DNA of 64,000 bases. Source: Acidobacteriota bacterium (GTDB lineage Bacteria; Acidobacteriota; UBA890; WLXD01). Of this stretch, positions 1-64,000 are shown piece by piece. The position numbers and the translations under genes are program-made. Position 1 is the first letter of the stretch. Every line of letters starts with the position of its first letter. The stretch covers positions 2,464,001-2,528,000 of the forward strand of contig CBDFKD010000002.1 of the NCBI GenBank assembly GCA_965248695.1, written 5' to 3'. The notes under the pieces are model-generated. The model was not told the origin of the DNA and ran no database searches. It saw only the letters and a program-made list of their open reading frames with translations.

Positions 1-1137
1 CCGAAGCAACAGCCCGTCACCGGTGACGTAGACGATCGAACGGCCGTCCGGTGACAGGGCGACGACATGCTGCCCCATGCGTGCGAACGATTCCGTCGCG
101 CGCAGCGGGACTTCGAAACGTGTCACTGCGGGTGCGTCAGGCTGCATCAGACGCCAGACCGTAGCGCCGGTGATCGCCGCCACTAACAAGACCACGAGGA
201 GGGTGGGCACCGGTCGCTGCCAGAGCCGCAACGGCGGTGCGCCGGAGGGTGCCGACGCCGCCGTGGGGCTGGTCGTCGCGAACGCACCCGCCAGCGCCAG
301 GCGCACATCCCCCATATCACGGACACGTTCTCTGGCGTCTCGCTGCAAACACCGCCTCAGGTAGGTATCGAGAGCCGGGGGAAGCCCCTCGGGCAACGCC
401 TCCCAGTCGGGATCCCGTTCGATGACCCGAGCCAACGTCTGTGAGATGTCATCCCCGGGAAAGGGCTTCGTGCCGGTCAGCATCTCGTACAGCACTGCGC
501 CAAACGCCCAGATGTCGGCCCGCTTGTCCACCGGCTGGCCCCTGGCTTGCTCCGGGCTCATGTAGGCGGCTGTGCCCATGATGACTCCGGTGCGCGTCGC
601 CTCCATCATGGTCGGTGATTGGCTCAGGTCCCGCGAGACATCGGACGACGAGCCGTCCGCCTCGTAGGACTTGGCAAGCCCGAAGTCGAGGACCTTGGCT
701 CTCCCCTGCGGGGTAACGATGACGTTGGCGGGCTTCAGGTCGCGGTGGATAACGCCGTTCTCGTGCGCGGCTTCCAATGCCTCGGCAATCTGGCGGGCAA
801 CGTCGAGCGCTTCATCGACTTCAAAACGCCCCGAGCGAGAGATCCGCTCTGCCAAGGTCTCACCCTCAACCAGCTCCATGGCGATGTAGCGTTGATCGCC
901 CTCATCCTCCAGCCCGTAAATGGCAGCGATGTTGGTGTGGTTCAGAGAGGCGAGGAGCTTTGCCTCACGCTCGAAGCGGGCAAGACGGTCGGCGTCGGTG
1001 GCGAAGTCCTCTGGAAGCACCTTGATCGCGACATCCCGGTCGAGCTTGGTATCCCGCGCTCGATACACCTCTCCCATGCCGCCCGCGCCGAGCGGGGAGA
1101 GGATCTCGTAATGCCCTAGTTGGGTCCCACGTTCCAT
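1..1137 (-). CDS. Hanks-type Ser/Thr protein kinase with TM helix and start of a TolB-like propeller (runs off left edge)
   Basis: Manual translation from ATG 1137: LGAGGMGEVYRARD, VAIKVL, HRDLKPAN, DFGLAK, GTAAYMSPEQ, DIWAFG; then hydrophobic LLVVLLVAAITG and ALSPDGRSIVY. Confidence 0.95.
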   Translation of the reverse strand, partial: MERGTQLGHYEILSPLGAGGMGEVYRARDTKLDRDVAIKVLPEDFATDADRLARFEREAKLLASLNHTNIAAIYGLEDEGDQRYIAMELVEGETLAERISRSGRFEVDEALDVARQIAEALEAAHENGVIHRDLKPANVIVTPQGRAKVLDFGLAKSYEADGSSSDVSRDLSQSPTMMEATRTGVIMGTAAYMSPEQARGQPVDKRADIWAFGAVLYEMLTGTKPFPGDDISQTLARVIERDPDWEALPEGLPPALDTYLRRCLQRDARERVRDMGDVRLALAGAFATTSPTAASAPSGAPPLRLWQRPVPTLLVVLLVAAITGATVWRLMQPDAPAVTRFEVPLRATESFARMGQHVVALSPDGRSIVYVTGDGLLLR

Positions 1138-1381
1138 TCGCGCGCCACGGTGGAGTAGGTTGGCGAGGTGAGCGTATCGCCCGTTCGTGCGACGGTCCAC
1201 GGTGCGCGAAACTACCCTCAATAGGTCAGTCCACACATCGGAGTTGCCCGTACACGCGAGCGGCGAGCTCGGCCGGATGATGTGCCCTTCCGGCTATCCG
1301 AGGCGCGGAGAGCCGGTTCCGCGCCTGTGAACTGACGACGGTACTAGCGCCATCGGCTTTTCTAGAGACGCGCCGGCTTCT

Positions 1382-1390
1382 TGCTAAACT
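1382..1390 (+). promoter_or_regulatory. Putative extended -10 (TGcTAAACT) facing the tRNA half; also 4173-4181 (TGcTACACT) and 9228-9236 (TGcTAAACT)
   Basis: TGnTAnnnT conserved in all three type I right arms ~72 nt upstream of the tRNA 5' end. Confidence 0.45.
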
Positions 1391-1462
1391 GCGGGCACAG
1401 TTTGGGCACAATCGGCCTCACAAGATCCACCGTGCCGCTCGTAAGTGCCCATGAACAAAGGG

Positions 1463-1501
1463 GCGCCCGTAGCTCAGCTGGATAGAGCAGCGGACTTCTA
1501 A
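1463..1501 (+). repeat. 5' half of tRNA-Arg(TCT), copy 1 (att-like core)
   Basis: gcgcccgtagctcagctggatagagcagcggacttctaa identical to 15082-15120; no 3' half follows. Confidence 0.95.
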
Positions 1502-1650
1502 ACCAAACGGTCGCAGTTGGGGCTGGTTGGCGCTGCTTGGGGCTCGTTGGCTGGCGCTGGTTCCTGTTGGTAGCGAATCAGCCCGCTCTTGGTTCTAGTT
1601 GGTTCCAGTTGGTGCTGCTTGGTTCCCCGCGGGCACAATCGTGGGCACAG
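1502..1650 (+). repeat. Type I left arm: 10-bp periodic TTGG tract plus GGGCACA pair
   Basis: TTGG at 1517,1527,1537,1547,(CTGG 1557),1567,1589,1599,1609,1619; GGGCACA at 1631 and 1643. Confidence 0.9.
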
Positions 1651-1696
1651 TTTGAACCGCTGAGTACGTGGAGGACTCCGCAACTCGCTGACGCGG

Positions 1697-1735
1697 CTAC
1701 GGATCCGTCGGCACGAGCCGCTTCAGCTCGTCGAA
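1697..1735 (-). pseudogene. 3'-terminal remnant of a kinase-propeller gene (FDELKRLVPTDP*)
   Basis: Resembles the NWFEELKRLVP-type C-terminus of this kinase family; homologous to 9532-9586 and 12759-12816. Confidence 0.7.
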
Positions 1736-1928
1736 GTGCCAGGGCAAGGGGTCAGGCGTTCCCGGATCCACGGCGGAGAGCGTCTGGGAGTTGTCCCGCA
1801 GCGAATCCCTTGAGGAGCCCAACGATCAGTGGTTGTATCCAGGCGTCCCTCTACTGACCAAGCCAAGAACCTAACTCGACCAGGGTCATCTTGGACATCC
1901 CGGGAGGTAGACAGTGGTTGGAGGATCG

Positions 1929-3722
1929 ATGACGGAAACCAGGCCCCAGCTGTGGATCCTTTTGCTGGCGAGCCTGAGCATATCGGCTTGTCAGTCGTCC
2001 ACGCAGGACGCGTCGCCAGGCGATGCTGCCAGCCCTGCCGATTTGGTGCTGCAGGGCGGAAAGTTCTTTACCGTCGACGAAGCCCAAGTTTGGGCTGAAG
2101 CCGTCGCCATCAAGGACGGCAGGTTCGTGTACGTCGGCGACAACACTAGCGTACAGGGCTTCGTTGGCCCCGATACCGTTCGCCATGACCTCGGCGGCAA
2201 GCTGACAATTCCCGGTCTAGTGGATTCCCATACACACCCAGGTAGGATGGGGCGGGGCGGGGGCGTCTCGGTCCCCGTGGGTGGTGGTCCCAGAGGGAGG
2301 CTGCCCAGCGGCGGGAACAAGGAGGAGATCTTCGCTGCGGTGGAGGCATATGCCGAAGCCAACCCGGACCTTGCCTGGATCGAGATGGGTAGCTGGTCCG
2401 GGGATCTGTACGGCATCGCGGGCCCACATAGGAGAGATTTGGATCGCGTGGTACCGGATCGACCGGTGATGTTAGGAAGCGTCCATAGCGTTTGGGTCAA
2501 TTCCGTGGCGCTCGAGATGATGGGGGTCGACAGCAATACACCCGATCCGGTACCCGGTCTCTCATTCTTCGTACGGGATGCCGATGGGGAGCCTACCGGC
2601 TGGATCAAGGAATTTGCCACCTGGCCCTATGCGCAGCACCTTGCTGACGTTGACCCGGAGTCCCACAAGGAGGGTATCGTCACCTTCTTGGAGTACCTGT
2701 CAGGCCACGGCGTTACTTCACTCTTGGACGCTGGTAACCAAAACTACGACGATCTCGCGTACTCGCTGCTGGCTGAGCTAGAGGCGGCCGGTCGTCTGCC
2801 GGTTCGCCTCGAGGGCAGCTATCACATCTACTTGCCCGATCGGGTGCCCGATGCAATCGATGAGCTACAGCGGCTGCGCCGCACCTACGGCGGCGAACGT
2901 CTACGGTTCAACACCATCAAGATCCACTTCGACGGCACCAATGAGATTCGTACCGGCGCGGTGCTCGAGCCGTACAGCGATGACCCGGGCAACCGGGGCA
3001 CGACCCTGCTCGACACCGGACAGCTGCGTGACTTCATCGTGCAGCTTCACGAAGCCAGGATCGATCTGCACATGCACATCGTGGGCGACCGGGGCGTACG
3101 CATCGCCCTGGATGCGGTGGAAGCAGCGCGCAGGTCGGTCGACGGCGAGCTCTATCCACGCGTCACCCTGTGCCACCTGGACATCATCGATACGGCTGAC
3201 TACCCGCGTTTCAAACAGCTGGGTGTCATTGCCAACTACACGCCCCAGTGGCACGGCCTGGGAGACCGACTGCCGTTGACCGCCGGTACCCTTGGCCCCC
3301 GCTTCGAAAGGATGTTGCTGGTGCAGCCGTTACTGGATGACGGCGCGGTCGTGACCTTCTCCAGCGACGTGACATCGCTCGGGGCCATGGAGCGGGCCAA
3401 CCCTTATCTGGGGATGCAGATCGGCCACAACCGCCAATACCATCAACAAGGTGAGGCGGCGCCGATAAGGCTGCCGATGACCGAACGCCTGGACCTGGAG
3501 GATCTAGTCAAGGGATATACGTTGAACGGCGCCTACCAGCTCCGCATGGACGACCAGCTCGGCTCCATCGAGGTAGGCAAGCTCGCCGACCTGGTCGTGC
3601 TCGATCGCAACCTGTTCGAAATCGATCGGTACGAGATCCACGAGGTTCGACCCGAAGCGGTCATCATGGAAGGCGAGATCATCAGGGGGAGCTTAGACAG
3701 CGGCGCGGAGCTGAGGCCATAG
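1929..3722 (+). CDS. Amidohydrolase_3 (YtcJ-like) lipoprotein
   Basis: PGLVDSHTH, HIVGDRG, FSSD, GSIEVGKLADLVVLD; lipobox ISAC; GGAGGA before ATG 1929. Confidence 0.9.
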   Translation: MTETRPQLWILLLASLSISACQSSTQDASPGDAASPADLVLQGGKFFTVDEAQVWAEAVAIKDGRFVYVGDNTSVQGFVGPDTVRHDLGGKLTIPGLVDSHTHPGRMGRGGGVSVPVGGGPRGRLPSGGNKEEIFAAVEAYAEANPDLAWIEMGSWSGDLYGIAGPHRRDLDRVVPDRPVMLGSVHSVWVNSVALEMMGVDSNTPDPVPGLSFFVRDADGEPTGWIKEFATWPYAQHLADVDPESHKEGIVTFLEYLSGHGVTSLLDAGNQNYDDLAYSLLAELEAAGRLPVRLEGSYHIYLPDRVPDAIDELQRLRRTYGGERLRFNTIKIHFDGTNEIRTGAVLEPYSDDPGNRGTTLLDTGQLRDFIVQLHEARIDLHMHIVGDRGVRIALDAVEAARRSVDGELYPRVTLCHLDIIDTADYPRFKQLGVIANYTPQWHGLGDRLPLTAGTLGPRFERMLLVQPLLDDGAVVTFSSDVTSLGAMERANPYLGMQIGHNRQYHQQGEAAPIRLPMTERLDLEDLVKGYTLNGAYQLRMDDQLGSIEVGKLADLVVLDRNLFEIDRYEIHEVRPEAVIMEGEIIRGSLDSGAELRP

Positions 3723-3756
3723 CGGCAGCTGCGGCTTCGTGCGCACCTCGGCAGAT

Positions 3757-3857
3757 GGCGGCTTCGATGCAAGCACGGGACATCGAGGCCATCACAGTGA
3801 ACCGCTTGCCGCACGGCTACGCTGGCGGCGCCAACCGCCTTTACGACCCCGCGTGGG
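3757..3857 (+). pseudogene. Fragment of an SpdH-like flavoprotein gene
   Basis: GGFD..DIEAITVNRLPHGYA matches GGFDPARDIEAITVNRWPHGYA in 41387-43378. Confidence 0.75.
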
Positions 3858-3858
3858 A

Positions 3859-3927
3859 CTCTCCCATGCCGCCAACGCCGAGCTATCCGGTGATCTCGTA
3901 GGGGCCTAGTTTGGTGCCGGGTCCCAT
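3859..3927 (-). pseudogene. 5'-terminal remnant of a Ser/Thr kinase (MGPGTKLGPYEITG*LGVGGMGE)
   Basis: Colinear with the start of the kinase at 1137; in-frame TAG at 3883-3885; ends after the Gly-rich loop. Confidence 0.85.
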
Positions 3928-4252
3928 GGCGCTACCAGAGGGAGGTAGGTGGGCGCGTGAAGCGTATCGTCAGCCCATGCGAAGGTCCACGGGGCGCGAA
4001 ATCACCCGCTATACGTCAGTCCACACATCGGGGATGCTCCGTCGGAGAGAGCATCGGACGTAACCAAGCGATGTTTCCTTTCCGCTATCCGAGGCGCGGA
4101 GAATCGGTTCTGCGCCTGTGAGCCGACGACGGTGCTAGCGCCATCGGTGTTTCCAGAGAGGCGCTGACTTCTTGCTACACTTCGGGCACAGTTTGGGCAC
4201 AATCACGGTCACAGAATCCACCCTGCGGCTCGTAAGTGCCCATGAATAAAGG

Positions 4253-4291
4253 GCGCCCGTAGCTCAGCTGGATAGAGCAGCGGACTTCTAA
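4253..4291 (+). repeat. 5' half of tRNA-Arg(TCT), copy 2
   Basis: Identical 39-mer. Confidence 0.95.
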
Positions 4292-4631
4292 ACCAAACGG
4301 TCGCAGTTGGTGCTGGTTGGCGCTGCTTGGTGCTCGTTGGCTGGCGTTGGTTCCTGTTGATAGCGAATCAGCCCGCTCTTGGTTCTAGTTGGCTCCAGTT
4401 GGTGCTCGTTGGTTCCCCGCGGGCACAATCGTGGGCACAGCGGCGGAGCACAGTGTCGTCTCTGGCAGGTCTAGGCGACATCTTGATCACGCGCGAATTC
4501 GGCGCACCTCCGCCGAGAACGCGCACGCCCAGCCCATCGCCAGGCCAATCGGGCGAAGCTCAGGACAATGAGACCTCCGCCGAAGCAGCGTGCGCCGGGC
4601 GCCTGATTCGCGTACGTAGTCGCACCACCGC

Positions 4632-6656
4632 TCACCGCAGTGCAAGCGCGACGAACTCAGCGGCGTGCTCGACGCCGCCGACCGCGACGACTATGAACTG
4701 TTTCTCCTCGTGCATGTACGTGATCGGCGCACCGGTAGTGCCAGCGGGGAGCGCCGTCTCCCACAGAATGTCGCCAGTCTCCTTGTCGTAGGCGCGGAAC
4801 TTGTCGCCGCCGGACGTCGGAATCGCATACAGGGGCATCCCCTCCGGGACGCGCCTGGCCCAGTTGTGGTGCGACATCACCGGGTCGCCCTCGCCGACGA
4901 ACAGGAGCGTCTTCGTCAGCAACGGCGCTGCGCGCCCCGGCAGCCCGAGCCTCGGCAGGTTCAGGTGAGCGATCGCGGGATGGTCCCGCGGTCCCTCGCC
5001 GTTGGGGACCATCCAATCGATCTCGCCCTGGTTCATGTCATATGCGGTGATCCGCCCGTATGGCGGCTTGATGAGCGGCAGCCCTTGCGGACCATTGATG
5101 TAGCGTCGCGCGCCGCGAACGTAGCGCAGGTCCGCTGTGTCCGGGGGGCCTGCGAGGATGTCCGCGGCGAATGGTCCGGTTATGGACTGGACGTACAGGC
5201 GACCGGTGTCGGGGTCGAAGGCGGCGCTCTGCCAGTCGCCGCCTCCCTGTCCGCCCGGAAGCTGGATCGTGCCGAGGGTGCTGTTCGGGTCGTCGCTGCG
5301 AATCGAGGGCGGCGTGAACATCGGCCCGATGACGTAGCGATTCACGATCCGCTCTGCCTTCGCACGCAGCTCGGGCGTGAAGTCGATCAGATCGTCAATC
5401 GACACCCCCTGGCGGTCGAACGGCGGTGGCTTGGTCGGAAACGGCTGGGTCGGCGCGGTGCGTTCGCCCGGCGTGTTCGATTTCGGTACCGGGCGCTCTT
5501 CGATGGGCCAGATCGATTCTCCGGTCACCCTGTCGAACACGAACAGGAACGCGTTCTTGGTGACCTGGATGGCTGTCTTGCGACGCCGTCCGTCCACCGT
5601 GAGGTCGGCCAATATGGGCGCCGACGGCAGATCGAAGTTCCATAGAGGATGATGGACGGTCTGGAAATGCCAGATGCGCTCACCGGTCTCCGCGTCCACG
5701 CATACCAAGCTCTGGCCGTAGAGATTGTCCCCGAGACGATGGCCGCCGTACATGTCGTTGGTCGGCGAGCTGAGCGGCAGGTACACGTACCCCAACTCTT
5801 CGTCGACCGACATGTATGCCCAGAGGTTAGTGTGGCCGCTGTAACGCCAGCTCTCGTCCTCCCAGGTGTCGGTGCCGAACTCGCCGGCCTGCGGAACCAC
5901 ATGGAACGTCCAGCGCAGCGCGCCCGTCCGCACGTCGAACGCCCGCACGTCGCCGCGAGGTTGCGCCATGGTCGGGGGGCCGTCCGACATCGATTGACCC
6001 ACGATGACGACCTCCCCTGTGACCAGCGGAACGCCGGTCCACCAGTACGGTGAGCGCGGCGGGCCAAGGCCCTCGGCCAGATCGACCATGCCGGCATTGC
6101 CGAAGTCCGGATACACACGACCGGTCTTGGCATTGAGGGCGATCAAATGCTCGCCCCCGACGGCGAGAATGCGCGCATCCACGCCGTCGGTCCAATAGGC
6201 GACGCCGCGGGCGCTGTCTCCCCGTGATTGCCGTGGATCCTCCCCTGTGTCCTGCAGCCAGATGGTTCGTCCGCTCCCGGGGTCGAACGCCTCGACCAAC
6301 CCCACGCCGTTCGACGCGTACAGGACACCGTCGACCATCAACGGCGTCGATCTGAAGTTGTTGGAGAACTGCAAGCCGGGGTTCGCGTCGATGATCGCGG
6401 TGGCGACGGCCGGGCGCCGCCAGACGATGCGCAAACGGTCGACGTTGTCCCTGTCGATCTGGTCGAGCGGTGCGTACTTCGTACTGGCGGGGTCGCCGTT
6501 GTAGCTCCGCCACTCGCCGGCGGCCGCGCCTGTCTGGGCCGCGCCTGACACCCCGATGGCGCCCAGCAGACAAGCACACGCGGTCGACAGCGCCCGTCGT
6601 TTACCGAACCGTTTGCGATCCCGCGAACACGAAGCTCCCATCCGCATACCCCTCAC
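4632..6656 (-). CDS. PQQ-dependent glucose/quinate dehydrogenase-like propeller protein
   Basis: KYAPLDQIDRDNV, WHFQTVHHPLWNFDLP, KPPYGRITAYD, GAPITYM; signal peptide; exact start uncertain. Confidence 0.85.
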   Translation of the reverse strand: MRGMRMGASCSRDRKRFGKRRALSTACACLLGAIGVSGAAQTGAAAGEWRSYNGDPASTKYAPLDQIDRDNVDRLRIVWRRPAVATAIIDANPGLQFSNNFRSTPLMVDGVLYASNGVGLVEAFDPGSGRTIWLQDTGEDPRQSRGDSARGVAYWTDGVDARILAVGGEHLIALNAKTGRVYPDFGNAGMVDLAEGLGPPRSPYWWTGVPLVTGEVVIVGQSMSDGPPTMAQPRGDVRAFDVRTGALRWTFHVVPQAGEFGTDTWEDESWRYSGHTNLWAYMSVDEELGYVYLPLSSPTNDMYGGHRLGDNLYGQSLVCVDAETGERIWHFQTVHHPLWNFDLPSAPILADLTVDGRRRKTAIQVTKNAFLFVFDRVTGESIWPIEERPVPKSNTPGERTAPTQPFPTKPPPFDRQGVSIDDLIDFTPELRAKAERIVNRYVIGPMFTPPSIRSDDPNSTLGTIQLPGGQGGGDWQSAAFDPDTGRLYVQSITGPFAADILAGPPDTADLRYVRGARRYINGPQGLPLIKPPYGRITAYDMNQGEIDWMVPNGEGPRDHPAIAHLNLPRLGLPGRAAPLLTKTLLFVGEGDPVMSHHNWARRVPEGMPLYAIPTSGGDKFRAYDKETGDILWETALPAGTTGAPITYMHEEKQFIVVAVGGVEHAAEFVALALR

Positions 6657-6662
6657 GGTTGC

Positions 6663-8930
6663 CTAGTCCTCCGCCACGGCGACGACGTGGTGTCGCGTTC
6701 GAAAGATCAACATGTCGTCCACGGCCGCCGGGGTAGCCATGATGATCTCGCCCATCGCGTTGACGGCCAAGCGCTCGAACTCCCTGCCGGCCTGAATCAC
6801 GACTACGTCGCCGTCCTCGCTCGAGAAGTACAGGCGGCCGTCGGCCGCTATCGGCGACGCCGAGTAGTGGCTGCCGCGGCTGAGGCGGGCCTGGTAGAGA
6901 CGGCTCCCGGTGGCGGCATCGTAGGCGGCGAGGATGCCGGTGTCCGAGCTCACATACAGGACGTCCCCGTAGAGAATCGGGGTCGGAATGAACGCACCAC
7001 CACGGTGGGTGCTCCACGCCACGTAGTCGTTCGAGACCGCGTCATCCGTCGGGGTGATGTCGCCGCCCCCACCGGGGCGGACGGCGTAGATCGGCTGCAC
7101 GCTACCGCCGCTGCCGCTCGTCAAGTAGATCAATCCGTGGCCGCTGATCGGTGCCGGAATGGCGTAGATCGAGTGCTTGGCCAGCCTCCATAGCTCCTCT
7201 CCGGTCTGCGGGTCGTAGCCGCGCGCGAAGTTCGGGGCCAGGGTGACGAGCTCGGTGCGTGGTGGACCCTCGTAGATCAACGGTGTCGCCCACGAAGGCG
7301 CCTCGTCGCGGGCGGTGCGCCAGACTTCGGCGCCGGTCTCGATATCGAACGCGGCGATGAACGAGTCGGCGAGCAGGTCCACCTGCAGAATCACGAGCCG
7401 ATCGTGAATGATTGGCGAGGCAGCCGTGCCCCACTCATAACTCGGATCTACGACATACCCCGACCCGAGCGTACCGAGGTCGCGCGACCACAGCAGGGTC
7501 CCCGCGGTGTCGTAGCAGTAGAGCCCCTCCGAGCCGAACCAAACCACGACGTGCGTCCCGTCGGTCACCGGCGTGGCATTGGCCTGAGACTGGCTCACGT
7601 GGCGCGCCGTCCGCGGGATCCCTTCGCGGGCCTCGCGTTCCCAGAGGACCTCGCCGCTCTCCCGATCGAGCGCATAGACACGCCAAGAGTGTGGCTCCCG
7701 ATCTGTCGTCGACCGGTTGTCGGCGTCGAGGAAGGAGTAGGCGTCAAAGCCATGACGAAAGGCCGTCGGGTCGTCGGTCAGGGCTACCGCTGTCGTCACG
7801 AAGATACGGCTGTCCCAGACGATCGGACTCGAATGACCTAGCCCCGGGATCGAAGTCTTCCAAGCGACGTTGATCGAGCCTTCGAGGTCCCAGGTCGTTG
7901 GCGGTACGGCGTCGAGAGCAACCCCAGAGCCCCGGACACCCCGGAACGATGGCCAGCGCGCCCCGGTTGCGGCCACCGGGGCGGCGACCGGGCGATCAAA
8001 CGCCGGCTGTAGTGTTCGTGCCGGCTTCGCTCTCGGCACCGGATCGGCGGTCCGCACGAACACCTCCGTGATGCCCTCTTCCCGGAGGCTTATCTTGCGC
8101 GGCGTCGGCAACCCGACCGGTCTGCTGACGAGCTTGGTGCGGTCGAACGATTTGAAGCTCAGCAGGTCGAGCGGCAGTAAGCCGACGCTCGGCTGTCCGG
8201 CCCGCTCGAGCAGCAGCTGGTCCGAATGGACGCTCGGCGCCAGGGTCAGCGAGCTCCCGGCGGCGTTTCGATAGATCCCCACCCAGAGGTCGCGCCGTTC
8301 CGCCGACGACAGACGATCGATCGGTCGAGGCTCGATCGCGCCCGCGGCCCGCAACGTTTCGGCGAGATCCGCCAGATCGTAGCTAACCGCGGCCTCGTAG
8401 GCGACGTTGAGTAACGACGGGTCGACCCCGCCCCTGGCGACGATCCTCTTCACCACGTCGAACCGGCCACTCCATATCAGATCCAGAAGTGACTCGCCGG
8501 CCGCGCCGGCACCCGCCTCGAGAAGCAGCTCGAGCATCGTTACCCGGGTCTCTTCTGCGGCTCCGGTACCTCCCATCCCGGCATGTCGCAACGGTGTCCG
8601 GCCCCACTCGAGATCCTTGGTGTCCGGATCGGCTCCGTTCTCGAGCAGCAACCGGACGATCTCGAGATGGCCTCGTTCGGCAGCAATATAGAGCGCCGTG
8701 GCGCCGCGGTCATTCGCAACCTCGACGTCCACACCATGGGCGAGCAGTGCGCCCACCGTGGCGGCATCGCCGTGGCCGGCCGCTTCTAGCAGGCGGTGAT
8801 CGCGGGACGGTGCCTGCAGCGTGGGGCCTGTGACGAGCACCGCGCAAAGTCCGGCACACAGAAACCACGCGTCAGATGCTGGCCCTTGCGCGTTCGCCAT
8901 CGGCCGCCGGACTGGGGAGAAGGTGCTCAT
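6663..8930 (-). CDS. Ankyrin-repeat plus PQQ/BamB-like beta-propeller protein
   Basis: GATALYIAAERGHLEIVRLLLENGADP; WPSFRG, IPGLGHSSPIVW, SASPIAADGRLYF; start inferred. Confidence 0.85.
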   Translation of the reverse strand: MSTFSPVRRPMANAQGPASDAWFLCAGLCAVLVTGPTLQAPSRDHRLLEAAGHGDAATVGALLAHGVDVEVANDRGATALYIAAERGHLEIVRLLLENGADPDTKDLEWGRTPLRHAGMGGTGAAEETRVTMLELLLEAGAGAAGESLLDLIWSGRFDVVKRIVARGGVDPSLLNVAYEAAVSYDLADLAETLRAAGAIEPRPIDRLSSAERRDLWVGIYRNAAGSSLTLAPSVHSDQLLLERAGQPSVGLLPLDLLSFKSFDRTKLVSRPVGLPTPRKISLREEGITEVFVRTADPVPRAKPARTLQPAFDRPVAAPVAATGARWPSFRGVRGSGVALDAVPPTTWDLEGSINVAWKTSIPGLGHSSPIVWDSRIFVTTAVALTDDPTAFRHGFDAYSFLDADNRSTTDREPHSWRVYALDRESGEVLWEREAREGIPRTARHVSQSQANATPVTDGTHVVVWFGSEGLYCYDTAGTLLWSRDLGTLGSGYVVDPSYEWGTAASPIIHDRLVILQVDLLADSFIAAFDIETGAEVWRTARDEAPSWATPLIYEGPPRTELVTLAPNFARGYDPQTGEELWRLAKHSIYAIPAPISGHGLIYLTSGSGGSVQPIYAVRPGGGGDITPTDDAVSNDYVAWSTHRGGAFIPTPILYGDVLYVSSDTGILAAYDAATGSRLYQARLSRGSHYSASPIAADGRLYFSSEDGDVVVIQAGREFERLAVNAMGEIIMATPAAVDDMLIFRTRHHVVAVAED

Positions 8931-9117
8931 GGCCTCAATAGTTCGTCTGATTAAGGACCTCGTCTGGCAGGGGCCCTCATGGCGCGGTGCCAACGTATGG
9001 GCCCGCGGCGATAGCCTAGCGCCGCTGCGGACAGGGTCCAAGAGCCACAACGGTGTGCGGCATGGACGCCTGTCTCGAGCCGCTGGGCTGGCGGTCATCC
9101 GAGGCAAGCCCGACGCC

Positions 9118-9150
9118 GCGTTCCAGGAGCGGCAGATCAGCAACTACGAC
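9118..9150 (+). pseudogene. Short remnant of an M24/DoeA-like hydrolase gene (AFQERQISNYD)
   Basis: 31/33 nt match to 52058-52090. Confidence 0.6.
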
Positions 9151-9308
9151 TATCGCCGTGATCTCCTTGATCCACGTCAGTCGTTACGAACGGCAGCTCC
9201 GCTGGCCGTCGGACCGAGGCGACTTGTTGCTAAACTGCGGGCACAGCTCGGGCACAATCGGCCTCACAAAATCCACCGTGCGGCCCGTAAGTGCCCATGA
9301 ACAAAGGG

Positions 9309-9347
9309 GCGCCCGTAGCTCAGCTGGATAGAGCAGCGGACTTCTAA
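9309..9347 (+). repeat. 5' half of tRNA-Arg(TCT), copy 3 (type I / type II junction)
   Basis: Identical 39-mer. Confidence 0.95.
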
Positions 9348-9485
9348 GTCACTTCACTCGACTGGGCGGGGCTTGTTTCTACTTGTATCTAGTTGCATCC
9401 AATCGACTTGTGCCCGAACCGAAGTGACTGCGAGTTGTATGTTCTTGTATCTAGTTGGACGTAAATTGGCAGGAATTTGGCAAGG
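9348..9485 (+). repeat. Type II left arm: 10-bp periodic TTG tract plus TTGGCA pair
   Basis: TTG at 9373,9383,9393 and 9435,9445,9455; TTGGCA at 9466 and 9477. Confidence 0.85.
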
Positions 9486-9531
9486 TCTGAGCTGAGTACG
9501 TAGCGTGGCTCGCGAGACTCCGCTGACGCCG

Positions 9532-9586
9532 CTACGGGTCCGTCGGCACGAGCCGCTGCTCGTCGAACCAGGTGGTGGCGAGGTTG
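9532..9586 (-). pseudogene. Kinase 3' remnant (NLATTWFDEQRLVPTDP*)
   Basis: Homologous to 1697-1735 and 12759-12816. Confidence 0.7.
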
Positions 9587-9607
9587 TGGTCCAGGGCACC
9601 CGCCCGC

Positions 9608-12265
9608 CTAGCCCACGTCCTTGCCGAGCACGACGAGCTTCTTGAGCAGCACCGCGCCTTTGACGTTCCACACCTGTATCTCTGGCGGAGCATCGAACTT
9701 ACGCCCCATCAGGGCAAGGTCTTTGCGTCCCTTGCGTGCGAAGACGATTCCGGCGGCGCCGATCTGCGCGTAGCTGCCGTCGAAGACCTGAACGCGTGAA
9801 CCGGAGGCCTTGCCGTCGCGGCCGAACATCTGGAACCCGACATTGCCGTCGCCCAGGTGGCGCGTGACGACCACGATCTCATCGCCGTTGTCGGCGTTGC
9901 CGTCGAACTCTTGGGGGAACGCGCCGAGCACCTCGTACTCCTTGCCGGCGACCGTGCCGCCTCCCACCCGCTTGGCCTTCTTGCGGCTCGGATCCCACAC
10001 CTCGAAGGCCGCATCGCCGTTAGGCCGCGTGAACCCGACTACCACCAGGCGGCGTACCGCCCCCTTCGGCCCCGGCCGCGACCGAATCGTTCCCCAGCCG
10101 AGCACCGGATCGGCGGCAATGGCACCGCTCTTGGAAAGCTGATTCCCGTTCGCCGCCAGCACCTTGAAGAACGCCCTTGATCTTGTCTTGCGGTACCCGA
10201 CCAGGAGCTCACCGCCGGGCCGGGCAGAATCGAAGTCGCCGACCGTCCACAAGGCCTCGTCGAAGCCCGCGCTGAGGACCTTCTTGTTGAGCAGCGTCTT
10301 GCCGCTGCGCGGATCGACGATGAGCAACGTCGACCCCCTGCCGTTGCCACCGCTGTATGCGGCAACCACCTCGTCGGATCCGTCGTTATCGGTGTCTAAC
10401 CGGAGCCATTGGTGAAACGCCGACTTGGCCCCAATCACGGCGTGATCGGCCAGCTTCTGCAGCTTCTTGCCGCTCGCCGACGTGCCCCAGACGGTGAGAT
10501 GTCCGGTGCCCTTCTTGGCGGTGGTGGCGATCCCGATCTCGTCGCCTCGCGTGCCGTCGTATCTGAGCGCGAACAGCTGGCTGCGCAAGGTGCCTGCCGC
10601 CCCCACCGTCTTGCGATCGCGCAGCGCACCCTTGTCGCTGCGCAACTGCAGCTCTCTCACACCGGTGTCGAGGCCGCCGAGGAACAGCACCTCGGCCTTG
10701 CCTTTGCCGTCGGTGTCTACAGTGGTTGTGTACATGGCAGTGAACTTCTTCCCGGCGAAGAAGTTCCACACTCGCTTGCCTTTGTCGTTGTAGGCCTGGC
10801 TCCAGGCACCCCGAGCCGAGCCGCGGAACTCGATACTGTTGGCGCCAAGAGTCTGGAGGTCGTCGCCGACGAGGTTCCGTGTTCTTCCGGGCAGGTGCGC
10901 CGACGCTCCCGAGACTCCGGGACGAGCGCCGTTGGCAAGCCCCCGCGACGCGAACGCCACCCGCGAACAAGGGAATGCCGGGCGTGGGGGTGGGAGTAGA
11001 CCGATGCCGAGGACGCTGCCGCTGCCCGCCGCGCCTGAGTCGACAATGCCGCGGGAGAACGGGTCTACTTCGAACGTGCGGGCGGCCCTCGACAGGAAGA
11101 AATGGACGAACTGTATCGATCTCCGCACCCGTGCCGACGCGCACCCATCGTGATACTGAAAGACCGAGCGGGATTGACCGTTGATCGAGATTCCACCCTG
11201 CAAATTGTCCCCGAGATTATGATCGAGAGCGAAGCCCACGATGCCACCCTGTTGGTTCAGCGTGTTCTCGATGATTTTGATCCTCGGGTCGCTCGCCACC
11301 ACGATCCAGGGGTCGGGGGCGGCGCCGGTGACGGTGACGGTCAATTCGCGTTCGCAACCCTCAGTATCACAGAATGTCGGCGTCGACGGGGAGATCGTGA
11401 AGCTCACGTCACCTCCACCACCGCCGCCGCCACCGCCGCCGTCGTCGTCTTCGATGGTGCCGACTCCCTGCCCGTCGCCGATCGTCGGTTTCGCCGATCG
11501 AGCGATGTTGGACAAGTTCACGAAGAAGGTCTCGTCGCCCTCGTCGTCCGAGTCACCGTTCACTGAGACGTTGAACGTCTTGGTCTCGCCGGCGTTGCCG
11601 TTGAAGCTCAGCGTGCTGGTCTTGGCGGTGTAGTCGCTGCCGGCCGTGGCGCTGCCGTCGGCTGTCGCGGCCTGGACGGTGAAAGCGTCCGAGGCGGCCG
11701 ACAGCGTCACCGTGAAGCTGAAGTTCTTGCTGCCGCTGTCGCCCTCAACCGCCGTGACGTCGTTGATCGACACCGTCGCGTTGCCACCGCCCCCACCGGT
11801 GTCGCCGTCGGGGGTGATGGTGACCGTCGCCGTGTCGTCGCCGATCGTCACATCTGCAGCGCCGGCTCCCCCCACGCCGGTGATCTTCACGGTGAAGGTC
11901 TCGTTGCCCTCCACCTCCGTGTCGTCATGGATCTCGATGTTGAAGATTTTGGTTTGCGGCAGTCCCGTACCGGTCAGCGTCGTCGTTCGCCCAGTGTAGT
12001 CAGCGCCGTCCGTGGCAGTGTCGCCTGGCCCCGTGAATGCGGTAATGGTGAATTCGAAGTTGGGGGCGTTGCCGGTGAACGTCACGGGTACCAGGACCTG
12101 TGTGTCGCCCTCAACGACCGAGGTGTCGCCGACCGACAGCGTGCCGGGTAACTTGCCGCTCGCGGTCGGGCCAGCGGCGGCGATCTGCGGGGCGGAGATC
12201 AGCAGGATCGCCGCCAGCGCCAGCGCCGGGGATTTCAAACTCAATCCGAGATACTTGCGCATCAT
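9608..12265 (-). CDS. Secreted Calx-beta x2 / BACON-like / Lys-rich FG-GAP-like repeat surface protein
   Basis: Signal peptide; DDTEVEGNETF and GDSDDEGDETF Calx-beta motifs; poly-Gly linkers; DxDxxGxxE repeats; AAAGGA upstream. Confidence 0.8.
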   Translation of the reverse strand: MMRKYLGLSLKSPALALAAILLISAPQIAAAGPTASGKLPGTLSVGDTSVVEGDTQVLVPVTFTGNAPNFEFTITAFTGPGDTATDGADYTGRTTTLTGTGLPQTKIFNIEIHDDTEVEGNETFTVKITGVGGAGAADVTIGDDTATVTITPDGDTGGGGGNATVSINDVTAVEGDSGSKNFSFTVTLSAASDAFTVQAATADGSATAGSDYTAKTSTLSFNGNAGETKTFNVSVNGDSDDEGDETFFVNLSNIARSAKPTIGDGQGVGTIEDDDGGGGGGGGGGDVSFTISPSTPTFCDTEGCERELTVTVTGAAPDPWIVVASDPRIKIIENTLNQQGGIVGFALDHNLGDNLQGGISINGQSRSVFQYHDGCASARVRRSIQFVHFFLSRAARTFEVDPFSRGIVDSGAAGSGSVLGIGLLPPPRPAFPCSRVAFASRGLANGARPGVSGASAHLPGRTRNLVGDDLQTLGANSIEFRGSARGAWSQAYNDKGKRVWNFFAGKKFTAMYTTTVDTDGKGKAEVLFLGGLDTGVRELQLRSDKGALRDRKTVGAAGTLRSQLFALRYDGTRGDEIGIATTAKKGTGHLTVWGTSASGKKLQKLADHAVIGAKSAFHQWLRLDTDNDGSDEVVAAYSGGNGRGSTLLIVDPRSGKTLLNKKVLSAGFDEALWTVGDFDSARPGGELLVGYRKTRSRAFFKVLAANGNQLSKSGAIAADPVLGWGTIRSRPGPKGAVRRLVVVGFTRPNGDAAFEVWDPSRKKAKRVGGGTVAGKEYEVLGAFPQEFDGNADNGDEIVVVTRHLGDGNVGFQMFGRDGKASGSRVQVFDGSYAQIGAAGIVFARKGRKDLALMGRKFDAPPEIQVWNVKGAVLLKKLVVLGKDVG

Positions 12266-12536
12266 CCCCATCCTTTGAGGTCCCTGGCTACGGGACCCGT
12301 AGCCGATGCGGTCGCTTTCTAACGCGACGCCAGGCGAACCAGGACCCGTGACCATCCCACAAAACTGAACCCAGCGCGCGACCGCGCCCCCACCGTTGCG
12401 TTTCGCGTTCTTGGCACTCAGGCTGCCGGATATGATGAGCGTGCGGTTTGGCAGGGAATAGGCAAAGTCGCGTTAGGGCTCGATGGCGATCGGGTCGGCC
12501 TTGCCGTAAGTCATTGGTTCTATTGAACTTCTATGT

Positions 12537-12575
12537 GCGCCCGTAGCTCAGCTGGATAGAGCAGCGGACTTCTAA
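12537..12575 (+). repeat. 5' half of tRNA-Arg(TCT), copy 4
   Basis: Identical 39-mer. Confidence 0.95.
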
Positions 12576-12758
12576 GTCATTTCACTCGACTGTGCGCGTC
12601 TTGTTTCTACTTGTATCTAGTTGCATCCAGTCGACTTGTGCCCGAAGACGACTGACTCCCAGTTGTATGTACTTGTATCTAGTTGGACGTGAATTGGCAG
12701 GAATTTGGCAGGGCGGGCAGATCGAGGGTTGAGCTAGTTTTCGGGGTGCAGCCGGGCG

Positions 12759-12816
12759 CTACGGGTCCGTCGGTACGAGCCGCTTCAGCTCGTCGAACCA
12801 GTTGGTGACCAAGTTG
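12759..12816 (-). pseudogene. Kinase 3' remnant (NLVTNWFDELKRLVPTDP*)
   Basis: Best-preserved copy of the family C-terminal motif. Confidence 0.75.
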
Positions 12817-12837
12817 TCGTCCAGGTCACCCGCCCGC

Positions 12838-14865
12838 CTACTCCACGTCCTTGCTCAGCACCGCGATCTTCTTCAGCAACACGCCACCGTTGACGTTCCA
12901 GACCTGCACTTCTGGTTGGCTACCTACCTGGCGCGCCATCAGCGACAGGTCGACACGTCCCTTGCGCGCGAAGACGATCGGGCTGGCACTGGGGTTGATG
13001 TAGGTTCCGTCGAACACCTGCACCCGATCCCCGCGCTGCCTGCCGTCACGTCCGAACATCTGGAAGCCGATGTTGCCGTCGCCCACGTGGCGACTCACGA
13101 CGACGATCTCCCATCCGTTGTCGCCATCGCCGTCGAAGTCGAAGGCCGCGTCGCCGTTGGCACGGGTGAAGGCGACGACCACCAGGTCGCGGACGGTGCC
13201 CTTGGGGCCCGGCTTGGACTGGATCGCTCCCCATCCGTGCAGCGACTTGGCAGCGATGCTCTTGCTCGTCGAGAGTACTGCGCCGCTGGTCGCGAGCACC
13301 TTGAAGAACCCCTTGCTCTTCTTGCGGTACCCGACCAGGAGCTCGGCACCTGATCTGTCCGGATCGAAGTCGCCGGGCATCCACACGGCCTGGTCGAAAC
13401 CGGTCTTCAGGACGGTCTTGTTCACCAGCGTCTCGCCAGTCCGCGGATCGACAACGCGCAACGTCGCGCCTTTGCCGCTGGGAGCGCTGTAGCCTACGAC
13501 CATCTCGTGGCGGCCGTCGTCGTCGATGTCGAGCGGCATCCACTGATGGTTGGCCGACTTCGCCCCGACAACGGTGTGCTCGGCAAGCTTTCGCAGCTTC
13601 TTGCCTGACCGATCCCAGATCGCCAACTGGCCGGTGCCGTTCTTGGCCACATAAGCAATGCCGATCTCCTGACCCCGCTTGCCGTCGTGCTCTAGATTCA
13701 TCAGCCGTGCCGCTGTGGATCGGGCTGGAGTTACCGACTTCCGGTCCTGAAGTGCGCCGCTGGAGCTGCGCAGCTGGAGCTCTGTTGTGCCGGACCCCTG
13801 GTTACCGAGAACCACGGGCTCCGGCTTGCCGTTGCCTTCGGTGTCGATGCGCAGCAGTTGGAGGCCGGGAAACTTAGGGCCGGTGAACAGGTTCAGCGAC
13901 CGCTTGCCTCGACTGTTGTACTGCTGCACCCATGGGCCTCGCGCCGCGCCGCGATACTCCGGTGCGAGCACGTGGATCTCGTCGAGACCTTTGGCTCGGC
14001 GCGAGTCCGCGCGTCCGTCCGCGAAACCCCCGGCCGCCGGACTCGGCGGCTGGTTCTGCGATGAGTTGTTGCGGTTACTGGAATCGTTGTAATCGTCCTT
14101 GATGGACAGCCCGTAGAGAAACTGGTCATCGAGAGGGATTCCATCGATGTCACTGGCGATCGGAAAAAGAGTCCATGACGGGATACCACCGATCGAAGGT
14201 GTTGGAGCACTGCAAACGCAGGCTATTGCCACCTCTTCGGATATGGCCGAGGTCTGGGACACCGTATGCGTTTGGCTGCCGATGCGGACAGACGCAGACC
14301 GATTGAAACCGGTTTTGTTTGAGAAAACGCCGTAGAACAGACTGCCGTCGTCCTTTTCCTTCGCCGACTCAATCTGGATCCAGCTGTCGCTTGTTGAAGC
14401 GTTCCAGGTACCGGAGCCTCGGACCTTGATCTCAGAGCCTGAATACCCGTGCGCGGCAAAGCTGCGCGCCTGGTCGGAGATTTCGAGGCTGTCACCGCCG
14501 CCACCGTCGTCGTTTTGGATGGTGCCGACTCCCACCGGGAGGTTGTTGTTCGCCGGTATGTTCCCCGAGCCCTGGACGTTCGACAGCTGCACTTTGAAGG
14601 TCTCGTCGGGCTCGTCTTTGGTGTCGCCGAGCACGAGAACGGAGACGTTCTTCGTCTCGCCGGCATTGCCCGTGAAGTTGAGCGTTTGCTTGTTGATGGG
14701 CCCGTAGTCTTCGCCGCTGGTAGCGGTGCCGTTGGCGGTGGCAGCATCAACGCTGAACGAAGCGCTGGCAGTCGATAGCGTCACGGTGAAGTCGAAGGCC
14801 GTACCGTCGCCATCTCCGCCCTCTAGCTTGCTGACGTTGTTGATCGACAGCGTCGGGGTGTCGCC
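12838..14865 (-). pseudogene. 5'-truncated paralog of the cassette C surface protein
   Basis: Frame open but lacks start codon, signal peptide and first Calx-beta; joined directly to leader sequence near 14865; ~30-codon in-frame deletion near 13140. Confidence 0.7.
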
Positions 14866-15081
14866 GCGGTCGCTTTCTAACGCGAAGGACCCGTGACCAT
14901 CCCACAAAACTGAACCCAGCGCGCGACCGCGCCCCCACCGTTGCGTTTCGCGTTCTTGGCACTCAGGCTGCCGGATATGATGAGCGTGCGGTTTGGCAGG
15001 GAATAGGCAAAGTCGCGTTAGGGCTCGATGGCGATCGGGTCGGCCTTGCCGTAAGTCATTGGTTCTATTGAACTTCTATGT

Positions 15082-15155
15082 GCGCCCGTAGCTCAGCTGG
15101 ATAGAGCAGCGGACTTCTAATCCGCAGGTCGGAGGTTCGAATCCTCCCGGGCGCG
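15082..15155 (+). tRNA. tRNA-Arg(TCT), intact; CCA not fully encoded (CCT follows)
   Basis: Acceptor GCGCCCG/CGGGCGC, anticodon stem GCGGA/TCCGC, loop CTTCTAA, T arm GGAGG-TTCGAAT-CCTCC. Confidence 0.98.
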
Positions 15156-15212
15156 CCTTTGTGTTCACAACTTGCGAGGATTCAGGGCCGTCGAAGCCTC
15201 TCTGAACGATCC

Positions 15213-17483
15213 TCAGGGGTTGGTCGGCGGCGCCACGGCGACGACATGGTGCCGGGTGCGCAGGAACAATGTGTTGCCCGAGATCGCCGGCGTTGCCATC
15301 AGGCTCTCGTCCATCTGATTGACCGCCAGTCTCTCGAAGCTCGGCCCCGACTTGACGACGACCACCTCGCCATCCTCGCTGGAGAAATAGAGCCTGCCAT
15401 CTGCAGCCACCGGCGAGGCGGAGTAGGTGCCTCCACGGGTGAGCCGCGCGCGGTACACTCGCTCGCCCGTCTCCGCATCATAGGCGCTCAGCACACCGCT
15501 GACGCGTGAGCACACGTAGAGCAAGCCGCGGTAGACGATCGGCGTCGAGATGCCGGATCCGCCGATGCGCTTGGCCCAGGCAACGTGCTCGCTCGACGCT
15601 TCATCGTCGGCGAGCGTGATATCGCCCACCGCGCCGGGACGGATTGCGTAGATTGGCTCGACGGTGCCGTAGGCGCTGCTCAAATAGATCAGGCCGCGAC
15701 CGGCGATCGGGGTCGGTATCGTGAAATCGCTATGGAAGCCCAGCCTCCAGAGTTCCTCACCTGTCTCCGGGTCGTGGCCCCGGGCGAACCGCACTCCCGC
15801 GGTAACGAGCTCCGTGTGTCGGCCGCCCTCGTAGACCACGGGGGTAGCCCAAGAAGGATACTCGTCGCGCTCGCTACGCCAGACCTCCTTTCCCGTGGCG
15901 ATGTCCAAGGCCAGCAGGTAGGCGAACTTGCTGACGTCCACCTGGAGGATCACCAGGTTCTTGTGGATGATCGGCGAAGAGGCGGTGTTCCACTCATAGC
16001 CCGGATCGAAGTAACGCCCGGATGCCAGCGTGCCGAGGTCCCTCGCCCATAGTAGGTTGCCCTCCAGGTCGTAACAGTAGATGCCCTCGGAGCCGAACCA
16101 GACAAGTAGATGGGTGCCGTCCGTAGCAGGGGTTTGATTGGCGTGCGACGCGGTTACATGGCGGGCCGTTCTCGGTAAGCCCTGTCGCGCTGCCCGCTCC
16201 CAGAGGATGTCGCCGCTGTGCTTGTCGAGGGCGTACACCCGCCACGAGTGCGGAGCGTCTTCCTTGACGTAGGCCAGGACGCCTGAGTTCGCTGCCTCGG
16301 AGAAATCACGGAAGGTTGACACGGTCTCATCGGCCGGAACTGCCGTGGTCACGAACACGCGATCCCCCCAGACGATGGGGCTGGAGTGTCCGAGGCCCGG
16401 TATCGGCGTCCTCCAGGCGATGTTGATCGACTCTCGCACGTCCCAGGCGGTCGGCGGCGAGGCTCCGTCGGCGATGCCGGAGCCGTTCGGTCCCCGAAAC
16501 GAAGCCCACTCCCCAAGACCGGCGATCGCCGGTTCGGTGGTGATCGTATCGGCGGCGCGCGCCTCGACATCGACGGCGCGGAAGTCAACGCGGGCTGGCC
16601 TTGGCCGGATGGACACATCAGCCATCCGACGGAAGCGCTCGGATCGGTCGCCCTCATATAGAACCAGCTCGGTCGGTGGAAGCGTCCGACCTCTCAGGGC
16701 CACGAAGACCTTTCGCTCGCGGGACCGAAACAACATCTGATCGACGGGCACAAGCGCGACCCGCTTGCCGCCGCGGCGCTCGAGCATCAACTCGCCCTCT
16801 TCGAGGCCGGGCTCGAGCGTCAGCGCCTCCTGCGCCTGGCTGCGATAGATCCCCGCAATCCGAGCGAGCCGTTCCGCGGAGCGCACTTGATCGAGCGGAC
16901 CCGGCTCCTTGGCCCCCGCCTCGATCAACAGCTCGACCAACTCCGCTCGCTCGGCCCGCCTCGCCGCCGCCAGCGCCATGTTCACGTAGGAGGGGTTGGA
17001 ACCACCCCGGCCGACGATCGTTCGTACGGCCTCGAGGTAGCCGGCGCGGATCAGATCGACGAGTGGCGTTCCATCCCTTCCGCCTCCCTTCTCCACCAGC
17101 AACCGGATGATCTCCGCCCTCGCCTCCGGCGCCCGAACGTCCGTGTTCGATATGGCAGCGAGCATCAGCGGCGTCTTGCCCCACGGAGATCTGCCGCGCG
17201 AGGGGGGGCTGGAGTCGGGATCCGCCCCGTGCTCCAGCAACAGCCTCACGAGCTCGAGGTTGCCCCAGTCGGCGGCGGTATAGAGAGGTGTTACGCCGAA
17301 GCCGTTGTCGGCGTTTACATCGGCTCCCTCGGCAAGGAGCTCGCTCACCGCAGCGAGATCGCCGTCTGCCGCTGCGGTCACCAGTTGCTTGTTGAGGTCG
17401 TCCTGGCGTTGAGGCGATTGAGTGCCGAGCAGGAGGATCGACAGCCCGCAGATGTACGTCAGTCGGTGAGCTCGTGCACCCAC
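15213..17483 (-). CDS. Ankyrin-repeat plus PQQ/BamB-like propeller protein, paralog of 6663-8930
   Basis: GVTPLYTAADWGNLELVRLLLEHGADP; WASFRGP; IPGLGHSSPIVWG; GTG start inferred. Confidence 0.85.
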   Translation of the reverse strand: MGARAHRLTYICGLSILLLGTQSPQRQDDLNKQLVTAAADGDLAAVSELLAEGADVNADNGFGVTPLYTAADWGNLELVRLLLEHGADPDSSPPSRGRSPWGKTPLMLAAISNTDVRAPEARAEIIRLLVEKGGGRDGTPLVDLIRAGYLEAVRTIVGRGGSNPSYVNMALAAARRAERAELVELLIEAGAKEPGPLDQVRSAERLARIAGIYRSQAQEALTLEPGLEEGELMLERRGGKRVALVPVDQMLFRSRERKVFVALRGRTLPPTELVLYEGDRSERFRRMADVSIRPRPARVDFRAVDVEARAADTITTEPAIAGLGEWASFRGPNGSGIADGASPPTAWDVRESINIAWRTPIPGLGHSSPIVWGDRVFVTTAVPADETVSTFRDFSEAANSGVLAYVKEDAPHSWRVYALDKHSGDILWERAARQGLPRTARHVTASHANQTPATDGTHLLVWFGSEGIYCYDLEGNLLWARDLGTLASGRYFDPGYEWNTASSPIIHKNLVILQVDVSKFAYLLALDIATGKEVWRSERDEYPSWATPVVYEGGRHTELVTAGVRFARGHDPETGEELWRLGFHSDFTIPTPIAGRGLIYLSSAYGTVEPIYAIRPGAVGDITLADDEASSEHVAWAKRIGGSGISTPIVYRGLLYVCSRVSGVLSAYDAETGERVYRARLTRGGTYSASPVAADGRLYFSSEDGEVVVVKSGPSFERLAVNQMDESLMATPAISGNTLFLRTRHHVVAVAPPTNP

Positions 17484-17497
17484 GTCACTGGCGGCGC

Positions 17498-18307
17498 TCA
17501 GCGCATGTTCCAGATATCGATCACGTCTTGATACCCGAGCAGGGTCGCGTTGTCGCCGATGTACAACAGGGCATCTTCGGTGCGGGCGAGGTCCGCCGGT
17601 ACGATAGCGTCCTCGATGGCGACCGTGCTGTAACCGAGGCTGCGGGCGGTCATCATCGTCGGCACGACGCCGATCTCTGCCCCGATGCCGACGATGACGA
17701 TGGTCGTGAGCCGGTTCCAACGCAGCAGCTCATCGAGAGCGGTGGCGATGAAGGCGTCCGGCCGGTATTTCCTGAGCACCCAATCGTTGGCCTCCGGCTT
17801 GATCTCCTCCGGGTTCTCCCAACCCCAGGTGCCCTCGTGCATGGAGATGGTCGACGGCGGTTCATCTTCGTCGTAGCTCGAGGGAGGCCTCCCATAGGTA
17901 GAGCCATCGGGGTAGGAGGTCCATCGAACATAGGCGACCCGCACGTCGTTTGCCCTGGCTGCCGCCAGCAGCTCGACCATCGGAGCCATGATGCCGGAAA
18001 CGTCGACGCGGTCTCCCCGAGCGTCGAACGAACCCCCCTCGGAAACAAAGGCGTTGAGCACCTCGTGCACCAGGAGCACCGTATGCTCCGGATCGAGGAG
18101 CTCTCCGAGCTCGGCTTGCGTCGGCGCCTGCGCCCCCTCTCGTACCGGCGTCCCAAGGGCGGCCGTACCCTCGGTGCATCGAGCCGCCAGCGAGCACCTC
18201 GGCATCGTCGAGCCCGACGCCCGAGCTTCGCCGATAGGGGCTCCCGAGACGGCGACCAGCGCCGATACACCGAGGATCGCGCAGCAGAGCTGTTGGTTTT
18301 TTCTCAT
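17498..18307 (-). CDS. Isochorismatase/cysteine hydrolase family protein with signal peptide
   Basis: KYRPDAFIATALDELLR, IVIVGIGAEIGVVPT. Confidence 0.8.
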   Translation of the reverse strand: MRKNQQLCCAILGVSALVAVSGAPIGEARASGSTMPRCSLAARCTEGTAALGTPVREGAQAPTQAELGELLDPEHTVLLVHEVLNAFVSEGGSFDARGDRVDVSGIMAPMVELLAAARANDVRVAYVRWTSYPDGSTYGRPPSSYDEDEPPSTISMHEGTWGWENPEEIKPEANDWVLRKYRPDAFIATALDELLRWNRLTTIVIVGIGAEIGVVPTMMTARSLGYSTVAIEDAIVPADLARTEDALLYIGDNATLLGYQDVIDIWNMR

Positions 18308-18389
18308 CGTTCACCCTTCCTGGATCCGGGCGGCACCCTTGTCGTGAGCGATGCGAGCACCTTGGCGATGAACTCGTTGGATTATATAT

Positions 18390-18448
18390 ATAACTCTTTC
18401 ATGTACCAGTTGGTGAAATCGGAGGAGCCGCCCTCGTGGTGGAGTAGC
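18390..18448 (-). pseudogene. 3' remnant of a Rieske oxygenase gene
   Basis: atgtaccagttggtgaaatcggaggagccgccctcgtggtggagtagc aligns with 49169-49217 (YSTHEGG..F..WYMKE). Confidence 0.7.
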
Positions 18449-18550
18449 CGCGGCGCGGCAGCGTTGTTGTGGGACCTGTGCGCATCTCAGGTCACCGATT
18501 AGTATGGGCACATTGGAGCCTTCTGCCCGATCGAACTCAGGATGGTAGAT

Positions 18551-19852
18551 ATGTGGCAAAGAGATCGTCCAACCCTGATGATCGCATTCTTGGCGCCGAT
18601 AGCAATGCTCGTGATCGCAGCCCTCAGCACGGTCACTGCCAGTGTGCTCGCGAGCTCGGGCCGAGTCTCTGAAGACTGGGCTCAGTGGAGAGGGCCGAAC
18701 CGTGATGGAATCGCCAGCCAGTTCACTCCGCCCACCAGCTGGCCGGAGAGACTAAACCGCGCCTGGCAGGTCGAAGTTGGAACCGGCCATTCGAGTCCTG
18801 TCGTCGTCGAGGATCGCGTCTACCTGCATGCCCGCAACGAGGAGGCTGACGAAGAGACTGTCTTTGCGCTGCAGTTGGGCACTGGAGAAACGGTCTGGAC
18901 CCGCTCCCAATCTGTACCCTATCGGATGCATCCGGCCGCGCTGGCCTTTGGCAAGGGCCCCGTTTCGACGCCTGTTGTCTGGGAGGGCAAGCTCTACACA
19001 CTGGGCAAGGCGAGCGTACTTTCTTGTTATGCGATCGAATCGGGTGAGTTGCTCTGGAGCGACGACTTCAGCTCTCAGTTTGTCGCTACCGTACCGTTGT
19101 TCGGCGCCGGGATGTCACCGCAAATCGAGGATGGGATGCTGTTGGTCCATTTGGGGGGGCCACAAAACGGCGCCTTCATGGCGTTGGATCCTCAAGACGG
19201 CAGCGTCATCTGGAGATTCAGAGGCGACGGTCCTAGCTATGTCTCACCGATCGTTGTCACACTTCAGGGACAGCGCCAGGTCATCACGCAGACCGACGCA
19301 CACATCGTCGGGTTGGCGCTGGAAGATGGCAAGCTCTTGTGGCGCATCCCCTTCAAGACCGAGTTTGATCAGAATGTAGTCACACCTCTCATAGCGGGCG
19401 AGCAACTGTTGTTGTCAGGTCTGTATCATCCGCTGTTCGCCATCGAGCTCGTACGAGACGAAGAGAGTTGGACACCCCAGCAGATCTGGAGCAACCCAGC
19501 ACTCTCGCTCTACATGAGCTCACCGGTAATGGTCGGCGATCGTGTCTTCGGAATGACCCACCGGCGAAAAGGTCAGTTCTTTGCGGTGGACCCGGCCACT
19601 GGCGAAACTCTCTGGACGAGTATCGGTAGAGACGGACAGAACGCCTCCCTGGTGGTTGTCGGCGACCTGATCGCATTCCTGACGGAGGAGGCGCAGCTCT
19701 TTTTGATCGATCCGGACGCGGAGGAGTTCGCGCCGCTGCGCGACTACGAGGTTGCGGACAGCCCGACCTGGGCGCATCCGGTCTTCACGAACGCGGGGAT
19801 CCTGATCAAAGACTACTCCACGCTGGCGTTATGGCAGATTCCGGAAGCGTAA
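18551..19852 (+). CDS. PQQ/BamB-like beta-propeller protein
   Basis: DWAQWRGPNRDG, GHSSPVV, TWAHPV. Confidence 0.85.
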   Translation: MWQRDRPTLMIAFLAPIAMLVIAALSTVTASVLASSGRVSEDWAQWRGPNRDGIASQFTPPTSWPERLNRAWQVEVGTGHSSPVVVEDRVYLHARNEEADEETVFALQLGTGETVWTRSQSVPYRMHPAALAFGKGPVSTPVVWEGKLYTLGKASVLSCYAIESGELLWSDDFSSQFVATVPLFGAGMSPQIEDGMLLVHLGGPQNGAFMALDPQDGSVIWRFRGDGPSYVSPIVVTLQGQRQVITQTDAHIVGLALEDGKLLWRIPFKTEFDQNVVTPLIAGEQLLLSGLYHPLFAIELVRDEESWTPQQIWSNPALSLYMSSPVMVGDRVFGMTHRRKGQFFAVDPATGETLWTSIGRDGQNASLVVVGDLIAFLTEEAQLFLIDPDAEEFAPLRDYEVADSPTWAHPVFTNAGILIKDYSTLALWQIPEA

Positions 19853-19867
19853 TCCGCGACGGAGCCT

Positions 19868-20941
19868 TTATCGTTCAGCCCCCAAATCTCCAGCGCTGAC
19901 GCTGACAGCATAGATCTCGCCGTTTTCATCGCGCTCGCTCACAAACGCGAGCCGCGAGCTGTCCGGCGACCAGACTGGACTGTCATCGGCACTGTCGTTG
20001 CGGGTCAGATTGGTTTGCCCCCCGCCGTCCGAGCGCATCAGATAAACCTCGGCGTTGCCATCCCGCTCGCTGACAAACGCGATCATGCTCCCATCGGGTG
20101 ACCAGACCGGGTTGCGATCAACCGCCTTACTGTCGGTCAGATTGGTCACCTCACCGCTCTGAACGTCGATTACTGCGACATCGCTCTGGGCAAGGGCCGC
20201 GCTGGTGTCAAAGAGAATCTTGGTGCCATCCGGCGACCAAGAGGAGTGATCCTCTTCGCTCGGGCGATTGGTCAGATTGATCTGCTCTGCCCCGCCATCG
20301 TCCATTACATAGATTTCGCGGTTTCCATCACGTTCGCTGATAAAGGTGATCTGTAAGCCATCGGGTGACCAGGCTGGGTCGCGGTTGCCGAGGCCATTCT
20401 CCGTCAGGTTCAGGTACTTGCCGTACCACGCGACATAGTCGGTACCGTCGGAATCCATGATGAAGATGTCACCATTGCCAAGCCGTCCCGTGCTCCCTGC
20501 GAACGCAATCATCTCACCGCTCGGTGACCAGACCGGGGTCGCGTTGATGTACGTGCTTCTCGAGAGCACGTCGGCTTCGGTGCCGTCGGCGTTCATCACG
20601 TAGTTCCAGCCTGTTGTACTGCCATGCCGATCGGACTCGAAGCCGATCTTTGTGCTATCGGTGGACCAGATCGGAGCCCAGTCGTCGAATTCACTGTTTG
20701 AGACGTTGATCTGCCCGGTACCGTCCGCGTTCATCACGTAGATCTCGCGGTTCTTGATGCCTCCGTCTCGATTCGAGACGAACGCGATCTTGGTGCCGTC
20801 CGGCGACCAAACCGGGTCGGCATCATAGGCAGGGTTTCTTGTCAAATTTGTGAGCTCAGGAGGGGCAGAGAACGCCACCGAGATTCCAAGAGCGAAGAGG
20901 ATACCGAAGGCACCCACGAAACTACTATTTCGATCTGACAT
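19868..20941 (-). CDS. TolB-like PD40-repeat secreted protein
   Basis: Repeated PxWSPDGxxIAFxSxRDG. Confidence 0.9.
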   Translation of the reverse strand: MSDRNSSFVGAFGILFALGISVAFSAPPELTNLTRNPAYDADPVWSPDGTKIAFVSNRDGGIKNREIYVMNADGTGQINVSNSEFDDWAPIWSTDSTKIGFESDRHGSTTGWNYVMNADGTEADVLSRSTYINATPVWSPSGEMIAFAGSTGRLGNGDIFIMDSDGTDYVAWYGKYLNLTENGLGNRDPAWSPDGLQITFISERDGNREIYVMDDGGAEQINLTNRPSEEDHSSWSPDGTKILFDTSAALAQSDVAVIDVQSGEVTNLTDSKAVDRNPVWSPDGSMIAFVSERDGNAEVYLMRSDGGGQTNLTRNDSADDSPVWSPDSSRLAFVSERDENGEIYAVSVSAGDLGAER

Positions 20942-20968
20942 GGGCGGACGCCTCCCTCGGTGAGGCTG

Positions 20969-21409
20969 CTACTGTCCTTCGACAGCGTGCAACTCGATCC
21001 ACAGCTCCGCAATCTTGCCGTTTTCGATGCGCACGATGTCGATTCCCTCGTAAGTTGCCTGCTCTCCAGACTCCCGGACCCCAGTCATGGTCCAGTGGAA
21101 TGCGACCAAGTTTCCCTCTGCCACAACATTGTCGTGTTCGAAATCCATGCTCGTCGGAAAGGCCCTGTGATCTACCAGGGCGATTTGTCTGGCCTTCTCA
21201 CGCCCTGTGACATCTGGGGACCCGTAATGAATAACGGGATTGGCCGTGAAGATCTCATCGATCAATGCCAGATTCTTCCCCTGAATGACCTCCATGTGGA
21301 AGCGATCTGCCAGAGCCTTGTTCTTTTCTAGCGCATCCGTGCTCTGCGCAAATGCCAAAGCACCGTGTGCGACAACAGCAACAACCACTATGCTGATTGC
21401 TCTTTTCAT
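20969..21409 (-). CDS. SnoaL-like/ester cyclase family secreted protein
   Basis: NKALADRF, VVAEGNLVA, RIENGKIAELW. Confidence 0.8.
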   Translation of the reverse strand: MKRAISIVVVAVVAHGALAFAQSTDALEKNKALADRFHMEVIQGKNLALIDEIFTANPVIHYGSPDVTGREKARQIALVDHRAFPTSMDFEHDNVVAEGNLVAFHWTMTGVRESGEQATYEGIDIVRIENGKIAELWIELHAVEGQ

Positions 21410-21491
21410 CACCCTACCTCGTCTAACGTGTACCGAGATCGTTACAAGTCGTTTCTTCCTACCGTGCAAATAAGTCTCTTACGGCCTCGCG

Positions 21492-22829
21492 TTAGGAGAC
21501 GACAATCAGCTCCGGTGCCATCGTCGTGAGCGAGCGGCATCCGCCCTTCTCGTAGATGAAGGTATCGATCAGCCCCGTGGTGCCGGTCGCGAAACTCTCG
21601 TAGTTGCTCACCTGGCGCTCTTGCATGACCCAATCCGAGCGATCCTCCTCGCCCACGGTGAAGGTCCACCAGCCGCACCAATCCGGCGGAAAGCTGATCC
21701 CCAGCTCATAGCCACCGAGCCAGCCATCGATCTTGCCCTGCTGGGCCAGCTGCCAGGCGCCGGTCTCCTTGTAGAACTCCCGCAGGGTCCGCGTCAGCTC
21801 GTTGAGCGGCAGGCCGGGCTTGCCGGTAGCGTGCACAACGTCCATGGCCCGGCCGTTCATCGCGTACAGATCCACCAGCTCCTTGGGCGGCTCACCGACG
21901 AAAAAGGCCCGGCAGGTGTTGCAGTGGTAGCGATTCTTGACCCCGCAGACATCGACGACGACGTGATCGACCTCCTGGATCACGCGCTCCGATGCAATGC
22001 CGTGGATGAAATGGTTGCCCCCTGCCTTGACGGCGCACAGCAGGCCCGACATCCCACCGCCGGCACGGGTCATGGCGCGCACGATCTCGCCGTAGAGCTC
22101 TAGCTCCGTCATACCGGGCCGGACGGTGTCCTTGGCCGCCTGCAGGCCGATATCGGCGATGCGGCCCGCCTCCTCGACCACCTCGATCTCGGCCGGCGAC
22201 TTGTGCACCTTGACGTCGTTCATGACGTCGGAAGCGTCGATGAGCTCGCAACCCCGATCGCTGAACACCGCCTCGATCTGCTTCATATGGAGGGGCCGCG
22301 GACGATAGCTGTTGTACTGCAGCCCCACGGTGCCGTTGAGCCACCCGGCCGCCTCCAGCTCCATGACGTGCCCCTCGCAGGCGCGCTCCCCACCGGGTCG
22401 GGGAAGCCGGATATCGGTGGCGACGGAGGTCGCCGCCATGAGCTCGTCGTGGCTGTCGAAGTGGATGAGGTCGTCGTGGTCGACGTGCACGGCGGTGATC
22501 GAGCTCGGCGCCCAGCTCTTCGGGCAGTTCTGTTGATACCAGCTCAGCTCCAGACCGTGCAGGTAACACATGTCTTCGGGCATGGTGACGAACAACATGT
22601 CGATGTTGTCCTTCGCCATCCGATCCCGCACGCGACGCAACCGTTCCTGATACTCAGCCTTGGAGAACGGCGGTGGCGGATGGGCACCGGTCGTGTTTCC
22701 GGGCACCACCGAGCGGGGCGTGAAGCTGCCGCTCGGGGCCGCGTTCACCGTGCCAGAGGTGAGCATTCCCGCTGTTGTCGCTGCCGACGTTGCAAGAAAC
22801 GCGCGTCGATCGATCTCACGCTTAGCCAT
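21492..22829 (-). CDS. M24 creatinase/DoeA-like hydrolase with Tat signal
   Basis: DRRAFL; FSKAEYQERL; KSPAEI; GYELGISFPPDW; GGAG before ATG. Confidence 0.85.
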   Translation of the reverse strand: MAKREIDRRAFLATSAATTAGMLTSGTVNAAPSGSFTPRSVVPGNTTGAHPPPPFSKAEYQERLRRVRDRMAKDNIDMLFVTMPEDMCYLHGLELSWYQQNCPKSWAPSSITAVHVDHDDLIHFDSHDELMAATSVATDIRLPRPGGERACEGHVMELEAAGWLNGTVGLQYNSYRPRPLHMKQIEAVFSDRGCELIDASDVMNDVKVHKSPAEIEVVEEAGRIADIGLQAAKDTVRPGMTELELYGEIVRAMTRAGGGMSGLLCAVKAGGNHFIHGIASERVIQEVDHVVVDVCGVKNRYHCNTCRAFFVGEPPKELVDLYAMNGRAMDVVHATGKPGLPLNELTRTLREFYKETGAWQLAQQGKIDGWLGGYELGISFPPDWCGWWTFTVGEEDRSDWVMQERQVSNYESFATGTTGLIDTFIYEKGGCRSLTTMAPELIVVS

Positions 22830-22854
22830 CTCGCCTCCGTGGGGTGGGGTGCAT

Positions 22855-22896
22855 TGATCGTAGGGGCCTAGTGTGCTGCCGGCCCATGGCGTTACC
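22855..22896 (-). pseudogene. Kinase 5' remnant (AGSTLGPY)
   Basis: tgatcgtaggggcctagtgtgctgccggcccatggcgttacc resembles 3891-3936. Confidence 0.6.
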
Positions 22897-23163
22897 CAAG
22901 CAGGGTTGAGCGCCCGAAGTCTATCGCCGGTGCGCGCGGGGATCCAATGGAGAAGGACCACCGCGCTGCGCTTAGTCCGCAAGAAGGTCCTGCTAGACGG
23001 TTTCCTGTTTCAAGCCTTGGGCGCCCTTGCTCGTCGACGAGTTTCAACAGCCCGGCAAGTAACCCCACTTTAGCGGGCGTCAATGGTCAGGCGAGGCCTC
23101 GCAATCTAGAATGCAGAGCCTGATTGTGGTCTTTTTTCAAGTTTGCGCGGGAGGCATATATCC

Positions 23164-25242
23164 ATGCGACGCACGCTCCTCTGCCTCGGTCTGTCACTCG
23201 TCGGCACTGTTTCGGTCGCAGTCCAGGTGTTCGCTCAAGGGCGCCCGTTGGCTCTCGAGGACTACTACCGGGTGAAATCGGTCGGCGACCTACAGATCTC
23301 GCCGGACGCGGAGTGGGTCGCCTACACCGTCTCCGTCCGCATCGAGGAGACGAACGAGACCGAGACCGAGTCGTGGATCGTCCGGGCTGACGGATCCGGT
23401 GAGCCCGTGCGCGTTCAGCACACGGGTGCAGACGTGGCGGATCCGGAGTGGGCCGAGGACGGCCGCCTGCGCTTCACTCACCAGGAGGCTCGTTGGCTCG
23501 TCGATCCCGCTAGATCCACACAGCTCGCAGTCCGTGACCGAAGCTTCACGCCCGAGGGTGACGTGAGCCCGGACGGCCGCTGGGTGGCCCGCACACAAGA
23601 CATGGAGCTACCGAAGCCCCCAGAGCCGGAGATGACGGAGTTCGAACGGCGGCACCAGGCGAGGTTCGTGGGCGAGGACTTCGACTGGTATCCGTTCAGG
23701 CGCGACGGGCGGGCGTTCCCGCTACCCGCACCAGACGAGGCGCCGCTGACGGAGATCTTCATCGATCCCCTCGAGGGGGGCGCCCCGGCGCGACAGCTCA
23801 CGCGTCTCGGGCTGCGGCCCGGCAACCTCAGTTGGAACCCCGACGGGAGGAGCTTGCTGTTCACCGCCGATGAATCCGTGCTCGACGAGCTGGCGTATGG
23901 CAGGTCGGATCTCTTCCTGGTCACGATCGAGGGACAGCTCACACGAGTCACCGACGACGGCTACGTGCACTCGGGGGTGAGCTCTTCGCCGGATGGACGC
24001 TGGATCACGTACGTCCGCACCTTCGGCACGGACATGATCACGCAGCAAGACCTTCGACACGGTGGGCCCCGCGATCTCTACATTCGGCCTGCCGGTGGTG
24101 GCGAACCCGTGAACCTGACGGAGGACTGGGATCTCGACGCCGGCTCGCCGATGTGGTCTCCGGACAGCCGCTACATGTACTTCACCACCGGTATCGGGGG
24201 TGCGCGCCACCTTTTCCGTGTGTCTCCTGAGGGCGGTGAAGTAGAACAGCTGACGACGGGCCAACGTCGCATCGGAGATCTCGACATCGATCCGGCGTTC
24301 CAACGCATGACCTACACCGTAGGAGAGTTCGAACGGCCTTCCGAGGTCTACGTCGCGGACATCGACGGGCGCAACGAGCGCCGGCTCACCGACGTGCACG
24401 CCGAGTTTCTCGCCGAGGTCGAGCTCGCGAGTCGCCCGTCGGAGAGGATCCTCTACGAGAGCTTCGACGGGACACCGGTCGAGGGATTCCTGCTCTATCC
24501 ACACGACTACGACCCGCAGGGATCGTACCCGCTCATCGTCGTGAACCACGGGGGGCCGCACTCCGCCTCGGGGTACGGATTCAACTTCAAGAACCTGTAC
24601 TTCACGGCGAACGGCTACTTCGTGTTCCTTGCCAACTTCCGCAGCTCGACGGGCTACGGGGACGACTTCAAGTGGGGTACGTGGGCAGGATGGGGGACGA
24701 ACGACGGCGAGGATGTGCTCGCCGGCGTGGACCATCTGATCGAGCGGTATCCCGTGGATCGGGCCCGAGTGGGCTCGACGGGTCATTCGTACGGTGGGAT
24801 CCTGACCAATTGGCTCATCACCCGGTACCCGGACCGCTTCAGGGCAGCAGTTTCCGGTGCCGGCGCCTCCAACTGGACGAGCAACTACGCTTTGTCCGAC
24901 GTCGCGCGCACGAAGGAGCTCGAGTTCCTCGGGCCCCCGTGGGACCCCGAGGCGCGTGATGTCATGATCCGGCAGTCTGCCTACCTCAACTCGGGAGGTG
25001 TGCAGGCGGCGACGCTCTTCGTGCACGGGTCAGTGGACTATCGCGTGCCGCTCGAAGGTGCCATCCAGCTCTACACGTCGCTCAAGAAGCAGCGTGTACC
25101 CACGAGGCTCGTCATCTACGAAGGGATGGCGCACGGAATCCGTGGCCACTGGAACAACGTGCACCGCATGATGACCGAGCTGGGGTGGTGGGAGAAGTAC
25201 CTAAAGCCGACGACAACCGCGCAGTTGATCGGTCGCAAGTAG
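23164..25242 (+). CDS. S9 family peptidase
   Basis: HGGPH, GHSYGG, DYRVP, HG; N-terminal propeller; signal peptide. Confidence 0.92.
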   Translation: MRRTLLCLGLSLVGTVSVAVQVFAQGRPLALEDYYRVKSVGDLQISPDAEWVAYTVSVRIEETNETETESWIVRADGSGEPVRVQHTGADVADPEWAEDGRLRFTHQEARWLVDPARSTQLAVRDRSFTPEGDVSPDGRWVARTQDMELPKPPEPEMTEFERRHQARFVGEDFDWYPFRRDGRAFPLPAPDEAPLTEIFIDPLEGGAPARQLTRLGLRPGNLSWNPDGRSLLFTADESVLDELAYGRSDLFLVTIEGQLTRVTDDGYVHSGVSSSPDGRWITYVRTFGTDMITQQDLRHGGPRDLYIRPAGGGEPVNLTEDWDLDAGSPMWSPDSRYMYFTTGIGGARHLFRVSPEGGEVEQLTTGQRRIGDLDIDPAFQRMTYTVGEFERPSEVYVADIDGRNERRLTDVHAEFLAEVELASRPSERILYESFDGTPVEGFLLYPHDYDPQGSYPLIVVNHGGPHSASGYGFNFKNLYFTANGYFVFLANFRSSTGYGDDFKWGTWAGWGTNDGEDVLAGVDHLIERYPVDRARVGSTGHSYGGILTNWLITRYPDRFRAAVSGAGASNWTSNYALSDVARTKELEFLGPPWDPEARDVMIRQSAYLNSGGVQAATLFVHGSVDYRVPLEGAIQLYTSLKKQRVPTRLVIYEGMAHGIRGHWNNVHRMMTELGWWEKYLKPTTTAQLIGRK

Positions 25243-25322
25243 GTCGGAGGGGCCGCTCTTGTGGCAGGAGTACCGACCTGCGGTACGAAGCGGTGTTGCA
25301 CTCTCACTGCGAGGAATGCCAC

Positions 25323-25661
25323 ATGGCGACATTCGATGATTTCATGAGGATCGACATCCGCGTCGGAACGATCGTTGCTGTTGATCCGTTTCCTCGTGCT
25401 CGCAATCCCTCCTACAAGGTCACCGTGGATTTCGGCGATTCAGACATCGGTTCTAAACGCTCTGTTGCACAGGCGACGAATTACACAGAGGAAGAACTGC
25501 TCAACCTCCAAGTGCTCTGCGTTGTCAATTTCGAGCCGAAGAACATCGCCGGGTTCATGTCGGAGGTTTTGGTCCTGGGTGCTCCGTCAAGCGAGAATCC
25601 CGAGGTGGTGTCGCTGTTGACGACGAGCCGGCGCGCCGGACTCGGCGGCAGAGTCTACTGA
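25323..25661 (+). CDS. csaA: tRNA-binding/export chaperone CsaA-like
   Basis: DIRVGTI, VVNFEPKNIAGFMSEVLVLG. Confidence 0.85.
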   Translation: MATFDDFMRIDIRVGTIVAVDPFPRARNPSYKVTVDFGDSDIGSKRSVAQATNYTEEELLNLQVLCVVNFEPKNIAGFMSEVLVLGAPSSENPEVVSLLTTSRRAGLGGRVY

Positions 25662-25770
25662 CGCGAAAAGTGCCTTTGCAGAGTTTGACCCCGAGCGACC
25701 GGCGCCGTCACGACACGCCCCGGACGCGTCGCGACATCCCTCCGACGCTTTAGTGCACGCTGCGGACGCG

Positions 25771-25870
25771 TCAGTCCCCCGCCTTGACGATCTCCTTCAG
25801 GTATCTGCTCGCCTCTTGCCGCAGCGGACGCGTCGGGCGCGAACGCTGCCGTGGCGAACGCGTCGGTCAT
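25771..25870 (-). pseudogene. Collapsed Rieske oxygenase gene (termini only)
   Basis: YLKEIVKAGD* vs YMKEVVQAGD* at 49141; upstream AFATAAFA resembles TFATSSVA. Confidence 0.55.
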
Positions 25871-26020
25871 GGCTCACGCCGGGTCGCCTGCGCATGCGCT
25901 GCCTGACTTAAGCGCCGATCGGGAGTCGATAGAATCGCCGACCGTCCCTGATAGCCTACGGCATCGCGCTACGCAACAACCCTCGCGGCGGCAACGGGAT
26001 GCCGACCCCGGGCAGCAACG

Positions 26021-27679
26021 ATGGAGACAGCCATGAACGTGGCCCGCGCCGTGATCGAGATCCTGAAGCGCGAGGGCGTGGAGCTCGTCGTCGGCTATCC
26101 CGTGAACCCCGTCCTGGAGGCCGCGGCGGAGGCGGACGTGAGGCCCATCATCGTGCGCCAGGAGCGCACCGGGCTGCACATGGCGGACGCCATCGGTCGC
26201 CTGAGCTGCGGCGATCGGATCGGCGTCTTCGCCATGCAGCTCGGCCCGGGGACGGAAAACTCCTTCGGCGGGGTCGCGCAGGCCTATGCGGATTCGGCGC
26301 CCATCCTGGTATTGCCCAGCGGCTACCCGCGCGACCGCATGAACGTGGCGCCGAACTTCAGCGCCTGCGCGAACTTCCGCAACATCACCAAGCATAGCGA
26401 GCTGCTGCCAGGACCGGAGTTGCTCGCCGACACGATGCGGCGAGCGTTCGCGCAGCTGCGCAACGGCCGGCCGGGCCCGGTGCTAGTGGAGATCCCGGAC
26501 GACGTGTTCGAGGAAACCGTCGCCGAGCCGCTCGCCTACGATCCCGTGGTAGCCACGCGCTACGGGCCGGATCCCGACGCCGTCGCCGAGGTCGCCGCGG
26601 TGCTCTCGGCGGCGGAACGACCGGTGATCTACGCCGGGCAGGGCGTGCACTACGCCCGCGCCTGGGATCCGCTGCGGCGGCTCGCCGAGCGACTCGCGGC
26701 GCCGGTAACCACCAGCCTGCAGGGCAAGAGCGCGTTTCCCGAGAGCCACCCGCTGGCGCTCGGCTCCGGTGGGCTGGCCATGCCGCGCCCAGTACACAGC
26801 TTCCTGCGCGACGCCGACGTCATCTTCGGCATCGGCTGCAGCTTCACCCGCACCTGGTACGGGCTGGACATGCCCGCCGGCCCGACGATCGTGCACGCGA
26901 CCCTCGATCCCGCCGACCTGGACAAGGACCTGCGCGTGCACCATGCGCTGCTGGGTGATGCACGACTGACCCTCGACGCCCTGCTGGCCGAGTTGGGCGA
27001 CGGGCCGCATCCCCGCGCCGAGGAGCGTCGCTCGACGCTTCCCGGCCGTATCGCGACCACGAAAGAGGCCTGGCTGCGAGAGTGGGCGCCGCTTCGGAGC
27101 TCCGACGAGGTGCCCCTGTCACCCTACCGTGTGCTGCGAGAGCTGTCCGAGACCGTCGATCGCGACCGGACGGTGATCACCCACGACGCCGGCAGCCCGC
27201 GCGACCAGCTGTCGCCGTTCTGGGAGTGCGACGCCCCGCTGAGCTACATTGGCTGGGGCAAGACCACACAGCTGGGGTACGGCCTCGGCCTGGCCATGGG
27301 CGCCAAGCTCGCCGAGCCCGACAAGCTGTGCATCAACGTCTGGGGGGACGCCGCCATCGGCTTCACCGGCATGGACATCGAGACGGCAGTGCGCGAGCGC
27401 ATTCCCATCCTGTCGATCCTGCTCAACAACTTCTCCATGGCTATCGAGCTGCCCGTGATGCCGGTGGCGACGGAGAAGTACCGCAGCACCGACATCTCCG
27501 GCAACTACGCAGAGCTCGCCCGTGCGCTCGGCGCCTATGGCGAGCGCGTTACCGAGCCACGAGAGATCGCGCCGGCCATCCGTCGCGGCGTCGAGCAAAC
27601 GCGCGACGGAACCCCGGCGCTGCTGGAGTTCATCACCGCCAAGGAGACGCGCGTCTCCACCTTCGCAGATGGTTCCTGA
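26021..27679 (+). CDS. Thiamine diphosphate-dependent enzyme (acetolactate synthase-like)
   Basis: RQERTGLHMAD, GPG, GRPGPVLVEIP, GDAA..NN ThDP motif. Confidence 0.9.
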   Translation: METAMNVARAVIEILKREGVELVVGYPVNPVLEAAAEADVRPIIVRQERTGLHMADAIGRLSCGDRIGVFAMQLGPGTENSFGGVAQAYADSAPILVLPSGYPRDRMNVAPNFSACANFRNITKHSELLPGPELLADTMRRAFAQLRNGRPGPVLVEIPDDVFEETVAEPLAYDPVVATRYGPDPDAVAEVAAVLSAAERPVIYAGQGVHYARAWDPLRRLAERLAAPVTTSLQGKSAFPESHPLALGSGGLAMPRPVHSFLRDADVIFGIGCSFTRTWYGLDMPAGPTIVHATLDPADLDKDLRVHHALLGDARLTLDALLAELGDGPHPRAEERRSTLPGRIATTKEAWLREWAPLRSSDEVPLSPYRVLRELSETVDRDRTVITHDAGSPRDQLSPFWECDAPLSYIGWGKTTQLGYGLGLAMGAKLAEPDKLCINVWGDAAIGFTGMDIETAVRERIPILSILLNNFSMAIELPVMPVATEKYRSTDISGNYAELARALGAYGERVTEPREIAPAIRRGVEQTRDGTPALLEFITAKETRVSTFADGS

Positions 27680-27761
27680 TTGCCGGGGTAGTGGACTCTG
27701 TGGTGCAGGGGCACACAGGACCACAAAAGGTCCACGTTGGAGGAGTTGATAGACGGTCGCG

Positions 27762-28027
27762 TTAGGAGACGACAATCGGCTCCGGTGCCATCGTCGTGAG
27801 CGAGCCGCATCCATCTTTCTCGTAGATGAAGGTATCGATCAGCGCTGTGCTGCCGGTGGCGAAACTCTCGTAGTTGGTCACCTGGCGCTCTTGGAAGACC
27901 CAATCCGACCGATCTTCCTCGCCGACGGTGAATTCGAACCAACCGCACCAATCGGGGGGAAAGCTGATCCCCAGCTCATAGCCACCAAGCCAGCCCGGCC
28001 GTTCATCTCGTAGAGATCCTCAACTGG
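27762..28027 (-). pseudogene. 3' fragment of an M24 hydrolase paralog
   Basis: 27762-27995 is colinear with 21492-21725, then jumps to sequence like ~21850-21880. Confidence 0.9.
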
Positions 28028-28131
28028 TAGTCTGCAAGAAGGTATAGCCGAGCGGTCCCAACACCCCTGCCTTCAGGGGCCGAACCGCTTGCGTGAGCAG
28101 CGTGTGTCTATCGGTCACCAAGAGTACAAAA

Positions 28132-28620
28132 ATGGCTGATTCGTACAACATCCGACCAGTCGCCGCGGAGGACCACTCCGATTGGCTCACGCTGTGGCGG
28201 CATTACCTCGTCTTCTACGAGTCGTCACTACCTGAGGCCACAACGGCGCTGCTGTGGCGGCGATTGCTGGATCCGGAACACCCATTTCGCTGCTTCGTCG
28301 CCGTCGATACGAATACTCAGCGCCTAGTCGGGATTGTGCACTTCTTCGCACATCCTGATACCTGGGAGTCCGTGCTCGCCTGTTACCTGCAAGACCTGTA
28401 CGTCGACGAGCCCGCGCGGGGCGGCGGCGTGGGCGCCGCACTTATCGAAGCCGTTCGCGACGAATCGGAGCGTTGTGGTTGGGCCTCCGTCTACTGGCAT
28501 ACCATGCACGACAATACGCGGGCACGCGGGCTATACGACAAGCTCACCGGAGGGACGGATGGCTTTGTCACCTATCGGCTGAGCCGAACTCCGCCCCCGG
28601 CGGCAACGTCATCGGATTAA
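28132..28620 (+). CDS. GNAT N-acetyltransferase
   Basis: YLQDLYVDEPARGGGVGAALI, NTRARGLYDK. Confidence 0.9.
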   Translation: MADSYNIRPVAAEDHSDWLTLWRHYLVFYESSLPEATTALLWRRLLDPEHPFRCFVAVDTNTQRLVGIVHFFAHPDTWESVLACYLQDLYVDEPARGGGVGAALIEAVRDESERCGWASVYWHTMHDNTRARGLYDKLTGGTDGFVTYRLSRTPPPAATSSD

Positions 28621-28637
28621 ACCTAGAGGAGGAGAGG

Positions 28638-29057
28638 ATGGGCGCTTTGGAAAACGCCAAGAAGTTCTTGGAGGCTTGTGATGCGGCAGCGGGATGGGAG
28701 GCCTGTAAGGAGTATGTCGCTGATGGTGCGACGTTCAACGCGCAGAGTGAACCGCTGGTCGACATACACACGGTCGAGGCCTACTGCGAGTGGATGGATG
28801 GCTTTGGCAACGTGACGGTTCCCGGCAATAGCTACGACCTACACACCTCTTCTTATGACGACGCAACGAGAAACGCGGTTTTCTTCGCGACGTTTCACGC
28901 CACGCACTCTGGCGACGGTGGTCCGGTGCCTCCGACCAACAAGGCAACGAGCACACACTATGTCTACGTCCTGACCATGAACGAGAGCGACAAAGTCGAG
29001 CGCATGATCAAGATATGGAATGCCCCGTGGGCGATGAAGGAGCTCGGCTGGATGTAG
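28638..29057 (+). CDS. SnoaL/NTF2-like protein
   Basis: THSGDGGPVPPTNK, KIWNAPWAMKELGW; strong SD. Confidence 0.75.
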   Translation: MGALENAKKFLEACDAAAGWEACKEYVADGATFNAQSEPLVDIHTVEAYCEWMDGFGNVTVPGNSYDLHTSSYDDATRNAVFFATFHATHSGDGGPVPPTNKATSTHYVYVLTMNESDKVERMIKIWNAPWAMKELGWM

Positions 29058-29151
29058 CTTCCCGCCGTCCTCTCCTGAACGCTGAGGGACAGCAAGTCCC
29101 GGGGGTTCCGCGATCAGGTTCGCCCGGCCCACCGTTACGCAGGGGGACACC

Positions 29152-29931
29152 GTGCGACGCAGGCTGCTGATATCGAACCTTGTCTTGATCCTCCTCACAG
29201 CCGGCTGTGCGGGTAGCCAGCAGGCTGTGACGCGGCCCGACGAAGCGCCGGCTGGGGCCGGCGACGATCAGTTTCTGTTGACCTACCCCAACCTGGCGAA
29301 GCCTGGCGGCGAGGTGCTGCTCGAGAACGAGCTCGTCGTCGTGCAGCGGTTCGTCGTGGGCCCGGGCGAATGGGAGGGGATCCACTCTCATCCCGGGAAC
29401 CAGGTTTTCGTGCATGTCAAGGGCGGGCAATGGTCCGGCCGCAGCGGAGGAGGCGAGGCTGTCCTCGGCGCCGACCGTGAGGACGGTGCGGTGGGATGGA
29501 TGGCCCCGATCCCCCTCAGCGAGGGGCACGAATCGGGCAACACCGGTGATGCCCCGATCGACTTGATCTGGGTGACGCTGAAGAACGATGCGCCGATTGC
29601 GGCCGCCGACACACAGGTTGTAATGACCTATCCGAACTTGGCGGATCCTGATGGTGAGGTGCTGCTCGAGAACGAGCTCGTCGTCGTGCAGCGGTTTGTC
29701 CTCCGCCCCGGTGAGTGGGAGGGCATCCACTCGCATCCGGGCAACCAGGTGTACATCCACATCAAGGGAGGCATCTGGTCGGGACGCCGCGGCGGCGTGC
29801 AAGGCGATCCGTCGCCGTTCTCGGAGACCGGGTCCGTCGGCTGGTCGAACGCGGTTCCCCTGAGCGCACAGCACGAATCGGGCAACACCGGCAACACCAC
29901 GATCGACCTGATCTGGGTGACGCTCAAGTAA
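29152..29931 (+). CDS. Tandem bi-cupin lipoprotein
   Basis: Lipobox TAGC; two repeats of LLENELVVVQRF..EGIHSHPGNQ..HESGNTG. Confidence 0.8.
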   Translation: MRRRLLISNLVLILLTAGCAGSQQAVTRPDEAPAGAGDDQFLLTYPNLAKPGGEVLLENELVVVQRFVVGPGEWEGIHSHPGNQVFVHVKGGQWSGRSGGGEAVLGADREDGAVGWMAPIPLSEGHESGNTGDAPIDLIWVTLKNDAPIAAADTQVVMTYPNLADPDGEVLLENELVVVQRFVLRPGEWEGIHSHPGNQVYIHIKGGIWSGRRGGVQGDPSPFSETGSVGWSNAVPLSAQHESGNTGNTTIDLIWVTLK

Positions 29932-29947
29932 CGGTTGACGAGCGCCC

Positions 29948-30976
29948 CTACTGTCCCGATCCGCAGGCCGAGCGCTGGAAGCACAGGCCCTCTCCGTCGT
30001 CCGGCACGGTGCCCGTCTTGTCGAGGATACCGTCGAGCCGCAGGTGTGCGATCGAAGGGCCACCCTCCCCAACCGTGACCAGGGTTATGTGGTCGAATGC
30101 CATTGTGCTGTTGGACTGACCACCACCGGTGGTCCCGAGCATGATGTAGTCGCGACCGTTCCTCATGGCATGCGACAGCGTGTGTCGGTGCCCGTTGAAC
30201 AAGGTGTACGGACGATCCGACAGAGCCGCCTCGATCGCTGCGAACTCGGGGTCCTGGCCCTCCACCCAGACCGGCTTGTGCATGAACAGCATCGTCCATC
30301 GAACACCCGGATTGTCGGCCAGGGCAGCACGGAAATAGTCCGACTGTTGCGGACCGATATCCCCGGTCCGACGCTCGGGTATCTGGGAGTACTCCATCTC
30401 CTCGACGCCTCCGGCGCCCTGCGCACGAGCCTCGACTGCTGCCTCGCGAGCCTGGTAGATCTGGTGCATGCGCTCGTCCGTGTAGTCCTCGGTGTCGAGC
30501 ACCAGGAAGAGCACGTTCTTGTAGACGAAGTGGTAGTAACGAGGGCCGTGCCGCTGCGCCCAGACATCACGCATCACCCGGTTTGTGAGGTCGTGGTTTC
30601 CACCGACGCGAAAGACCGGGGCGGATGCCTGGTCGGCGCGAGCGTCGAAGGCATCCCATTCGCTCGTCAGCTTTGCCAGATCTTCGCTGTAGCCGTCGAT
30701 CAGGTCGCCGACGCTGAGGATCAGCTCGGGCCGCAGCAGCGAGAGCTGCCGCACCGCGACCTCGAATATTCGGGCCCTTTCGGAACCGTTGAGATCTGAG
30801 AAGACGGCGAACGTGAACTTTCCATCTTCATCGTCGAACTCCTCGTGCGTCCACGGTGTCGCTGCCGAGGGCAGGTCGTGTTCGAAGTCGTCGGGAGTGG
30901 GGCCGGAGCATCCAGTCGCAACGCAAATGAACGGAAGCGTGCACCGAAGGACCAGCGACAAAGGACGGGGCATCAC
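29948..30976 (-). CDS. Calcineurin-like metallophosphoesterase lipoprotein
   Basis: FSDL, GDLID, GNHD, HKP, GHRH. Confidence 0.88.
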   Translation of the reverse strand: MMPRPLSLVLRCTLPFICVATGCSGPTPDDFEHDLPSAATPWTHEEFDDEDGKFTFAVFSDLNGSERARIFEVAVRQLSLLRPELILSVGDLIDGYSEDLAKLTSEWDAFDARADQASAPVFRVGGNHDLTNRVMRDVWAQRHGPRYYHFVYKNVLFLVLDTEDYTDERMHQIYQAREAAVEARAQGAGGVEEMEYSQIPERRTGDIGPQQSDYFRAALADNPGVRWTMLFMHKPVWVEGQDPEFAAIEAALSDRPYTLFNGHRHTLSHAMRNGRDYIMLGTTGGGQSNSTMAFDHITLVTVGEGGPSIAHLRLDGILDKTGTVPDDGEGLCFQRSACGSGQ

Positions 30977-31150
30977 GGTCGTCTCCTCCCGGTAGGAGCC
31001 AAATGATTTGTAGTCGAGAAACGGTGCCTTCGATGTCGGCTCGTAGCGTTGTTCCGCCGCACTCTGCCAGGATCTCCGCTAAGTTGACAACGCCGTATTC
31101 CAAGCGCTTCGCGCTCGCGCTCGCCCTCGCCGTGATCCAGGAGACTGACC

Positions 31151-34100
31151 ATGCGTCGCGTTCTCGCAGTTGTTGCCGTGTTGCTGTTTTCTTCCGCTGC
31201 CTGGTCGCAACAAGGCCGGCAGGGCTACTACCGTTATCCGACGCTACATGGCGATACGTTGGTATTCGCTGCCGAGGGCGACCTGTGGCAGGTACCCACG
31301 ACCGGCGGGCTGGCGCAGCGGCTGACCACCCACGCGGCCGAAGAGAGCCACCCGACGATATCGCCGGACGGCCGCACGCTGGCCTATCGCGGCAACTACG
31401 AAGGCGTGGCCGAGGTGTACACGATGCCGTTGGCGGGCGGGCTGCCGCAGCGGCAGACCTATGAGGCTGATCCCTCGACGCCCGTCGGATGGACGCCGTC
31501 CGGCGAGCTCGTGTACACCACCGCCAGCTACTCGACGTTGCCCAAGCGTCAGCTGGTCGAGCTCGACATGGACGCCAACACGCGCAGCGTCGTGCCGCTG
31601 GCTGATGCGAGCGAGGCTGCCTACGGCGACGATGGCTCGACGGTCTTCTTCGTCCGCCCGGCCTTCCACGGCAACGTCACCAAGCGCTACACGGGCGGAA
31701 CCGCGCGCAAGATCTGGAAGTACGCCTCGGGTTCGGCCGAGGCTGAACCGCTCACCGCCGACTACGACGGCGAGAGCCACACGCCGATGTGGTGGAACGA
31801 CCGGGTGTACTTTGTGACTCCTCGCGACGGCACGATGAACATCTGGTCGATGAACCAATCGGGCGACGATTTCCAGCAGCACACGCAGCACAGCGGCTGG
31901 GACGTGAAGGAAGCGTCGCTCTCCGAAGGGCATATTGCCTACCAGGTCGGTGCCGATATCTGGACTTTCGTTATCGCCGCGGACTCGTATGCGTTGGTGC
32001 CGATCAGCCTCGCTTCCGACTTCGATCAGTTGCGCGAGAAGTGGGTCGCGGAGCCGATGGACTACCTGACCTCGGCGCACATTCACCCCGACGGCGAGAG
32101 CGTCGTGCTGACCTCGCGCGGCCGTGTGTTCGTGGCACCTACCGGCTCGGGTCGGCTCGTTCGGGCCTCGCGCCGGGAGGGCGTGCGCTATCGCGACGTC
32201 GTGTTCATGCCCGATGGCGACACACTGCTCGGGCTGACGGACACCAGCGGCGAGCTCGAATTCGCCACCATCCCGGCCAACGGGGTGGGCGATGAGACGC
32301 CGATCACCGACGACGGTACGGTGCTGCGCTTCCAGGGCACCCCGTCGCCGGATGGCTCCCGGGTCGCGTATCGCGACAACAACAACGATCTGTGGCTGCT
32401 CGAGGTGGGTACCGGCCAGCAGCGCCTGGTGTCGACCAACCGCGAAGAGATCCGCGACGTCGCCTGGTCACCCGACAGTGGTTGGCTGACCTACGGGCAA
32501 GTTGCGATGAATACGTACGCGCAGCTGTGGCTGTACGAGGTGGCAACCGGGACACGGATTCCGCTCACTTCGGACCGTGTCAACAGCTTCAGCCCGGCCT
32601 TCAGTCCCGACGGGGACTGGCTGTACTTTCTGTCGGACCGCAACCTGCGCACGTCGGTCGGCAGCCCGTGGGGGCCGCGTGCTCCCGAGCCGTACTTCGA
32701 CCACACGATGAAGATCTACCAGATCTCCCTGCGCGCCGGCCTGCGCTCGCCGTTCACACCAGATGACGAAATCAGCCGTGCGCTCGAGACGCCCAAGGAC
32801 TCGGCGGCGGCGGACTCGTCAGACGGCGACGACGTTGAGGACTCGAGTGACCGGACCATGACCGTCGACCTCGCCGGCATCGCGCGGCGCGTCAAGGAGG
32901 TGCCGGTCGAGCCCGGCAACTATTCGGGTCTGTCGGTGAACGAAGACGCTTTGTTCTGGCGGGCAGGTGAGACCGGCGGATCCGCTGGACATCTGATGGG
33001 CATGGCCGTCGGCAACGACGACCCTGAGCCCGAGCAGGTTCTCGAGGGAATCAGCAGCTATGAGATGTCGGCCAGCGGCGAGAAGCTGATGGTGCGGCGC
33101 GGTAGCGATATCTACGTCATCGATGCCGAGCCCAGCAGTGTGGGTAGCACCCTTGCCGACAGCCAGGTGGACCTCGGCGGGTGGACGTTCTCGATCGATG
33201 TCGCGGCCGACTGGCGGCAGATCTTCGTCGATGCGTGGCGTCTCGAACGCGACTATTTCTACGACCCGGGCATGCACGGGCTCGCTTGGGACGTGGTGTT
33301 GGAGAAATATCTCGAGCTCGTCGGCCGCGTCACTACTCGCGATGAGCTGAACCAGCTGATCGGCCGCGTAATCGGCGAGCTGTCGGCGTTGCACACCAGC
33401 GTTCGTGGCGGCGACACTCGCGAGGGCGAGGACGACGTCGCGGTCGCCAGCCTCGGCGCTCGCCTGGTCCGCGACCCCGGCGCCGGGGGCTACCGCATCG
33501 ACCACATCTATCAGGGTGACCCGGACTACCCTGATGAGTTGTCGCCCCTGGCGGCTCCCGAGCTGGGCATTGACGACGGCGACGTCATCGAAGCCGTCAA
33601 CGGCGTCGCCACGCTGTCCGTAGGCCACATCGGCGCGTTGCTCCGCAATCAGCAGGGTCGGCAGGTGTTGCTGCATGTCCGATCCGGGCCCGGCGGAGAT
33701 GGCCGCAATGTCATCGTCGTGCCCGCCGCCAACGAGCGCAACCTGCGCTACAGCGACTGGGAGTACACGCGGCGGTTGGAGGTCGAGGACGCGGCCGCCG
33801 GCCAGATCGGCTACGTCCATCTGCGCGCCATGGGATCCAACGACATCAACGCCTGGTATCGACAGTTCTACCCGGTTCACGATCGGCCGGGCTTGATCGT
33901 CGACGTGCGCGAGAACAACGGCGGCAACATCGACAGCGTCATCCTCGAGAAGCTGATGCGACCGGCCTGGTTTTACTGGAAGGGTCGAGTCGGTCGACCG
34001 ACCTGGAACATGCAGTACGCCTTCCGCGGGCACATGGTGGTGCTGGTGGATGAGAACACCGCCTCCGACGGTGAGGCTTTTGCCGAGGGATTCCGTCGCC

Positions 34101-34429
34101 TGGGAATGGGCCCGGTAATCGGCACGCGCACATGGGGCGGTGAGATCTGGCTGTCGTCGTCGAATCGACTCAGCGACGGCGGGCTGGCCCGAGCCCCGAT
34201 GGACGGCGTGTACGGCCCCGAGGGCGAGTGGCTGATCGAGCAGTGGGGCGTGGTGCCCGACATCGAGGTGATCAACCTGCCGCACGCCACTTTCAACGGT
34301 GAGGATGCCCAGCTCGACACCGCCGTCGAGTACCTGCTGCAGAAGATCGCCGAGGATCCGCGCGCGATTCCGACAGCGCCCGACTATCCGGATTTGAGCT
34401 TCGCGTACCCTCGCAATCAACAGCAGTAG
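31151..34429 (+). CDS. Tricorn-like S41 protease
   Basis: Propellers, PDZ, GYVHL, DVRENNGGN, ASDGE, GTRTWGG. Confidence 0.95.
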   Translation: MRRVLAVVAVLLFSSAAWSQQGRQGYYRYPTLHGDTLVFAAEGDLWQVPTTGGLAQRLTTHAAEESHPTISPDGRTLAYRGNYEGVAEVYTMPLAGGLPQRQTYEADPSTPVGWTPSGELVYTTASYSTLPKRQLVELDMDANTRSVVPLADASEAAYGDDGSTVFFVRPAFHGNVTKRYTGGTARKIWKYASGSAEAEPLTADYDGESHTPMWWNDRVYFVTPRDGTMNIWSMNQSGDDFQQHTQHSGWDVKEASLSEGHIAYQVGADIWTFVIAADSYALVPISLASDFDQLREKWVAEPMDYLTSAHIHPDGESVVLTSRGRVFVAPTGSGRLVRASRREGVRYRDVVFMPDGDTLLGLTDTSGELEFATIPANGVGDETPITDDGTVLRFQGTPSPDGSRVAYRDNNNDLWLLEVGTGQQRLVSTNREEIRDVAWSPDSGWLTYGQVAMNTYAQLWLYEVATGTRIPLTSDRVNSFSPAFSPDGDWLYFLSDRNLRTSVGSPWGPRAPEPYFDHTMKIYQISLRAGLRSPFTPDDEISRALETPKDSAAADSSDGDDVEDSSDRTMTVDLAGIARRVKEVPVEPGNYSGLSVNEDALFWRAGETGGSAGHLMGMAVGNDDPEPEQVLEGISSYEMSASGEKLMVRRGSDIYVIDAEPSSVGSTLADSQVDLGGWTFSIDVAADWRQIFVDAWRLERDYFYDPGMHGLAWDVVLEKYLELVGRVTTRDELNQLIGRVIGELSALHTSVRGGDTREGEDDVAVASLGARLVRDPGAGGYRIDHIYQGDPDYPDELSPLAAPELGIDDGDVIEAVNGVATLSVGHIGALLRNQQGRQVLLHVRSGPGGDGRNVIVVPAANERNLRYSDWEYTRRLEVEDAAAGQIGYVHLRAMGSNDINAWYRQFYPVHDRPGLIVDVRENNGGNIDSVILEKLMRPAWFYWKGRVGRPTWNMQYAFRGHMVVLVDENTASDGEAFAEGFRRLGMGPVIGTRTWGGEIWLSSSNRLSDGGLARAPMDGVYGPEGEWLIEQWGVVPDIEVINLPHATFNGEDAQLDTAVEYLLQKIAEDPRAIPTAPDYPDLSFAYPRNQQQ

Positions 34430-34579
34430 CGATAGCGAGCACCTTCGCTCGAGGGTGCCGGATCACCGAGAGTCCAAAGAGCGCCACGGCAGTGAGAGCC
34501 GTGACGTACAGTATCGGGCGGAAGCCGGCCTCGCCGTTTCGCTCAGAGTGCGCTAGTCAAGGCAGAAGCAGAGAACCTT

Positions 34580-36667
34580 GTGAACACCACTCGCCTTGAT
34601 GCGCTGTTTAATCCCAGGGCCGTCGCAATCGTGGGCGCGAGCGAACGCGCCAGCTCCTGGACGCTCGAGATCTACAACAATCTCGAGAGCCTCGGATTCC
34701 GGGGCGAGATCTTTCCGGTCAACCCCAGGCGGCCGTGCGTTTGGGGCCGGGACGCCTACGAGGGCCTCGAGCAGATTCGCGACCAAGTCGATATCGCGAT
34801 CATCGCGATTCCCGCCACCGCGGCGGTCGACGCCGTAGCAGCGTGCGGCGCGGCTGGTATCCCGGCGGCAATGGTCGTTTCCAGCGGCTTCCGAGACGCA
34901 GGGAGCGAAGGCGCCAAGATCCAGGACGCGCTCGTCGCAGTCGCCAAGGCGAACAACGTCGCCGTGCTGGGACCCAACGTCGAGGGCTTCATCAACTATC
35001 GCGATCGTGTGGCGGGCTACGGGGCCGAGATGCCTCCCACCTCCAGCGTCGGCTCGATCTCGATGTTCTCCCAGAGCGGCACCGCGGCATGGACGTTCGC
35101 GCACATGGCAGGCGATCGCGGTGTCGGCCTGCGATTGGTCACAGGGGTCGGCGTTGAGGCCATCCTCGACATCGGAGACATGCTCCAGTGGGCAGCAACC
35201 GACGAGGCGACCTCCGTCGTAGCGTGTTACGTCGAGACGATTCGTGACGTCTCCAGTCTGGGCGGCGGTCTCGACGCCATGGCGCAAGCGGGCAAGCCCG
35301 TGGTGGTGTGCTGCCCGCGCGTGGTGGCTGACGCCGCGCGGCGGTCGGTGATTGCACACACGGGAGAGTTGCTGGGCGATACGACACTGCGCGACGCCTT
35401 CCTGCGTCGGCGCGGAGCAGTGGTGGTTCACGACCCCATCGCCCTTTTTGAGACTGCCCTCCTGATCGAGCGTTCCCCAGCACGCGTTCGTGGCACGGTC
35501 GCCGTGGCCATGCAGTCTGGCGGAAACTGCACACTCTTCGCCGATGCGCTCGACGAGTGCGAGGTCACCCTCGGTGAATTCAGCCGGAAGACAACGATCG
35601 CGCTGCAGGAGATTCTGCCGGACTTCGCCGAGCCCCGGAATCCGCTCGACGTAACCGGCCAGGCGGTCTTCGAGGGCGAGATCTACTGCGGCGCGATCGA
35701 TGCGTTGGCAGCGGACCCCGAAGTCGGCATCGTAGTGATCGACGTCGCGCCCAGTCGCCGCGATCCGGACGGCTCCCCGCTCAACGTGATCCTGAAGCAC
35801 GCGGGAGAGGTGCAGCGTTCGAGTGGCAAACCTGTCATCTCAGTGCTCGCAACCCCGTTCTCGTATCCCCCGCGCACGGCGGCGCTGCTAGCAGAACAAG
35901 GGGTAACCGTGCTTCAAGGCCACGCCGCGTCCGCCAACGCCATCGCTGGCTTGATAAGCAGTTCTCGACAGACGCCACCCATCTCCGGCCGCAGCGTCGA
36001 CAGGCCCGACATCTCGATCCCCTCGGGGGTCCTCGATGAGACAGAAAGCGCCCGCATCTTCGCCGCATACGACATCGAGCGGCCCCACGAGTTGGTCGCG
36101 CATACTGCCGAACAGGCGGCGGATCGCGCCGAGCAGATCGGCGGCCGTGTGGTGGTGAAGCTCGTCTGTGCCGAGGTGGCACACAAGGCGCGCGAGGGTC
36201 TGGTAAAGCTGCGGCTCGAGTCACCCTCGGAAGTCATGGTGGCGGCCCAAGAAGTGCTTGATCGCGCTCGGGAGCTCGGCACCGGTGGCAGTCTGCTTGT
36301 TCAGCAACAAGTCCCGGCAGGGCCGGAGTTCTTGCTCGGCGTGACCGTGGATCCCGCCTACGGGCCGGCGATAACGGTTCGACCCGGGGGCGTCGACGTC
36401 TCCGGTGTTTCGAAGTTCCGCATGCTTCCTCTGTGCCAGGGCGAGGCGGAGGACGTCGCTGCCGAGGCGTCGTCTCAGGCTACAGCCAAACTGTCGAATT
36501 CGGAGCTGCGAGCGCTGGCTGGGGCTGTGGATCGCTTCTCGTGGATCGGAATTGATCTCGCGGATCGGCTGCTCGAAATCGAGGCCAATCCGGTCATCAT
36601 CACGGATGGTCGCGCCGTCGCTGTGGACGCTCTGGCCGTCATGAAGGAAGAAAAAGGAGAGGACTGA
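34580..36667 (+). CDS. ADP-forming acyl-CoA ligase (CoA-binding plus ATP-grasp)
   Basis: [34 protein letters not shown]. Confidence 0.88.
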
Positions 36668-37053
36668 TGTCGAAAGAGGCAGCGCTGCGCGTGCGTATGT
36701 CGGCCCGCGATGCCCACTACGGTGGAGCCCTGGTGGCCGGCGCCAAGATGCTCGAGCTCTTCGGCGATCTGATCACCGAGCTCGCCATCCAACAGGACGG
36801 CGACGAGGGCCTGTTTCGCAGCTACGATGAAGTGGAGTTCCTCGCCCCCGTCTACAGTGGCGACTTTATCGAGGCCAAGGGCCGCATCATCAAGGTCGGC
36901 AACACCTCGCGACGTTGTGAATTCGAGGCCCACAAGGTCATCGCCGTGCGACAGGACGTAAGTGATTCTGCCGCGGATGTGCTGCAGGAACCTGTCCTCG
37001 TGTGTCGGGCCATAGGCACGACAGTGGTTCCCAAGAGCAAGAAGCGCCTCTAG
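36667..37053 (+). CDS. kal: 3-aminobutyryl-CoA ammonia-lyase-like hotdog protein
   Basis: [32 protein letters not shown]. Confidence 0.85.
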
Positions 37054-37057
37054 AGGC

Positions 37058-37080
37058 CAGTGGCCTGCAACAGGCCACTG
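37058..37080. terminator. 10-bp perfect hairpin after kal-like gene (no U-tract)
   Basis: cagtggcctg-caa-caggccactg. Confidence 0.4.
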
Positions 37081-37125
37081 AGCCACACGCACGCATCGCT
37101 AGCCGCAACCTCGAGTCTCCGCTAG

Positions 37126-37143
37126 TATGCGCATATGCGCATA
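37126..37143. promoter_or_regulatory. 18-bp perfect palindrome upstream of argG, candidate operator
   Basis: tatgcgcatatgcgcata. Confidence 0.5.
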
Positions 37144-37207
37144 TTTATGGTCCGCAACCGGTGGCGGCGGCTGACCCGCACACTCGAATCGATGCTGGAG
37201 ACTTGAA

Positions 37208-38413
37208 ATGAAGGTCGTGCTGGCCTATTCGGGAGGACTCGACACGTCGGTCATCCTGCGCTGGATTCAAGAGAACTATGACGGTGAGGTAATCGCCTAC
37301 ACGGGAGATGTCGGCCAAGGGCGCGAAGAGGTGGACAATGCGCGCCTGGCGGCGGAGCGCACCGGAGCGGCGGCCATCGAGATCGACGATCTGCGCGAGG
37401 AGTTCGTCACCGACTGCGTCTTTCCAGCGCTACGCGCCAACGCTGTCTACGAGTCGTACTACCTCATGGGAACTGCGCTGGCGAGGCCTGTGATCAGCCG
37501 GGGGCTAGTACGCGCGGCCGAGAAGCACGGCGCCGAGGCTATCGCGCACGGGGCCACCGGCAAGGGCAATGACCAGATCCGTTTCGAGATGGCCGCCTAC
37601 GCCCTGAAGCCCGACATCAAGATCATCGCTCCATGGCGCGAATGGAGCCTCAAGGGGCGCGCCGACCTGATCGACTACGCACGAGAACATGGCATCGACC
37701 TGTCGGCGGTGTCGAAGCCTGAATACTCGATGGACGCCAACCTCATGCACGTCTCCTATGAGGGTGGTGTGCTCGAGGACCCGTGGGCAGGCCCTCCCCC
37801 CGGCATGTTTCGCATGACGGCAGATCCCGAGGATGCCCCGGACGATCCCGAGTACGTCGAAGTGTCCTTCCAAGAAGGAGTGCCCATCGCCATCAACGGC
37901 GAGAGCCTCTCACCGGTGCCTCTGCTCGAGCGAGCCAACGAGATCGCCGGACGCCACGGCGTAGGCCGGGTGGACATCGTCGAAAACCGTTTTCTGGGCA
38001 TGAAGAGCCGTGGCGTGTATGAAACGCCCGGCATCACGCTGCTGATACACGCCCATCGCGCCATCGAGTCGATCACGCTTGACCGCGAGGTGCACCACCT
38101 GCGTGACGAGCTCGTGCCGCGTTACGCCGAGATGGTTTACAACGGCCTCTGGTTCAGCCCCGAGCGCGAAGCGCTGCAGCAATTCATGGACTCGGTGCAG
38201 GAGCGCGTGACCGGCGACGCACGCCTGAAGCTGTACAAGGGCGCCGCCACAATCGTCGGGCGGCGATCGGCAACACGGACGCTCTATGACCACGCAACCG
38301 TGACCTTCGAGGCCGACGACGTCTACGACCAGGGCGATGCGACGGGCTTCATCCGGCTGCGCGCGCTGCGATTGCGCACCCTGGGCGCGCGGCGGATCTC
38401 GGAAGGCGAATGA
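37208..38413 (+). CDS. argG: Argininosuccinate synthase
   Basis: [30 protein letters not shown]. Confidence 0.98.
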
Positions 38414-39792
38414 TGTCTCTGCTCAGGGATCGTTTCGACGGACGGCTCGGCGAGCTCATGCAGCGCTTCTCGTCATCACTGCAGCTCGATCTGCAGATGC
38501 TCGACGAGGACATACAGGGCTCGACGGCGCATGCGCAGATGCTTGGCGAGACCGGCATCATCTCGAAACTGGAATCTACAGCCCTGTGCGACGGGCTGGC
38601 ACGAGTGCGCGAAGACCTTGCATCCGGGGCCTGGGTGCCGGGCGATGAATTCGAGGACGTGCACATGGCGGTCGAGGCGCGTCTGTCGGAGATCCTCGGT
38701 GAGGTCGCAGGCAAGCTACATACGGCTCGTTCGCGCAACGATCAGGTGGCCACCGACCTGCGCCTGTGGCTAAAGACGCGTCTGCGACGACTCGATGGCG
38801 CGCTGATCAACCTGCTGCGCGTGCTCCTGGATCGGGTCGAGAGCGACGGCTCCACGCTTCTGCCCGGCTACACCCACCTGCAGCGAGGTCAACCGATCCT
38901 GTTCGGCCATCATCTGCTGGCCTACGCATGGCCCTTGTCACGCGACCTCGGCAGAGTACGCGATGCGTCGCATCGATTCGACGAGTGTCCGTTGGGAGCG
39001 TGCGCCATGGCGGGCACCTCCTTCCCGATCGACCGGCATCGCACCGCCGAGCTGCTCGGCTTCAGATTGCCCACAGAAAATGCGATGGATTCGGTGGCGG
39101 CGCGTGATCATGTTCAGGAGGTTGCCGCGGCGTGTTCGATCCTGTCCTGCAACCTCTCGCGCATGGCCGAGGAGCTCGTCCTCTGGAGCTCGACCGAGTT
39201 TGCTCTCGTACGCCTCAGCGATACCTATTCCACCGGATCGAGCATCATGCCGCAGAAGCGCAATCCCGACGCTGCCGAGCTCGTTCGCGGCAAATCGGCA
39301 TCGGTTCTCGGCTACTGCACGACTCTGCTTGCCCTGCCCCGTTCTCAACCCTTGGCGTACAACCGCGACTTGCAACAGGACCGTGGGGCGCTGTTCGCGG
39401 TCGTCGACACGACCATCGACTGCGTCCTCGTCATGACGGAAGTGTGGCGAGACCTCTCGATCGCCAGTGAGCGCTACGAAGCCGACCTCATCGGCGACCC
39501 CTGCCTGGCGACCGAGGTCGCCGACGACCTCACCCGCGGCGGTCTGCCGTTCCGTACCGCGCACAGCATCGCCGCGCGGTTGGTCCGCCGCTGCGAGAGT
39601 CAGGGCTGCGGGCTCGACGGCTTGGCCGAAGATGAGCTCGAAGCCGTCCACGCGGGGCTCGCCGAGGTGGTGTCTCGCGTCGGCTCACCACGCGATGCGG
39701 CGGAACGGCGCCGGTCACACGGCGGCTCGTCGTCGTCAGAGATAGCGCGGCAGGTCGATGTCCTGCGCAAGTTAGCCAGCGAAGGCTCCTGA
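38410..39792 (+). CDS. argH: Argininosuccinate lyase
   Basis: [28 protein letters not shown]. Confidence 0.97.
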
Positions 39793-39798
39793 GTCGGG

Positions 39799-40917
39799 TC
39801 AGATCTCCAGCTGGCGGTCGCGGGCGGCGACGTTCCACCGGCCGACAATCTCTCCTCCGGCGATGACCGTCGCGTGTGCGTGCAGCGCCGACGTAGGGCA
39901 AATGTGGTTCGGTATGGCCAGCAGCTCGTCACCCGGTTCGAACTTGGCAGCGGACGCCGTTTCCAGAACGAGGTGCTCCTCGTCCTGCAGCACTTCTCTG
40001 GCGTCGGGCAGGTCGGGGAAACAGAGCCGGGTACCGGCCGGCGGATCGGAAGCAACCGCCTTGTATCCCACGTCGAGGGTCATGCGATCGGCCATCGATC
40101 GGCTGACGACGCGGGTCAGGAGCGCCGCCGCCGGCGTGAACTCGAGATCGGGAAACGCCTCGCCGTAGCCGATGTCGTTGAACACACAGGTGCCGGGGCT
40201 ACACTGGATCATCGAATCCTCGATCGAGGCGAACACCGGAAACGAACCCGTTCCGCCGGCGACGATTCGCGGCACCGGCCAGCCCCGCTTCACTACCTCG
40301 TCGCGAAGCGCAGCGACCGGCTTCCAACCAGCGAGCACCGCCGATCGACGTTCCGCCAGGGACGTCTGGTGGTTGTGTCCGTCGTACAGATGTATCCCTC
40401 CGGATGTAAGCCCCGGTGTCTCAACGATCTGCCGGTAGAGCTCAAGTGCCTGGTCGCTTTCCGCCGGAAGCCCGGTGCGGTGCTGTCCTGAGTCGATGTC
40501 CAGCAGCACTTCGACCGACTGCCCGGCCCGCTGCATGGCTGTCCCCAGCGCGGCGATCGGCTTCGGGTGATCGGCAGTGACCGAGAACGTGACATCGGGA
40601 AACGTGGCGCAAAAGGCGACCGCGCGAGCGATATTGGGGCCGACGAGACCGTAGGCGAGAAAGACATCCTTCACGCCGCAGCGGGCGAGCAGCTCGGCCT
40701 CGGCAAACGTCGCCGCCTTGTGTCGCGCGATGCCGCGAGCGAGTTGCATCGCGATCACCTCGCCCATCTTGTGCGTCTTGCAGTGCGGCCGTAGCCGGTC
40801 TGCTGAACCGGCAATCCGGATCATCCGGTCGAGGTTTTCTTCGAGAATCTCGCGAAAGACAATCAGCGCCGGCGTGAGAATCTGGCTCGGGTCTTTGATT
40901 TCGTAGCGGGATTCCAT
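39799..40917 (-). CDS. D-threonine aldolase-family PLP enzyme
   Basis: RPHCKTHK, YDGH, EEHL, PNHICPT. Confidence 0.9.
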   Translation of the reverse strand: MESRYEIKDPSQILTPALIVFREILEENLDRMIRIAGSADRLRPHCKTHKMGEVIAMQLARGIARHKAATFAEAELLARCGVKDVFLAYGLVGPNIARAVAFCATFPDVTFSVTADHPKPIAALGTAMQRAGQSVEVLLDIDSGQHRTGLPAESDQALELYRQIVETPGLTSGGIHLYDGHNHQTSLAERRSAVLAGWKPVAALRDEVVKRGWPVPRIVAGGTGSFPVFASIEDSMIQCSPGTCVFNDIGYGEAFPDLEFTPAAALLTRVVSRSMADRMTLDVGYKAVASDPPAGTRLCFPDLPDAREVLQDEEHLVLETASAAKFEPGDELLAIPNHICPTSALHAHATVIAGGEIVGRWNVAARDRQLEI

Positions 40918-41033
40918 CTGGTGTAGCCGACGCTCTCTCTTCTGGATCTGGCCGCCGGACTACTCTACGGTGTTTCACCACCCTGCATGCTGGGCGGCGG
41001 GGTGGCGGCATAGGCAGCGAACGAGGACCGATC

Positions 41034-41315
41034 ATGACGACCGAAACTCAACAGCAGTTGGACGTACCCCAGCTAGTCCTGGAGGCCAGCGAGAGATGCC
41101 AGGATTACCTCTCGCCCACACCGCTGGAGTACTCCTTGTACCTCAGCAAGGAGATCGAGGGCGAGGTCTGGCTCAAGCTGGACTCGATGCAGATCGGGGG
41201 CGCTGGCGGTTGGGGCCTGCTCAAACACAAGGCGCGGTTCAGGGGAAAGAAGGTCGTTGCGGTCGCCTGTGGGCGAAACATCAATCTGGACGTGTTCAAG
41301 CGCATCATTGCGTAG
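41034..41315 (+). pseudogene. Internally deleted threonine/serine dehydratase-like gene
   Basis: N-terminus TPLEYS..VWLKLDSMQ fused to C-terminus GKKVVAVACGRNI; PLP-lysine motif and core absent. Confidence 0.8.
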
Positions 41316-41386
41316 GCTCCATTGGGCGGACTTGAGAAAAAGCGGATGGTCGACGCAGTTTCAGCGTCAGAGAATCCGGAGGAACT

Positions 41387-43378
41387 ATGACCAGGAGTGA
41401 GGATCGTGGTCTCGGGATGCACCGGGATATCACCCGGCGCGACTTCGTCAATGGCGTGGGGGTGGCGATCGGGGGGTCGCTAATCGCACCTGGCCGGCTG
41501 TCGGCGCGCGAGGCTATGCGCCATGCCTCCCCGGCGCAGGAGTACTATCCGCCGGCCCTCACAGGAATGCGCGGCAGCCACGCCGGTTCGTTCGAGGTCG
41601 CCCATGCGCTCCGTGACGGGCAAACCTGGACCAATGTCACCGACACGCGTGAGAGCTACGACCTCGTAGTGGTCGGCGGCGGGCTGAGCGGGTTCTCGGC
41701 GGCCTATTTCTTCCTTACCTCGGCCGGCCCCGGCGCCCGCGTGCTGGTGCTCGACAATCACGACGACTTCGGCGGCCACGCCAAGCGCAACGAGATGACG
41801 TACCGCGGCCGCACGCTGATGCTGCCCGGCGGTACGTCGTACCTCGAGTCCGTGGGCCATTACAGCGCCGTTTCCAGGACGCTTCTCGCTGCGATCGGCA
41901 TCGACATCGACAGTGCCAACGCCACCAGCACCGCGGGTAGGAGGTTCTACGGATCGCTGGGGCTCGGTAGTGCCACGTTCTTTAGCAAAGAGGTGTTCGG
42001 CGAGGATCGGCTGGTGATGGGCCGTGGCGGCCAAGCCGGTGGCCAATCTGGTGGTTGGCCGGATTGGCTCGCGCAGACCCCGATGTCATCGGAGGCGCAG
42101 CGGGACATCGCGCGGCTCTACGACGACGGGGCGAACCCGGACACCATGCCCGGGCTGTCGGATGCCGACAAGAAGGAGCGGCTGGCGCGGATCAGCTATC
42201 GAGACTTCCTCCTCGATCTGGCCAAGGTTCACGCCGACGTGATCCCGTTCTTCGACGACCGCCCGAAGGGCAGCTTCTGCGTCGGCATCGACGCCCATCC
42301 GGCGCTGTATGCATGGGCCCAGGGCTATCCCGGCTTCCAGGGGATGCACCTGGAGCCTTTCGCCCCCGTAGGCCCCCTGGCGCACATCGGCGGCGGACAA
42401 CACGGTCGCGAGAACGAGTTTGATGAACGACCGGACATCTACTTCCCCGACGGCAACGCGACGGTGGCCCGGCTCCTGGTTCGCGCCATGATCCCCGACG
42501 CGCTTCCGGGAACTTCGCTGGATGACTCGATGACGTCGCGCCTCAGGTACGACCGCATCGACCGCGACGGCTCCGACGCCCGGATTCGCCTCAACAGCAC
42601 GGTGATCTCCGCCCGGCACCTGGGCGATCCCGATGTGGCCCGCGAGGTCGAGATCACCTATGTGCGCGGCGGCAAGGCCGAGAAGGTACGGGCGGCTCAT
42701 TGTGTGATGGGTTGCTACAACCGGGTCGTCCCGCACCTGTGCCCCGAGATGTCCGACGAGCAGAAGGTGGCGCTCATGTATGGCGTCAAGATGCCGCTCG
42801 TCTCCACTAGCGTCCTCATCCGAGACTGGACGTCCTTCACCAACCTGGGCATCTCACAGGTGACCGCTCCGGGGATGTACCACAGCGGGATCAACCTCGG
42901 TCGGTCGATCCAGTTCGGCGACTACCAACCTTCCAGATCGCCTGACGACCCGATGATCGTGGAGATGTACAGGGTGCCTTGCGCTCCGGGACACCCGAAA
43001 AAGGAGCAGCACCGCATCGGGCGAGAAGATCTGTTGGCCACCACTTTCGAGACTTTCGAGCGCAATATCCGCGACCAGCTCGGTCGAATGCTGCAGGGTG
43101 GCGGCTTCGACCCGGCCCGGGACATCGAAGCGATCACCGTGAATCGCTGGCCACACGGCTACGCCTATAGCTACAACACCCTGGACGATCCGATCGAGTG
43201 GGCGCTGTTCACCCCCGACGACCGGCCGTGCGTGGTCGGGAGTCGGCGATTCGGTCGGATCTCCATCGCCAACTCCGATGCCGCTGCCTCGACCCACACC
43301 GACTCGGCCATCGACGAGGCGCATCGGGCGGCCCGCGAGCAGCTCCTCGTTCGAAGCCGTGCCCGGCGAAGAACGTAA
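41387..43378 (+). CDS. FAD oxidoreductase, spermidine dehydrogenase (SpdH)-like, Tat signal
   Basis: ITRRDFVNG, YPPALTGMRGSH, GGGLSG, DNHDDFGGHAKRNE, NRWPHGYA. Confidence 0.88.
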   Translation: MTRSEDRGLGMHRDITRRDFVNGVGVAIGGSLIAPGRLSAREAMRHASPAQEYYPPALTGMRGSHAGSFEVAHALRDGQTWTNVTDTRESYDLVVVGGGLSGFSAAYFFLTSAGPGARVLVLDNHDDFGGHAKRNEMTYRGRTLMLPGGTSYLESVGHYSAVSRTLLAAIGIDIDSANATSTAGRRFYGSLGLGSATFFSKEVFGEDRLVMGRGGQAGGQSGGWPDWLAQTPMSSEAQRDIARLYDDGANPDTMPGLSDADKKERLARISYRDFLLDLAKVHADVIPFFDDRPKGSFCVGIDAHPALYAWAQGYPGFQGMHLEPFAPVGPLAHIGGGQHGRENEFDERPDIYFPDGNATVARLLVRAMIPDALPGTSLDDSMTSRLRYDRIDRDGSDARIRLNSTVISARHLGDPDVAREVEITYVRGGKAEKVRAAHCVMGCYNRVVPHLCPEMSDEQKVALMYGVKMPLVSTSVLIRDWTSFTNLGISQVTAPGMYHSGINLGRSIQFGDYQPSRSPDDPMIVEMYRVPCAPGHPKKEQHRIGREDLLATTFETFERNIRDQLGRMLQGGGFDPARDIEAITVNRWPHGYAYSYNTLDDPIEWALFTPDDRPCVVGSRRFGRISIANSDAAASTHTDSAIDEAHRAAREQLLVRSRARRRT

Positions 43379-43404
43379 CTCCCTCATACCAGGTGGACCC
43401 TACG

Positions 43405-44214
43405 ATGCCGTCAACTTCTCGCTTCAAGCAAGAGTCCACCCCTAACGCGCGGCGCCGCAGGCGGGCGCACCCGGCCGCGGGAGTCCTCGGTCGTGCGCTG
43501 CTTGCCGCCCTGGTTGTCGGGATACCGGCGATCGGTGTCGGCGCGCAGCAGGTGGGCGTGTTCTACCCCGACGTCCCCGGAGAGCTGTTGCTCGAGAACG
43601 AGTACGTTGTCGTGCAGAGGTTCATCATCGAGCCGGGGCAGTGGGAGGGGATTCACTCCCATCCGGGCAACCACCTCTGGGTGTTCGTCAAAGGTGGTCT
43701 AACGGCCGAACGCCGCGGTGGCCAAGAGGTGCACAGGATGACTGAGCCTTCGGAAGATGGCTCCGTCGGATGGATGGACGCCGTCGAGCTTTCCGAGCAG
43801 CACGAATCCGGCAACATCGGGGACACGCCGATTGACTTCGTCTGGATCACCCTGAAGCCCTGTGAGCCACTGGCAAACCACACCGTCGGCCTGTTTTATC
43901 CGGACATCCCGATCGAGATGCTGTTCGAGAACGAGCGCGTCGTCGTGCAGCGGTTCGTCATCGAGCCGGGGGAGTGGGAGGGAATCCACTCCCATGCGGG
44001 CAACCAGGTCTACGTTCACGTCAAGGGAGGTATCTGGGCCGGACGCATGGGCGGCCGCGAGGTCTACCGGGGGCCACCTTCGGAGGATGGCTCCGTTGGA
44101 TGGCTAGACGCCATCGAACTGTCCGAGGGGCACAATTCCGGCAACGTCGGGGACACGACGATGGATCTTGTATACGTGACCGTCAAACCGTGTCGCCCGT
44201 CAGCGGCGCCGTGA
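43405..44214 (+). CDS. Tandem bi-cupin secreted protein, paralog of 29152-29931
   Basis: Two EGIHSH.GN repeats; start uncertain. Confidence 0.8.
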   Translation: MPSTSRFKQESTPNARRRRRAHPAAGVLGRALLAALVVGIPAIGVGAQQVGVFYPDVPGELLLENEYVVVQRFIIEPGQWEGIHSHPGNHLWVFVKGGLTAERRGGQEVHRMTEPSEDGSVGWMDAVELSEQHESGNIGDTPIDFVWITLKPCEPLANHTVGLFYPDIPIEMLFENERVVVQRFVIEPGEWEGIHSHAGNQVYVHVKGGIWAGRMGGREVYRGPPSEDGSVGWLDAIELSEGHNSGNVGDTTMDLVYVTVKPCRPSAAP

Positions 44215-44229
44215 GAGCGAGGAGAGCGC

Positions 44230-45216
44230 GTGAAGATCCCCCTCGAGGAACTACGAGACCTGGCCGAACGAGCCCTTCTGAAGTACGGCTACTCGGAAGA
44301 GGAGACCCGCGTCATCCTCGAGATGCTCATGTATGCCCAAACGCGAGGCAATGATCAGGGCATTGTGAAGCTGATTGGCAAAGGGATGCCCAAACATGCC
44401 AATGCAGAGCCGCCAACCATAGAAAAAGAGACGCCCGCGACTGCGATCATCAACGCCAACCTGTCGATGGAAGCCGTTGCCATGGAACAAGCCGTGACCA
44501 TGGTGATCGACAAGGCGAAGAACATGGGCATCGCGATCGTCGGGACGCATACCGGCGACGGATCATCCGGTGCCATCGGATACTGGTCACGCAGGATTGC
44601 GGACGCTGGCCTGGTCGGTATCACCATGTCGAGCTACCCCCACGCGATGGTGCCTCCCGCCGGCTCGTTCGAGCCGCTGTTTTGTACCAACCCGATAGCG
44701 TGGGGCGTTCCTACCGACGGCGAACCGATTGTCCTGGACATGTCGTCATCGGGGATCTCGTTCTTCGGTCTGATTGAAGCGAAGACACGGGGAGTCCAGG
44801 TCGCCGAAGGGCTCGGCTATGACAAGGAGGGCCACGAGACCACAGACCCCGCCGAGATCATGGAGGGGGCGATCAGACCGTTCGACCAGGGAGTAAAGGG
44901 CGCCGGTCTGGCGTTGATGGTACAGATCATAGGCGGTGCTCTGGTTGGTGGGGATTTCTTGAACGGAAGCGATCATGACGGCAACGTCGTCATTGCGATC
45001 GACCCTGGCGCGATGATCGGAACGTCGCGATTCATCGAAGAAAGGACCAAGATCACAACGGCAATAAAGCAAGCCAAGAGACTCGATGGCGTTGAGGAGA
45101 TAATGGTCCCGGGTGAGCGCGGCGACAAGATCAGAGCCCGCGTCCTCGATAGTGGCGAGCTGGAAGTGGAAGACAATCTGCTGAACAGCCTCCGGGCTTT
45201 TGTGGAAGGCGACTGA
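44230..45216 (+). CDS. Ldh/Mdh type 2 (AllD/YiaK-like) oxidoreductase
   Basis: TNPIAWG, LDMSSS, KGAGLALMVQ, VPGE. Confidence 0.85.
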   Translation: MKIPLEELRDLAERALLKYGYSEEETRVILEMLMYAQTRGNDQGIVKLIGKGMPKHANAEPPTIEKETPATAIINANLSMEAVAMEQAVTMVIDKAKNMGIAIVGTHTGDGSSGAIGYWSRRIADAGLVGITMSSYPHAMVPPAGSFEPLFCTNPIAWGVPTDGEPIVLDMSSSGISFFGLIEAKTRGVQVAEGLGYDKEGHETTDPAEIMEGAIRPFDQGVKGAGLALMVQIIGGALVGGDFLNGSDHDGNVVIAIDPGAMIGTSRFIEERTKITTAIKQAKRLDGVEEIMVPGERGDKIRARVLDSGELEVEDNLLNSLRAFVEGD

Positions 45217-45221
45217 ACGAC

Positions 45222-45980
45222 ATGGATTTCACCGACAAGCGAGTCTTGGTTACGGGCGGCAGTCGAGGTATCGGCTTTGCGATTGCACAGGCCTTTGTTG
45301 ACGCTGGCGCGCGCGTGGCCATCAACGGCAGAACGGAGCAATCCGTGAGCGCCGCGATCGACAAGCTGGGCGCCAGTGATCGTCTGGTGGCAGCACCCGG
45401 CGATATCGGTACCGTTGCCGGCTGCGAGTCAGCGGTTGAGACGGCGAACGATGCCTTCGGCGGTCTCGATGTTCTGGTGAACAGTGCCGGTGTCGGCTCT
45501 GGCAGACCCATCGAGGAGAGCGACGAGGCGATGTGGGACGCTCACGTCGACGTCAACCTGAAGGGCACGTTCTTCTGCTGCCGTGCGGCATTGCCCGAGC
45601 TGCGCAAGTCCAACGGCAACATCGTCAACATCGCCTCCGACGCCGGCCTGATGGGGGTTCCGGGCATCGTGGTGTACTGCGCCTCCAAAGCAGGGGTCGT
45701 CAACATGTCGAAGGCGATGGCGCTGGAAGTGGCGCCAGAGGTACGGGTCAACTCCGTATGTCCCGGTTATGTCGATACCGACATGATCCGCCGCGACCAT
45801 ATAGACAAGAAAGATGACCCGGCCGCGGCGGAGCAGGGGATGATCGACTACGCGCCGATGAAGCGCATCGCAACGCCAGCCGAGATTGGCGAGGCGGTGC
45901 TGTATCTGGCCTCATCCGAGGCACGTTTCATTACTGGTGCCGCGCTAGCGATTGATGGTGGCTCGACCGCCGGCCGTTGA
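45222..45980 (+). CDS. SDR oxidoreductase
   Basis: TGGSRGIG, YCASK, IDGG. Confidence 0.95.
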   Translation: MDFTDKRVLVTGGSRGIGFAIAQAFVDAGARVAINGRTEQSVSAAIDKLGASDRLVAAPGDIGTVAGCESAVETANDAFGGLDVLVNSAGVGSGRPIEESDEAMWDAHVDVNLKGTFFCCRAALPELRKSNGNIVNIASDAGLMGVPGIVVYCASKAGVVNMSKAMALEVAPEVRVNSVCPGYVDTDMIRRDHIDKKDDPAAAEQGMIDYAPMKRIATPAEIGEAVLYLASSEARFITGAALAIDGGSTAGR

Positions 45981-46061
45981 GGTCCCGCCTGGCCCTCCAG
46001 CGTTGCTTGGTGCGCTCAGGAACTGGTCGATCGCTTCCCGAAGGCGCCGTCAACTGCGGGC

Positions 46062-47828
46062 TCAGAAGCTCCAGAACCGCGGTATGAAGATCACGGACAT
46101 GATCCAGAACAGGATGCTGAGCGGCACCCCGGTGCGCAGGAAGTCCGTGTACCTGTAGCCGCCCGGGTTGTAGATCATCGTGTTCGTCTGGTAGCCGACC
46201 GGGGTCGAGAACCCGGTCGAGGCGGCGAAGGTGATCGCCATCAGCAGCGGCCTCGGGTTGATGCCTGCCTGCTCGGCCGTCGAGATGGCAATCGGGGCGA
46301 GCAGCACGGCCGCGGCGTTGTTGCTCATGCAGTCGGTCATGATCGAGGTCATGAGGTACACGACGGCAAGCACGGCGACCGGGCCCATGTCTCCGACCAT
46401 GCCAACAGCGTTGTCGGCGATGAAACCCGCCGCACCGCTCTTTTGCATGGCGATGCCAAGCGGCAGGATGCCCGCCAGCAGAAAGATGACCTGCCAGTTG
46501 ATGGCACCGTAGGCCTCGTCCAGTCGCAGACAGCGAGTCAGCACCATGGCGGCGCAGCCGAGCAGCGCCGAGACCAGGATCGGCAGGATGTTGAACGCCG
46601 CCAGCCCGACGACAGCGGCGAGAATTGCCAGCACCATCGGTGCCTTGTGCTGCATCCCGGCCCCCGGTACCTCGTCTAGGACGATGAAGTCCTCGTCGCT
46701 CCGCAAAGCCCTGATCTGCGCCTCGGGGGCCTGGATCAGCAACGCGTCACCCAGACCGAGACTCACGGAGTTCAGCTTGTCGCTGATCGTCTCTCCGCGC
46801 CGCTGAACCGCGAGCACGAGGGCCTTGTAGCGGTTGCGGAAATCGAGGTCCTTGAGGGTCAGGCCGATGAGCTCCGATCCCGGCGCCACCAGCGCCTGGA
46901 CGAGTCGCATCTCCTCCGTCTGCAGTGTCGAATCCCGCAGCTTGAACTCGACGTTGAGCTCCAACCTCGCCGATTCGCGAAGGTGCATCAACTCGGCAAG
47001 CCTGCCGCGCACGAGCAGCACATCGCCCATCTCGAGCGTCTGTCGCAGCGGCGCCCAGACCGCCTTAGCAACGTGCAGCAGCCGTAGCACCGTGACGTCG
47101 TGATCCTCACCCAGGCGGCTCTCCCGCACGGTCTTGCCGATCAGCGGCGAGTTCCTGCCGACCCGCATCTCGGTGATGTACTCGCCCAGCTGATAAGCAA
47201 CGGCGAGCTCCTGAGCCTTGCGCTCAGGAAGCAGCCAGTGCCCCAGAGTCAGGAAGAAGACGACTCCGGTGGCGAAGAGAATCAGCCCCATGCGGCTGAA
47301 CTCGAACATGCTGAAGGCGCCGTAGCCGGCCTGATCGGAAATGGAGCTGACCAGCAGGTTGGTCGATGTGCCGATCAGCGTGCACACGCCACCGAACTGC
47401 GAGGCGTACGACAGCGGGATGAGCAGCCGCGAGGCAGCGATCTTGCGCCGGTTCGCCACCACCATCACCAGGGGGATGAACACCGCCACGGCCGCGGTGT
47501 TGTTGATGAAGGCCGACATCACGCCGATCGTCCCCATGATCACGACCAGGGCAGTGAAGTAGCTCTGTCCGAAGCGCACCATCAGGCGCCCGACGGCTGC
47601 CGTGGCGCCGGTCTTCTGAAGGCCGGCGCTGAGGATGAACATCGCCGCAACGGTTACCGTCGCTGGATTGCTGAAGCCGGAGACACCCTCCTCGGGCGTG
47701 ACCAGACCCAGGACCAGCAGCATCGCCAGCACCAGCAACGCCACGAAGTCGAGCGGGTACTTCTCGGAGACGAAGAGCGCGACCGCTCCGACCAGGATCC
47801 CCAGCACCAAAATCGCGTCGAAAGGCAT
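46062..47828 (-). CDS. SLC13/DASS-type permease with TrkA-C domains
   Basis: SAFINNT, TLIGTSTNL, TPVGYQTN. Confidence 0.93.
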   Translation of the reverse strand: MPFDAILVLGILVGAVALFVSEKYPLDFVALLVLAMLLVLGLVTPEEGVSGFSNPATVTVAAMFILSAGLQKTGATAAVGRLMVRFGQSYFTALVVIMGTIGVMSAFINNTAAVAVFIPLVMVVANRRKIAASRLLIPLSYASQFGGVCTLIGTSTNLLVSSISDQAGYGAFSMFEFSRMGLILFATGVVFFLTLGHWLLPERKAQELAVAYQLGEYITEMRVGRNSPLIGKTVRESRLGEDHDVTVLRLLHVAKAVWAPLRQTLEMGDVLLVRGRLAELMHLRESARLELNVEFKLRDSTLQTEEMRLVQALVAPGSELIGLTLKDLDFRNRYKALVLAVQRRGETISDKLNSVSLGLGDALLIQAPEAQIRALRSDEDFIVLDEVPGAGMQHKAPMVLAILAAVVGLAAFNILPILVSALLGCAAMVLTRCLRLDEAYGAINWQVIFLLAGILPLGIAMQKSGAAGFIADNAVGMVGDMGPVAVLAVVYLMTSIMTDCMSNNAAAVLLAPIAISTAEQAGINPRPLLMAITFAASTGFSTPVGYQTNTMIYNPGGYRYTDFLRTGVPLSILFWIMSVIFIPRFWSF

Positions 47829-47884
47829 AGCGAAGTCTACCTGACGTCATCCGGACGGCAACAGAATCCGCGCCTTCGGAGGCG

Positions 47885-49138
47885 CTAACGCCGGGCGTCG
47901 GTCGCGGTCAGCGGGCTCAGGTAGTCCCTGCCGCTGATCCCCTTCTTCCTCATGGCGATGCCCGTCAGGCACTCGTCGACGACCTGCTTGGAGTTGAGCA
48001 CGGTCGTGTAACCCGAGTCGAGGAGGGGGTTGAGCTCGACGAGGTCGAAACCGACGACGTTGTTCTCGGCGCACAGGCCGCGAACGATGGGGAACACCTC
48101 GCGGGGCATGAGTCCGCCCGGCACGGGGGTGCCGGTTCCCTGGGTGAACGCCGGGTCCATGACGTCGATGTCGAACGAGATGTGCAGATAGTCCGGCCCG
48201 TCGTTGGCCTCGTCGAGAACTCGTTCCATGACGATTCCCCAGCCGTCGCGATTGATCTCGGCCATGGTGTGGTAGCGGAGGTTGTTGGCTCGCATCCACT
48301 CGAACCCGGCCTCCCCCGGCCAAGCACCCCGCAGGCCTACCTGGATGAAGTTCTGACCGAGGACGTGTCCGTCGTCGACGAGCCGTCGTATCGGCTGTGC
48401 GTGGGAGATCAAGTGGCCACGGCGAGTGTCGCCGGCGTCGTAGTGGGCATCGAAATGGATGACGCCAACGGCCTCCTTGCCGTACACGTCCGCGAGCCCG
48501 GCAACGTTGGCGAACTCGATAGAGTGATCCCCGCCGATGATGATAGGGATGGCGCCCGCCTCGGCGATCTCGCGCACCATGCGTCGAATGGGCGGCATGC
48601 TGCGCTCGACGCTCAGGTTGTCGATCGGAGCGTTGCCGTAATCCACGGCCTTCAGCTCCTCCTTCCAGCTGATCATCGTCTCCATGCTGCCGCCGCCGCG
48701 CCGCAGCGCGCGGAATGCAGTGGGTCCCTCGCCGGCGCCTCGATACCCGACCCCCATGTCGACAGGGGCTCCGATGAACGCCACCTCCACCTCGCCAGCG
48801 GTCAGGTCCTCGATCGTCCTGGCAACGGGTAGCCCGAAGAAGCTCAGGGCCGATCCGACTCCGACCGGTCCCGGCTCGCGCGGCGGATCGTCCGAGATGT
48901 CGCGATCCCTCCACACCTCGAGGTTCTCGTCATTCGGATCCAACCGGATGATCGCCGATTCGGGGTCGACTTCCGGCTCGCCCTGTTCCTCGCCTTCCGC
49001 GGCCTCGCTCTCTGTCGACTCGGCTTGGTCGGAGTCCGGCTCCGAAACGGCTTCGGCGGGATCAGCGGCCGGCTGCGGCGTGCAGGCAACCGAGAACACC
49101 AGCAACAGGATCGCGATTGCCCGCGTGAGCCGCCGCAC
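47885..49138 (-). CDS. Agmatinase/ureohydrolase-family lipoprotein
   Basis: GGDHS, HFDAHYD, SFDIDVMDP; lipobox SVAC; GTG start inferred. Confidence 0.9.
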   Translation of the reverse strand: MRRLTRAIAILLLVFSVACTPQPAADPAEAVSEPDSDQAESTESEAAEGEEQGEPEVDPESAIIRLDPNDENLEVWRDRDISDDPPREPGPVGVGSALSFFGLPVARTIEDLTAGEVEVAFIGAPVDMGVGYRGAGEGPTAFRALRRGGGSMETMISWKEELKAVDYGNAPIDNLSVERSMPPIRRMVREIAEAGAIPIIIGGDHSIEFANVAGLADVYGKEAVGVIHFDAHYDAGDTRRGHLISHAQPIRRLVDDGHVLGQNFIQVGLRGAWPGEAGFEWMRANNLRYHTMAEINRDGWGIVMERVLDEANDGPDYLHISFDIDVMDPAFTQGTGTPVPGGLMPREVFPIVRGLCAENNVVGFDLVELNPLLDSGYTTVLNSKQVVDECLTGIAMRKKGISGRDYLSPLTATDARR

Positions 49139-49140
49139 GA

Positions 49141-50688
49141 CTAGTCGCCGGCCTGCACGACTTCCTTCATGTACCAGTCGATGAAACGGGACGGGCCGCC
49201 CTCGTGGGTGGAGTAGCGACCGGCACCGTAGGCACCCGACTCGATGCCGGCGTGGTTGTTTTCGGTGATCCAGATGTCCTCCTGGATCGTGACGTGCCAC
49301 AGCGCCTTGACGTTGTCCGGATCGTAGTCGCGACCGTCGACGGCGTCGGGGTGCACCAGCCAGACGATCTCGCAGTCGGTGAAGTTCTCCGACCGCGGCG
49401 TGAACCGAGCCACGGCGACGTGGTCGTCGTAGGTCTGCCAGTAGCCGGTCGACTCGGCGGTCGTCGTGCCGCCCGTCTCGTGCTTCCACTCCGTGATACC
49501 CGGGAGCAGGATCGACACCGCCTTGCCATCGATTGATCCGGTAACGAAGCCGGGATTGAGCAACCCGCCCATGCTGCCGTAGGCGGGCGTGTCGGCGTCG
49601 CCTTCGCCGCCCATGCCTTCACCGCCCATGCCCTCGGCACCCACATCAGCCGACGCGGAATTCCGCCGTCGACGCGCGTGCGGCGGCACCCAGGCAGCGA
49701 CCGCGGCGGCCTTGTCTGCCCGCTGCTCGGGGGTGAGGTCGTTGTCCCAGTTGTGGGTGGTTACCAACGGGGTATGCGCTGGCCCGCAGTGATAGCACTC
49801 CTTGAAATTCTCCAGCGCCAGCTTCCAGTTAGCGTTGATCGGGTAGTACTCGCGCGCCGCGACCTTGAGCTCCTCCAGGGGCCACTTCTCGCCCACGGGA
49901 CCAAGCCGGCTGGCTACGGCCGTCTCGAAGTCGGGCGGCGTGTCCGACTTCGACAGGTTGACGAAGACCTGGCCTTCGGCGACTCGCAGGTGGCAGGGCA
50001 GCAGGCCGTTGTCCGCCGGGTCGAAGTCGTCCTGCATGCCGTAGGCGTAGATGAGGCTGCCCTCGGTGTCGTAGGTCCAGGCGTGGTACGGGCACCGAAA
50101 CACGGGAGAGCTACCCGACTGCCCCAGCTGCTTGACCGACAGGCGCGGGTCATCGGGCTTCTCGTCGGCATCGTGACGGCACAGCCGTGATCCGCGATGG
50201 CGACAGACGTTGTAGAAGCCGCGGATCTCGTTGTCCTGTCCACGCACGATGAGGATCGACTCGGAGCGACCGAACTCGAAGACGTAGAAGTCACCCGGGT
50301 TCGGAATGCGGCTCGCCTGGTCGGTGTACTGCCATAGGTTCTCCGCCACGAAGGCCTCGTCGGCGTCGAAGTGCTGCGCCTCGGTGTAGTACTCGGCGGG
50401 AATGGTGGTCCCCTCTTTCCAGCCGTTCACGCTGGCCTTGCGCGGAAGCGGCGCGGTGAGGGCAGGCGCACCGCGGCCACCATAGCCAACAGGATCGTTG
50501 CGCATCTCGACACGGGCGGCGCGACCATAGGTGGTCTTCTTGGCGGCCGTCTTGGCCGGGGTCGAGCCGAACAACGACTTGGGCAGGGTCACTGCCGCCG
50601 TGCCCGCAGCGACGGAGCTGGTCGCGAAGGTTCGGCGGCTCAGCTTGGTCTCCGCACCGGTCATCTCGTCTGTGTCTCGCTTGCTCAT
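49141..50688 (-). CDS. Rieske non-heme iron oxygenase alpha subunit (GbcA/choline monooxygenase-like) with twin-Arg leader
   Basis: NVCRHRG..CPYHAW; NWKLALENFKECYHC..AH; LSRRTF. Confidence 0.9.
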   Translation of the reverse strand: MSKRDTDEMTGAETKLSRRTFATSSVAAGTAAVTLPKSLFGSTPAKTAAKKTTYGRAARVEMRNDPVGYGGRGAPALTAPLPRKASVNGWKEGTTIPAEYYTEAQHFDADEAFVAENLWQYTDQASRIPNPGDFYVFEFGRSESILIVRGQDNEIRGFYNVCRHRGSRLCRHDADEKPDDPRLSVKQLGQSGSSPVFRCPYHAWTYDTEGSLIYAYGMQDDFDPADNGLLPCHLRVAEGQVFVNLSKSDTPPDFETAVASRLGPVGEKWPLEELKVAAREYYPINANWKLALENFKECYHCGPAHTPLVTTHNWDNDLTPEQRADKAAAVAAWVPPHARRRRNSASADVGAEGMGGEGMGGEGDADTPAYGSMGGLLNPGFVTGSIDGKAVSILLPGITEWKHETGGTTTAESTGYWQTYDDHVAVARFTPRSENFTDCEIVWLVHPDAVDGRDYDPDNVKALWHVTIQEDIWITENNHAGIESGAYGAGRYSTHEGGPSRFIDWYMKEVVQAGD

Positions 50689-50842
50689 GACGCCCTCCGT
50701 TCATCGAACTGAAACCGCAGTTCCTTCCTGCCACCCGAGCGTTATCACGAGCGCGGTGGTAATACAACGGACAGTGTGGCGTTCCGTACCACGACCATAC
50801 GCGGTTTCGAGACCCAAGCGCAGTCCCGGGAGGAGTAGAGCG

Positions 50843-52195
50843 ATGGCCAACTACGAATTCGATCGGCGGGCTTTCCTTGCCGGCTCGGCGGCATCCGCCG
50901 CGTGGGCCCTTTCCGACCGCGAGGCAGCGGCCAGCGGTGGCATCAACGCACAGGCCGTGCAGGAGGCGCTTACCCCCAGCCTGGATGGGCACCCTGGCCC
51001 ACCCTTCTCCAGAGCCGAGTACGCCGACCGACTGCGTCGCGTTCGCGAGCGCATGGCGCAGGACAACATCGACATGCTGCTGGTCACCATGCCCGAGGGC
51101 ATGTGCTACCTGCACGGTTTGCAGGTGAACTGGTACCAGCAGAACGATGGCCGGTCGCGGATGCTCAATGTGACCGCCGTGCATGTGGATCACGACAAGC
51201 TGATCCACTTCGACAGCCATGCGGAGATCATGGCGACCACATCCGTCGCCGAGGACATCCGCCCACCGGGCGGCGGCGCCCAGCGCTACGAGTCGGTGGC
51301 CAAGGAGCTGAAGGCGGCGGGCTGGCTCGAGGGTACCGTCGGGCTGGAGTTCTGGAGCTATCGTCCCAACCCGGGAAACTACGAGCGCCTGAAGGCAGTG
51401 TACGAGGGTCACGGTTGCAGGCTGGTCGACGGCTCCGACGTCTTGTCGGATGTACGGGTGCAGAAATCGCCGGCGGAGATCGCCGTGATGGAGGAGGCCG
51501 GACGGATCTGCGACCTCGGCTTGCAAGCAATCACCGACAACCTGCGCCCGGGGGTCACCAAGCTGCAGCTGTACGGGGCGATGATGCAGGCGATGGCAGA
51601 TGCGGGTGGCGAGACCGCCGGCCTGCTGCAGGGCGTCAAGGCGGGCGGCTGCAAGTTCCTGCACGGCATCTCGTCGACACGCGAGATCAAGGCAGGCGAT
51701 CACGTCGTCGCCGATATCTGCGGCGTCAAGCACCGCTACCACACCAACACCTGCCGCGGCTGGCATGTCGGCGAGCCGCCGGCAGCGCTGGTCGACATCT
51801 ACAAGCGGAACGGTCACGCCTCGCAGGTGCTGCTCGATACCGCCAAGGCCGGCACTCCGGTCGCCGAGCTCACCAGGGCGTTGCGTCGCTACTACAAGGA
51901 AGTCGGGGTGTGGGAGATGAAGCAGAAGGGCGACTTGCCCGGCTGGACCGGCGGCTACGAGCTCGGCCTCAGCTTCCCGCCTAGCTGGGTCGGCTGGCAT
52001 GGCTTCGCGGTGACCGACACCGACGTTCAGTCCACCTCCAGCCGCAGGCCCTACGAAGCGTTCCAGGAGCGCCAGATCAGCAACTACGAGAGCTTCGCGA
52101 CCGGCAGCACGGCCCTGATCGACACGTTCGTCTTCGAGCCCGACGGTGCCCGAATCCTGACGGACATTCCGGCGGAGTTGATCGTCGTTGCCTGA
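50843..52195 (+). CDS. M24 creatinase/DoeA-like hydrolase with Tat signal, paralog of 21492-22829
   Basis: FDRRAFL; KSPAEI; GYELGLSFPPSW. Confidence 0.85.
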   Translation: MANYEFDRRAFLAGSAASAAWALSDREAAASGGINAQAVQEALTPSLDGHPGPPFSRAEYADRLRRVRERMAQDNIDMLLVTMPEGMCYLHGLQVNWYQQNDGRSRMLNVTAVHVDHDKLIHFDSHAEIMATTSVAEDIRPPGGGAQRYESVAKELKAAGWLEGTVGLEFWSYRPNPGNYERLKAVYEGHGCRLVDGSDVLSDVRVQKSPAEIAVMEEAGRICDLGLQAITDNLRPGVTKLQLYGAMMQAMADAGGETAGLLQGVKAGGCKFLHGISSTREIKAGDHVVADICGVKHRYHTNTCRGWHVGEPPAALVDIYKRNGHASQVLLDTAKAGTPVAELTRALRRYYKEVGVWEMKQKGDLPGWTGGYELGLSFPPSWVGWHGFAVTDTDVQSTSSRRPYEAFQERQISNYESFATGSTALIDTFVFEPDGARILTDIPAELIVVA

Positions 52196-52212
52196 CACAA
52201 GGGCCTGACACG

Positions 52213-54417
52213 ATGTCACCCGGATCCAGACGACGTTTCGTAGGCGGGCTCGGCATGCTCGCTGGTGGTGGGCTGCTTGCCGACGGGCTGAGCGGCTGGC
52301 CAGCATATGCAGCGGGAAGCTGGCGCTCGGTCGGTGCGCAGGCCCCGTGGTCGACCGACGCGGGCAGCGTAGGGGTTTCTCCTGGGCCGTGGACGTCGCT
52401 GCCACAGATGGTGCCGGGCGTGCACCTGGAGAGCCTACGGCTGCGCATGCCGGACGGCGTTCACCTGCACGCGTTGCTCTACTTGCCCACGTCGCTGCGG
52501 GAGATGCGTCCGGTCCCGGCGCTGCTCAACACCACGCCCTACCGCAACATGCCGCGCGCCGACAGTTACCACGCGCGCCACGGCTATGCGTCGATCTACG
52601 TCGATGTCCGCGGCAGCGGCGCCTCCGAGGGGGTCCCCGAGGACGAGTATTCCGAGCAGGAGCACCGCGATACGGCGGCGATCATCGACTGGCTCTCCAA
52701 GCAAGCCTGGTGCAACGGCAACGTCGGCATGCACGGGGTGTCGTATTCGGCCATCAACTCGGTGTGGGTGGCGGCCGACGTGCAGCCGCCAGCGCTCAAG
52801 GCGATCTTCGTGCGCGCCGGTCACGATGCCCGCTACACCGACGACATCCACTTTCCCGGCGGCGCGATGCTGATGGTCGACAACTCCTGGGCCATCGGCA
52901 TGGTCGGCAGCAACGTCATGCCCGGCGCCCCGGACTACCCGCTTTACAACGAGGCCTCGATGGACCGCTGGGAGACACCCCCGTGGCTCATGGGGTTCCT
53001 GCGCCATCAGCGCTACGGCCCCTACTGGGAACGTGCCTCTCTCGCACCGCGCTACGAGCGACTGCAGACACCGACCTTCGTCGCCGGCGGTTACCTCGAC
53101 ATCTACCAGAACTTCGTGATGCGCATCATGCGCAACTCGCCCGCGATCAGCCGCGGCGTGCTCGGGCCCTGGCACCACGGCCTGGTACCGGGGCCGCAGA
53201 TGGACTGGGACGCCATGCAGGTGCGCTGGTTCGATCGCTGGCTCAAGGGCATCGACAACGGCGTCGATCGCGAGCCGCGCGCGTCATTCTTCATGCCTCG
53301 CTGGCAGTCGCAGTCGTTCCGCTACATCGATGACGTGCCCGGCGAGTGGCGCCATCTCGACGCCTGGCCCGACTCCGCCTTCGAGCCCCCGGAACGTCTT
53401 TACTTGCGGCCCGAACCGGAAACGCCGGTCGCGGCGGCGCTCGCGGCCGAGCCCGCACCGGGCCGCGGCGGGCGTCTCGACGAGCAATCGGGCGACGCAT
53501 CGGCCCTGCAGCTGCGCTACTACCCGGCGACCGGTGGATGGGGCCAGTCGTTCGGCCCCACTACAAGCGAGGGCTACTACGGCATCGACCACCGCGCCGA
53601 GGACACCTACGGGCTGAGCTTCGACACCGCGCCGCTGCGCCAGCCACTGGAGATTCTCGGCTTCGCGCGCGCCCGGCTGTTCGTATCTTCGACCGCCCCG
53701 GTCGCCACCTGGATCGTGCGCCTCAACGACGTCGCTCCGGACGGCTCCTCGTACATGGTGTCGCGCGGCTACCTGAACGGCACCCACCGCGACTCGCACA
53801 GCGAGCCGAAACCGCTCGTGCACGGCGAGGTGTACGAGATCGAGGTGGAGATGTGGTGCGTCGGCCACACCTTCGAGCCCGGGCATCGTGTGAGGGTCGT
53901 TGTCACCAACGCCGACTTCCCGGTGATCTGGCCTTCCCCCGCGAAGATGACGACCACGCTCCATACCGGCGGCGACCGTCCATCGTACGTCGAGCTGCCA
54001 GCGCTCACAGCGTCAGGCTACGGAGAGTCGGAGCTGCGACTCATGGACGCGGACGATCCTCGGCGGTCGACGCGTGACAACGTGCAGGCCTACCAGCGCA
54101 CGCACGACGTAGCCTCGGGCGAACACACTGCCTACTTCGAGCTCGGGAACGTGCTGCAGCCGGGCGAGACGTCGACTCGCGGGATGGACCGGATCTGGTG
54201 CAGAGTCGACGAGAACGACCCCGCCGTCGCCTCGGTGCGGTTCGAGGGCACCAGCAGCGGGCAGGCCGGAGGACGCCGGGTGGACGCGCGGGCCGAGGGG
54301 ACGCTTTCCAGCGACGCGCAGGCCTTCACGCTCGACGTCGAGTGCACCCTGCTCGACAACGACGAGGTGGTGCGCAGTCGGCGCTGGCAGGACCGGGTGC
54401 CGCGCGACGGCGTCTAG
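52213..54417 (+). CDS. CocE/NonD family hydrolase with Tat signal
   Basis: SRRRFV; TPY; DVRGSGASEG; GVSYS; GPWHH. Confidence 0.9.
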   Translation: MSPGSRRRFVGGLGMLAGGGLLADGLSGWPAYAAGSWRSVGAQAPWSTDAGSVGVSPGPWTSLPQMVPGVHLESLRLRMPDGVHLHALLYLPTSLREMRPVPALLNTTPYRNMPRADSYHARHGYASIYVDVRGSGASEGVPEDEYSEQEHRDTAAIIDWLSKQAWCNGNVGMHGVSYSAINSVWVAADVQPPALKAIFVRAGHDARYTDDIHFPGGAMLMVDNSWAIGMVGSNVMPGAPDYPLYNEASMDRWETPPWLMGFLRHQRYGPYWERASLAPRYERLQTPTFVAGGYLDIYQNFVMRIMRNSPAISRGVLGPWHHGLVPGPQMDWDAMQVRWFDRWLKGIDNGVDREPRASFFMPRWQSQSFRYIDDVPGEWRHLDAWPDSAFEPPERLYLRPEPETPVAAALAAEPAPGRGGRLDEQSGDASALQLRYYPATGGWGQSFGPTTSEGYYGIDHRAEDTYGLSFDTAPLRQPLEILGFARARLFVSSTAPVATWIVRLNDVAPDGSSYMVSRGYLNGTHRDSHSEPKPLVHGEVYEIEVEMWCVGHTFEPGHRVRVVVTNADFPVIWPSPAKMTTTLHTGGDRPSYVELPALTASGYGESELRLMDADDPRRSTRDNVQAYQRTHDVASGEHTAYFELGNVLQPGETSTRGMDRIWCRVDENDPAVASVRFEGTSSGQAGGRRVDARAEGTLSSDAQAFTLDVECTLLDNDEVVRSRRWQDRVPRDGV

Positions 54418-54504
54418 CCCTTGACGGTCACGCCGATCGGCATCTAGCCTGCCTCCGTGAGCGGCAAACTCCGACGCCACTTTCTTCTGTCAGGAGAGCG
54501 CATC

Positions 54505-55875
54505 ATGGGCACCGAATCGGCACGCGCGCGACATCCACGGCTATGGGGGACGTCGCTGCTAGCGCTCCTCGCCCTGCTGACTTTCAGCGGCAACGCTGTC
54601 TCGATGCAGCAGTCTGGCGCACCGACATCAGCTGGCGGAAACGCCGTCTCCTTCACCCGCGACGTGGCGCCGATCCTGCAGCAGAACTGTCAGATCTGCC
54701 ATCGGCCAGGCTCGGTCGGACCGATGTCGCTGCTTACCTACGATGAGGCCAAGAGCTACGCGCCAATGATCAAGGCGCAGGTGGCCACCCGGGCAATGCC
54801 TCCCTATCACCTCGACACTCAGGTCGGGATCCAAGCAATCAAGGGCGACTGGCGGCTGAGCAAGCAGCAGATCGAGACGATCGTCGGCTGGGTGGACAGC
54901 GGTATGGCGATGGGAGACATCGCCGACATGCCGCCCCCGATGGAATGGCCCGAGGCCCAGAGGTGGCAGCTCGAGGACCAGCTGGGCAAGCCGGATCACG
55001 TGATCGAGTCACGTCCCTACGACGTGCCGGCCGAAGGGGGCGACATTTGGTGGCGTCCGCGAGTAGAGACGGGGCTCAACACCGACCGGCTGATTCGGGC
55101 CTTCGAAATCCGCCCTTCCTTCCCCGCCGGGCGGCAGGTCGTGCACCACGCCATCCCCAGGCTCTTGACCCCCAACGCGGATGGCGAGTGGGTCCGGACG
55201 GCAATGCTGTCGGAATACGCCATGGGCAAGGTCGGCGAAATCATCCCGCAGGACGCGGCCCGGCTGCTGCCGGTGAACTCGCTGATCGAATGGGACGTGC
55301 ACTACTACCCGATGGGCTACGAGATCGAGGACGATCAGATCGAGCTCGGCCTCTGGCTCTACCCGGAGGGCTACGAGCCGGAATACATGCAAGACCTGGA
55401 CATGTATCGCCTGCAAGGCGACATCGCCCTGGCACCCGGCGGAACCGCAATGACCCAGGGTTTCCACCGCTGGGATCATCCGGTTCGGATCGACAGCTTC
55501 CAGCCCCACGGGCACGTACATCTTCATGCCAAATCCATGCGGGCGATCTATCCGGACGGCTCCGAGGAGCTGTTGAGCATGGTGACCAACTTCAACGCGC
55601 GATGGCACCACAGCTATATCTATGAGGACGGCGTCGCTCCGCTGCTGCCCACCGGTACCGTGCTGGTGATCACCGCCTGGTACGACAACACCGAGAACAA
55701 CCCCCTGAATCCCGATCCGGAAGTCTGGTACGCACGCGGCGCCCGCACGACCGACGAGATGTCGCATGCTTGGCTGGCGGTAACCCACCTGGATGAAGCG
55801 GGCTACGAAGAGCTGGCGGCCGAGAGGAAAGCGAAGTCAGAGGTTGCGGCTGAAGACAGTGACGACGGGAGCTGA
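54505..55875 (+). CDS. Secreted heme-c plus copper type II monooxygenase-like protein
   Basis: CQICH; VVHHA; PHGHVH; DEM. Confidence 0.7.
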   Translation: MGTESARARHPRLWGTSLLALLALLTFSGNAVSMQQSGAPTSAGGNAVSFTRDVAPILQQNCQICHRPGSVGPMSLLTYDEAKSYAPMIKAQVATRAMPPYHLDTQVGIQAIKGDWRLSKQQIETIVGWVDSGMAMGDIADMPPPMEWPEAQRWQLEDQLGKPDHVIESRPYDVPAEGGDIWWRPRVETGLNTDRLIRAFEIRPSFPAGRQVVHHAIPRLLTPNADGEWVRTAMLSEYAMGKVGEIIPQDAARLLPVNSLIEWDVHYYPMGYEIEDDQIELGLWLYPEGYEPEYMQDLDMYRLQGDIALAPGGTAMTQGFHRWDHPVRIDSFQPHGHVHLHAKSMRAIYPDGSEELLSMVTNFNARWHHSYIYEDGVAPLLPTGTVLVITAWYDNTENNPLNPDPEVWYARGARTTDEMSHAWLAVTHLDEAGYEELAAERKAKSEVAAEDSDDGS

Positions 55876-55917
55876 CTCGCTCGCTCCGAGATCGCCTTTG
55901 ACCGAAGGAACCAGACG

Positions 55918-56799
55918 ATGAAGGGTCGCTCGCTCCTCACCAGTCTTTGCTTGGCGCTCATCGTCATCCTGAGCCCGGCGTCCGCCGAGGCACAGCAGGT
56001 GCAGCGGCTACCTCTGGCGCCGATACCACCGACAGGCGAGCCGGTAGCGCCGTTCTTCGAAGGCTGGTATGCCAACTCCGACGGCACCTTCACCTTCTCG
56101 TTCGGGTACTTCAACTTGAACATGGAGGAGGTGCTCGAGATCCCCATCGGGCCGGACAATTTCGTCGAGCCTGCCGAGTTCGACGGTGGGCAGCCGACCC
56201 ACTTCCCGGTCGATCCGCGTCGGGACAGGGGCGTATTCACGGTCACCGTGCCCGCGTCGTATCGAGACGGGAAGCAGCGGGTTGTGTGGACCATCCGTGC
56301 CAACGGCGTGGAGTATTCGGTGCCGGGAAGGGTGGGCATCGAGGCTCTTCAGCTCGACTACGGACCGCGAGGCATGGGGTCTGTTCCACCGCGATTACGA
56401 CTAGACCCGGATGGGCCCGAGGGTCAGCATCCGACCGGCGTCCGGCTGATGCAGCCCCAGGTGGCAAAGGTGGGAGCCCCGCTGGCGTTGACCGTATGGG
56501 CCAGCGAGGTCTCGGAACGGTTCGACCACGACCTCGCCAACCGGGACGGTGTAGCGGTGACGCTCACCTGGTTCAAGCATCAGGGACCCGCCGGCGCGGT
56601 CCTGTTCGAGGATCAGGTGATCGTGCTGGAGGAAGGGGAAGGCGAAGCGATCACGACGGCGACGTTCAGCGAGGCCGGCGAGTACGTGCTTCGGGTCCGG
56701 GTGGACAACTGGACCGCCAACGATAGTAGCTCCGGCGATCAATGTTGCTGGACGAATGGATACGTTCCGGTGTCCGTTTCAGGAGGCGGGATGCCATGA
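55918..56799 (+). CDS. Secreted hypothetical protein
   Basis: Signal peptide; typical codon usage; stop overlaps next ATG. Confidence 0.8.
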   Translation: MKGRSLLTSLCLALIVILSPASAEAQQVQRLPLAPIPPTGEPVAPFFEGWYANSDGTFTFSFGYFNLNMEEVLEIPIGPDNFVEPAEFDGGQPTHFPVDPRRDRGVFTVTVPASYRDGKQRVVWTIRANGVEYSVPGRVGIEALQLDYGPRGMGSVPPRLRLDPDGPEGQHPTGVRLMQPQVAKVGAPLALTVWASEVSERFDHDLANRDGVAVTLTWFKHQGPAGAVLFEDQVIVLEEGEGEAITTATFSEAGEYVLRVRVDNWTANDSSSGDQCCWTNGYVPVSVSGGGMP

Positions 56800-58847
56800 G
56801 GAGACCGAAGCTGATGCCGACGATCCAACGCTCCAAATCGACGTGGACGAAACCCGCGATGTGCGCGGCAAGCGTGATCGCCCTGTGCCTGCTGTCGATG
56901 CCGGCCGTCGGACAGAACGGTGCGCCCGGCGCCGGCCCGGAAGGCTCGGGTACGGAGAACGGTGAATGGCATCACTGGGGCGGCGACACGGCCAGCACGC
57001 GCTACTCGCCGCTGGATCAGATCGACGCCGACAACTTCGAGGATCTCGAGGTCGCCTGGGTCTGGCGCGGCGACAACTTCGGTCCCTCGGTCGACAACAT
57101 CATGCGCTCCACTCCCACCTATGTGAACGGCGTGCTCTACACCGTCGCCGGCCAGCGCCGCACCGTCGTCGCCGTCGACCCGGCCACCGGCGAGACGCTG
57201 TGGACCTACCGCGAGCCCTTCACACCGCGCTGGGAACGCTCGATGCGGAAGAACTACGGCAAGGGCGTCGGCTACGCCAACATCGATCGCCGCGGCGTGA
57301 TCTACATGATCTCGCCGGGCTTCTTCCTCCATGCGCTCGACGCGGTCACCGGTAAGCCGATCGAGCAGTTCGGCAACGAGGGTACGGTCGACCTGCTGGC
57401 CGACTTCGGCTACGAGTACGACGCCTACGAGGGGCTTCCCAACGACATCGGCTACATCACCAACTCGTCGCCGCCCATGGTGGTCAACGACGTGGTCGTC
57501 GTCGGCAACTCGCACGAACAAGGCTACCACCAGTCCCGGCGCGAGAACGTACCCGGCAACGTGCTGGCGTACGACGCGCGCTCCGGCGAGCACCTGTGGA
57601 AGTTCAACGTCATCCCCCGGCCAGGTGAGTTCGGTCACGACACCTGGGACAACGACGCCTGGTCGTACGTCGGCAACGTCTCGGCGTGGGCGCCGATGGC
57701 GGCCGACCCCGAGCTTGGGCTGGTGTACTTCGTCACCGACCCGCCGACCAACGACTACTATGGCGGGCACCATCCAGGCGACAATCTCTTCGCCACCAGC
57801 ATCATCGCCGTCGACATCAAGACGGGCGAGCGCCGCTGGCACTTCCAGACCGTTCACCACGACATCTGGAACTACGACAACCCCACCGCACCGATCCTGG
57901 CCGACATTACCGTCGATGGCAGAAAGATCCCGGCGCTGGTGCAGACCACCAAGCAGAGCTTCGCCTACGTGCTCAACCGTGAGACCGGCGAGCCGGTGTG
58001 GCCGATCGAGGAGCGCCCGACGCCGGCGTCGAAGATCCCCGGCGAGAAGACCTCACCGACACAGCCCTTCCCGACCAGGCCGGCTCCCTACGAGATGCAG
58101 GGTGTCACCGTCGACGACCTGATCGACTTCACCCCGGAGCTGCGGCAAGAAGCGATCGCGCTGCTCAGCGAGTTCGAGATGGGTCCGCTCTTCCTGCCTC
58201 CGCTGCACCGCGACAACGACCTGGGCTTCAAGACCTCGTTGACCTGCCCCGGTGGGGGCGGCGGCACCAACATCCCCGGAGGCGCAGCCCTCGACCCGGA
58301 GACGCAGATTCTCTACGTCGAATCAGCCAAGACCTGTTCCTCGAATTTGCTGATTCCCGGCGTCGAGGCAGACGCCCAGTATCCCAACCCGATCGGTAAG
58401 ACGATCATGGCGTGGGCCAGCGGGCCGGGACAGGGGCCGGGCCGAGTACAGGGATTGTCCTATCTCAAGCCTCCCTACGGTCGAATCACCGCCATCGATC
58501 TGAACACCGGCGAGCACCTGTGGTGGATCCCGAACGGCGATACACCCAACTCGGTCACCCACCACCCGGCGCTGCAGGGTCTCGACATCCCCAACACCGG
58601 CAAGCCATCGCACGCCACCAAGGTGGTCACCAAGACGCTGTTGATCTACGCCGAGGGCCGTCGCGGTGAGGCGCTGATGCACGCGGTCGACAAGCGTACC
58701 GGCGAGCGGCTCGGCACGGTGGACATCCCGGCGCAAAGCAACAGCGCGCCGATGACCTACATGCACGAGGGCAAGCAGTACATCGTGCTGCCCATCGGCG
58801 GGCCGACGCATTCCGGTTCACTGGCCGCAATGGCCTTGCCGAACTAG
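56796..58847 (+). CDS. PQQ-dependent dehydrogenase-like propeller protein, paralog of 4632-6656
   Basis: RYSPLDQI, WHFQTVHHDIWNYD, KPPYGRITAID. Confidence 0.88.
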   Translation: MRRPKLMPTIQRSKSTWTKPAMCAASVIALCLLSMPAVGQNGAPGAGPEGSGTENGEWHHWGGDTASTRYSPLDQIDADNFEDLEVAWVWRGDNFGPSVDNIMRSTPTYVNGVLYTVAGQRRTVVAVDPATGETLWTYREPFTPRWERSMRKNYGKGVGYANIDRRGVIYMISPGFFLHALDAVTGKPIEQFGNEGTVDLLADFGYEYDAYEGLPNDIGYITNSSPPMVVNDVVVVGNSHEQGYHQSRRENVPGNVLAYDARSGEHLWKFNVIPRPGEFGHDTWDNDAWSYVGNVSAWAPMAADPELGLVYFVTDPPTNDYYGGHHPGDNLFATSIIAVDIKTGERRWHFQTVHHDIWNYDNPTAPILADITVDGRKIPALVQTTKQSFAYVLNRETGEPVWPIEERPTPASKIPGEKTSPTQPFPTRPAPYEMQGVTVDDLIDFTPELRQEAIALLSEFEMGPLFLPPLHRDNDLGFKTSLTCPGGGGGTNIPGGAALDPETQILYVESAKTCSSNLLIPGVEADAQYPNPIGKTIMAWASGPGQGPGRVQGLSYLKPPYGRITAIDLNTGEHLWWIPNGDTPNSVTHHPALQGLDIPNTGKPSHATKVVTKTLLIYAEGRRGEALMHAVDKRTGERLGTVDIPAQSNSAPMTYMHEGKQYIVLPIGGPTHSGSLAAMALPN

Positions 58848-59020
58848 GGATCTCGCTGCGCGACGCGTCGCTCGATCAGTCGGACCGAATGGTCATCGAC
58901 GGGCCCTCGTAGCCCCAGACGGGACCACCCGCAACCTCAGCAGCACTGCGGGGTAGGTCGTGGATGACTCGTCCGTCGACCGGACAATTGAGCGACGACG
59001 GCGGACGCTAGAGAACGAGC

Positions 59021-61027
59021 TCAGTGTCCTTCTTGCCGCTCCCACGGAGTCCAGTCGATGCCCATGACGTACTTCTGCATCCACTGGATCTCTTCGACGT
59101 CGCGTGCGCGCTGGTGCCTCGGCTCGCGGAACCCGTGCGGCTCGCGCGGGAAGCTCACGTAGCGAACCGGCGCTTTGCCGATGTCCTTCAGCGCCGTGAA
59201 GAACATCATGCTCTGCTGGGGAGTGCTCACCAGGTCGCTCTCACCGTGCAAAAGGAGCGTCGCGGTGGTGACGTTGTTCGCGTACCAGAGCGACGAGGCC
59301 CGCCGCCAGTCTTCCGGGTTGGTCCAATGGGCGCCACCGATGTAGTGGTGCCGGAGATCGTAGCTGAGGCCCGGTCCGGTTTCCGCCGTCCAGCTTCCGA
59401 CCATGGCACCCAGGGACGCCGCCTTGAAGCGGTCCGTGTGGGTGATGACCCAGCTGCCGAGGATCCCGCCCCAGCTCCAACCGCGTAGCCCCAGCCGGTC
59501 GGGATCGACGCGGCGCTCGTCGATCAGGTAGTCGACGCCGGTCATCACATCGTCGTATTCGCCGCCACCGACGTCGCCCATGAGCGCGGTCAGCAAATCG
59601 TCGCCGTAGCTGTCGCTACCGCGGATGTTGGGCCCGAACGACGCGTACCCGAGGCCAGCGAACACATGGAAGTCGGACCGGAACTCGTTGGCAAAGTGAC
59701 CCGGTGGACCACCATGGATATCGAGTATGAGCGGTAGACGTGCGCCCTCCTGGGCGTCGGCGGGACGATAGAGGACTCCCTCGATCTCCATCCCGTCCTC
59801 GCTCGCCCAACCTACGATCTCCGCCTCCGCGAGCCGGATCTCCTCGTCGATCCACGGATTGGCGTTGGTCAGTCGAACAGGCTCGAAGTCCGCCGTCGAG
59901 GAAGCGTACAGATCCGTCGGTGTCTGGAAGTCGTTGAACGAGTACACCATCCGCCGTTGGTCGGCGGAGAAATCGAGCGCGCGAAGCGTACCGGCAACGC
60001 TGGTTACATCGGTGACCTGGCCGGTAGCGATGTCGATTCGGTGCAGGTTGCTGTTGGTACGGCGGGTCTCGCCGAACAAGAGGCTCTTACCGTCAGGAGC
60101 CCACGTGAGGCCCGAGATCTGACCCTGCTGCTGGCCTTCCAGCTTTCGCTTCTCACCTGTGTCGACGTTCATCACCCACACGAAGCCGTGGGTCAGATCG
60201 AACTCGTCGTCTGTAGGCGCGTGGAACGCAATTGTCGTCGCCTCCGGGGCCCACCGGGCGCTCTGCTCGGGCGCGTTGTTGTCTGTCAGACGAACCAGCT
60301 GCCCGCTTCCGGTGTCGAGCCGATATAGCTCCGACAGATGGAAGTAGTTGTCGGCATCTTGTCGCGTTGCCGAGAAAACGACTCGTCTACCGTCGGCCGT
60401 TACGTCGAAGCCATCGACGATGAGCTCCTCATCCGTGAGGCGTGCCGCGCGCCTGGATGAGAGGTCGAACACCCAGAGATTGCGCCAGCTGGCCTCCTGT
60501 CGGCCATTCGGACCCTCGCGGACGTAAAACGCGTCGGCGCCCCTGTCGTACTCCTCCTGTTCCTCACGACTTCTCACTTCGTCGGCGGTGAAGAACATCT
60601 GCTGCGCATCGGCGGTCCATCGATAGGCGACGACGCCCGCCTCATGATCCGTCAGCTGCTGCGCCTCGCCGCCGGTGAGGCTGATCCGGAATACCTGCTC
60701 GCTGCCGTCGACCGACCTCAGGAACGACAGGTGCTCACCGTCCGGAACGAACTGGAAAGCGCTGCCGCCTGCATCGCCGATGAATTCCTTCGCCTCTCCG
60801 CCGTCCGCGGCAATGAGATAGTGCCGTAGCCTTCGACGATTCTGCTCCCAGTCGAGCTCTGACTTGGAGAAGAAGACCCGGCTGCCGTCGTGCGACATGC
60901 GTACGTTCTGCAGGCGAACCATGTTCAACGCGTCGTCCACGGTCATCGGACGGCGCCCGACATCCTGTGCGAGAAGGCTCGCGCCGGTGAGCGAGCCGAC
61001 AGTCGCCGCGAGGATCAGTTTCTTCAA
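59021..61027 (-). CDS. S9 family peptidase
   Basis: HGGP, GWSWGG, PREPHG; TTG start inferred. Confidence 0.9.
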   Translation of the reverse strand: MKKLILAATVGSLTGASLLAQDVGRRPMTVDDALNMVRLQNVRMSHDGSRVFFSKSELDWEQNRRRLRHYLIAADGGEAKEFIGDAGGSAFQFVPDGEHLSFLRSVDGSEQVFRISLTGGEAQQLTDHEAGVVAYRWTADAQQMFFTADEVRSREEQEEYDRGADAFYVREGPNGRQEASWRNLWVFDLSSRRAARLTDEELIVDGFDVTADGRRVVFSATRQDADNYFHLSELYRLDTGSGQLVRLTDNNAPEQSARWAPEATTIAFHAPTDDEFDLTHGFVWVMNVDTGEKRKLEGQQQGQISGLTWAPDGKSLLFGETRRTNSNLHRIDIATGQVTDVTSVAGTLRALDFSADQRRMVYSFNDFQTPTDLYASSTADFEPVRLTNANPWIDEEIRLAEAEIVGWASEDGMEIEGVLYRPADAQEGARLPLILDIHGGPPGHFANEFRSDFHVFAGLGYASFGPNIRGSDSYGDDLLTALMGDVGGGEYDDVMTGVDYLIDERRVDPDRLGLRGWSWGGILGSWVITHTDRFKAASLGAMVGSWTAETGPGLSYDLRHHYIGGAHWTNPEDWRRASSLWYANNVTTATLLLHGESDLVSTPQQSMMFFTALKDIGKAPVRYVSFPREPHGFREPRHQRARDVEEIQWMQKYVMGIDWTPWERQEGH

Positions 61028-61153
61028 CGGCCTACTCCCTTTGTCGCGAAGGCTATCACCGCAGCGCGGCACAGCGCGGGTGGCAGCACGGCACCGCGGG
61101 CTGGCGGCCCAGGGAGCGTGGCATGGAGGCCGGCCGACTCTAGCTAGGGCGAC

Positions 61154-62246
61154 TCAGGACTCGGCATCGAGGGTCTCGAACGCCCAACCGAGCAGCCGCT
61201 CGATGGTCCGCCAGTCGGCGTTCTCCCGGCGCATGTGGGACCCGGTGATCGCATACAGGACGTGGCGACCTCTGGCGGTCTCGCCGTAGCCGACGGCGGA
61301 CCCCATGCCCATGTCACTGCCGCCCTTGCCTCCCCAGTAGGCAAGCGGCACGTTGATGGCGGCGCGGTCGACGGCGTTGTCGCCGCGGGCCAGCGTTTTC
61401 CGCAGCTGAGTGTCCCAGCGGTCCGATAGGCCGTTGTCGAAGAAGAGGTGATGAAGAAACGTCACCAGCTCAAGGGGAGAGGCCACGTTGTCGATGTCGT
61501 CGAGAATCGCGAAGCTGGCCGGCTGATCGTAGTTGGCAAAGTCGTAGAAAACATCGACTGCTCGCTCGATCTCCTGACGAGAGAACCGCGCGCCTCCTTG
61601 ACGGAGTTCCTCGGCGACCTCGACCTGCTCGGAGCGCGGCAGCGCGGCGAAAGCGGCGGCCGCGTTCGGCAGATCGTCGGCTGGGAAGTTCCCTGGCAAC
61701 AAACCCGAGAGCCCGAGCCAGAACTCTCGCGTCGGCAGCACGATACGAACTTTGTGGAGCCCGAGCTCAGTGAGCCTCTGCGACGGCACTCCAAGCCCAA
61801 CAAGCTTGAACAGCACGTCGGTGGAGGTGTTGTGGCTGCGGGTGATCATGCGCTTGACGAGCTGGGCGACCTTCATGCGCTTCGGCACGCGCCCCCCGTC
61901 GAGTGAGTAGCTCGACTGCGGGATCTCGATTCGCTCGTTCCAGTCCAATGACCCCGCGTCGAGCTGGCGCATCACCTCCAGCAACACGAAGAGCTTGAAC
62001 GAGCTTGCCAGGGGATGGGACGCCGACTCGTTGTGGCGAAGAACCCGCAGGGGCTCGAACGCGTCGGCGCCCGGATCAACGGTCACGGCATAGAAACCAA
62101 TGCGGCCGCTGAAATCGTCGACGAAGGGGACTGCCTGCTGCGACCCCCCCCTGGTAGAGCCCCGCGGGTGCCTCAGGCCCGTACGTCGCCGCTCCTATTG
62201 GCACCGCGGTCATCGACAGCGCCAGCAGCAACGCCAGCGACATCAT
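61154..62246 (-). pseudogene. Class A beta-lactamase-like serine hydrolase frameshifted at a G8 tract
   Basis: ASSFK, SHN, KGG; signal peptide is in another frame; removing one base of 62144-62151 joins them. Confidence 0.75.
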
Positions 62247-62454
62247 CGGAAAACCGGGCGCGGGGCCGCGTCGGTCCAGCATTCTCACCTCGAGGTTCGT
62301 GCGCCGCGGGGTCAATCGATCCGGGCAGCTGGAAGACCGGACCGTGAGTCTGACACAAGCTACAGCGCGGCCTTCCTTCGACCTATATGCGCAGAAACGG
62401 CGTCGACTAGCTCATCGGGTCCGACGACGGCAAAGCACTCGCCCGCCGCGGCGG

Positions 62455-62835
62455 CTAGCGCTGAACGAACGCACCCGTATCCGGAAACTCGTCGGTGGCG
62501 GCAGCGTACGTGAACGGCGGCACCCTCACCCAGCTTCGGCCGGCAGTTCCGCCTATCTGCTTAGCCATTGCGGCGGGTACGACGGCACGAATCGCATCGT
62601 ACGGGAGCCGAACCTCGACCGCACCGTTGATCGCGACTTCTATTCCGGTCAGTTCTGTCAAACGACCAGTCCTGTTCTCCTCGAAGTACCAGAGTGTATG
62701 TCTGCCGTCGGTCGTGATCCCGACCTGCAGGTCCCGGGCTGCGAAACCCGAGCAGATCGATGTCGAGCCAGAAGGCCCACGTGTCGGCAGACGGTGCGGT
62801 GGCGGTCTCGATGACAACAAGCAGCTCTTCGAGTC
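62455..62835 (-). pseudogene. Probable degraded hypothetical gene fragment
   Basis: Protein-like sequence in two successive frames; no clear start. Confidence 0.3.
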
Positions 62836-62933
62836 AAGGCCCGAAACTGCTATCCCCCGCCCGGTGGGGGTCTGTACCGGGTCAACGCGACAACCAGCTC
62901 TCCCCCAACGGGTTGTCTCCCTCGCGGTCGCAG

Positions 62934-63386
62934 CTAGTCGAGCAGTTGCAGGCGCAAGCCGGCGAAGCGCCGGAAACCACGGTCGAAGGTGGTCAACACC
63001 ATGTTCTCGGCGATCGCGAAGGCCGCCAGATAGGCGTCTGTCCACAGGCCGGGTGAGCCCAGGCTCGCTTCAGTCGCTGTTCGCAGGATCTGTTCGAGCC
63101 CTTGCGGCTCATCTGCGAAGTGCACCGGCGCCTGATCAAGTAGCGCCTCGTAGTCGCTCCATGCCTGCAGCGGGTCACGTACTGACGACCCCATGACCGC
63201 GCCATTGGTCAGCAGCCGCAACAGTCCGAGCTGCGTCAAGCGGCAGAAGTGAACCGTGTCGCCCCGGGGGAGCACCTGATGTCGCCACCAGGCAATCGCT
63301 GCTTCATGATGCGGATGGGGCTGGAGTACGGTCGCGAGCCACAGGTTCACGTCAGCGAGAATCGGGCGGGGGGGAGATGCGCTCAA
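62934..63386 (-). CDS. vapC: VapC PIN-domain toxin
   Basis: LADVNLW, GLLRLLTN, WTDAYLAAFA, TFDRGF; GGAGGAG before TTG. Confidence 0.92.
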   Translation of the reverse strand: MSASPPRPILADVNLWLATVLQPHPHHEAAIAWWRHQVLPRGDTVHFCRLTQLGLLRLLTNGAVMGSSVRDPLQAWSDYEALLDQAPVHFADEPQGLEQILRTATEASLGSPGLWTDAYLAAFAIAENMVLTTFDRGFRRFAGLRLQLLD

Positions 63387-63663
63387 GCTCCTCCTTCTCC
63401 AGGATCTCGTGTAGATGCTCGGGCGTAAGGTCTCGCAGGTCCGGGCCACCCGGCCCCTGGATCAGAGGAAAGACACAATCCTCGGCCAGCCGCTGAGCAC
63501 CGCGATCGCCGTACTCCGGCGCCCGTTCCGCGAGATGCATCCGGCCGTCGAGGGCAGCGCGCAGGGACTCCGAAACGAAGTCCTTGAGCTTCATGCCGCG
63601 CAACGCGGCCTCGGACTTGGCTCGTCTGAGCAGCCCCTCCGGCAGATCGATGGTCGTTCGCAT
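63352..63663 (-). CDS. vapB: VapB-like RHH antitoxin
   Basis: MRTTIDLPEGLLRRAK; overlaps toxin start. Confidence 0.85.
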   Translation of the reverse strand: MRTTIDLPEGLLRRAKSEAALRGMKLKDFVSESLRAALDGRMHLAERAPEYGDRGAQRLAEDCVFPLIQGPGGPDLRDLTPEHLHEILEKEELERISPPPDSR

Positions 63664-63671
63664 GGGAGCAT

Positions 63672-63695
63672 TTTGATGCATTTGATGTTTTGATG
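63672..63695. promoter_or_regulatory. Triple TTTGATG repeat, candidate TA operator
   Basis: Copies at 63672, 63681, 63689 just upstream of the antitoxin ATG. Confidence 0.55.
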
Positions 63696-63736
63696 CAACC
63701 TCGCAAGAGGACGCACGAAAGCTGCACGCTCGCGGG

Positions 63737-64000
63737 TCAACGGTCCTTGAACTTCCGATCGGGCAGTCCTCGCACGCCGTCGGGAACGACCTGATAGACG
63801 CCGCCCGCCTCGGGCGTTCGGGCCAGCTCTTCATCGTTCATCTGTTGCCGCGCCGACGTGATGTACAGCTGGTCGAGGTCAGGTCCGCCAAAGGCCACGC
63901 AGGTCGGGTTCTTCGCCGGCACGGCAATCTCACGATCGATGCTGCCCTGTGGTGTGTAGCGTCGCACTATGGCGCCACGCCACTCGGCATTCCACAGGCA
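63737..64000 (-). CDS. SMP-30/gluconolactonase family, 3' part
   Basis: PTCVAFGGPDLDQLYITSA. Confidence 0.9.
   Translation of the reverse strand, partial: CLWNAEWRGAIVRRYTPQGSIDREIAVPAKNPTCVAFGGPDLDQLYITSARQQMNDEELARTPEAGGVYQVVPDGVRGLPDRKFKDR

Follow-up and report, generated by a model that had tools for sequence, protein, structure and literature searches.

In the present study, we describe a region of an Acidobacteriota bacterium (GTDB lineage Bacteria; Acidobacteriota; UBA890; WLXD01) that is, with a probability of about 0.7, a tandem accretion array at a single tRNA-Arg(TCT) gene, in which paired short repeats are predicted to be the arm-type sites of integrases. The window, i.e. the whole stretch of DNA analysed, comprises 64 kb of the forward strand of contig CBDFKD010000002.1 (positions 2,464,001 to 2,528,000; assembly GCA_965248695.1). 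Seven exact copies of nucleotides 1-39 of the tRNA gene are stacked upstream of the intact gene; they terminate in the anticodon loop and delimit seven units. The copy at junction J0 matches tRNA positions 1-42, and the other displaced copies match 1-39. Three junctions lie to the left of the window, beyond those listed in an earlier reading of this DNA made from its letters (hereafter, the sequence-only reading), and the total is therefore eight junctions and seven units. The array spans about 27 kb, and older remnants extend to about 85 kb upstream. The target is the sole TCT isoacceptor gene detected in the genome, and an Rfam search of window positions 1-16000 returned nothing besides this tRNA. 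The features, in window coordinates, are as follows.

1..1236, minus strand, gene for a Ser/Thr protein kinase, the cargo of the unit terminating at junction J3, running off the window's left edge (Pfam Pkinase, E 2e-54)
1377..1462, plus strand, type I left (P) arm of J3, with GGGCACA at 1393 and 1404 and partial inverted GTGCCC at 1445-1450; its identity with the P arms at 4168-4252, 9223-9308 and C2:2462126-2462210 is 85-92%
1463..1501, plus strand, displaced 39-nt copy of tRNA-Arg(TCT), ending CTTCTAA in the anticodon loop, an exact match to 15082-15120
1502..1650, plus strand, type I right (P') arm of unit A, with a distal GGGCACA pair at 1631 and 1643 and a TTGG tract of 10-bp period at 1516-1625 (TRF period 10)
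1914..3722, plus strand, amidohydrolase gene, cargo of unit A (Pfam Amidohydro_3, E 1e-69)
3859..4167, no strand assigned, remnant of a kinase 5' end and upstream region, a duplicate of 1069-1376 (repeat families D6, D13 and D17, 75-85% identity)
4168..4252, plus strand, type I P arm of J4, GGGCACA pair at 4184 and 4195
4253..4291, plus strand, displaced tRNA-Arg 5' half (39-nt copy)
4292..4440, plus strand, type I P' arm of unit B, GGGCACA pair at 4421 and 4433
4632..9143, minus strand, cargo of unit B: PQQ-dependent dehydrogenase (4632-6656) and a protein with ankyrin repeats and a PQQ-like beta-propeller (6663-9143), both by Pfam
9223..9308, plus strand, type I P arm of J5, the hybrid junction, GGGCACA pair at 9239 and 9250
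9309..9347, plus strand, displaced tRNA-Arg 5' half (39-nt copy)
9348..9485, plus strand, type II P' arm of unit C, with a TTGT tract of 10-bp period at 9372-9399, GGGCACA in inverted orientation at 9409-9415 and, distally, paired TTGGCA at 9466 and 9477
9608..12355, minus strand, Calx-beta domain protein (915-aa ORF; Pfam Calx-beta), cargo of unit C
12428..12536, plus strand, type II P arm of J6, its left limit approximate and set by comparison with relatives G003 and L063; TTGGCA at 12448, TAGGCA at 12459, IHF-like site at 12507-12519 (minus strand)
12537..12575, plus strand, displaced tRNA-Arg 5' half (39-nt copy)
12576..12713, plus strand, type II P' arm of unit D, inverted GGGCACA at 12637, TTGGCA pair at 12694 and 12705
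12838..14907, minus strand, cargo of unit D, a 5'-truncated paralogue of the unit C gene (72-78% nucleotide identity)
14973..15081, plus strand, type II P arm of J7, the present upstream region of the intact tRNA gene; TTGGCA at 14993, TAGGCA at 15004, IHF-like site at 15052-15064
15082..15157, plus strand, intact tRNA-Arg(TCT), the attachment target (ARAGORN; Rfam tRNA 74 bits)

Several observations define the anatomy of the array. First, an identity block common to the tRNA target and all junctions stops at a single exact base, and right arms of two unrelated types begin at that same base, after CTTCTAA, in 7/7 displaced copies. The joining of two unrelated right arms at an identical base is a signature of site-specific recombination. 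Second, the arm boundaries are sharp, the arms being 79-100% alike within a type and the adjoining cargo unrelated or 72-78% alike. Third, both arms are intact in six of the seven units, and their types agree in each of the six units that could be scored across the array.

The repeat pairs are concentrated at these junctions. The sequence-only reading had placed GGGCACA pairs 11-12 bp apart at both ends of cassettes A and B and at the right end of the partial cassette 0, and TTGGCA/TAGGCA pairs 11 bp apart at both ends of cassettes C and D; all of these coordinates hold, as does its view of the third copy as a hybrid junction, which occupies 9223-9485 and joins a type I left arm to a type II right arm. 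A motif search for both arm types found five GGGCACA-N4-5-GGGCACA pairs in the 64-kb window against 0.01 expected (at least five in 0/100 shuffles) and four TWGGCA-N5-TWGGCA pairs against 0.02 expected (at least four in 0/100 shuffles). With slightly relaxed patterns across the 5.9-Mb genome, the array holds 8/9 of the GGGCACA-type pairs and 4/9 of the TWGGCA pairs. These predicted arm-type repeats are separate from the core and present on both arms, lying relative to the core at -70/-59 and +130/+142 (type I) or -89/-78 and +119/+130 (type II); the type I left arms also contain the partial inverted copy GTGCCC. Depending on the copy number of the 10-bp TTGG tract, 129, 47 or 37 nt separate the core from the pair. 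In addition, the one-mismatch IHF-like site previously noted on the reverse of 12507-12519 was confirmed: its reverse complement is AACCAATGACTTA, one mismatch from the IHF consensus WATCAANNNNTTR. A second copy lies at 15052-15064, and no other site with at most one mismatch occurs in window positions 1-16000, with none in the type I arms there.

Herein, we propose that circular elements would have integrated successively, a tyrosine integrase recombining them into the tRNA gene at a crossover point within the anticodon loop. Each incoming element would have supplied its own 39-nt tRNA start and upstream region, pushing the older 5' half leftward; such successive integration accounts for the order seen at a junction, namely the P arm of the left unit, the 5' half and the P' arm of the right unit. 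The paired repeats at the outer ends of the arms, 11-12 bp apart, are predicted binding sites for the N-terminal domain of a heterobivalent integrase resembling lambda Int. The type I (GGGCACA) and type II (TTGGCA/TAGGCA) arms may once have been served by integrases differing in arm specificity, five type I units probably having arrived first and two type II units afterwards. The array would now be a relic, moving only if a matching integrase came in trans, and we read it as a relic or trans-dependent cassette array.

The second line of evidence comes from relatives. A family of lambda-Int-like tyrosine integrases (query L027:18051-19142) was found in 8/26 genomes of the order and in 43/401 Acidobacteriota genomes, with its gene adjoining the 5' end of tRNA genes for Arg-TCT, SeC, Lys, Leu, Ser and others. 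At the 3' end of the integrase gene sits a direct-repeat pair of 11-12-bp spacing. Using an exact repeat of at least 7 nt with a spacing of 10-13 nt, a repeat was detected there in 19/31 loci, compared with 8/93 in-gene control windows and 64/1550 shuffles, counts that overstate independence, as the 31 loci are themselves interrelated. In the region following the integrase gene, IHF-like sites differing from the consensus at no more than one position occurred in 10/31 loci, compared with 1/93 control windows. The pair motifs vary by locus and include GGGACA, GGGAAGG, GGGCACACT, TTTGGGCAG, CCGGCACA, AACGTCAAA, AGAACCAGCAC and others. Pairs of GGGCACACT adjoin the integrases of G116 and G243, the G002 integrase is of the GGGACA type, and two integrase-bearing elements have matching pairs on their two arms: the G116 element carries GGGCACACT twice in its P arm and twice in its P' arm, and the G005 element carries GGGAAGG twice and GGGAAGGTG twice. 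In a metagenome contig (L062), the remnant of an integrase C-terminus, which shares 80% identity across 46 aa with a GGGCACACT-type integrase, has a tail that includes GGGCACAgtttcGGGCACA and adjoins an intact tRNA-Arg(TCT), with a GGGCACA motif present there. The structural model of the G116 integrase (mean pLDDT 85.7) has an N-terminal three-strand sheet and helix at residues 19-64; its top PDB match, over 393 aligned columns, was full-length lambda integrase (1z1b_B, E 1e-8), and 5j0n was also among the fold matches. In the integrase tree, the clade of GGGACA integrases is sister to that of the GGGAAGG/GGGAAAG integrases (support 98/96 for the second of these), and several tRNA targets occur within each. 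The locus L057, which has a GGGACA pair but GGGAAGG-class residues, is an exception to the correlation with the N-domain.

Lambda-type integrases bind direct-repeat arm sites flanking the core. The pairs at the integrase 3' ends of relatives, together with the matching pairs on both arms of two elements, support the view that the pairs of the array are arm-type sites, and since the motif differs by integrase clade and matches on both arms, the two arm families plausibly mean two specificities. Taken together, the reading of the pairs as putative arm-type sites of two specificities is well supported.

The sequence-only reading had further anticipated integrase genes adjacent to each arm type, and this expectation failed: there is none in the array or in the window, and the genome lacks any integrase of the family. 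Neither a tyrosine nor a serine recombinase was found in the seven units or the window (PF00589, PF00239, Pfam). The 13 genomic matches to PF00589 lie no closer than about 268 kb and 296 kb from the array, both matches to PF00239 are more than 160 kb away, and Pfam searches of 20 ORFs of the array and flanks gave no recombinase. A blastx search of the 500 nt upstream of six junctions recovered no significant integrase remnant (best E 0.23-1.9), and in a tblastn search of this genome, the type III integrase reached no better than E 0.015. When 25 family integrases were used as tblastn queries against the genome, the best match (E 5e-8, 24% identity) was at C2:5713794-5714738; this integrase looks unrelated to the family, has no tRNA within 6 kb and was rejected as a member. 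A TTGGCA pair at C2:4470764, with an integrase about 2 kb away, was likewise rejected as part of a helper element, having a sigma-54-type look and no tRNA nearby. Conjugation genes are also absent from the units.

Searches for a matching enzyme were extended to other genomes. Among five genomes of the genus, no family integrase with a GGGCACA or TTGGCA pair was found, G003 giving no match and G001 a contig-end fragment that fell outside the pair scan. The pattern of a P arm followed by a tRNA half occurred at two loci in a genome collection, both in relatives already known, and at four loci in a metagenome collection, one of them a chance match; neither scan returned a type I or type II unit with an intact integrase. 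In public contigs (four runs of one sample from one study, probably the source of this DNA), which cannot show absence and so speak neither for nor against mobility, no joint between two tRNA-half copies was seen. A joint of 3708 to 15082 was rejected as an excision product, being an amidohydrolase-to-tRNA fusion of the kind found at J1, to the left of the window, and the remaining contig joints had sides of less than 30 nt.

The matching of arm types requires a more cautious view than the one first taken. From matched arms, the sequence-only reading had concluded that matching defines the true mobile unit and implies two integrases, and it had named frequent mismatched units as the finding that would speak against this. 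Within the window, the arms match in every complete unit (4/4; type I in A and B, type II in C and D) and mismatched units number 0/4, but among the eight scorable units in relatives, three have matched arms, four are mismatched and one is partial. Two arm specificities remain plausible, but the frequency of mismatched units in relatives (4/8) speaks in part against the wider claim. One of the mismatched units holds an internal arm remnant, which points to a probable deletion across a junction. It is unlikely that a single integrase served both arm families, with types I and II as diverged versions of one site class sharing a GGCA core, although the mismatched units suit such an enzyme and GGCA is present in both motifs. 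Moreover, TCTAGTTGG and a 10-bp-period tract are common to the P' arms of both types. The inverted GGGCACA is kept in all type II P' arms examined, namely both in the window (9409 and 12637) and those of G002 and L063, and for this reason the separation between the two specificities may be incomplete. However, close relatives differ in their pairs, with GGGACA in one and GGGCACACT in the other of the sister rows L070 and L078 and GGGACA versus GGGAAGG in sister clades; integrase-bearing elements have matched pairs on both arms; and the six scorable units of this array are all matched.

The position of the pairs in relatives also bears on which protein would bind them. Excisionase-type sites are typically direct repeats about one helical turn apart, a spacing that the pairs resemble, and an accessory protein (an excisionase or recombination directionality factor, or a host nucleoid protein) could in principle recognize them in place of the integrase N-domain. 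We regard this as quite improbable: the pairs occur on both arms, lie within or just past the 3' end of the integrase's own gene throughout the family and change with the integrase clade, and among ORFs of at least 100 aa no excisionase-like small gene was found in the cassettes.

The relationship of units C and D raises the question of how the array grew. Positions 14886-15120 and 12341-12575 are 100% identical over 235 nt, a stretch that takes in the P arms, and the units are paralogous; for this pair, duplication or gene conversion would fit as well as two integrations. Growth of the array mainly by unequal crossing-over or tandem duplication with divergence could also draw on the amidohydrolase and kinase fragments that recur in several units, and on the cassettes common to different species, which at 89-93% are about as diverged as the flanks. 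Such growth may account for C and D, but not for the whole array, in which cargo is mostly unrelated from unit to unit and two unrelated arm families meet at one base. In addition, the amidohydrolase of cassette A is 92.5% identical to that of a cassette in G003, where it follows a type II arm, whereas here it follows a type I arm. Duplication as the main process is thus very improbable. Finally, the sigma-54 -24/-12 consensus is TGGCAC-N5-TTGCA, and the idea that the pairs (TGGCA-N6-TGGCA) are sigma-54 promoters can claim that RpoN is encoded in this genome, that GG and GC stand 10 bp apart both in type II pairs and in those type I pairs with an 11-bp spacing, and that the tRNA promoter must come from the P arm, but it is hardly credible given that homologous pairs in relatives do not resemble the consensus (GGGACA, GGGAAGG, AACGTCAAA, AGAACCAGCAC), that P' pairs face cassettes with genes on the opposite strand (units B, C and D), that the type I P' spacing is 12 bp rather than 11 and that the identical motif occurs on both arms of a unit. 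When the P arms were scanned for sigma-70 promoters, none contained a promoter-like site.

An array formed by successive integration at one tRNA gene has counterparts in known systems. Like phage lambda attP, the junctions have a core flanked by long arms with putative direct-repeat arm-type sites and, in type II arms, an IHF-like site, a candidate for binding a DNA-bending host factor, between the arm sites and the core; the integrase of the relatives shares with lambda Int the N-terminal beta-sheet, core-binding and catalytic domains. Unlike lambda, the array has the 5' half of a tRNA gene as its target, the P-arm pair of the relatives lies inside or ends the integrase gene, the arms show one clear pair and an inverted copy instead of the P1-P2 and P'1-P'3 layout, and the units have no int or xis gene. 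In streptococcal ICE/IME families, accretion yields CIMEs (cis-mobilizable elements), i.e. integrase-less, att-bounded units in tandem at one site. The present units are likewise bounded by att sites, lack recombination and transfer genes and stand in tandem at a single attachment site, but the phylum and integrase family differ, and this genome holds no helper element that could provide a matching integrase. The array also differs from an integron, in which an IntI gene with attI and a promoter adjoins cassettes ending in attC hairpins: PF00589 had no match in the window, and the junctions are composites of about 270 bp (arm, tRNA half and arm), a layout unlike attC.

In the Islander catalogue, as in this array, integration restores the target tRNA, island ends are recognizable by displaced fragments and crossover centres at the anticodon (PMC4383910). 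The catalogue records a displaced 5' fragment in 159/3919 islands and tandems of at least three in four cases, and an integrase is demanded in every island (PMC4383910); against these figures stand the seven units described here, all of which displace the 5' half and none of which has an integrase. In the islands that tycheposons build in Prochlorococcus, successive integrations at tRNA genes drive older elements inward, leaving partial tRNAs between elements along with scattered degenerate remnants and extra partial tRNAs, as here (bioRxiv 10.1101/2020.12.28.424599). The tycheposon hallmark genes (a recombinase and a replication module) are absent from the present array, which differs further in having both arms intact in 6/7 units and two arm families. 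Tandem ssrA-specific islands of Dehalococcoides similarly reflect repeated site-specific insertion at one small-RNA gene (PMC3146451). Their target and recombinase family differ from those of the present array. We regard the array as a well-preserved, well-documented case of a familiar process, the accretion of genomic islands, rather than as a mechanism of a new kind.

The array is a clean natural example in which the predicted arm sites of a heterobivalent integrase family can be read off the sequence. The pair in the P arm, situated at the 3' end of the integrase's own gene, tracks the clade and the tRNA target varies independently; therefore, arm and core specificity can be tested separately in a little-studied phylum. 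Moreover, tRNA-anchored arrays, which tools that require an integrase overlook, can carry many metabolic genes, and if the cassettes moved in trans, this would point to a gene-capture system parallel to integrons.

A further hypothesis, doubtful but worth stating, is that the type I and type II units are two integrase-less cassette lineages still exchanged among Acidobacteriota, with an "arm code" selecting the integrase that acts in trans. If so, this would be tRNA-anchored, integron-like gene capture, with the promoter and the 5' half of an essential single-copy tRNA also arriving on the incoming cassette. Hints of this are the following: the amidohydrolase cassette stands in differing array contexts in two species; the left limit of the type I P arms is identical in ten junctions (four genomes and one metagenome contig); and in one genome from a different family, identity at the junction is 88%, compared with 74-81% for the neighbouring genes.

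The window spans C2:2464001-2528000 of the Acidobacteriota genome G000. The tRNA-Arg(TCT) gene at 15082-15157 is the sole tRNA identified by ARAGORN in the window and the only TCT isoacceptor gene detected genome-wide. The first 39 nt of this gene, which end CTTCTAA in the anticodon loop, recur as exact copies at 1463, 4253, 9309 and 12537 and at three positions left of the window on the same contig (C2:2452044, 2458438 and 2462211). The seven displaced copies and the intact gene thus define eight junctions (J0-J7) bounding seven units, and each tRNA core is flanked by a left (P) and a right (P') arm, with GGGCACA pairs in type I arms and TTGGCA/TAGGCA pairs in type II arms.

Junctions, unit cargo and right-arm tracts of the array
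J0: left, native flank; right, type I
J1: left arm absent, amidohydrolase 3' end fused straight to the tRNA copy; right, type I variant
J2, J3 and J4: left, type I; right, type I
J5: left, type I; right, type II
J6: left, type II; right, type II
J7: left, type II; right side, tRNA 3' half
Unit 1 (leftmost): PQQ dehydrogenase, AMP-ligase, enoyl-CoA hydratase, split amidohydrolase
Unit 2: ion channel, cytochrome-c/PQQ protein
Unit 3: Ser/Thr kinase
Unit 4: amidohydrolase, kinase remnant
Unit 5: PQQ dehydrogenase, ankyrin/PQQ-like protein
Unit 6: Calx-beta protein
Unit 7 (rightmost): 5'-truncated paralogue of the Calx-beta protein
1516-1625 and 4302-4416: 10-bp-period tracts of type I right arms (TTGG)
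9372-9399 and 12600-12627: 10-bp-period tracts of type II right arms (TTGT)

The sequence-only reading had taken the pairs as arm sites of two integrases and the matched arms as the limits of the mobile unit, and what it observed was confirmed. First, every motif coordinate was exact, and the pairs are far in excess of expectation in the window (five GGGCACA pairs vs 0.01 expected; four T(T/A)GGCA pairs vs 0.02). When the whole 5.9-Mb genome was scanned, the array held eight of nine GGGCACA-type and four of nine TWGGCA pairs. Second, left and right arms match in six of the seven units, the remaining unit being without its left arm. Third, an IHF-like site with one mismatch does lie at 12507-12519, and a second one at 15052-15064; the first 16 kb contain no others. 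Both right-arm types contain a 10-bp-period tract, the copy number of which varies across species, so that the core-to-pair distance is 129 nt in this genome (G000) and 47 and 37 nt in its congeners G001 and G004, respectively. Elsewhere on C2, an intergenic TTGGCACGAAGTTGGCA at 4470764, followed by a third TTGGCG, resembles a sigma-54-type promoter, and RpoN is encoded at C2:4374283.

The junctions recur, together with other arm types, in the same-genus genomes G001-G004 and in G020 and G007. G002 and G005 each have a gene for a tyrosine integrase (363-406 aa) right next to the P arm and pointing at the tRNA. The integrase family occurs in 8 of 26 genomes of the order and in 43 of 401 genomes across the phylum. 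Its gene adjoins the 5' end of tRNA genes with various identities, and a direct-repeat pair with 11-12 bp spacing lies at or just past the integrase 3' end. The pair sequence varies by locus (GGGACA, GGGAAGG, AGGGAAAGA, GGGCACACT, GTTTGGGCAG, CCGGCACA, AATGGCTAAG, AACGTCAAA, CACGGACAC and AGAACCAGCAC). Exact repeats of at least 7 nt with 10-13-nt spacing occurred within 200 nt taken at the 3' end of the integrase gene at 19 of 31 loci (18 of 30 excluding L080, whose genome is flagged unpublished), vs 8 of 93 control windows inside the gene and 64 of 1550 shuffles, and IHF-like sites (up to one mismatch) lay past the gene at 10 of 31 loci vs 1 of 93 controls. GGGCACACT pairs stand beside the integrases of G116 and G243, both targeting tRNA-Ser, and another G116 contig carries a displaced tRNA-Ser half followed by a right arm with TTGG-rich phasing, GGGCACACT twice and an inverted copy; the type I motif is thus common to both arms of an integrase-bearing element. 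In the integrase-bearing element of G005, the left arm has GGGAAGG twice and the right arm GGGAAGGTG twice. On a metagenome contig (L062), an integrase C-terminal remnant, 80% identical to the G116 enzyme over 46 aa and with a tail including GGGCACAgtttcGGGCACA, precedes an intact tRNA-Arg(TCT). These comparisons lend good support to the pairs as putative arm-type sites. At tRNA-Ser of G216 (L070 and L090 on G216:C337; L088 on G216:C287), an integrase arm of the GGGACAAT type meets a right arm with GGGCACACT, giving another hybrid junction between arm classes, at a different tRNA.

The family integrases have Phage_integrase and SAM-like N-terminal domains (Pfam). In an AlphaFold model of the G116 enzyme from a 21-row alignment (mean pLDDT 85.7), residues 19-64 form three strands and one helix, preceding the core-binding and catalytic domains. 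Among PDB structures, full-length lambda integrase matches the model best (1z1b_B, E 1e-8, 393 aligned columns). In the tree, GGGACA and GGGAAGG/GGGAAAG integrases form sister clades (support for the latter 98/96), each including several tRNA targets, and the sister of the GGGCACACT enzyme is a GGGACA enzyme that likewise targets tRNA-Ser. Thus, the arm motif goes with the lineage of the integrase, and changes of target are independent of it. N-domain residues also track the arm motif (RKRG...ESSGS vs RQS/RTS...ESSH), with one exception, L057.

Integrase genes adjacent to each arm type, which the earlier reading proposed to look for, were not found in the array. None of the 20 ORFs scanned in the array and its flanks encodes a recombinase, PF00589 and PF00239 had no match in the window, and no family member was found in G000, where the best hit of 25 family queries (E 5e-8, 24% identity) has no tRNA within 6 kb. 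No integrase remnants were detectable upstream of the G000 P arms, a further metagenome contig, bearing a II/II junction, has no adjoining integrase, and in the five genus genomes searched no integrase of the family came up with either a GGGCACA or a TTGGCA pair, G003 giving no hit at all and a contig-end fragment of G001 lying outside the pair scan. Two further observations limit the two-integrase inference: type II right arms hold an inverted GGGCACA, and among eight scorable units in relatives, three are matched (G001, G005 and G116), one partial and four mismatched (two each in G002 and G004). An internal type I right arm remnant in one mismatched G004 unit indicates a deletion across a junction. 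Two integrases behind the two arm types are plausible but unproven, neither enzyme being encoded in G000. Since the tRNA 5' half and all sequence upstream of it are replaced on integration, the promoter has to come from the P arm in every case; none was located in the P arms. A 41-nt repeat family, dispersed on both G000 contigs (C2:4157204 and about 45 other places), has one copy called by ARAGORN as a 98-nt tRNA-Pro(GGG), and is probably a small interspersed repeat rather than a tRNA.

Against mobility, shared cassettes are roughly as diverged as their flanks (89-93%); much of the cassette pattern would be accounted for by vertical descent and deletions. Public contigs of one sample showed no core-to-core joint, a result that weighs neither for nor against mobility. 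Other points would favour mobility: cassette A, 92.5% identical in G003, is there preceded by a type II and not a type I arm; the left limit of type I P arms is the same (around CTTCTTGCTAAACTGC) at 10 junctions (four genomes and one metagenome contig); and in G020, which belongs to a different family, the junction shows 88% identity and neighbouring genes 74-81%. Within the array, 12341-12575 and 14886-15120 (left arm and tRNA half of J6 and J7) are 100% identical over 235 nt and the adjoining gene bodies just 72-78% alike, a likely sign that gene conversion or duplication took place recently. At the segment boundary, the 5' end of the unit D gene is missing. The first gene 3' of the intact tRNA (15213-17720, minus strand; ankyrin and PQQ-like beta-propeller protein) is paralogous to the unit B gene at 6663-9143 (70-72% at the nucleotide level), so the array and its surroundings both hold related genes. 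The J1 fusion region (C2:2458300-2458476; about 12647-14476 of locus L011), where the amidohydrolase gene consists of two overlapping ORFs, has a counterpart amidohydrolase/tRNA-half fusion in G001 (L036:18730), and a fusion of this type also turned up among the contig joints of one public run.

For integrase-less units, the nearest concept is that of CIMEs (cis-mobilizable elements). Islands anchored at tRNA genes, tandem arrays and displaced fragments are already well known. In Islander, 159 of 3919 islands left a 5' fragment, only four tandem arrays had at least three members, and an integrase was required in each island (PMC4383910). The Prochlorococcus tycheposon islands likewise grow by accretion that pushes older elements inward, and they contain partial tRNAs and remnants (bioRxiv 10.1101/2020.12.28.424599). 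A limited search of open-access text on Acidobacteria mobile elements and tyrosine recombinases returned no paper on this integrase family.

Among G000 tRNAs, tRNA-Arg(TCT) alone has a series of 5'-half copies displaced upstream, the remaining tRNA-linked displaced fragments being 3' parts. A decayed 5'-half copy at C2:2394505 (37 nt, 97%) and two distal type I right-arm remnants (C2:2411332 and C2:2436884) give an accretion zone of about 85 kb, suggesting that the island is prolonged left of the window (C2:2394505-2452044) by older cassettes that have eroded. A SelO-family gene beside a type II left arm on a related metagenome contig (L063 6825-8387) has a 91.6% identical counterpart at C2:2430750-2432261, about 20 kb upstream of J0 and within this eroded part.

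Follow-up and report, generated by a model that had tools for sequence, protein, structure and literature searches.

Serial integration at the single tRNA-Arg(TCT) gene as the probable origin of an array of integrase-less units in an Acidobacteriota genome

Integration at tRNA genes is textbook biology. In streptococci, tandem accretion occurs at ICE and IME sites, and streptococcal CIMEs, which are flanked by att sites and lack recombination and transfer genes, are thought to be moved only by the integrase of a neighbour; they derive from known conjugative elements, and usually one or two are found per site. The units of the array described here resemble CIMEs in having att-like flanks and neither recombination nor transfer genes; unlike CIMEs, they number seven and have no parent element in the genome. 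The islands at ssrA of Dehalococcoides carry integrases of their own. Several of them are stacked there by site-specific recombination (PMC3146451) and duplicate the 3′ end of the gene, whereas the array here repeats a 5′ half.

The reverse geometry is itself already known (PMC4383910, Table 1; PMC6563490), and tRNA islands with a 5′ tDNA fragment and a site in the anticodon loop were described by Zhao and Williams (2002, J Bacteriol 184:859), as far as PMC6563490 relates that work. This geometry is rare, with 5′ fragments at 159 of 3919 islands in the Islander collection, where tandems of three or more number only 4 among the 3919 (PMC4383910). As in such tDNA islands, the locus here has an intact tRNA gene with same-orientation end fragments upstream, a break in the anticodon loop, a restored gene and an integrase gene beside the attachment site, the last of these in congeners. 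Islander, however, requires an integrase in every island (PMC4383910), whereas none of the seven units here contains a tyrosine integrase. Because island finders make this demand, they discard long rows of small integrase-less units, which are hence little described; a non-exhaustive full-text search of the literature found no description of arrays of tRNA 5′ halves that lack integrases.

For the tycheposons of Prochlorococcus, a model has been proposed in which successive insertions at a tRNA gene drive older elements inward (bioRxiv 10.1101/2020.12.28.424599). There, partial tRNAs and degraded elements pile up and the cargo consists of niche genes, much as here, and tRNA-Arg(TCT) is one of seven targets. 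Compared with tycheposons, the array belongs to another integrase lineage and another phylum, and its units are small, uniformly integrase-less and bounded by two conserved arm types.

We analysed a 64,000-nt stretch (hereafter, the window) of a soil Acidobacteriota genome (GCA_965248695.1). Its sole tRNA gene, as called by ARAGORN, is tRNA-Arg(TCT), which is also the only gene of this type in the whole genome. The features of the array that lie in the window are listed below.

1–1236, minus strand: unit 3 cargo, Ser/Thr protein kinase (Pfam Pkinase, E 2.2e-54; ORF table)
1237–1462, plus strand: left arm type A of unit 3 (alignment), paired motif GGGCACAGTTTGGGCACAA at 1393–1411
1463–1501, plus strand: displaced 5′ half, fourth array copy (exact match)
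1502–1651, plus strand: right arm type A of unit 4, two clusters of TTGG motifs at 10-bp intervals followed by GGGCACAATCGTGGGCACAG at 1631–1650
1914–3722, plus strand: unit 4 cargo, amidohydrolase with lipoprotein-like N-terminus (Pfam Amidohydro_3, E 1.2e-69)
3723–4252, plus strand: unit 4 gene remnants (repeat families D5, D11 and D14; sequence comparison), then left arm type A of unit 4 (arm comparison), motif pair at 4184–4202
4253–4291, plus strand: displaced 5′ half, fifth array copy (exact match)
4292–4440, plus strand: right arm type A of unit 5, motif pair at 4421–4440
4632–6656, minus strand: unit 5 cargo, PQQ-dependent dehydrogenase (Pfam PQQ, E 3.4e-178)
6663–9143, minus strand: unit 5 cargo, ankyrin-repeat and PQQ_2 beta-propeller protein (Pfam)
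9144–9308, plus strand: left arm type A of unit 5 (alignment), motif pair at 9239–9257
9309–9347, plus strand: displaced 5′ half, sixth array copy (exact match), at a junction of left arm A then right arm B
9348–9607, plus strand: right arm type B of unit 6, TTGT/TTGC at +26/36/46/61 and +88/98
9608–12355, minus strand: unit 6 cargo, Calx-beta protein, 915-aa ORF (Pfam)
12341–12536, plus strand: left arm type B of unit 6 (repeat family D2)
12537–12575, plus strand: displaced 5′ half, seventh array copy (exact match)
12576–12837, plus strand: right arm type B of unit 7 (arm comparison)
12838–14907, minus strand: unit 7 cargo, Calx-beta ORF, 689 aa (Pfam)
14886–15081, plus strand: left arm type B of unit 7 (100% identity to 12341–12536)
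15082–15157, plus strand: intact tRNA-Arg(TCT), putative attachment site (ARAGORN; Rfam tRNA, 74.3 bits; the genome's only copy)

The initial annotation had claimed four exact 39-nt copies of the tRNA 5′ half upstream of one intact tRNA, all stopping at the end of the anticodon loop. We recovered the same copies with 0 mismatches (starts 1463, 4253, 9309 and 12537, and 15082 in the tRNA itself), and in all four displaced halves identity to the tRNA ends right after CTTCTAA; dinucleotide-preserving shuffles give 0.00 matches expected by chance, and the 3′ half, as opposed to the repeated 5′ half, occurs once. The units, put at about 2.75, 5.0, 3.2 and 2.5 kb, measure 2790, 5056, 3228 and 2545 nt from start to start of successive halves. 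The array is bigger than had been claimed, as three further exact halves lie to the left of the window (C2:2452044, 2458438 and 2462211). Genome-wide it thus consists of seven exact displaced halves and the intact tRNA over 27 kb, all seven being upstream of the tRNA and in the same direct orientation; a copy with 3 mismatches lies 57 kb further left. The block of identity, which begins at tRNA position 1, closes with the final base of the anticodon loop in 6 of the 7 displaced copies and is 3 nt longer in the leftmost one. This breakpoint falls at a recognised crossover sublocation of tDNA islands.

The non-coding gaps between the cargo ORFs are occupied by the conserved end arms that had been noted, which we found to be of two types, A and B, with 75–100% identity within a type. 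Left arms at copies 2–5 are 80–90% identical across 100 nt, and right arm B of unit 6 is 82% identical to the other B arm. Strict GGGCACA motif pairs occur six times in the genome, always inside the array, which rules out GGGCACA as a general promoter; in a scan of the phylum the pair, with its 2-nt spacing, was present in 15 of 401 genomes. The pair also lies between the integrase gene and the tRNA at three integrase-bearing loci (L078, L083 and L061), and is common to these and to the units; no parent with full A or B arms was found, nor was any integrase-bearing element with arms of either type anywhere searched. On either strand, arms of both types fold less well than shuffled sequences (z +1.3 to +1.9), and the arms are therefore not attC-like hairpins. 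In Rfam only the intact tRNA scored, and the arms matched no family. A viral origin was considered and rejected, since the arm motif is absent from viral_contigs. Because the gene upstream of the tRNA is divergent, left arm B of unit 7 would have to hold the promoter of the intact tRNA; a scan for the sigma-70 consensus gave no promoter site in either left arm type.

The initial annotation had described the units as free of integrase, transposase and replication genes, and indeed no cargo ORF matched a recombinase, transposase or replication family in Pfam. Its description of the cargo as exported held in part: signal-like N-termini, judged by eye rather than by a predictor, are present in the amidohydrolase, the PQQ dehydrogenase and the 915-aa Calx-beta protein, and not in the kinase or the 689-aa Calx-beta ORF. 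The start of the 915-aa ORF is likely to be an internal Met that precedes the signal-like stretch. The kinase ORF crosses the left end of the window and is 931 aa when complete (C2:2462441-2465236). The amidohydrolase of unit 4 matches a cassette in the congener G003 at 92.5% identity over 2359 nt, and the ankyrin/PQQ_2 protein of unit 5 is 53% identical to the product of the gene immediately to the right of the tRNA.

As the first reading of the locus had anticipated, the number and content of units vary among relatives, with breakpoints at the att site. Copies of the 5′ half (2 mismatches or fewer) number 8, 3, 3, 1 and 4 in the five genomes of the genus, and the cargo differs. The displaced copies in congeners G001–G004 (n=10) break at the end of the anticodon loop with one exception, on G003 contig C27, where identity is 3 nt longer. 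The breakpoints in this genome and its congeners support the suggested crossover in the anticodon loop with replacement of the 5′ half. Two orthologous junctions have left flanks with 90.5% and 95.5% identity between species, and the DNA that follows the half is unrelated once past a short arm-like stretch. A neutral-decay test at these two old junctions gave about 2.7 substitutions expected in the copies of this genome and 0 seen, a difference that is not significant (P ~0.07). Left and right arm types within one unit of the congeners are sometimes mismatched, and no unoccupied site was found in the genus.

The cognate tyrosine integrase family that had been postulated exists in congeners, where the gene stops upstream of the tRNA or a displaced half, at a distance of 30–140 nt. 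Its representative in G002, P0001, is a 363-aa tyrosine recombinase (PF00589, E 3e-14) with the R, HxxR, H and Y positions present, encoded by a gene that ends 30 nt before the intact tRNA. The 5′ half of that tRNA and the two displaced halves of G002 are one base apart, as expected if the element brought its own half. In the order, homologues abut the 5′ end of a tRNA gene on the same strand at 9 of 12 loci, and at 2 of the remaining 3 they abut a displaced Arg half, one of these two integrases being truncated. An integrase lies inside the island only in the congeners G002 and G005, the copy in G004 being truncated. No close named relative of P0001 was found in PDB or NCBIfam.

The search for such an integrase in the genome under study was negative: P0001 has no homologue (tblastn, E<=1e-3), and the L078 integrase has only a 28% match. 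There is no tyrosine recombinase in or near the array and no recombinase within 250 kb, the 13 PF00589 matches of the genome all being distant and none adjoining tRNA-Arg; the serine recombinases are likewise far away. An IS element was also considered as the mover, as an rve transposase lies near the arrays in five genomes; with about 44 full copies genome-wide, its nearness is attributable to chance.

The repeats, the arms, the variation between genomes, the breakpoints in the anticodon loop and the integrase family with its position beside tRNA genes lead us to read the array as the trace of successive site-specific integrations, each replacing the tRNA 5′ half, with a probability of roughly 0.75; the proposed accumulation at the tRNA is supported. 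A tyrosine integrase would recombine within the 7-nt anticodon loop of the sole tRNA-Arg(TCT), and the incoming DNA would supply a fresh 5′ half together with its upstream region. Each insertion would shift the older half leftwards and place the newcomer's right arm behind it, so that seven events, or fewer if several units entered at once, could leave seven displaced halves over 27 kb. The right arm, with its two clusters of 10-bp-phased direct repeats and its GGGCACA pair, may act as an attachment site, and the left arm of type A bears the pair too. The units themselves are integrase-less and carry ordinary accessory genes, and several units are eroded; the recombinase would come from the divergent family that stands directly beside tRNA genes in congeners. 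Since this genome does not encode the integrase, the array would be frozen now unless one arrives in trans. Comparison with an integron, as had been suggested, holds in that small gene units are ordered at one recombination site; it fails in that no resident integrase lies beside the primary site, neither intI nor attI adjoins the array, the arms are not attC-like and the cargo genes lie on both strands.

Mobilisation in trans is plausible, and one possible, still tentative, reading is that the units form a self-standing family of non-autonomous cassettes, for which an integrase from elsewhere, or from an element of another cell, acts in trans and the tRNA is the capture site. Right arm A is 86–89% identical between this genome and G020, a member of another family, in which it stands behind G020's own tRNA variant; coding matches on the same G020 contig reach 66–81%, below the arm. 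One arm type thus stands behind host-specific tRNA halves in two bacterial families, and the same arm types accompany at least six unrelated cargo sets. None of nine copies of left arm A (four in this genome, two in G002, one each in G001, G004 and L080) has an integrase or a remnant of one alongside. In P0001-type elements the integrase gene itself takes the place of the left arm, and left arm A is unlike that of the G002 integrase element. Right arms A and B also share near-identical 10-bp-phased offsets, although the repeated word differs (TTGG versus TTGT/TTGC). Against this reading stand the lack of a cognate integrase in the genome, the erosion of units 1, 4 and 7, and shared genes whose boundaries differ between genomes, with no cassette found to have moved as a whole unit. 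Nor was a circular or excision joint seen among the contigs of one sample, which break at the halves and are uninformative on circles and order. If the units are mobile in this way, type A and B units might be widespread, undescribed satellites moved by the integrases of elements that abut tRNA genes. Such a satellite could consist of a complete attachment site, made up of a tRNA promoter, a 5′ tRNA half and a long arm of 10-bp-phased repeats that bind the integrase, around 1–2 accessory genes, and single tRNA genes of soil bacteria could, on the same tentative footing, be open-ended gene-capture arrays that resemble integrons in their outcome and work by classical attP/attB recombination.

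Nearly as probable, in our estimate, is that the units are decayed leftovers of once autonomous islands, or passengers that accreted along with one, and are themselves immobile. Deletion derivatives or broken genes are evident in several units. The amidohydrolase of unit 1 is frameshifted, and this unit has no left arm; 3723–4252 of unit 4 holds the 3′ trailer of another gene and a 5′ piece of a kinase gene. The unit 7 Calx-beta ORF aligns with the unit 6 protein only from residue ~190 and, as it has neither the signal-like N-terminus nor the first domain, is probably truncated. Decay would also suit the truncated integrase at the leftmost half of G004 and the arrangement in G002, where an intact integrase element is proximal to the tRNA with integrase-less units behind. 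Random decay does not predict arms that are 75–100% alike when of one type and still reach 89% across families, and integrase remnants are present in none of the seven units.

Tandem duplication by unequal homologous crossing-over, with gene conversion of the 39 nt and no site-specific recombination, is very improbable. It could account for a 235-nt stretch that is 100% identical between units 6 and 7 and for the paralogous pairs in the array (two amidohydrolases, two PQQ dehydrogenases and two Calx-beta genes). Most cargo is unrelated, however, and the paralogues are 44–55% identical in protein (amidohydrolases 86%), against 75–100% for the arms; moreover, the edge of the repeat coincides with a known integrase crossover site, the integrase family occupies this site in congeners, and in another family the arm stands behind a different host tRNA variant. 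The 196-nt left arm B is 100% identical in units 6 and 7, which requires a recent conversion or homologous event beyond the integration model. An assembly artefact of collapsed or mis-joined repeats has a negligible probability. Short-read contigs from four runs of one sample span all 30 bins but end at every half, so that none bridges two units and the order of units rests on the assembly; the one long contig joint (3708 to 15082) is accounted for by the paralogous unit 1 junction left of the window. Every junction, however, has unique flanks, all unique segments have similar contig depth (7.5–14.4, run X4), and comparable arrays come from independent assemblies of at least six other genomes and from metagenome contigs.

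The locus ties a row of integrase-less units to an integrase family that includes closely related members next to tRNA genes in both orientations. Should the units be mobile in trans, tRNA genes in soil Acidobacteriota would serve, in parallel to integrons, as platforms for gene capture; if they are immobile, the locus would document, in well-preserved form, the growth and erosion of islands at a tRNA gene.

The genome has 59 tRNA genes and the window just one, tRNA-Arg(TCT) at 15082-15157 (ARAGORN; Rfam match of 74.3 bits), which has no second copy elsewhere in the genome. The 39 nt at its 5' end, up to and including the last anticodon-loop base (CTTCTAA), have exact copies at 1463, 4253, 9309 and 12537, with 0.00 matches expected by chance (shuffles); the 3' half occurs once. 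An exact-match search confirmed these coordinates and the unit sizes of the initial annotation, which had taken the four copies to be the array. They do belong to it, but its true extent is nearly twice as long: the whole-genome search (two contigs, 5.89 Mb) found three further exact halves left of the window, at C2:2452044, 2458438 and 2462211 (C2 coordinates are those of the contig, on which the window covers C2:2464001-2528000), and an additional half with 3 mismatches at C2:2394504. The full array comprises the tRNA gene and seven displaced halves, numbered 0 to 6 from left to right, over 27.1 kb. Its units, measured from the start of one half to the start of the next, carry the following cargo:

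Unit 1, from C2:2452044, 6394 nt: PQQ dehydrogenase, AMP-binding enzyme, enoyl-CoA hydratase, amidohydrolase
Unit 2, from C2:2458438, 3773 nt: ion channel, cytochrome-c/PQQ protein
Unit 3, from C2:2462211, 3252 nt: Ser/Thr kinase, 931 aa
Unit 4, from 1463, 2790 nt: amidohydrolase
Unit 5, from 4253, 5056 nt: PQQ dehydrogenase, ankyrin/PQQ_2 protein
Unit 6, from 9309, 3228 nt: Calx-beta protein
Unit 7, from 12537, 2545 nt: Calx-beta protein

None of the unit genes matched recombinase, transposase or replication families, and the intergenic gaps are occupied by the arms described below. Several units are damaged. The amidohydrolase gene of unit 1 is broken into two ORFs, and its 3' end directly adjoins the next half without a left arm, a junction common to the congener G001. 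Unit 4 retains 90 nt from the trailer of a gene found in full in another congener, G003, together with the 5' remnant of a kinase gene, and the ORF of unit 7, which has no signal-like start, can be aligned to the unit 6 protein from residue ~190 onward only.

The DNA flanking the array has features of its own. To the right of the tRNA, a gene at 15213-17720 (-) encodes an 835-aa protein with ankyrin repeats and a PQQ_2 beta-propeller, 53% identical to the product of the unit 5 gene at 6663-9143 (-); several further beta-propeller genes follow, including those at 18542-19852 and 19868-20941. On the left, a HigB/HigA-like toxin-antitoxin pair (C2:2451500-2452040) ends ~25 nt short of the leftmost exact half, so this DNA looks mobile too, and the island may extend back to the 3-mismatch half. 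Also left of the window, two identical rve-family IS transposase genes (342 aa) in inverted orientation, at C2:2442775-2443803 (-) and C2:2446221-2447249 (+) (2221-3249 of locus L001), enclose a 436-aa ORF. The genome holds some 44 full copies of this IS, and its protein is 86-99% identical in other genera and families, so the element is very active and recently spread.

Pairwise comparison sorted the 170 nt after each half (the right arm) into two classes. Type A follows copies 0-4 (pairwise identity 75-89%) and type B copies 5-6 (82% alike); identity between the two types, about 50-54%, is at background level. Of the left arms (100 nt before the half), those at copies 2-5 are type A, 80-90% alike, and those at copy 6 and the tRNA are type B; the left flanks of copies 0 and 1 belong to neither. 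Wherever a unit of this genome has both arms, their types match. The left B arms of units 6 and 7 are 100% identical over 196 nt, implying that homologous exchange or conversion took place recently.

In right arm A, TTGG words stand at offsets +16, 26, 36, 46, (56) and 66, then at +88, 98, 108 and 118; in right arm B, TTGT/TTGC words stand at +26, 36, 46 and 61, then at +88 and 98. Both types thus follow one plan, two clusters of direct repeats phased at 10 bp, but with different words. Right arm A closes with GGGCACAATCGTGGGCACAG, and left arm A contains GGGCACAGTTTGGGCACAA some 50-70 nt upstream of the half; all six occurrences of the strict paired arm motif in the 5.9-Mb genome fall within the array. 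As single strands, arms of both types fold worse than shuffles on either strand (z +1.3 to +1.9); they are not hairpin sites. Their arrangement resembles that of classical attP arms: in lambda-type attP, the arm-type sites are tandem direct repeats at 10-bp spacing. A separate ~45-nt element with a short hairpin, GCTACGGGTCCGTCGG.ACGAGCCGCTTCAGCTCGTCGAA, lies at 1696-1735, 9531-9570 and 12754-12800, within right arms or directly past the stop codons of minus-strand genes, and has many sites in this genome and its congeners (90-100% identity).

The array differs from genome to genome. The five genomes in the genus have 8, 3, 3, 1 and 4 halves with <=2 mismatches and differ in unit content, and such a half was found in 14 of 61 relatives searched. 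At two orthologous junctions, copy 0 against G003 and copy 1 against G001, the left flanks are 90.5% and 95.5% identical, respectively, over 400 nt, and the sequences right of the half are unrelated apart from a short arm-like stretch. Right arm A reaches further: in G020, which belongs to another family, and on two metagenome contigs (L073, L085), it follows a half with that lineage's own D-loop variant and is 86-89% identical to the arm studied here, with coding matches on the G020 contig at 66-81%; as a yardstick, rpoB identity within the genus is 89.8%. The same arm types are paired with unrelated cargo in G020, in the congener G002 and in G021, where three halves lie within 4.4 kb; right and left types are sometimes mismatched in congener units, and cargo genes shared between genomes do not keep the same boundaries.

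In a family-level relative (G007:C2:2770001-2800000; L030, L031), two full-length tRNA-Arg(TCT) genes lie 6.6 kb apart; the 3' halves of both are complete, and the second has a divergent 5' acceptor strand. On G003:C27 (L036; reverse strand, near 8039 of the reverse-complemented locus), TCC comes after the 5' half, then ~21 unrelated nt and the usual tRNA trailer, and no intact tRNA-Arg(TCT) was detected in the G003 stretches examined; the odd half could come from a disrupted gene or from an assembly fault. In the congener G004, a RelE/ParE-like toxin-antitoxin pair immediately follows the right arm of the unit nearest the tRNA (half at C15:1319885-1319923; L006).

All 13 PF00589 matches and both serine recombinases of the genome studied lie far from the array. 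In G002, a tyrosine recombinase, P0001 (363 aa; PF00589 E 3e-14; R, HxxR, H and Y positions present), has its stop 30 nt upstream of the intact tRNA, whose 5' half is one base off both displaced halves of that array, the footprint expected if the element supplied its own 5' half. This integrase-bearing unit (7.5 kb; L004 18880-19536, L005 1265-6142) also encodes Pycsar-effector-like, DUF3574 and IrrE/M78 peptidase proteins and two IS transposases, and looks like a small defence island. A truncated P0001 homologue (residues 184-363, 77% identical) immediately precedes the leftmost half of G004, and of two homologues in G005 one precedes a displaced half and the other the tRNA. Within the order, the integrase lies immediately upstream of a same-strand tRNA 5' end (Arg-TCT, SeC, Lys-CTT, Lys-TTT) in 9 of 12 P0001-homologous loci; in two others it adjoins a displaced Arg half, and the remaining locus lacks a tRNA. 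A wider survey, with one genome per species, gave 31 loci: an adjacent tRNA shares the integrase's strand (5' geometry) in 11 and lies opposite to it, in the usual 3' geometry, in 9; in 2 the tRNA is further away, and in 9 none was found downstream. tRNA-Leu(TAA) is used in both orientations, by family members 52-70% identical to the query (loci L040-L070), as would fit an integrase family crossing over in the symmetric anticodon stem-loop.

The exact 21-nt arm motif is present in 16 metagenome contigs, in four of which its five copies (two in L080) are at junctions of an Arg-TCT half with arm A. In L078 and L083, it lies 8 nt past the stop of an integrase 37-38% identical to P0001 and is followed by an apparent tRNA 3' end on the other strand, an arrangement repeated in L061. 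In one sub-branch of the family, the motif pair thus appears to be an integrase-proximal arm element; its spacing from the tRNA is similar in left arm A, which nevertheless has no neighbouring integrase. No closer homologue of the L078-type integrase was found in the genome studied or four other genomes with type A arms; the search gave only P0001-family members (35-49% identity).

The explanation that best fits these sequences is repeated site-specific integration at the anticodon loop, in which each event would replace the tRNA 5' half, followed by erosion. This supports part of the initial proposal, namely serial integration at the loop in reverse geometry. The same proposal held the integrase-less units to be themselves mobile, which is a plausible possibility. 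Arms conserved across families and modular cargo are consistent with such mobility, as are units free of integrase remnants, given that an integrase gene would fill the left-arm position in P0001-type elements. However, an integrase of the family is missing from this genome, no circles were seen (in contigs of one sample, which break at halves), no cassette transferred intact as a whole was found among the genomes compared, and the units are visibly decayed.

The Islander report (PMC4383910) counts 3' fragments in 3760 islands and 5' fragments in 159, with 125 tandems of two or more islands and only 4 of three or more; candidates without an integrase are rejected. A tycheposon preprint (bioRxiv 10.1101/2020.12.28.424599) describes serial tRNA integration and islands holding partial tRNAs and degraded integrases. 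Both the 5' geometry and stacking are therefore already known. What is new is a long row whose units all lack an integrase and share two conserved arm types, along with an integrase family working in either orientation.
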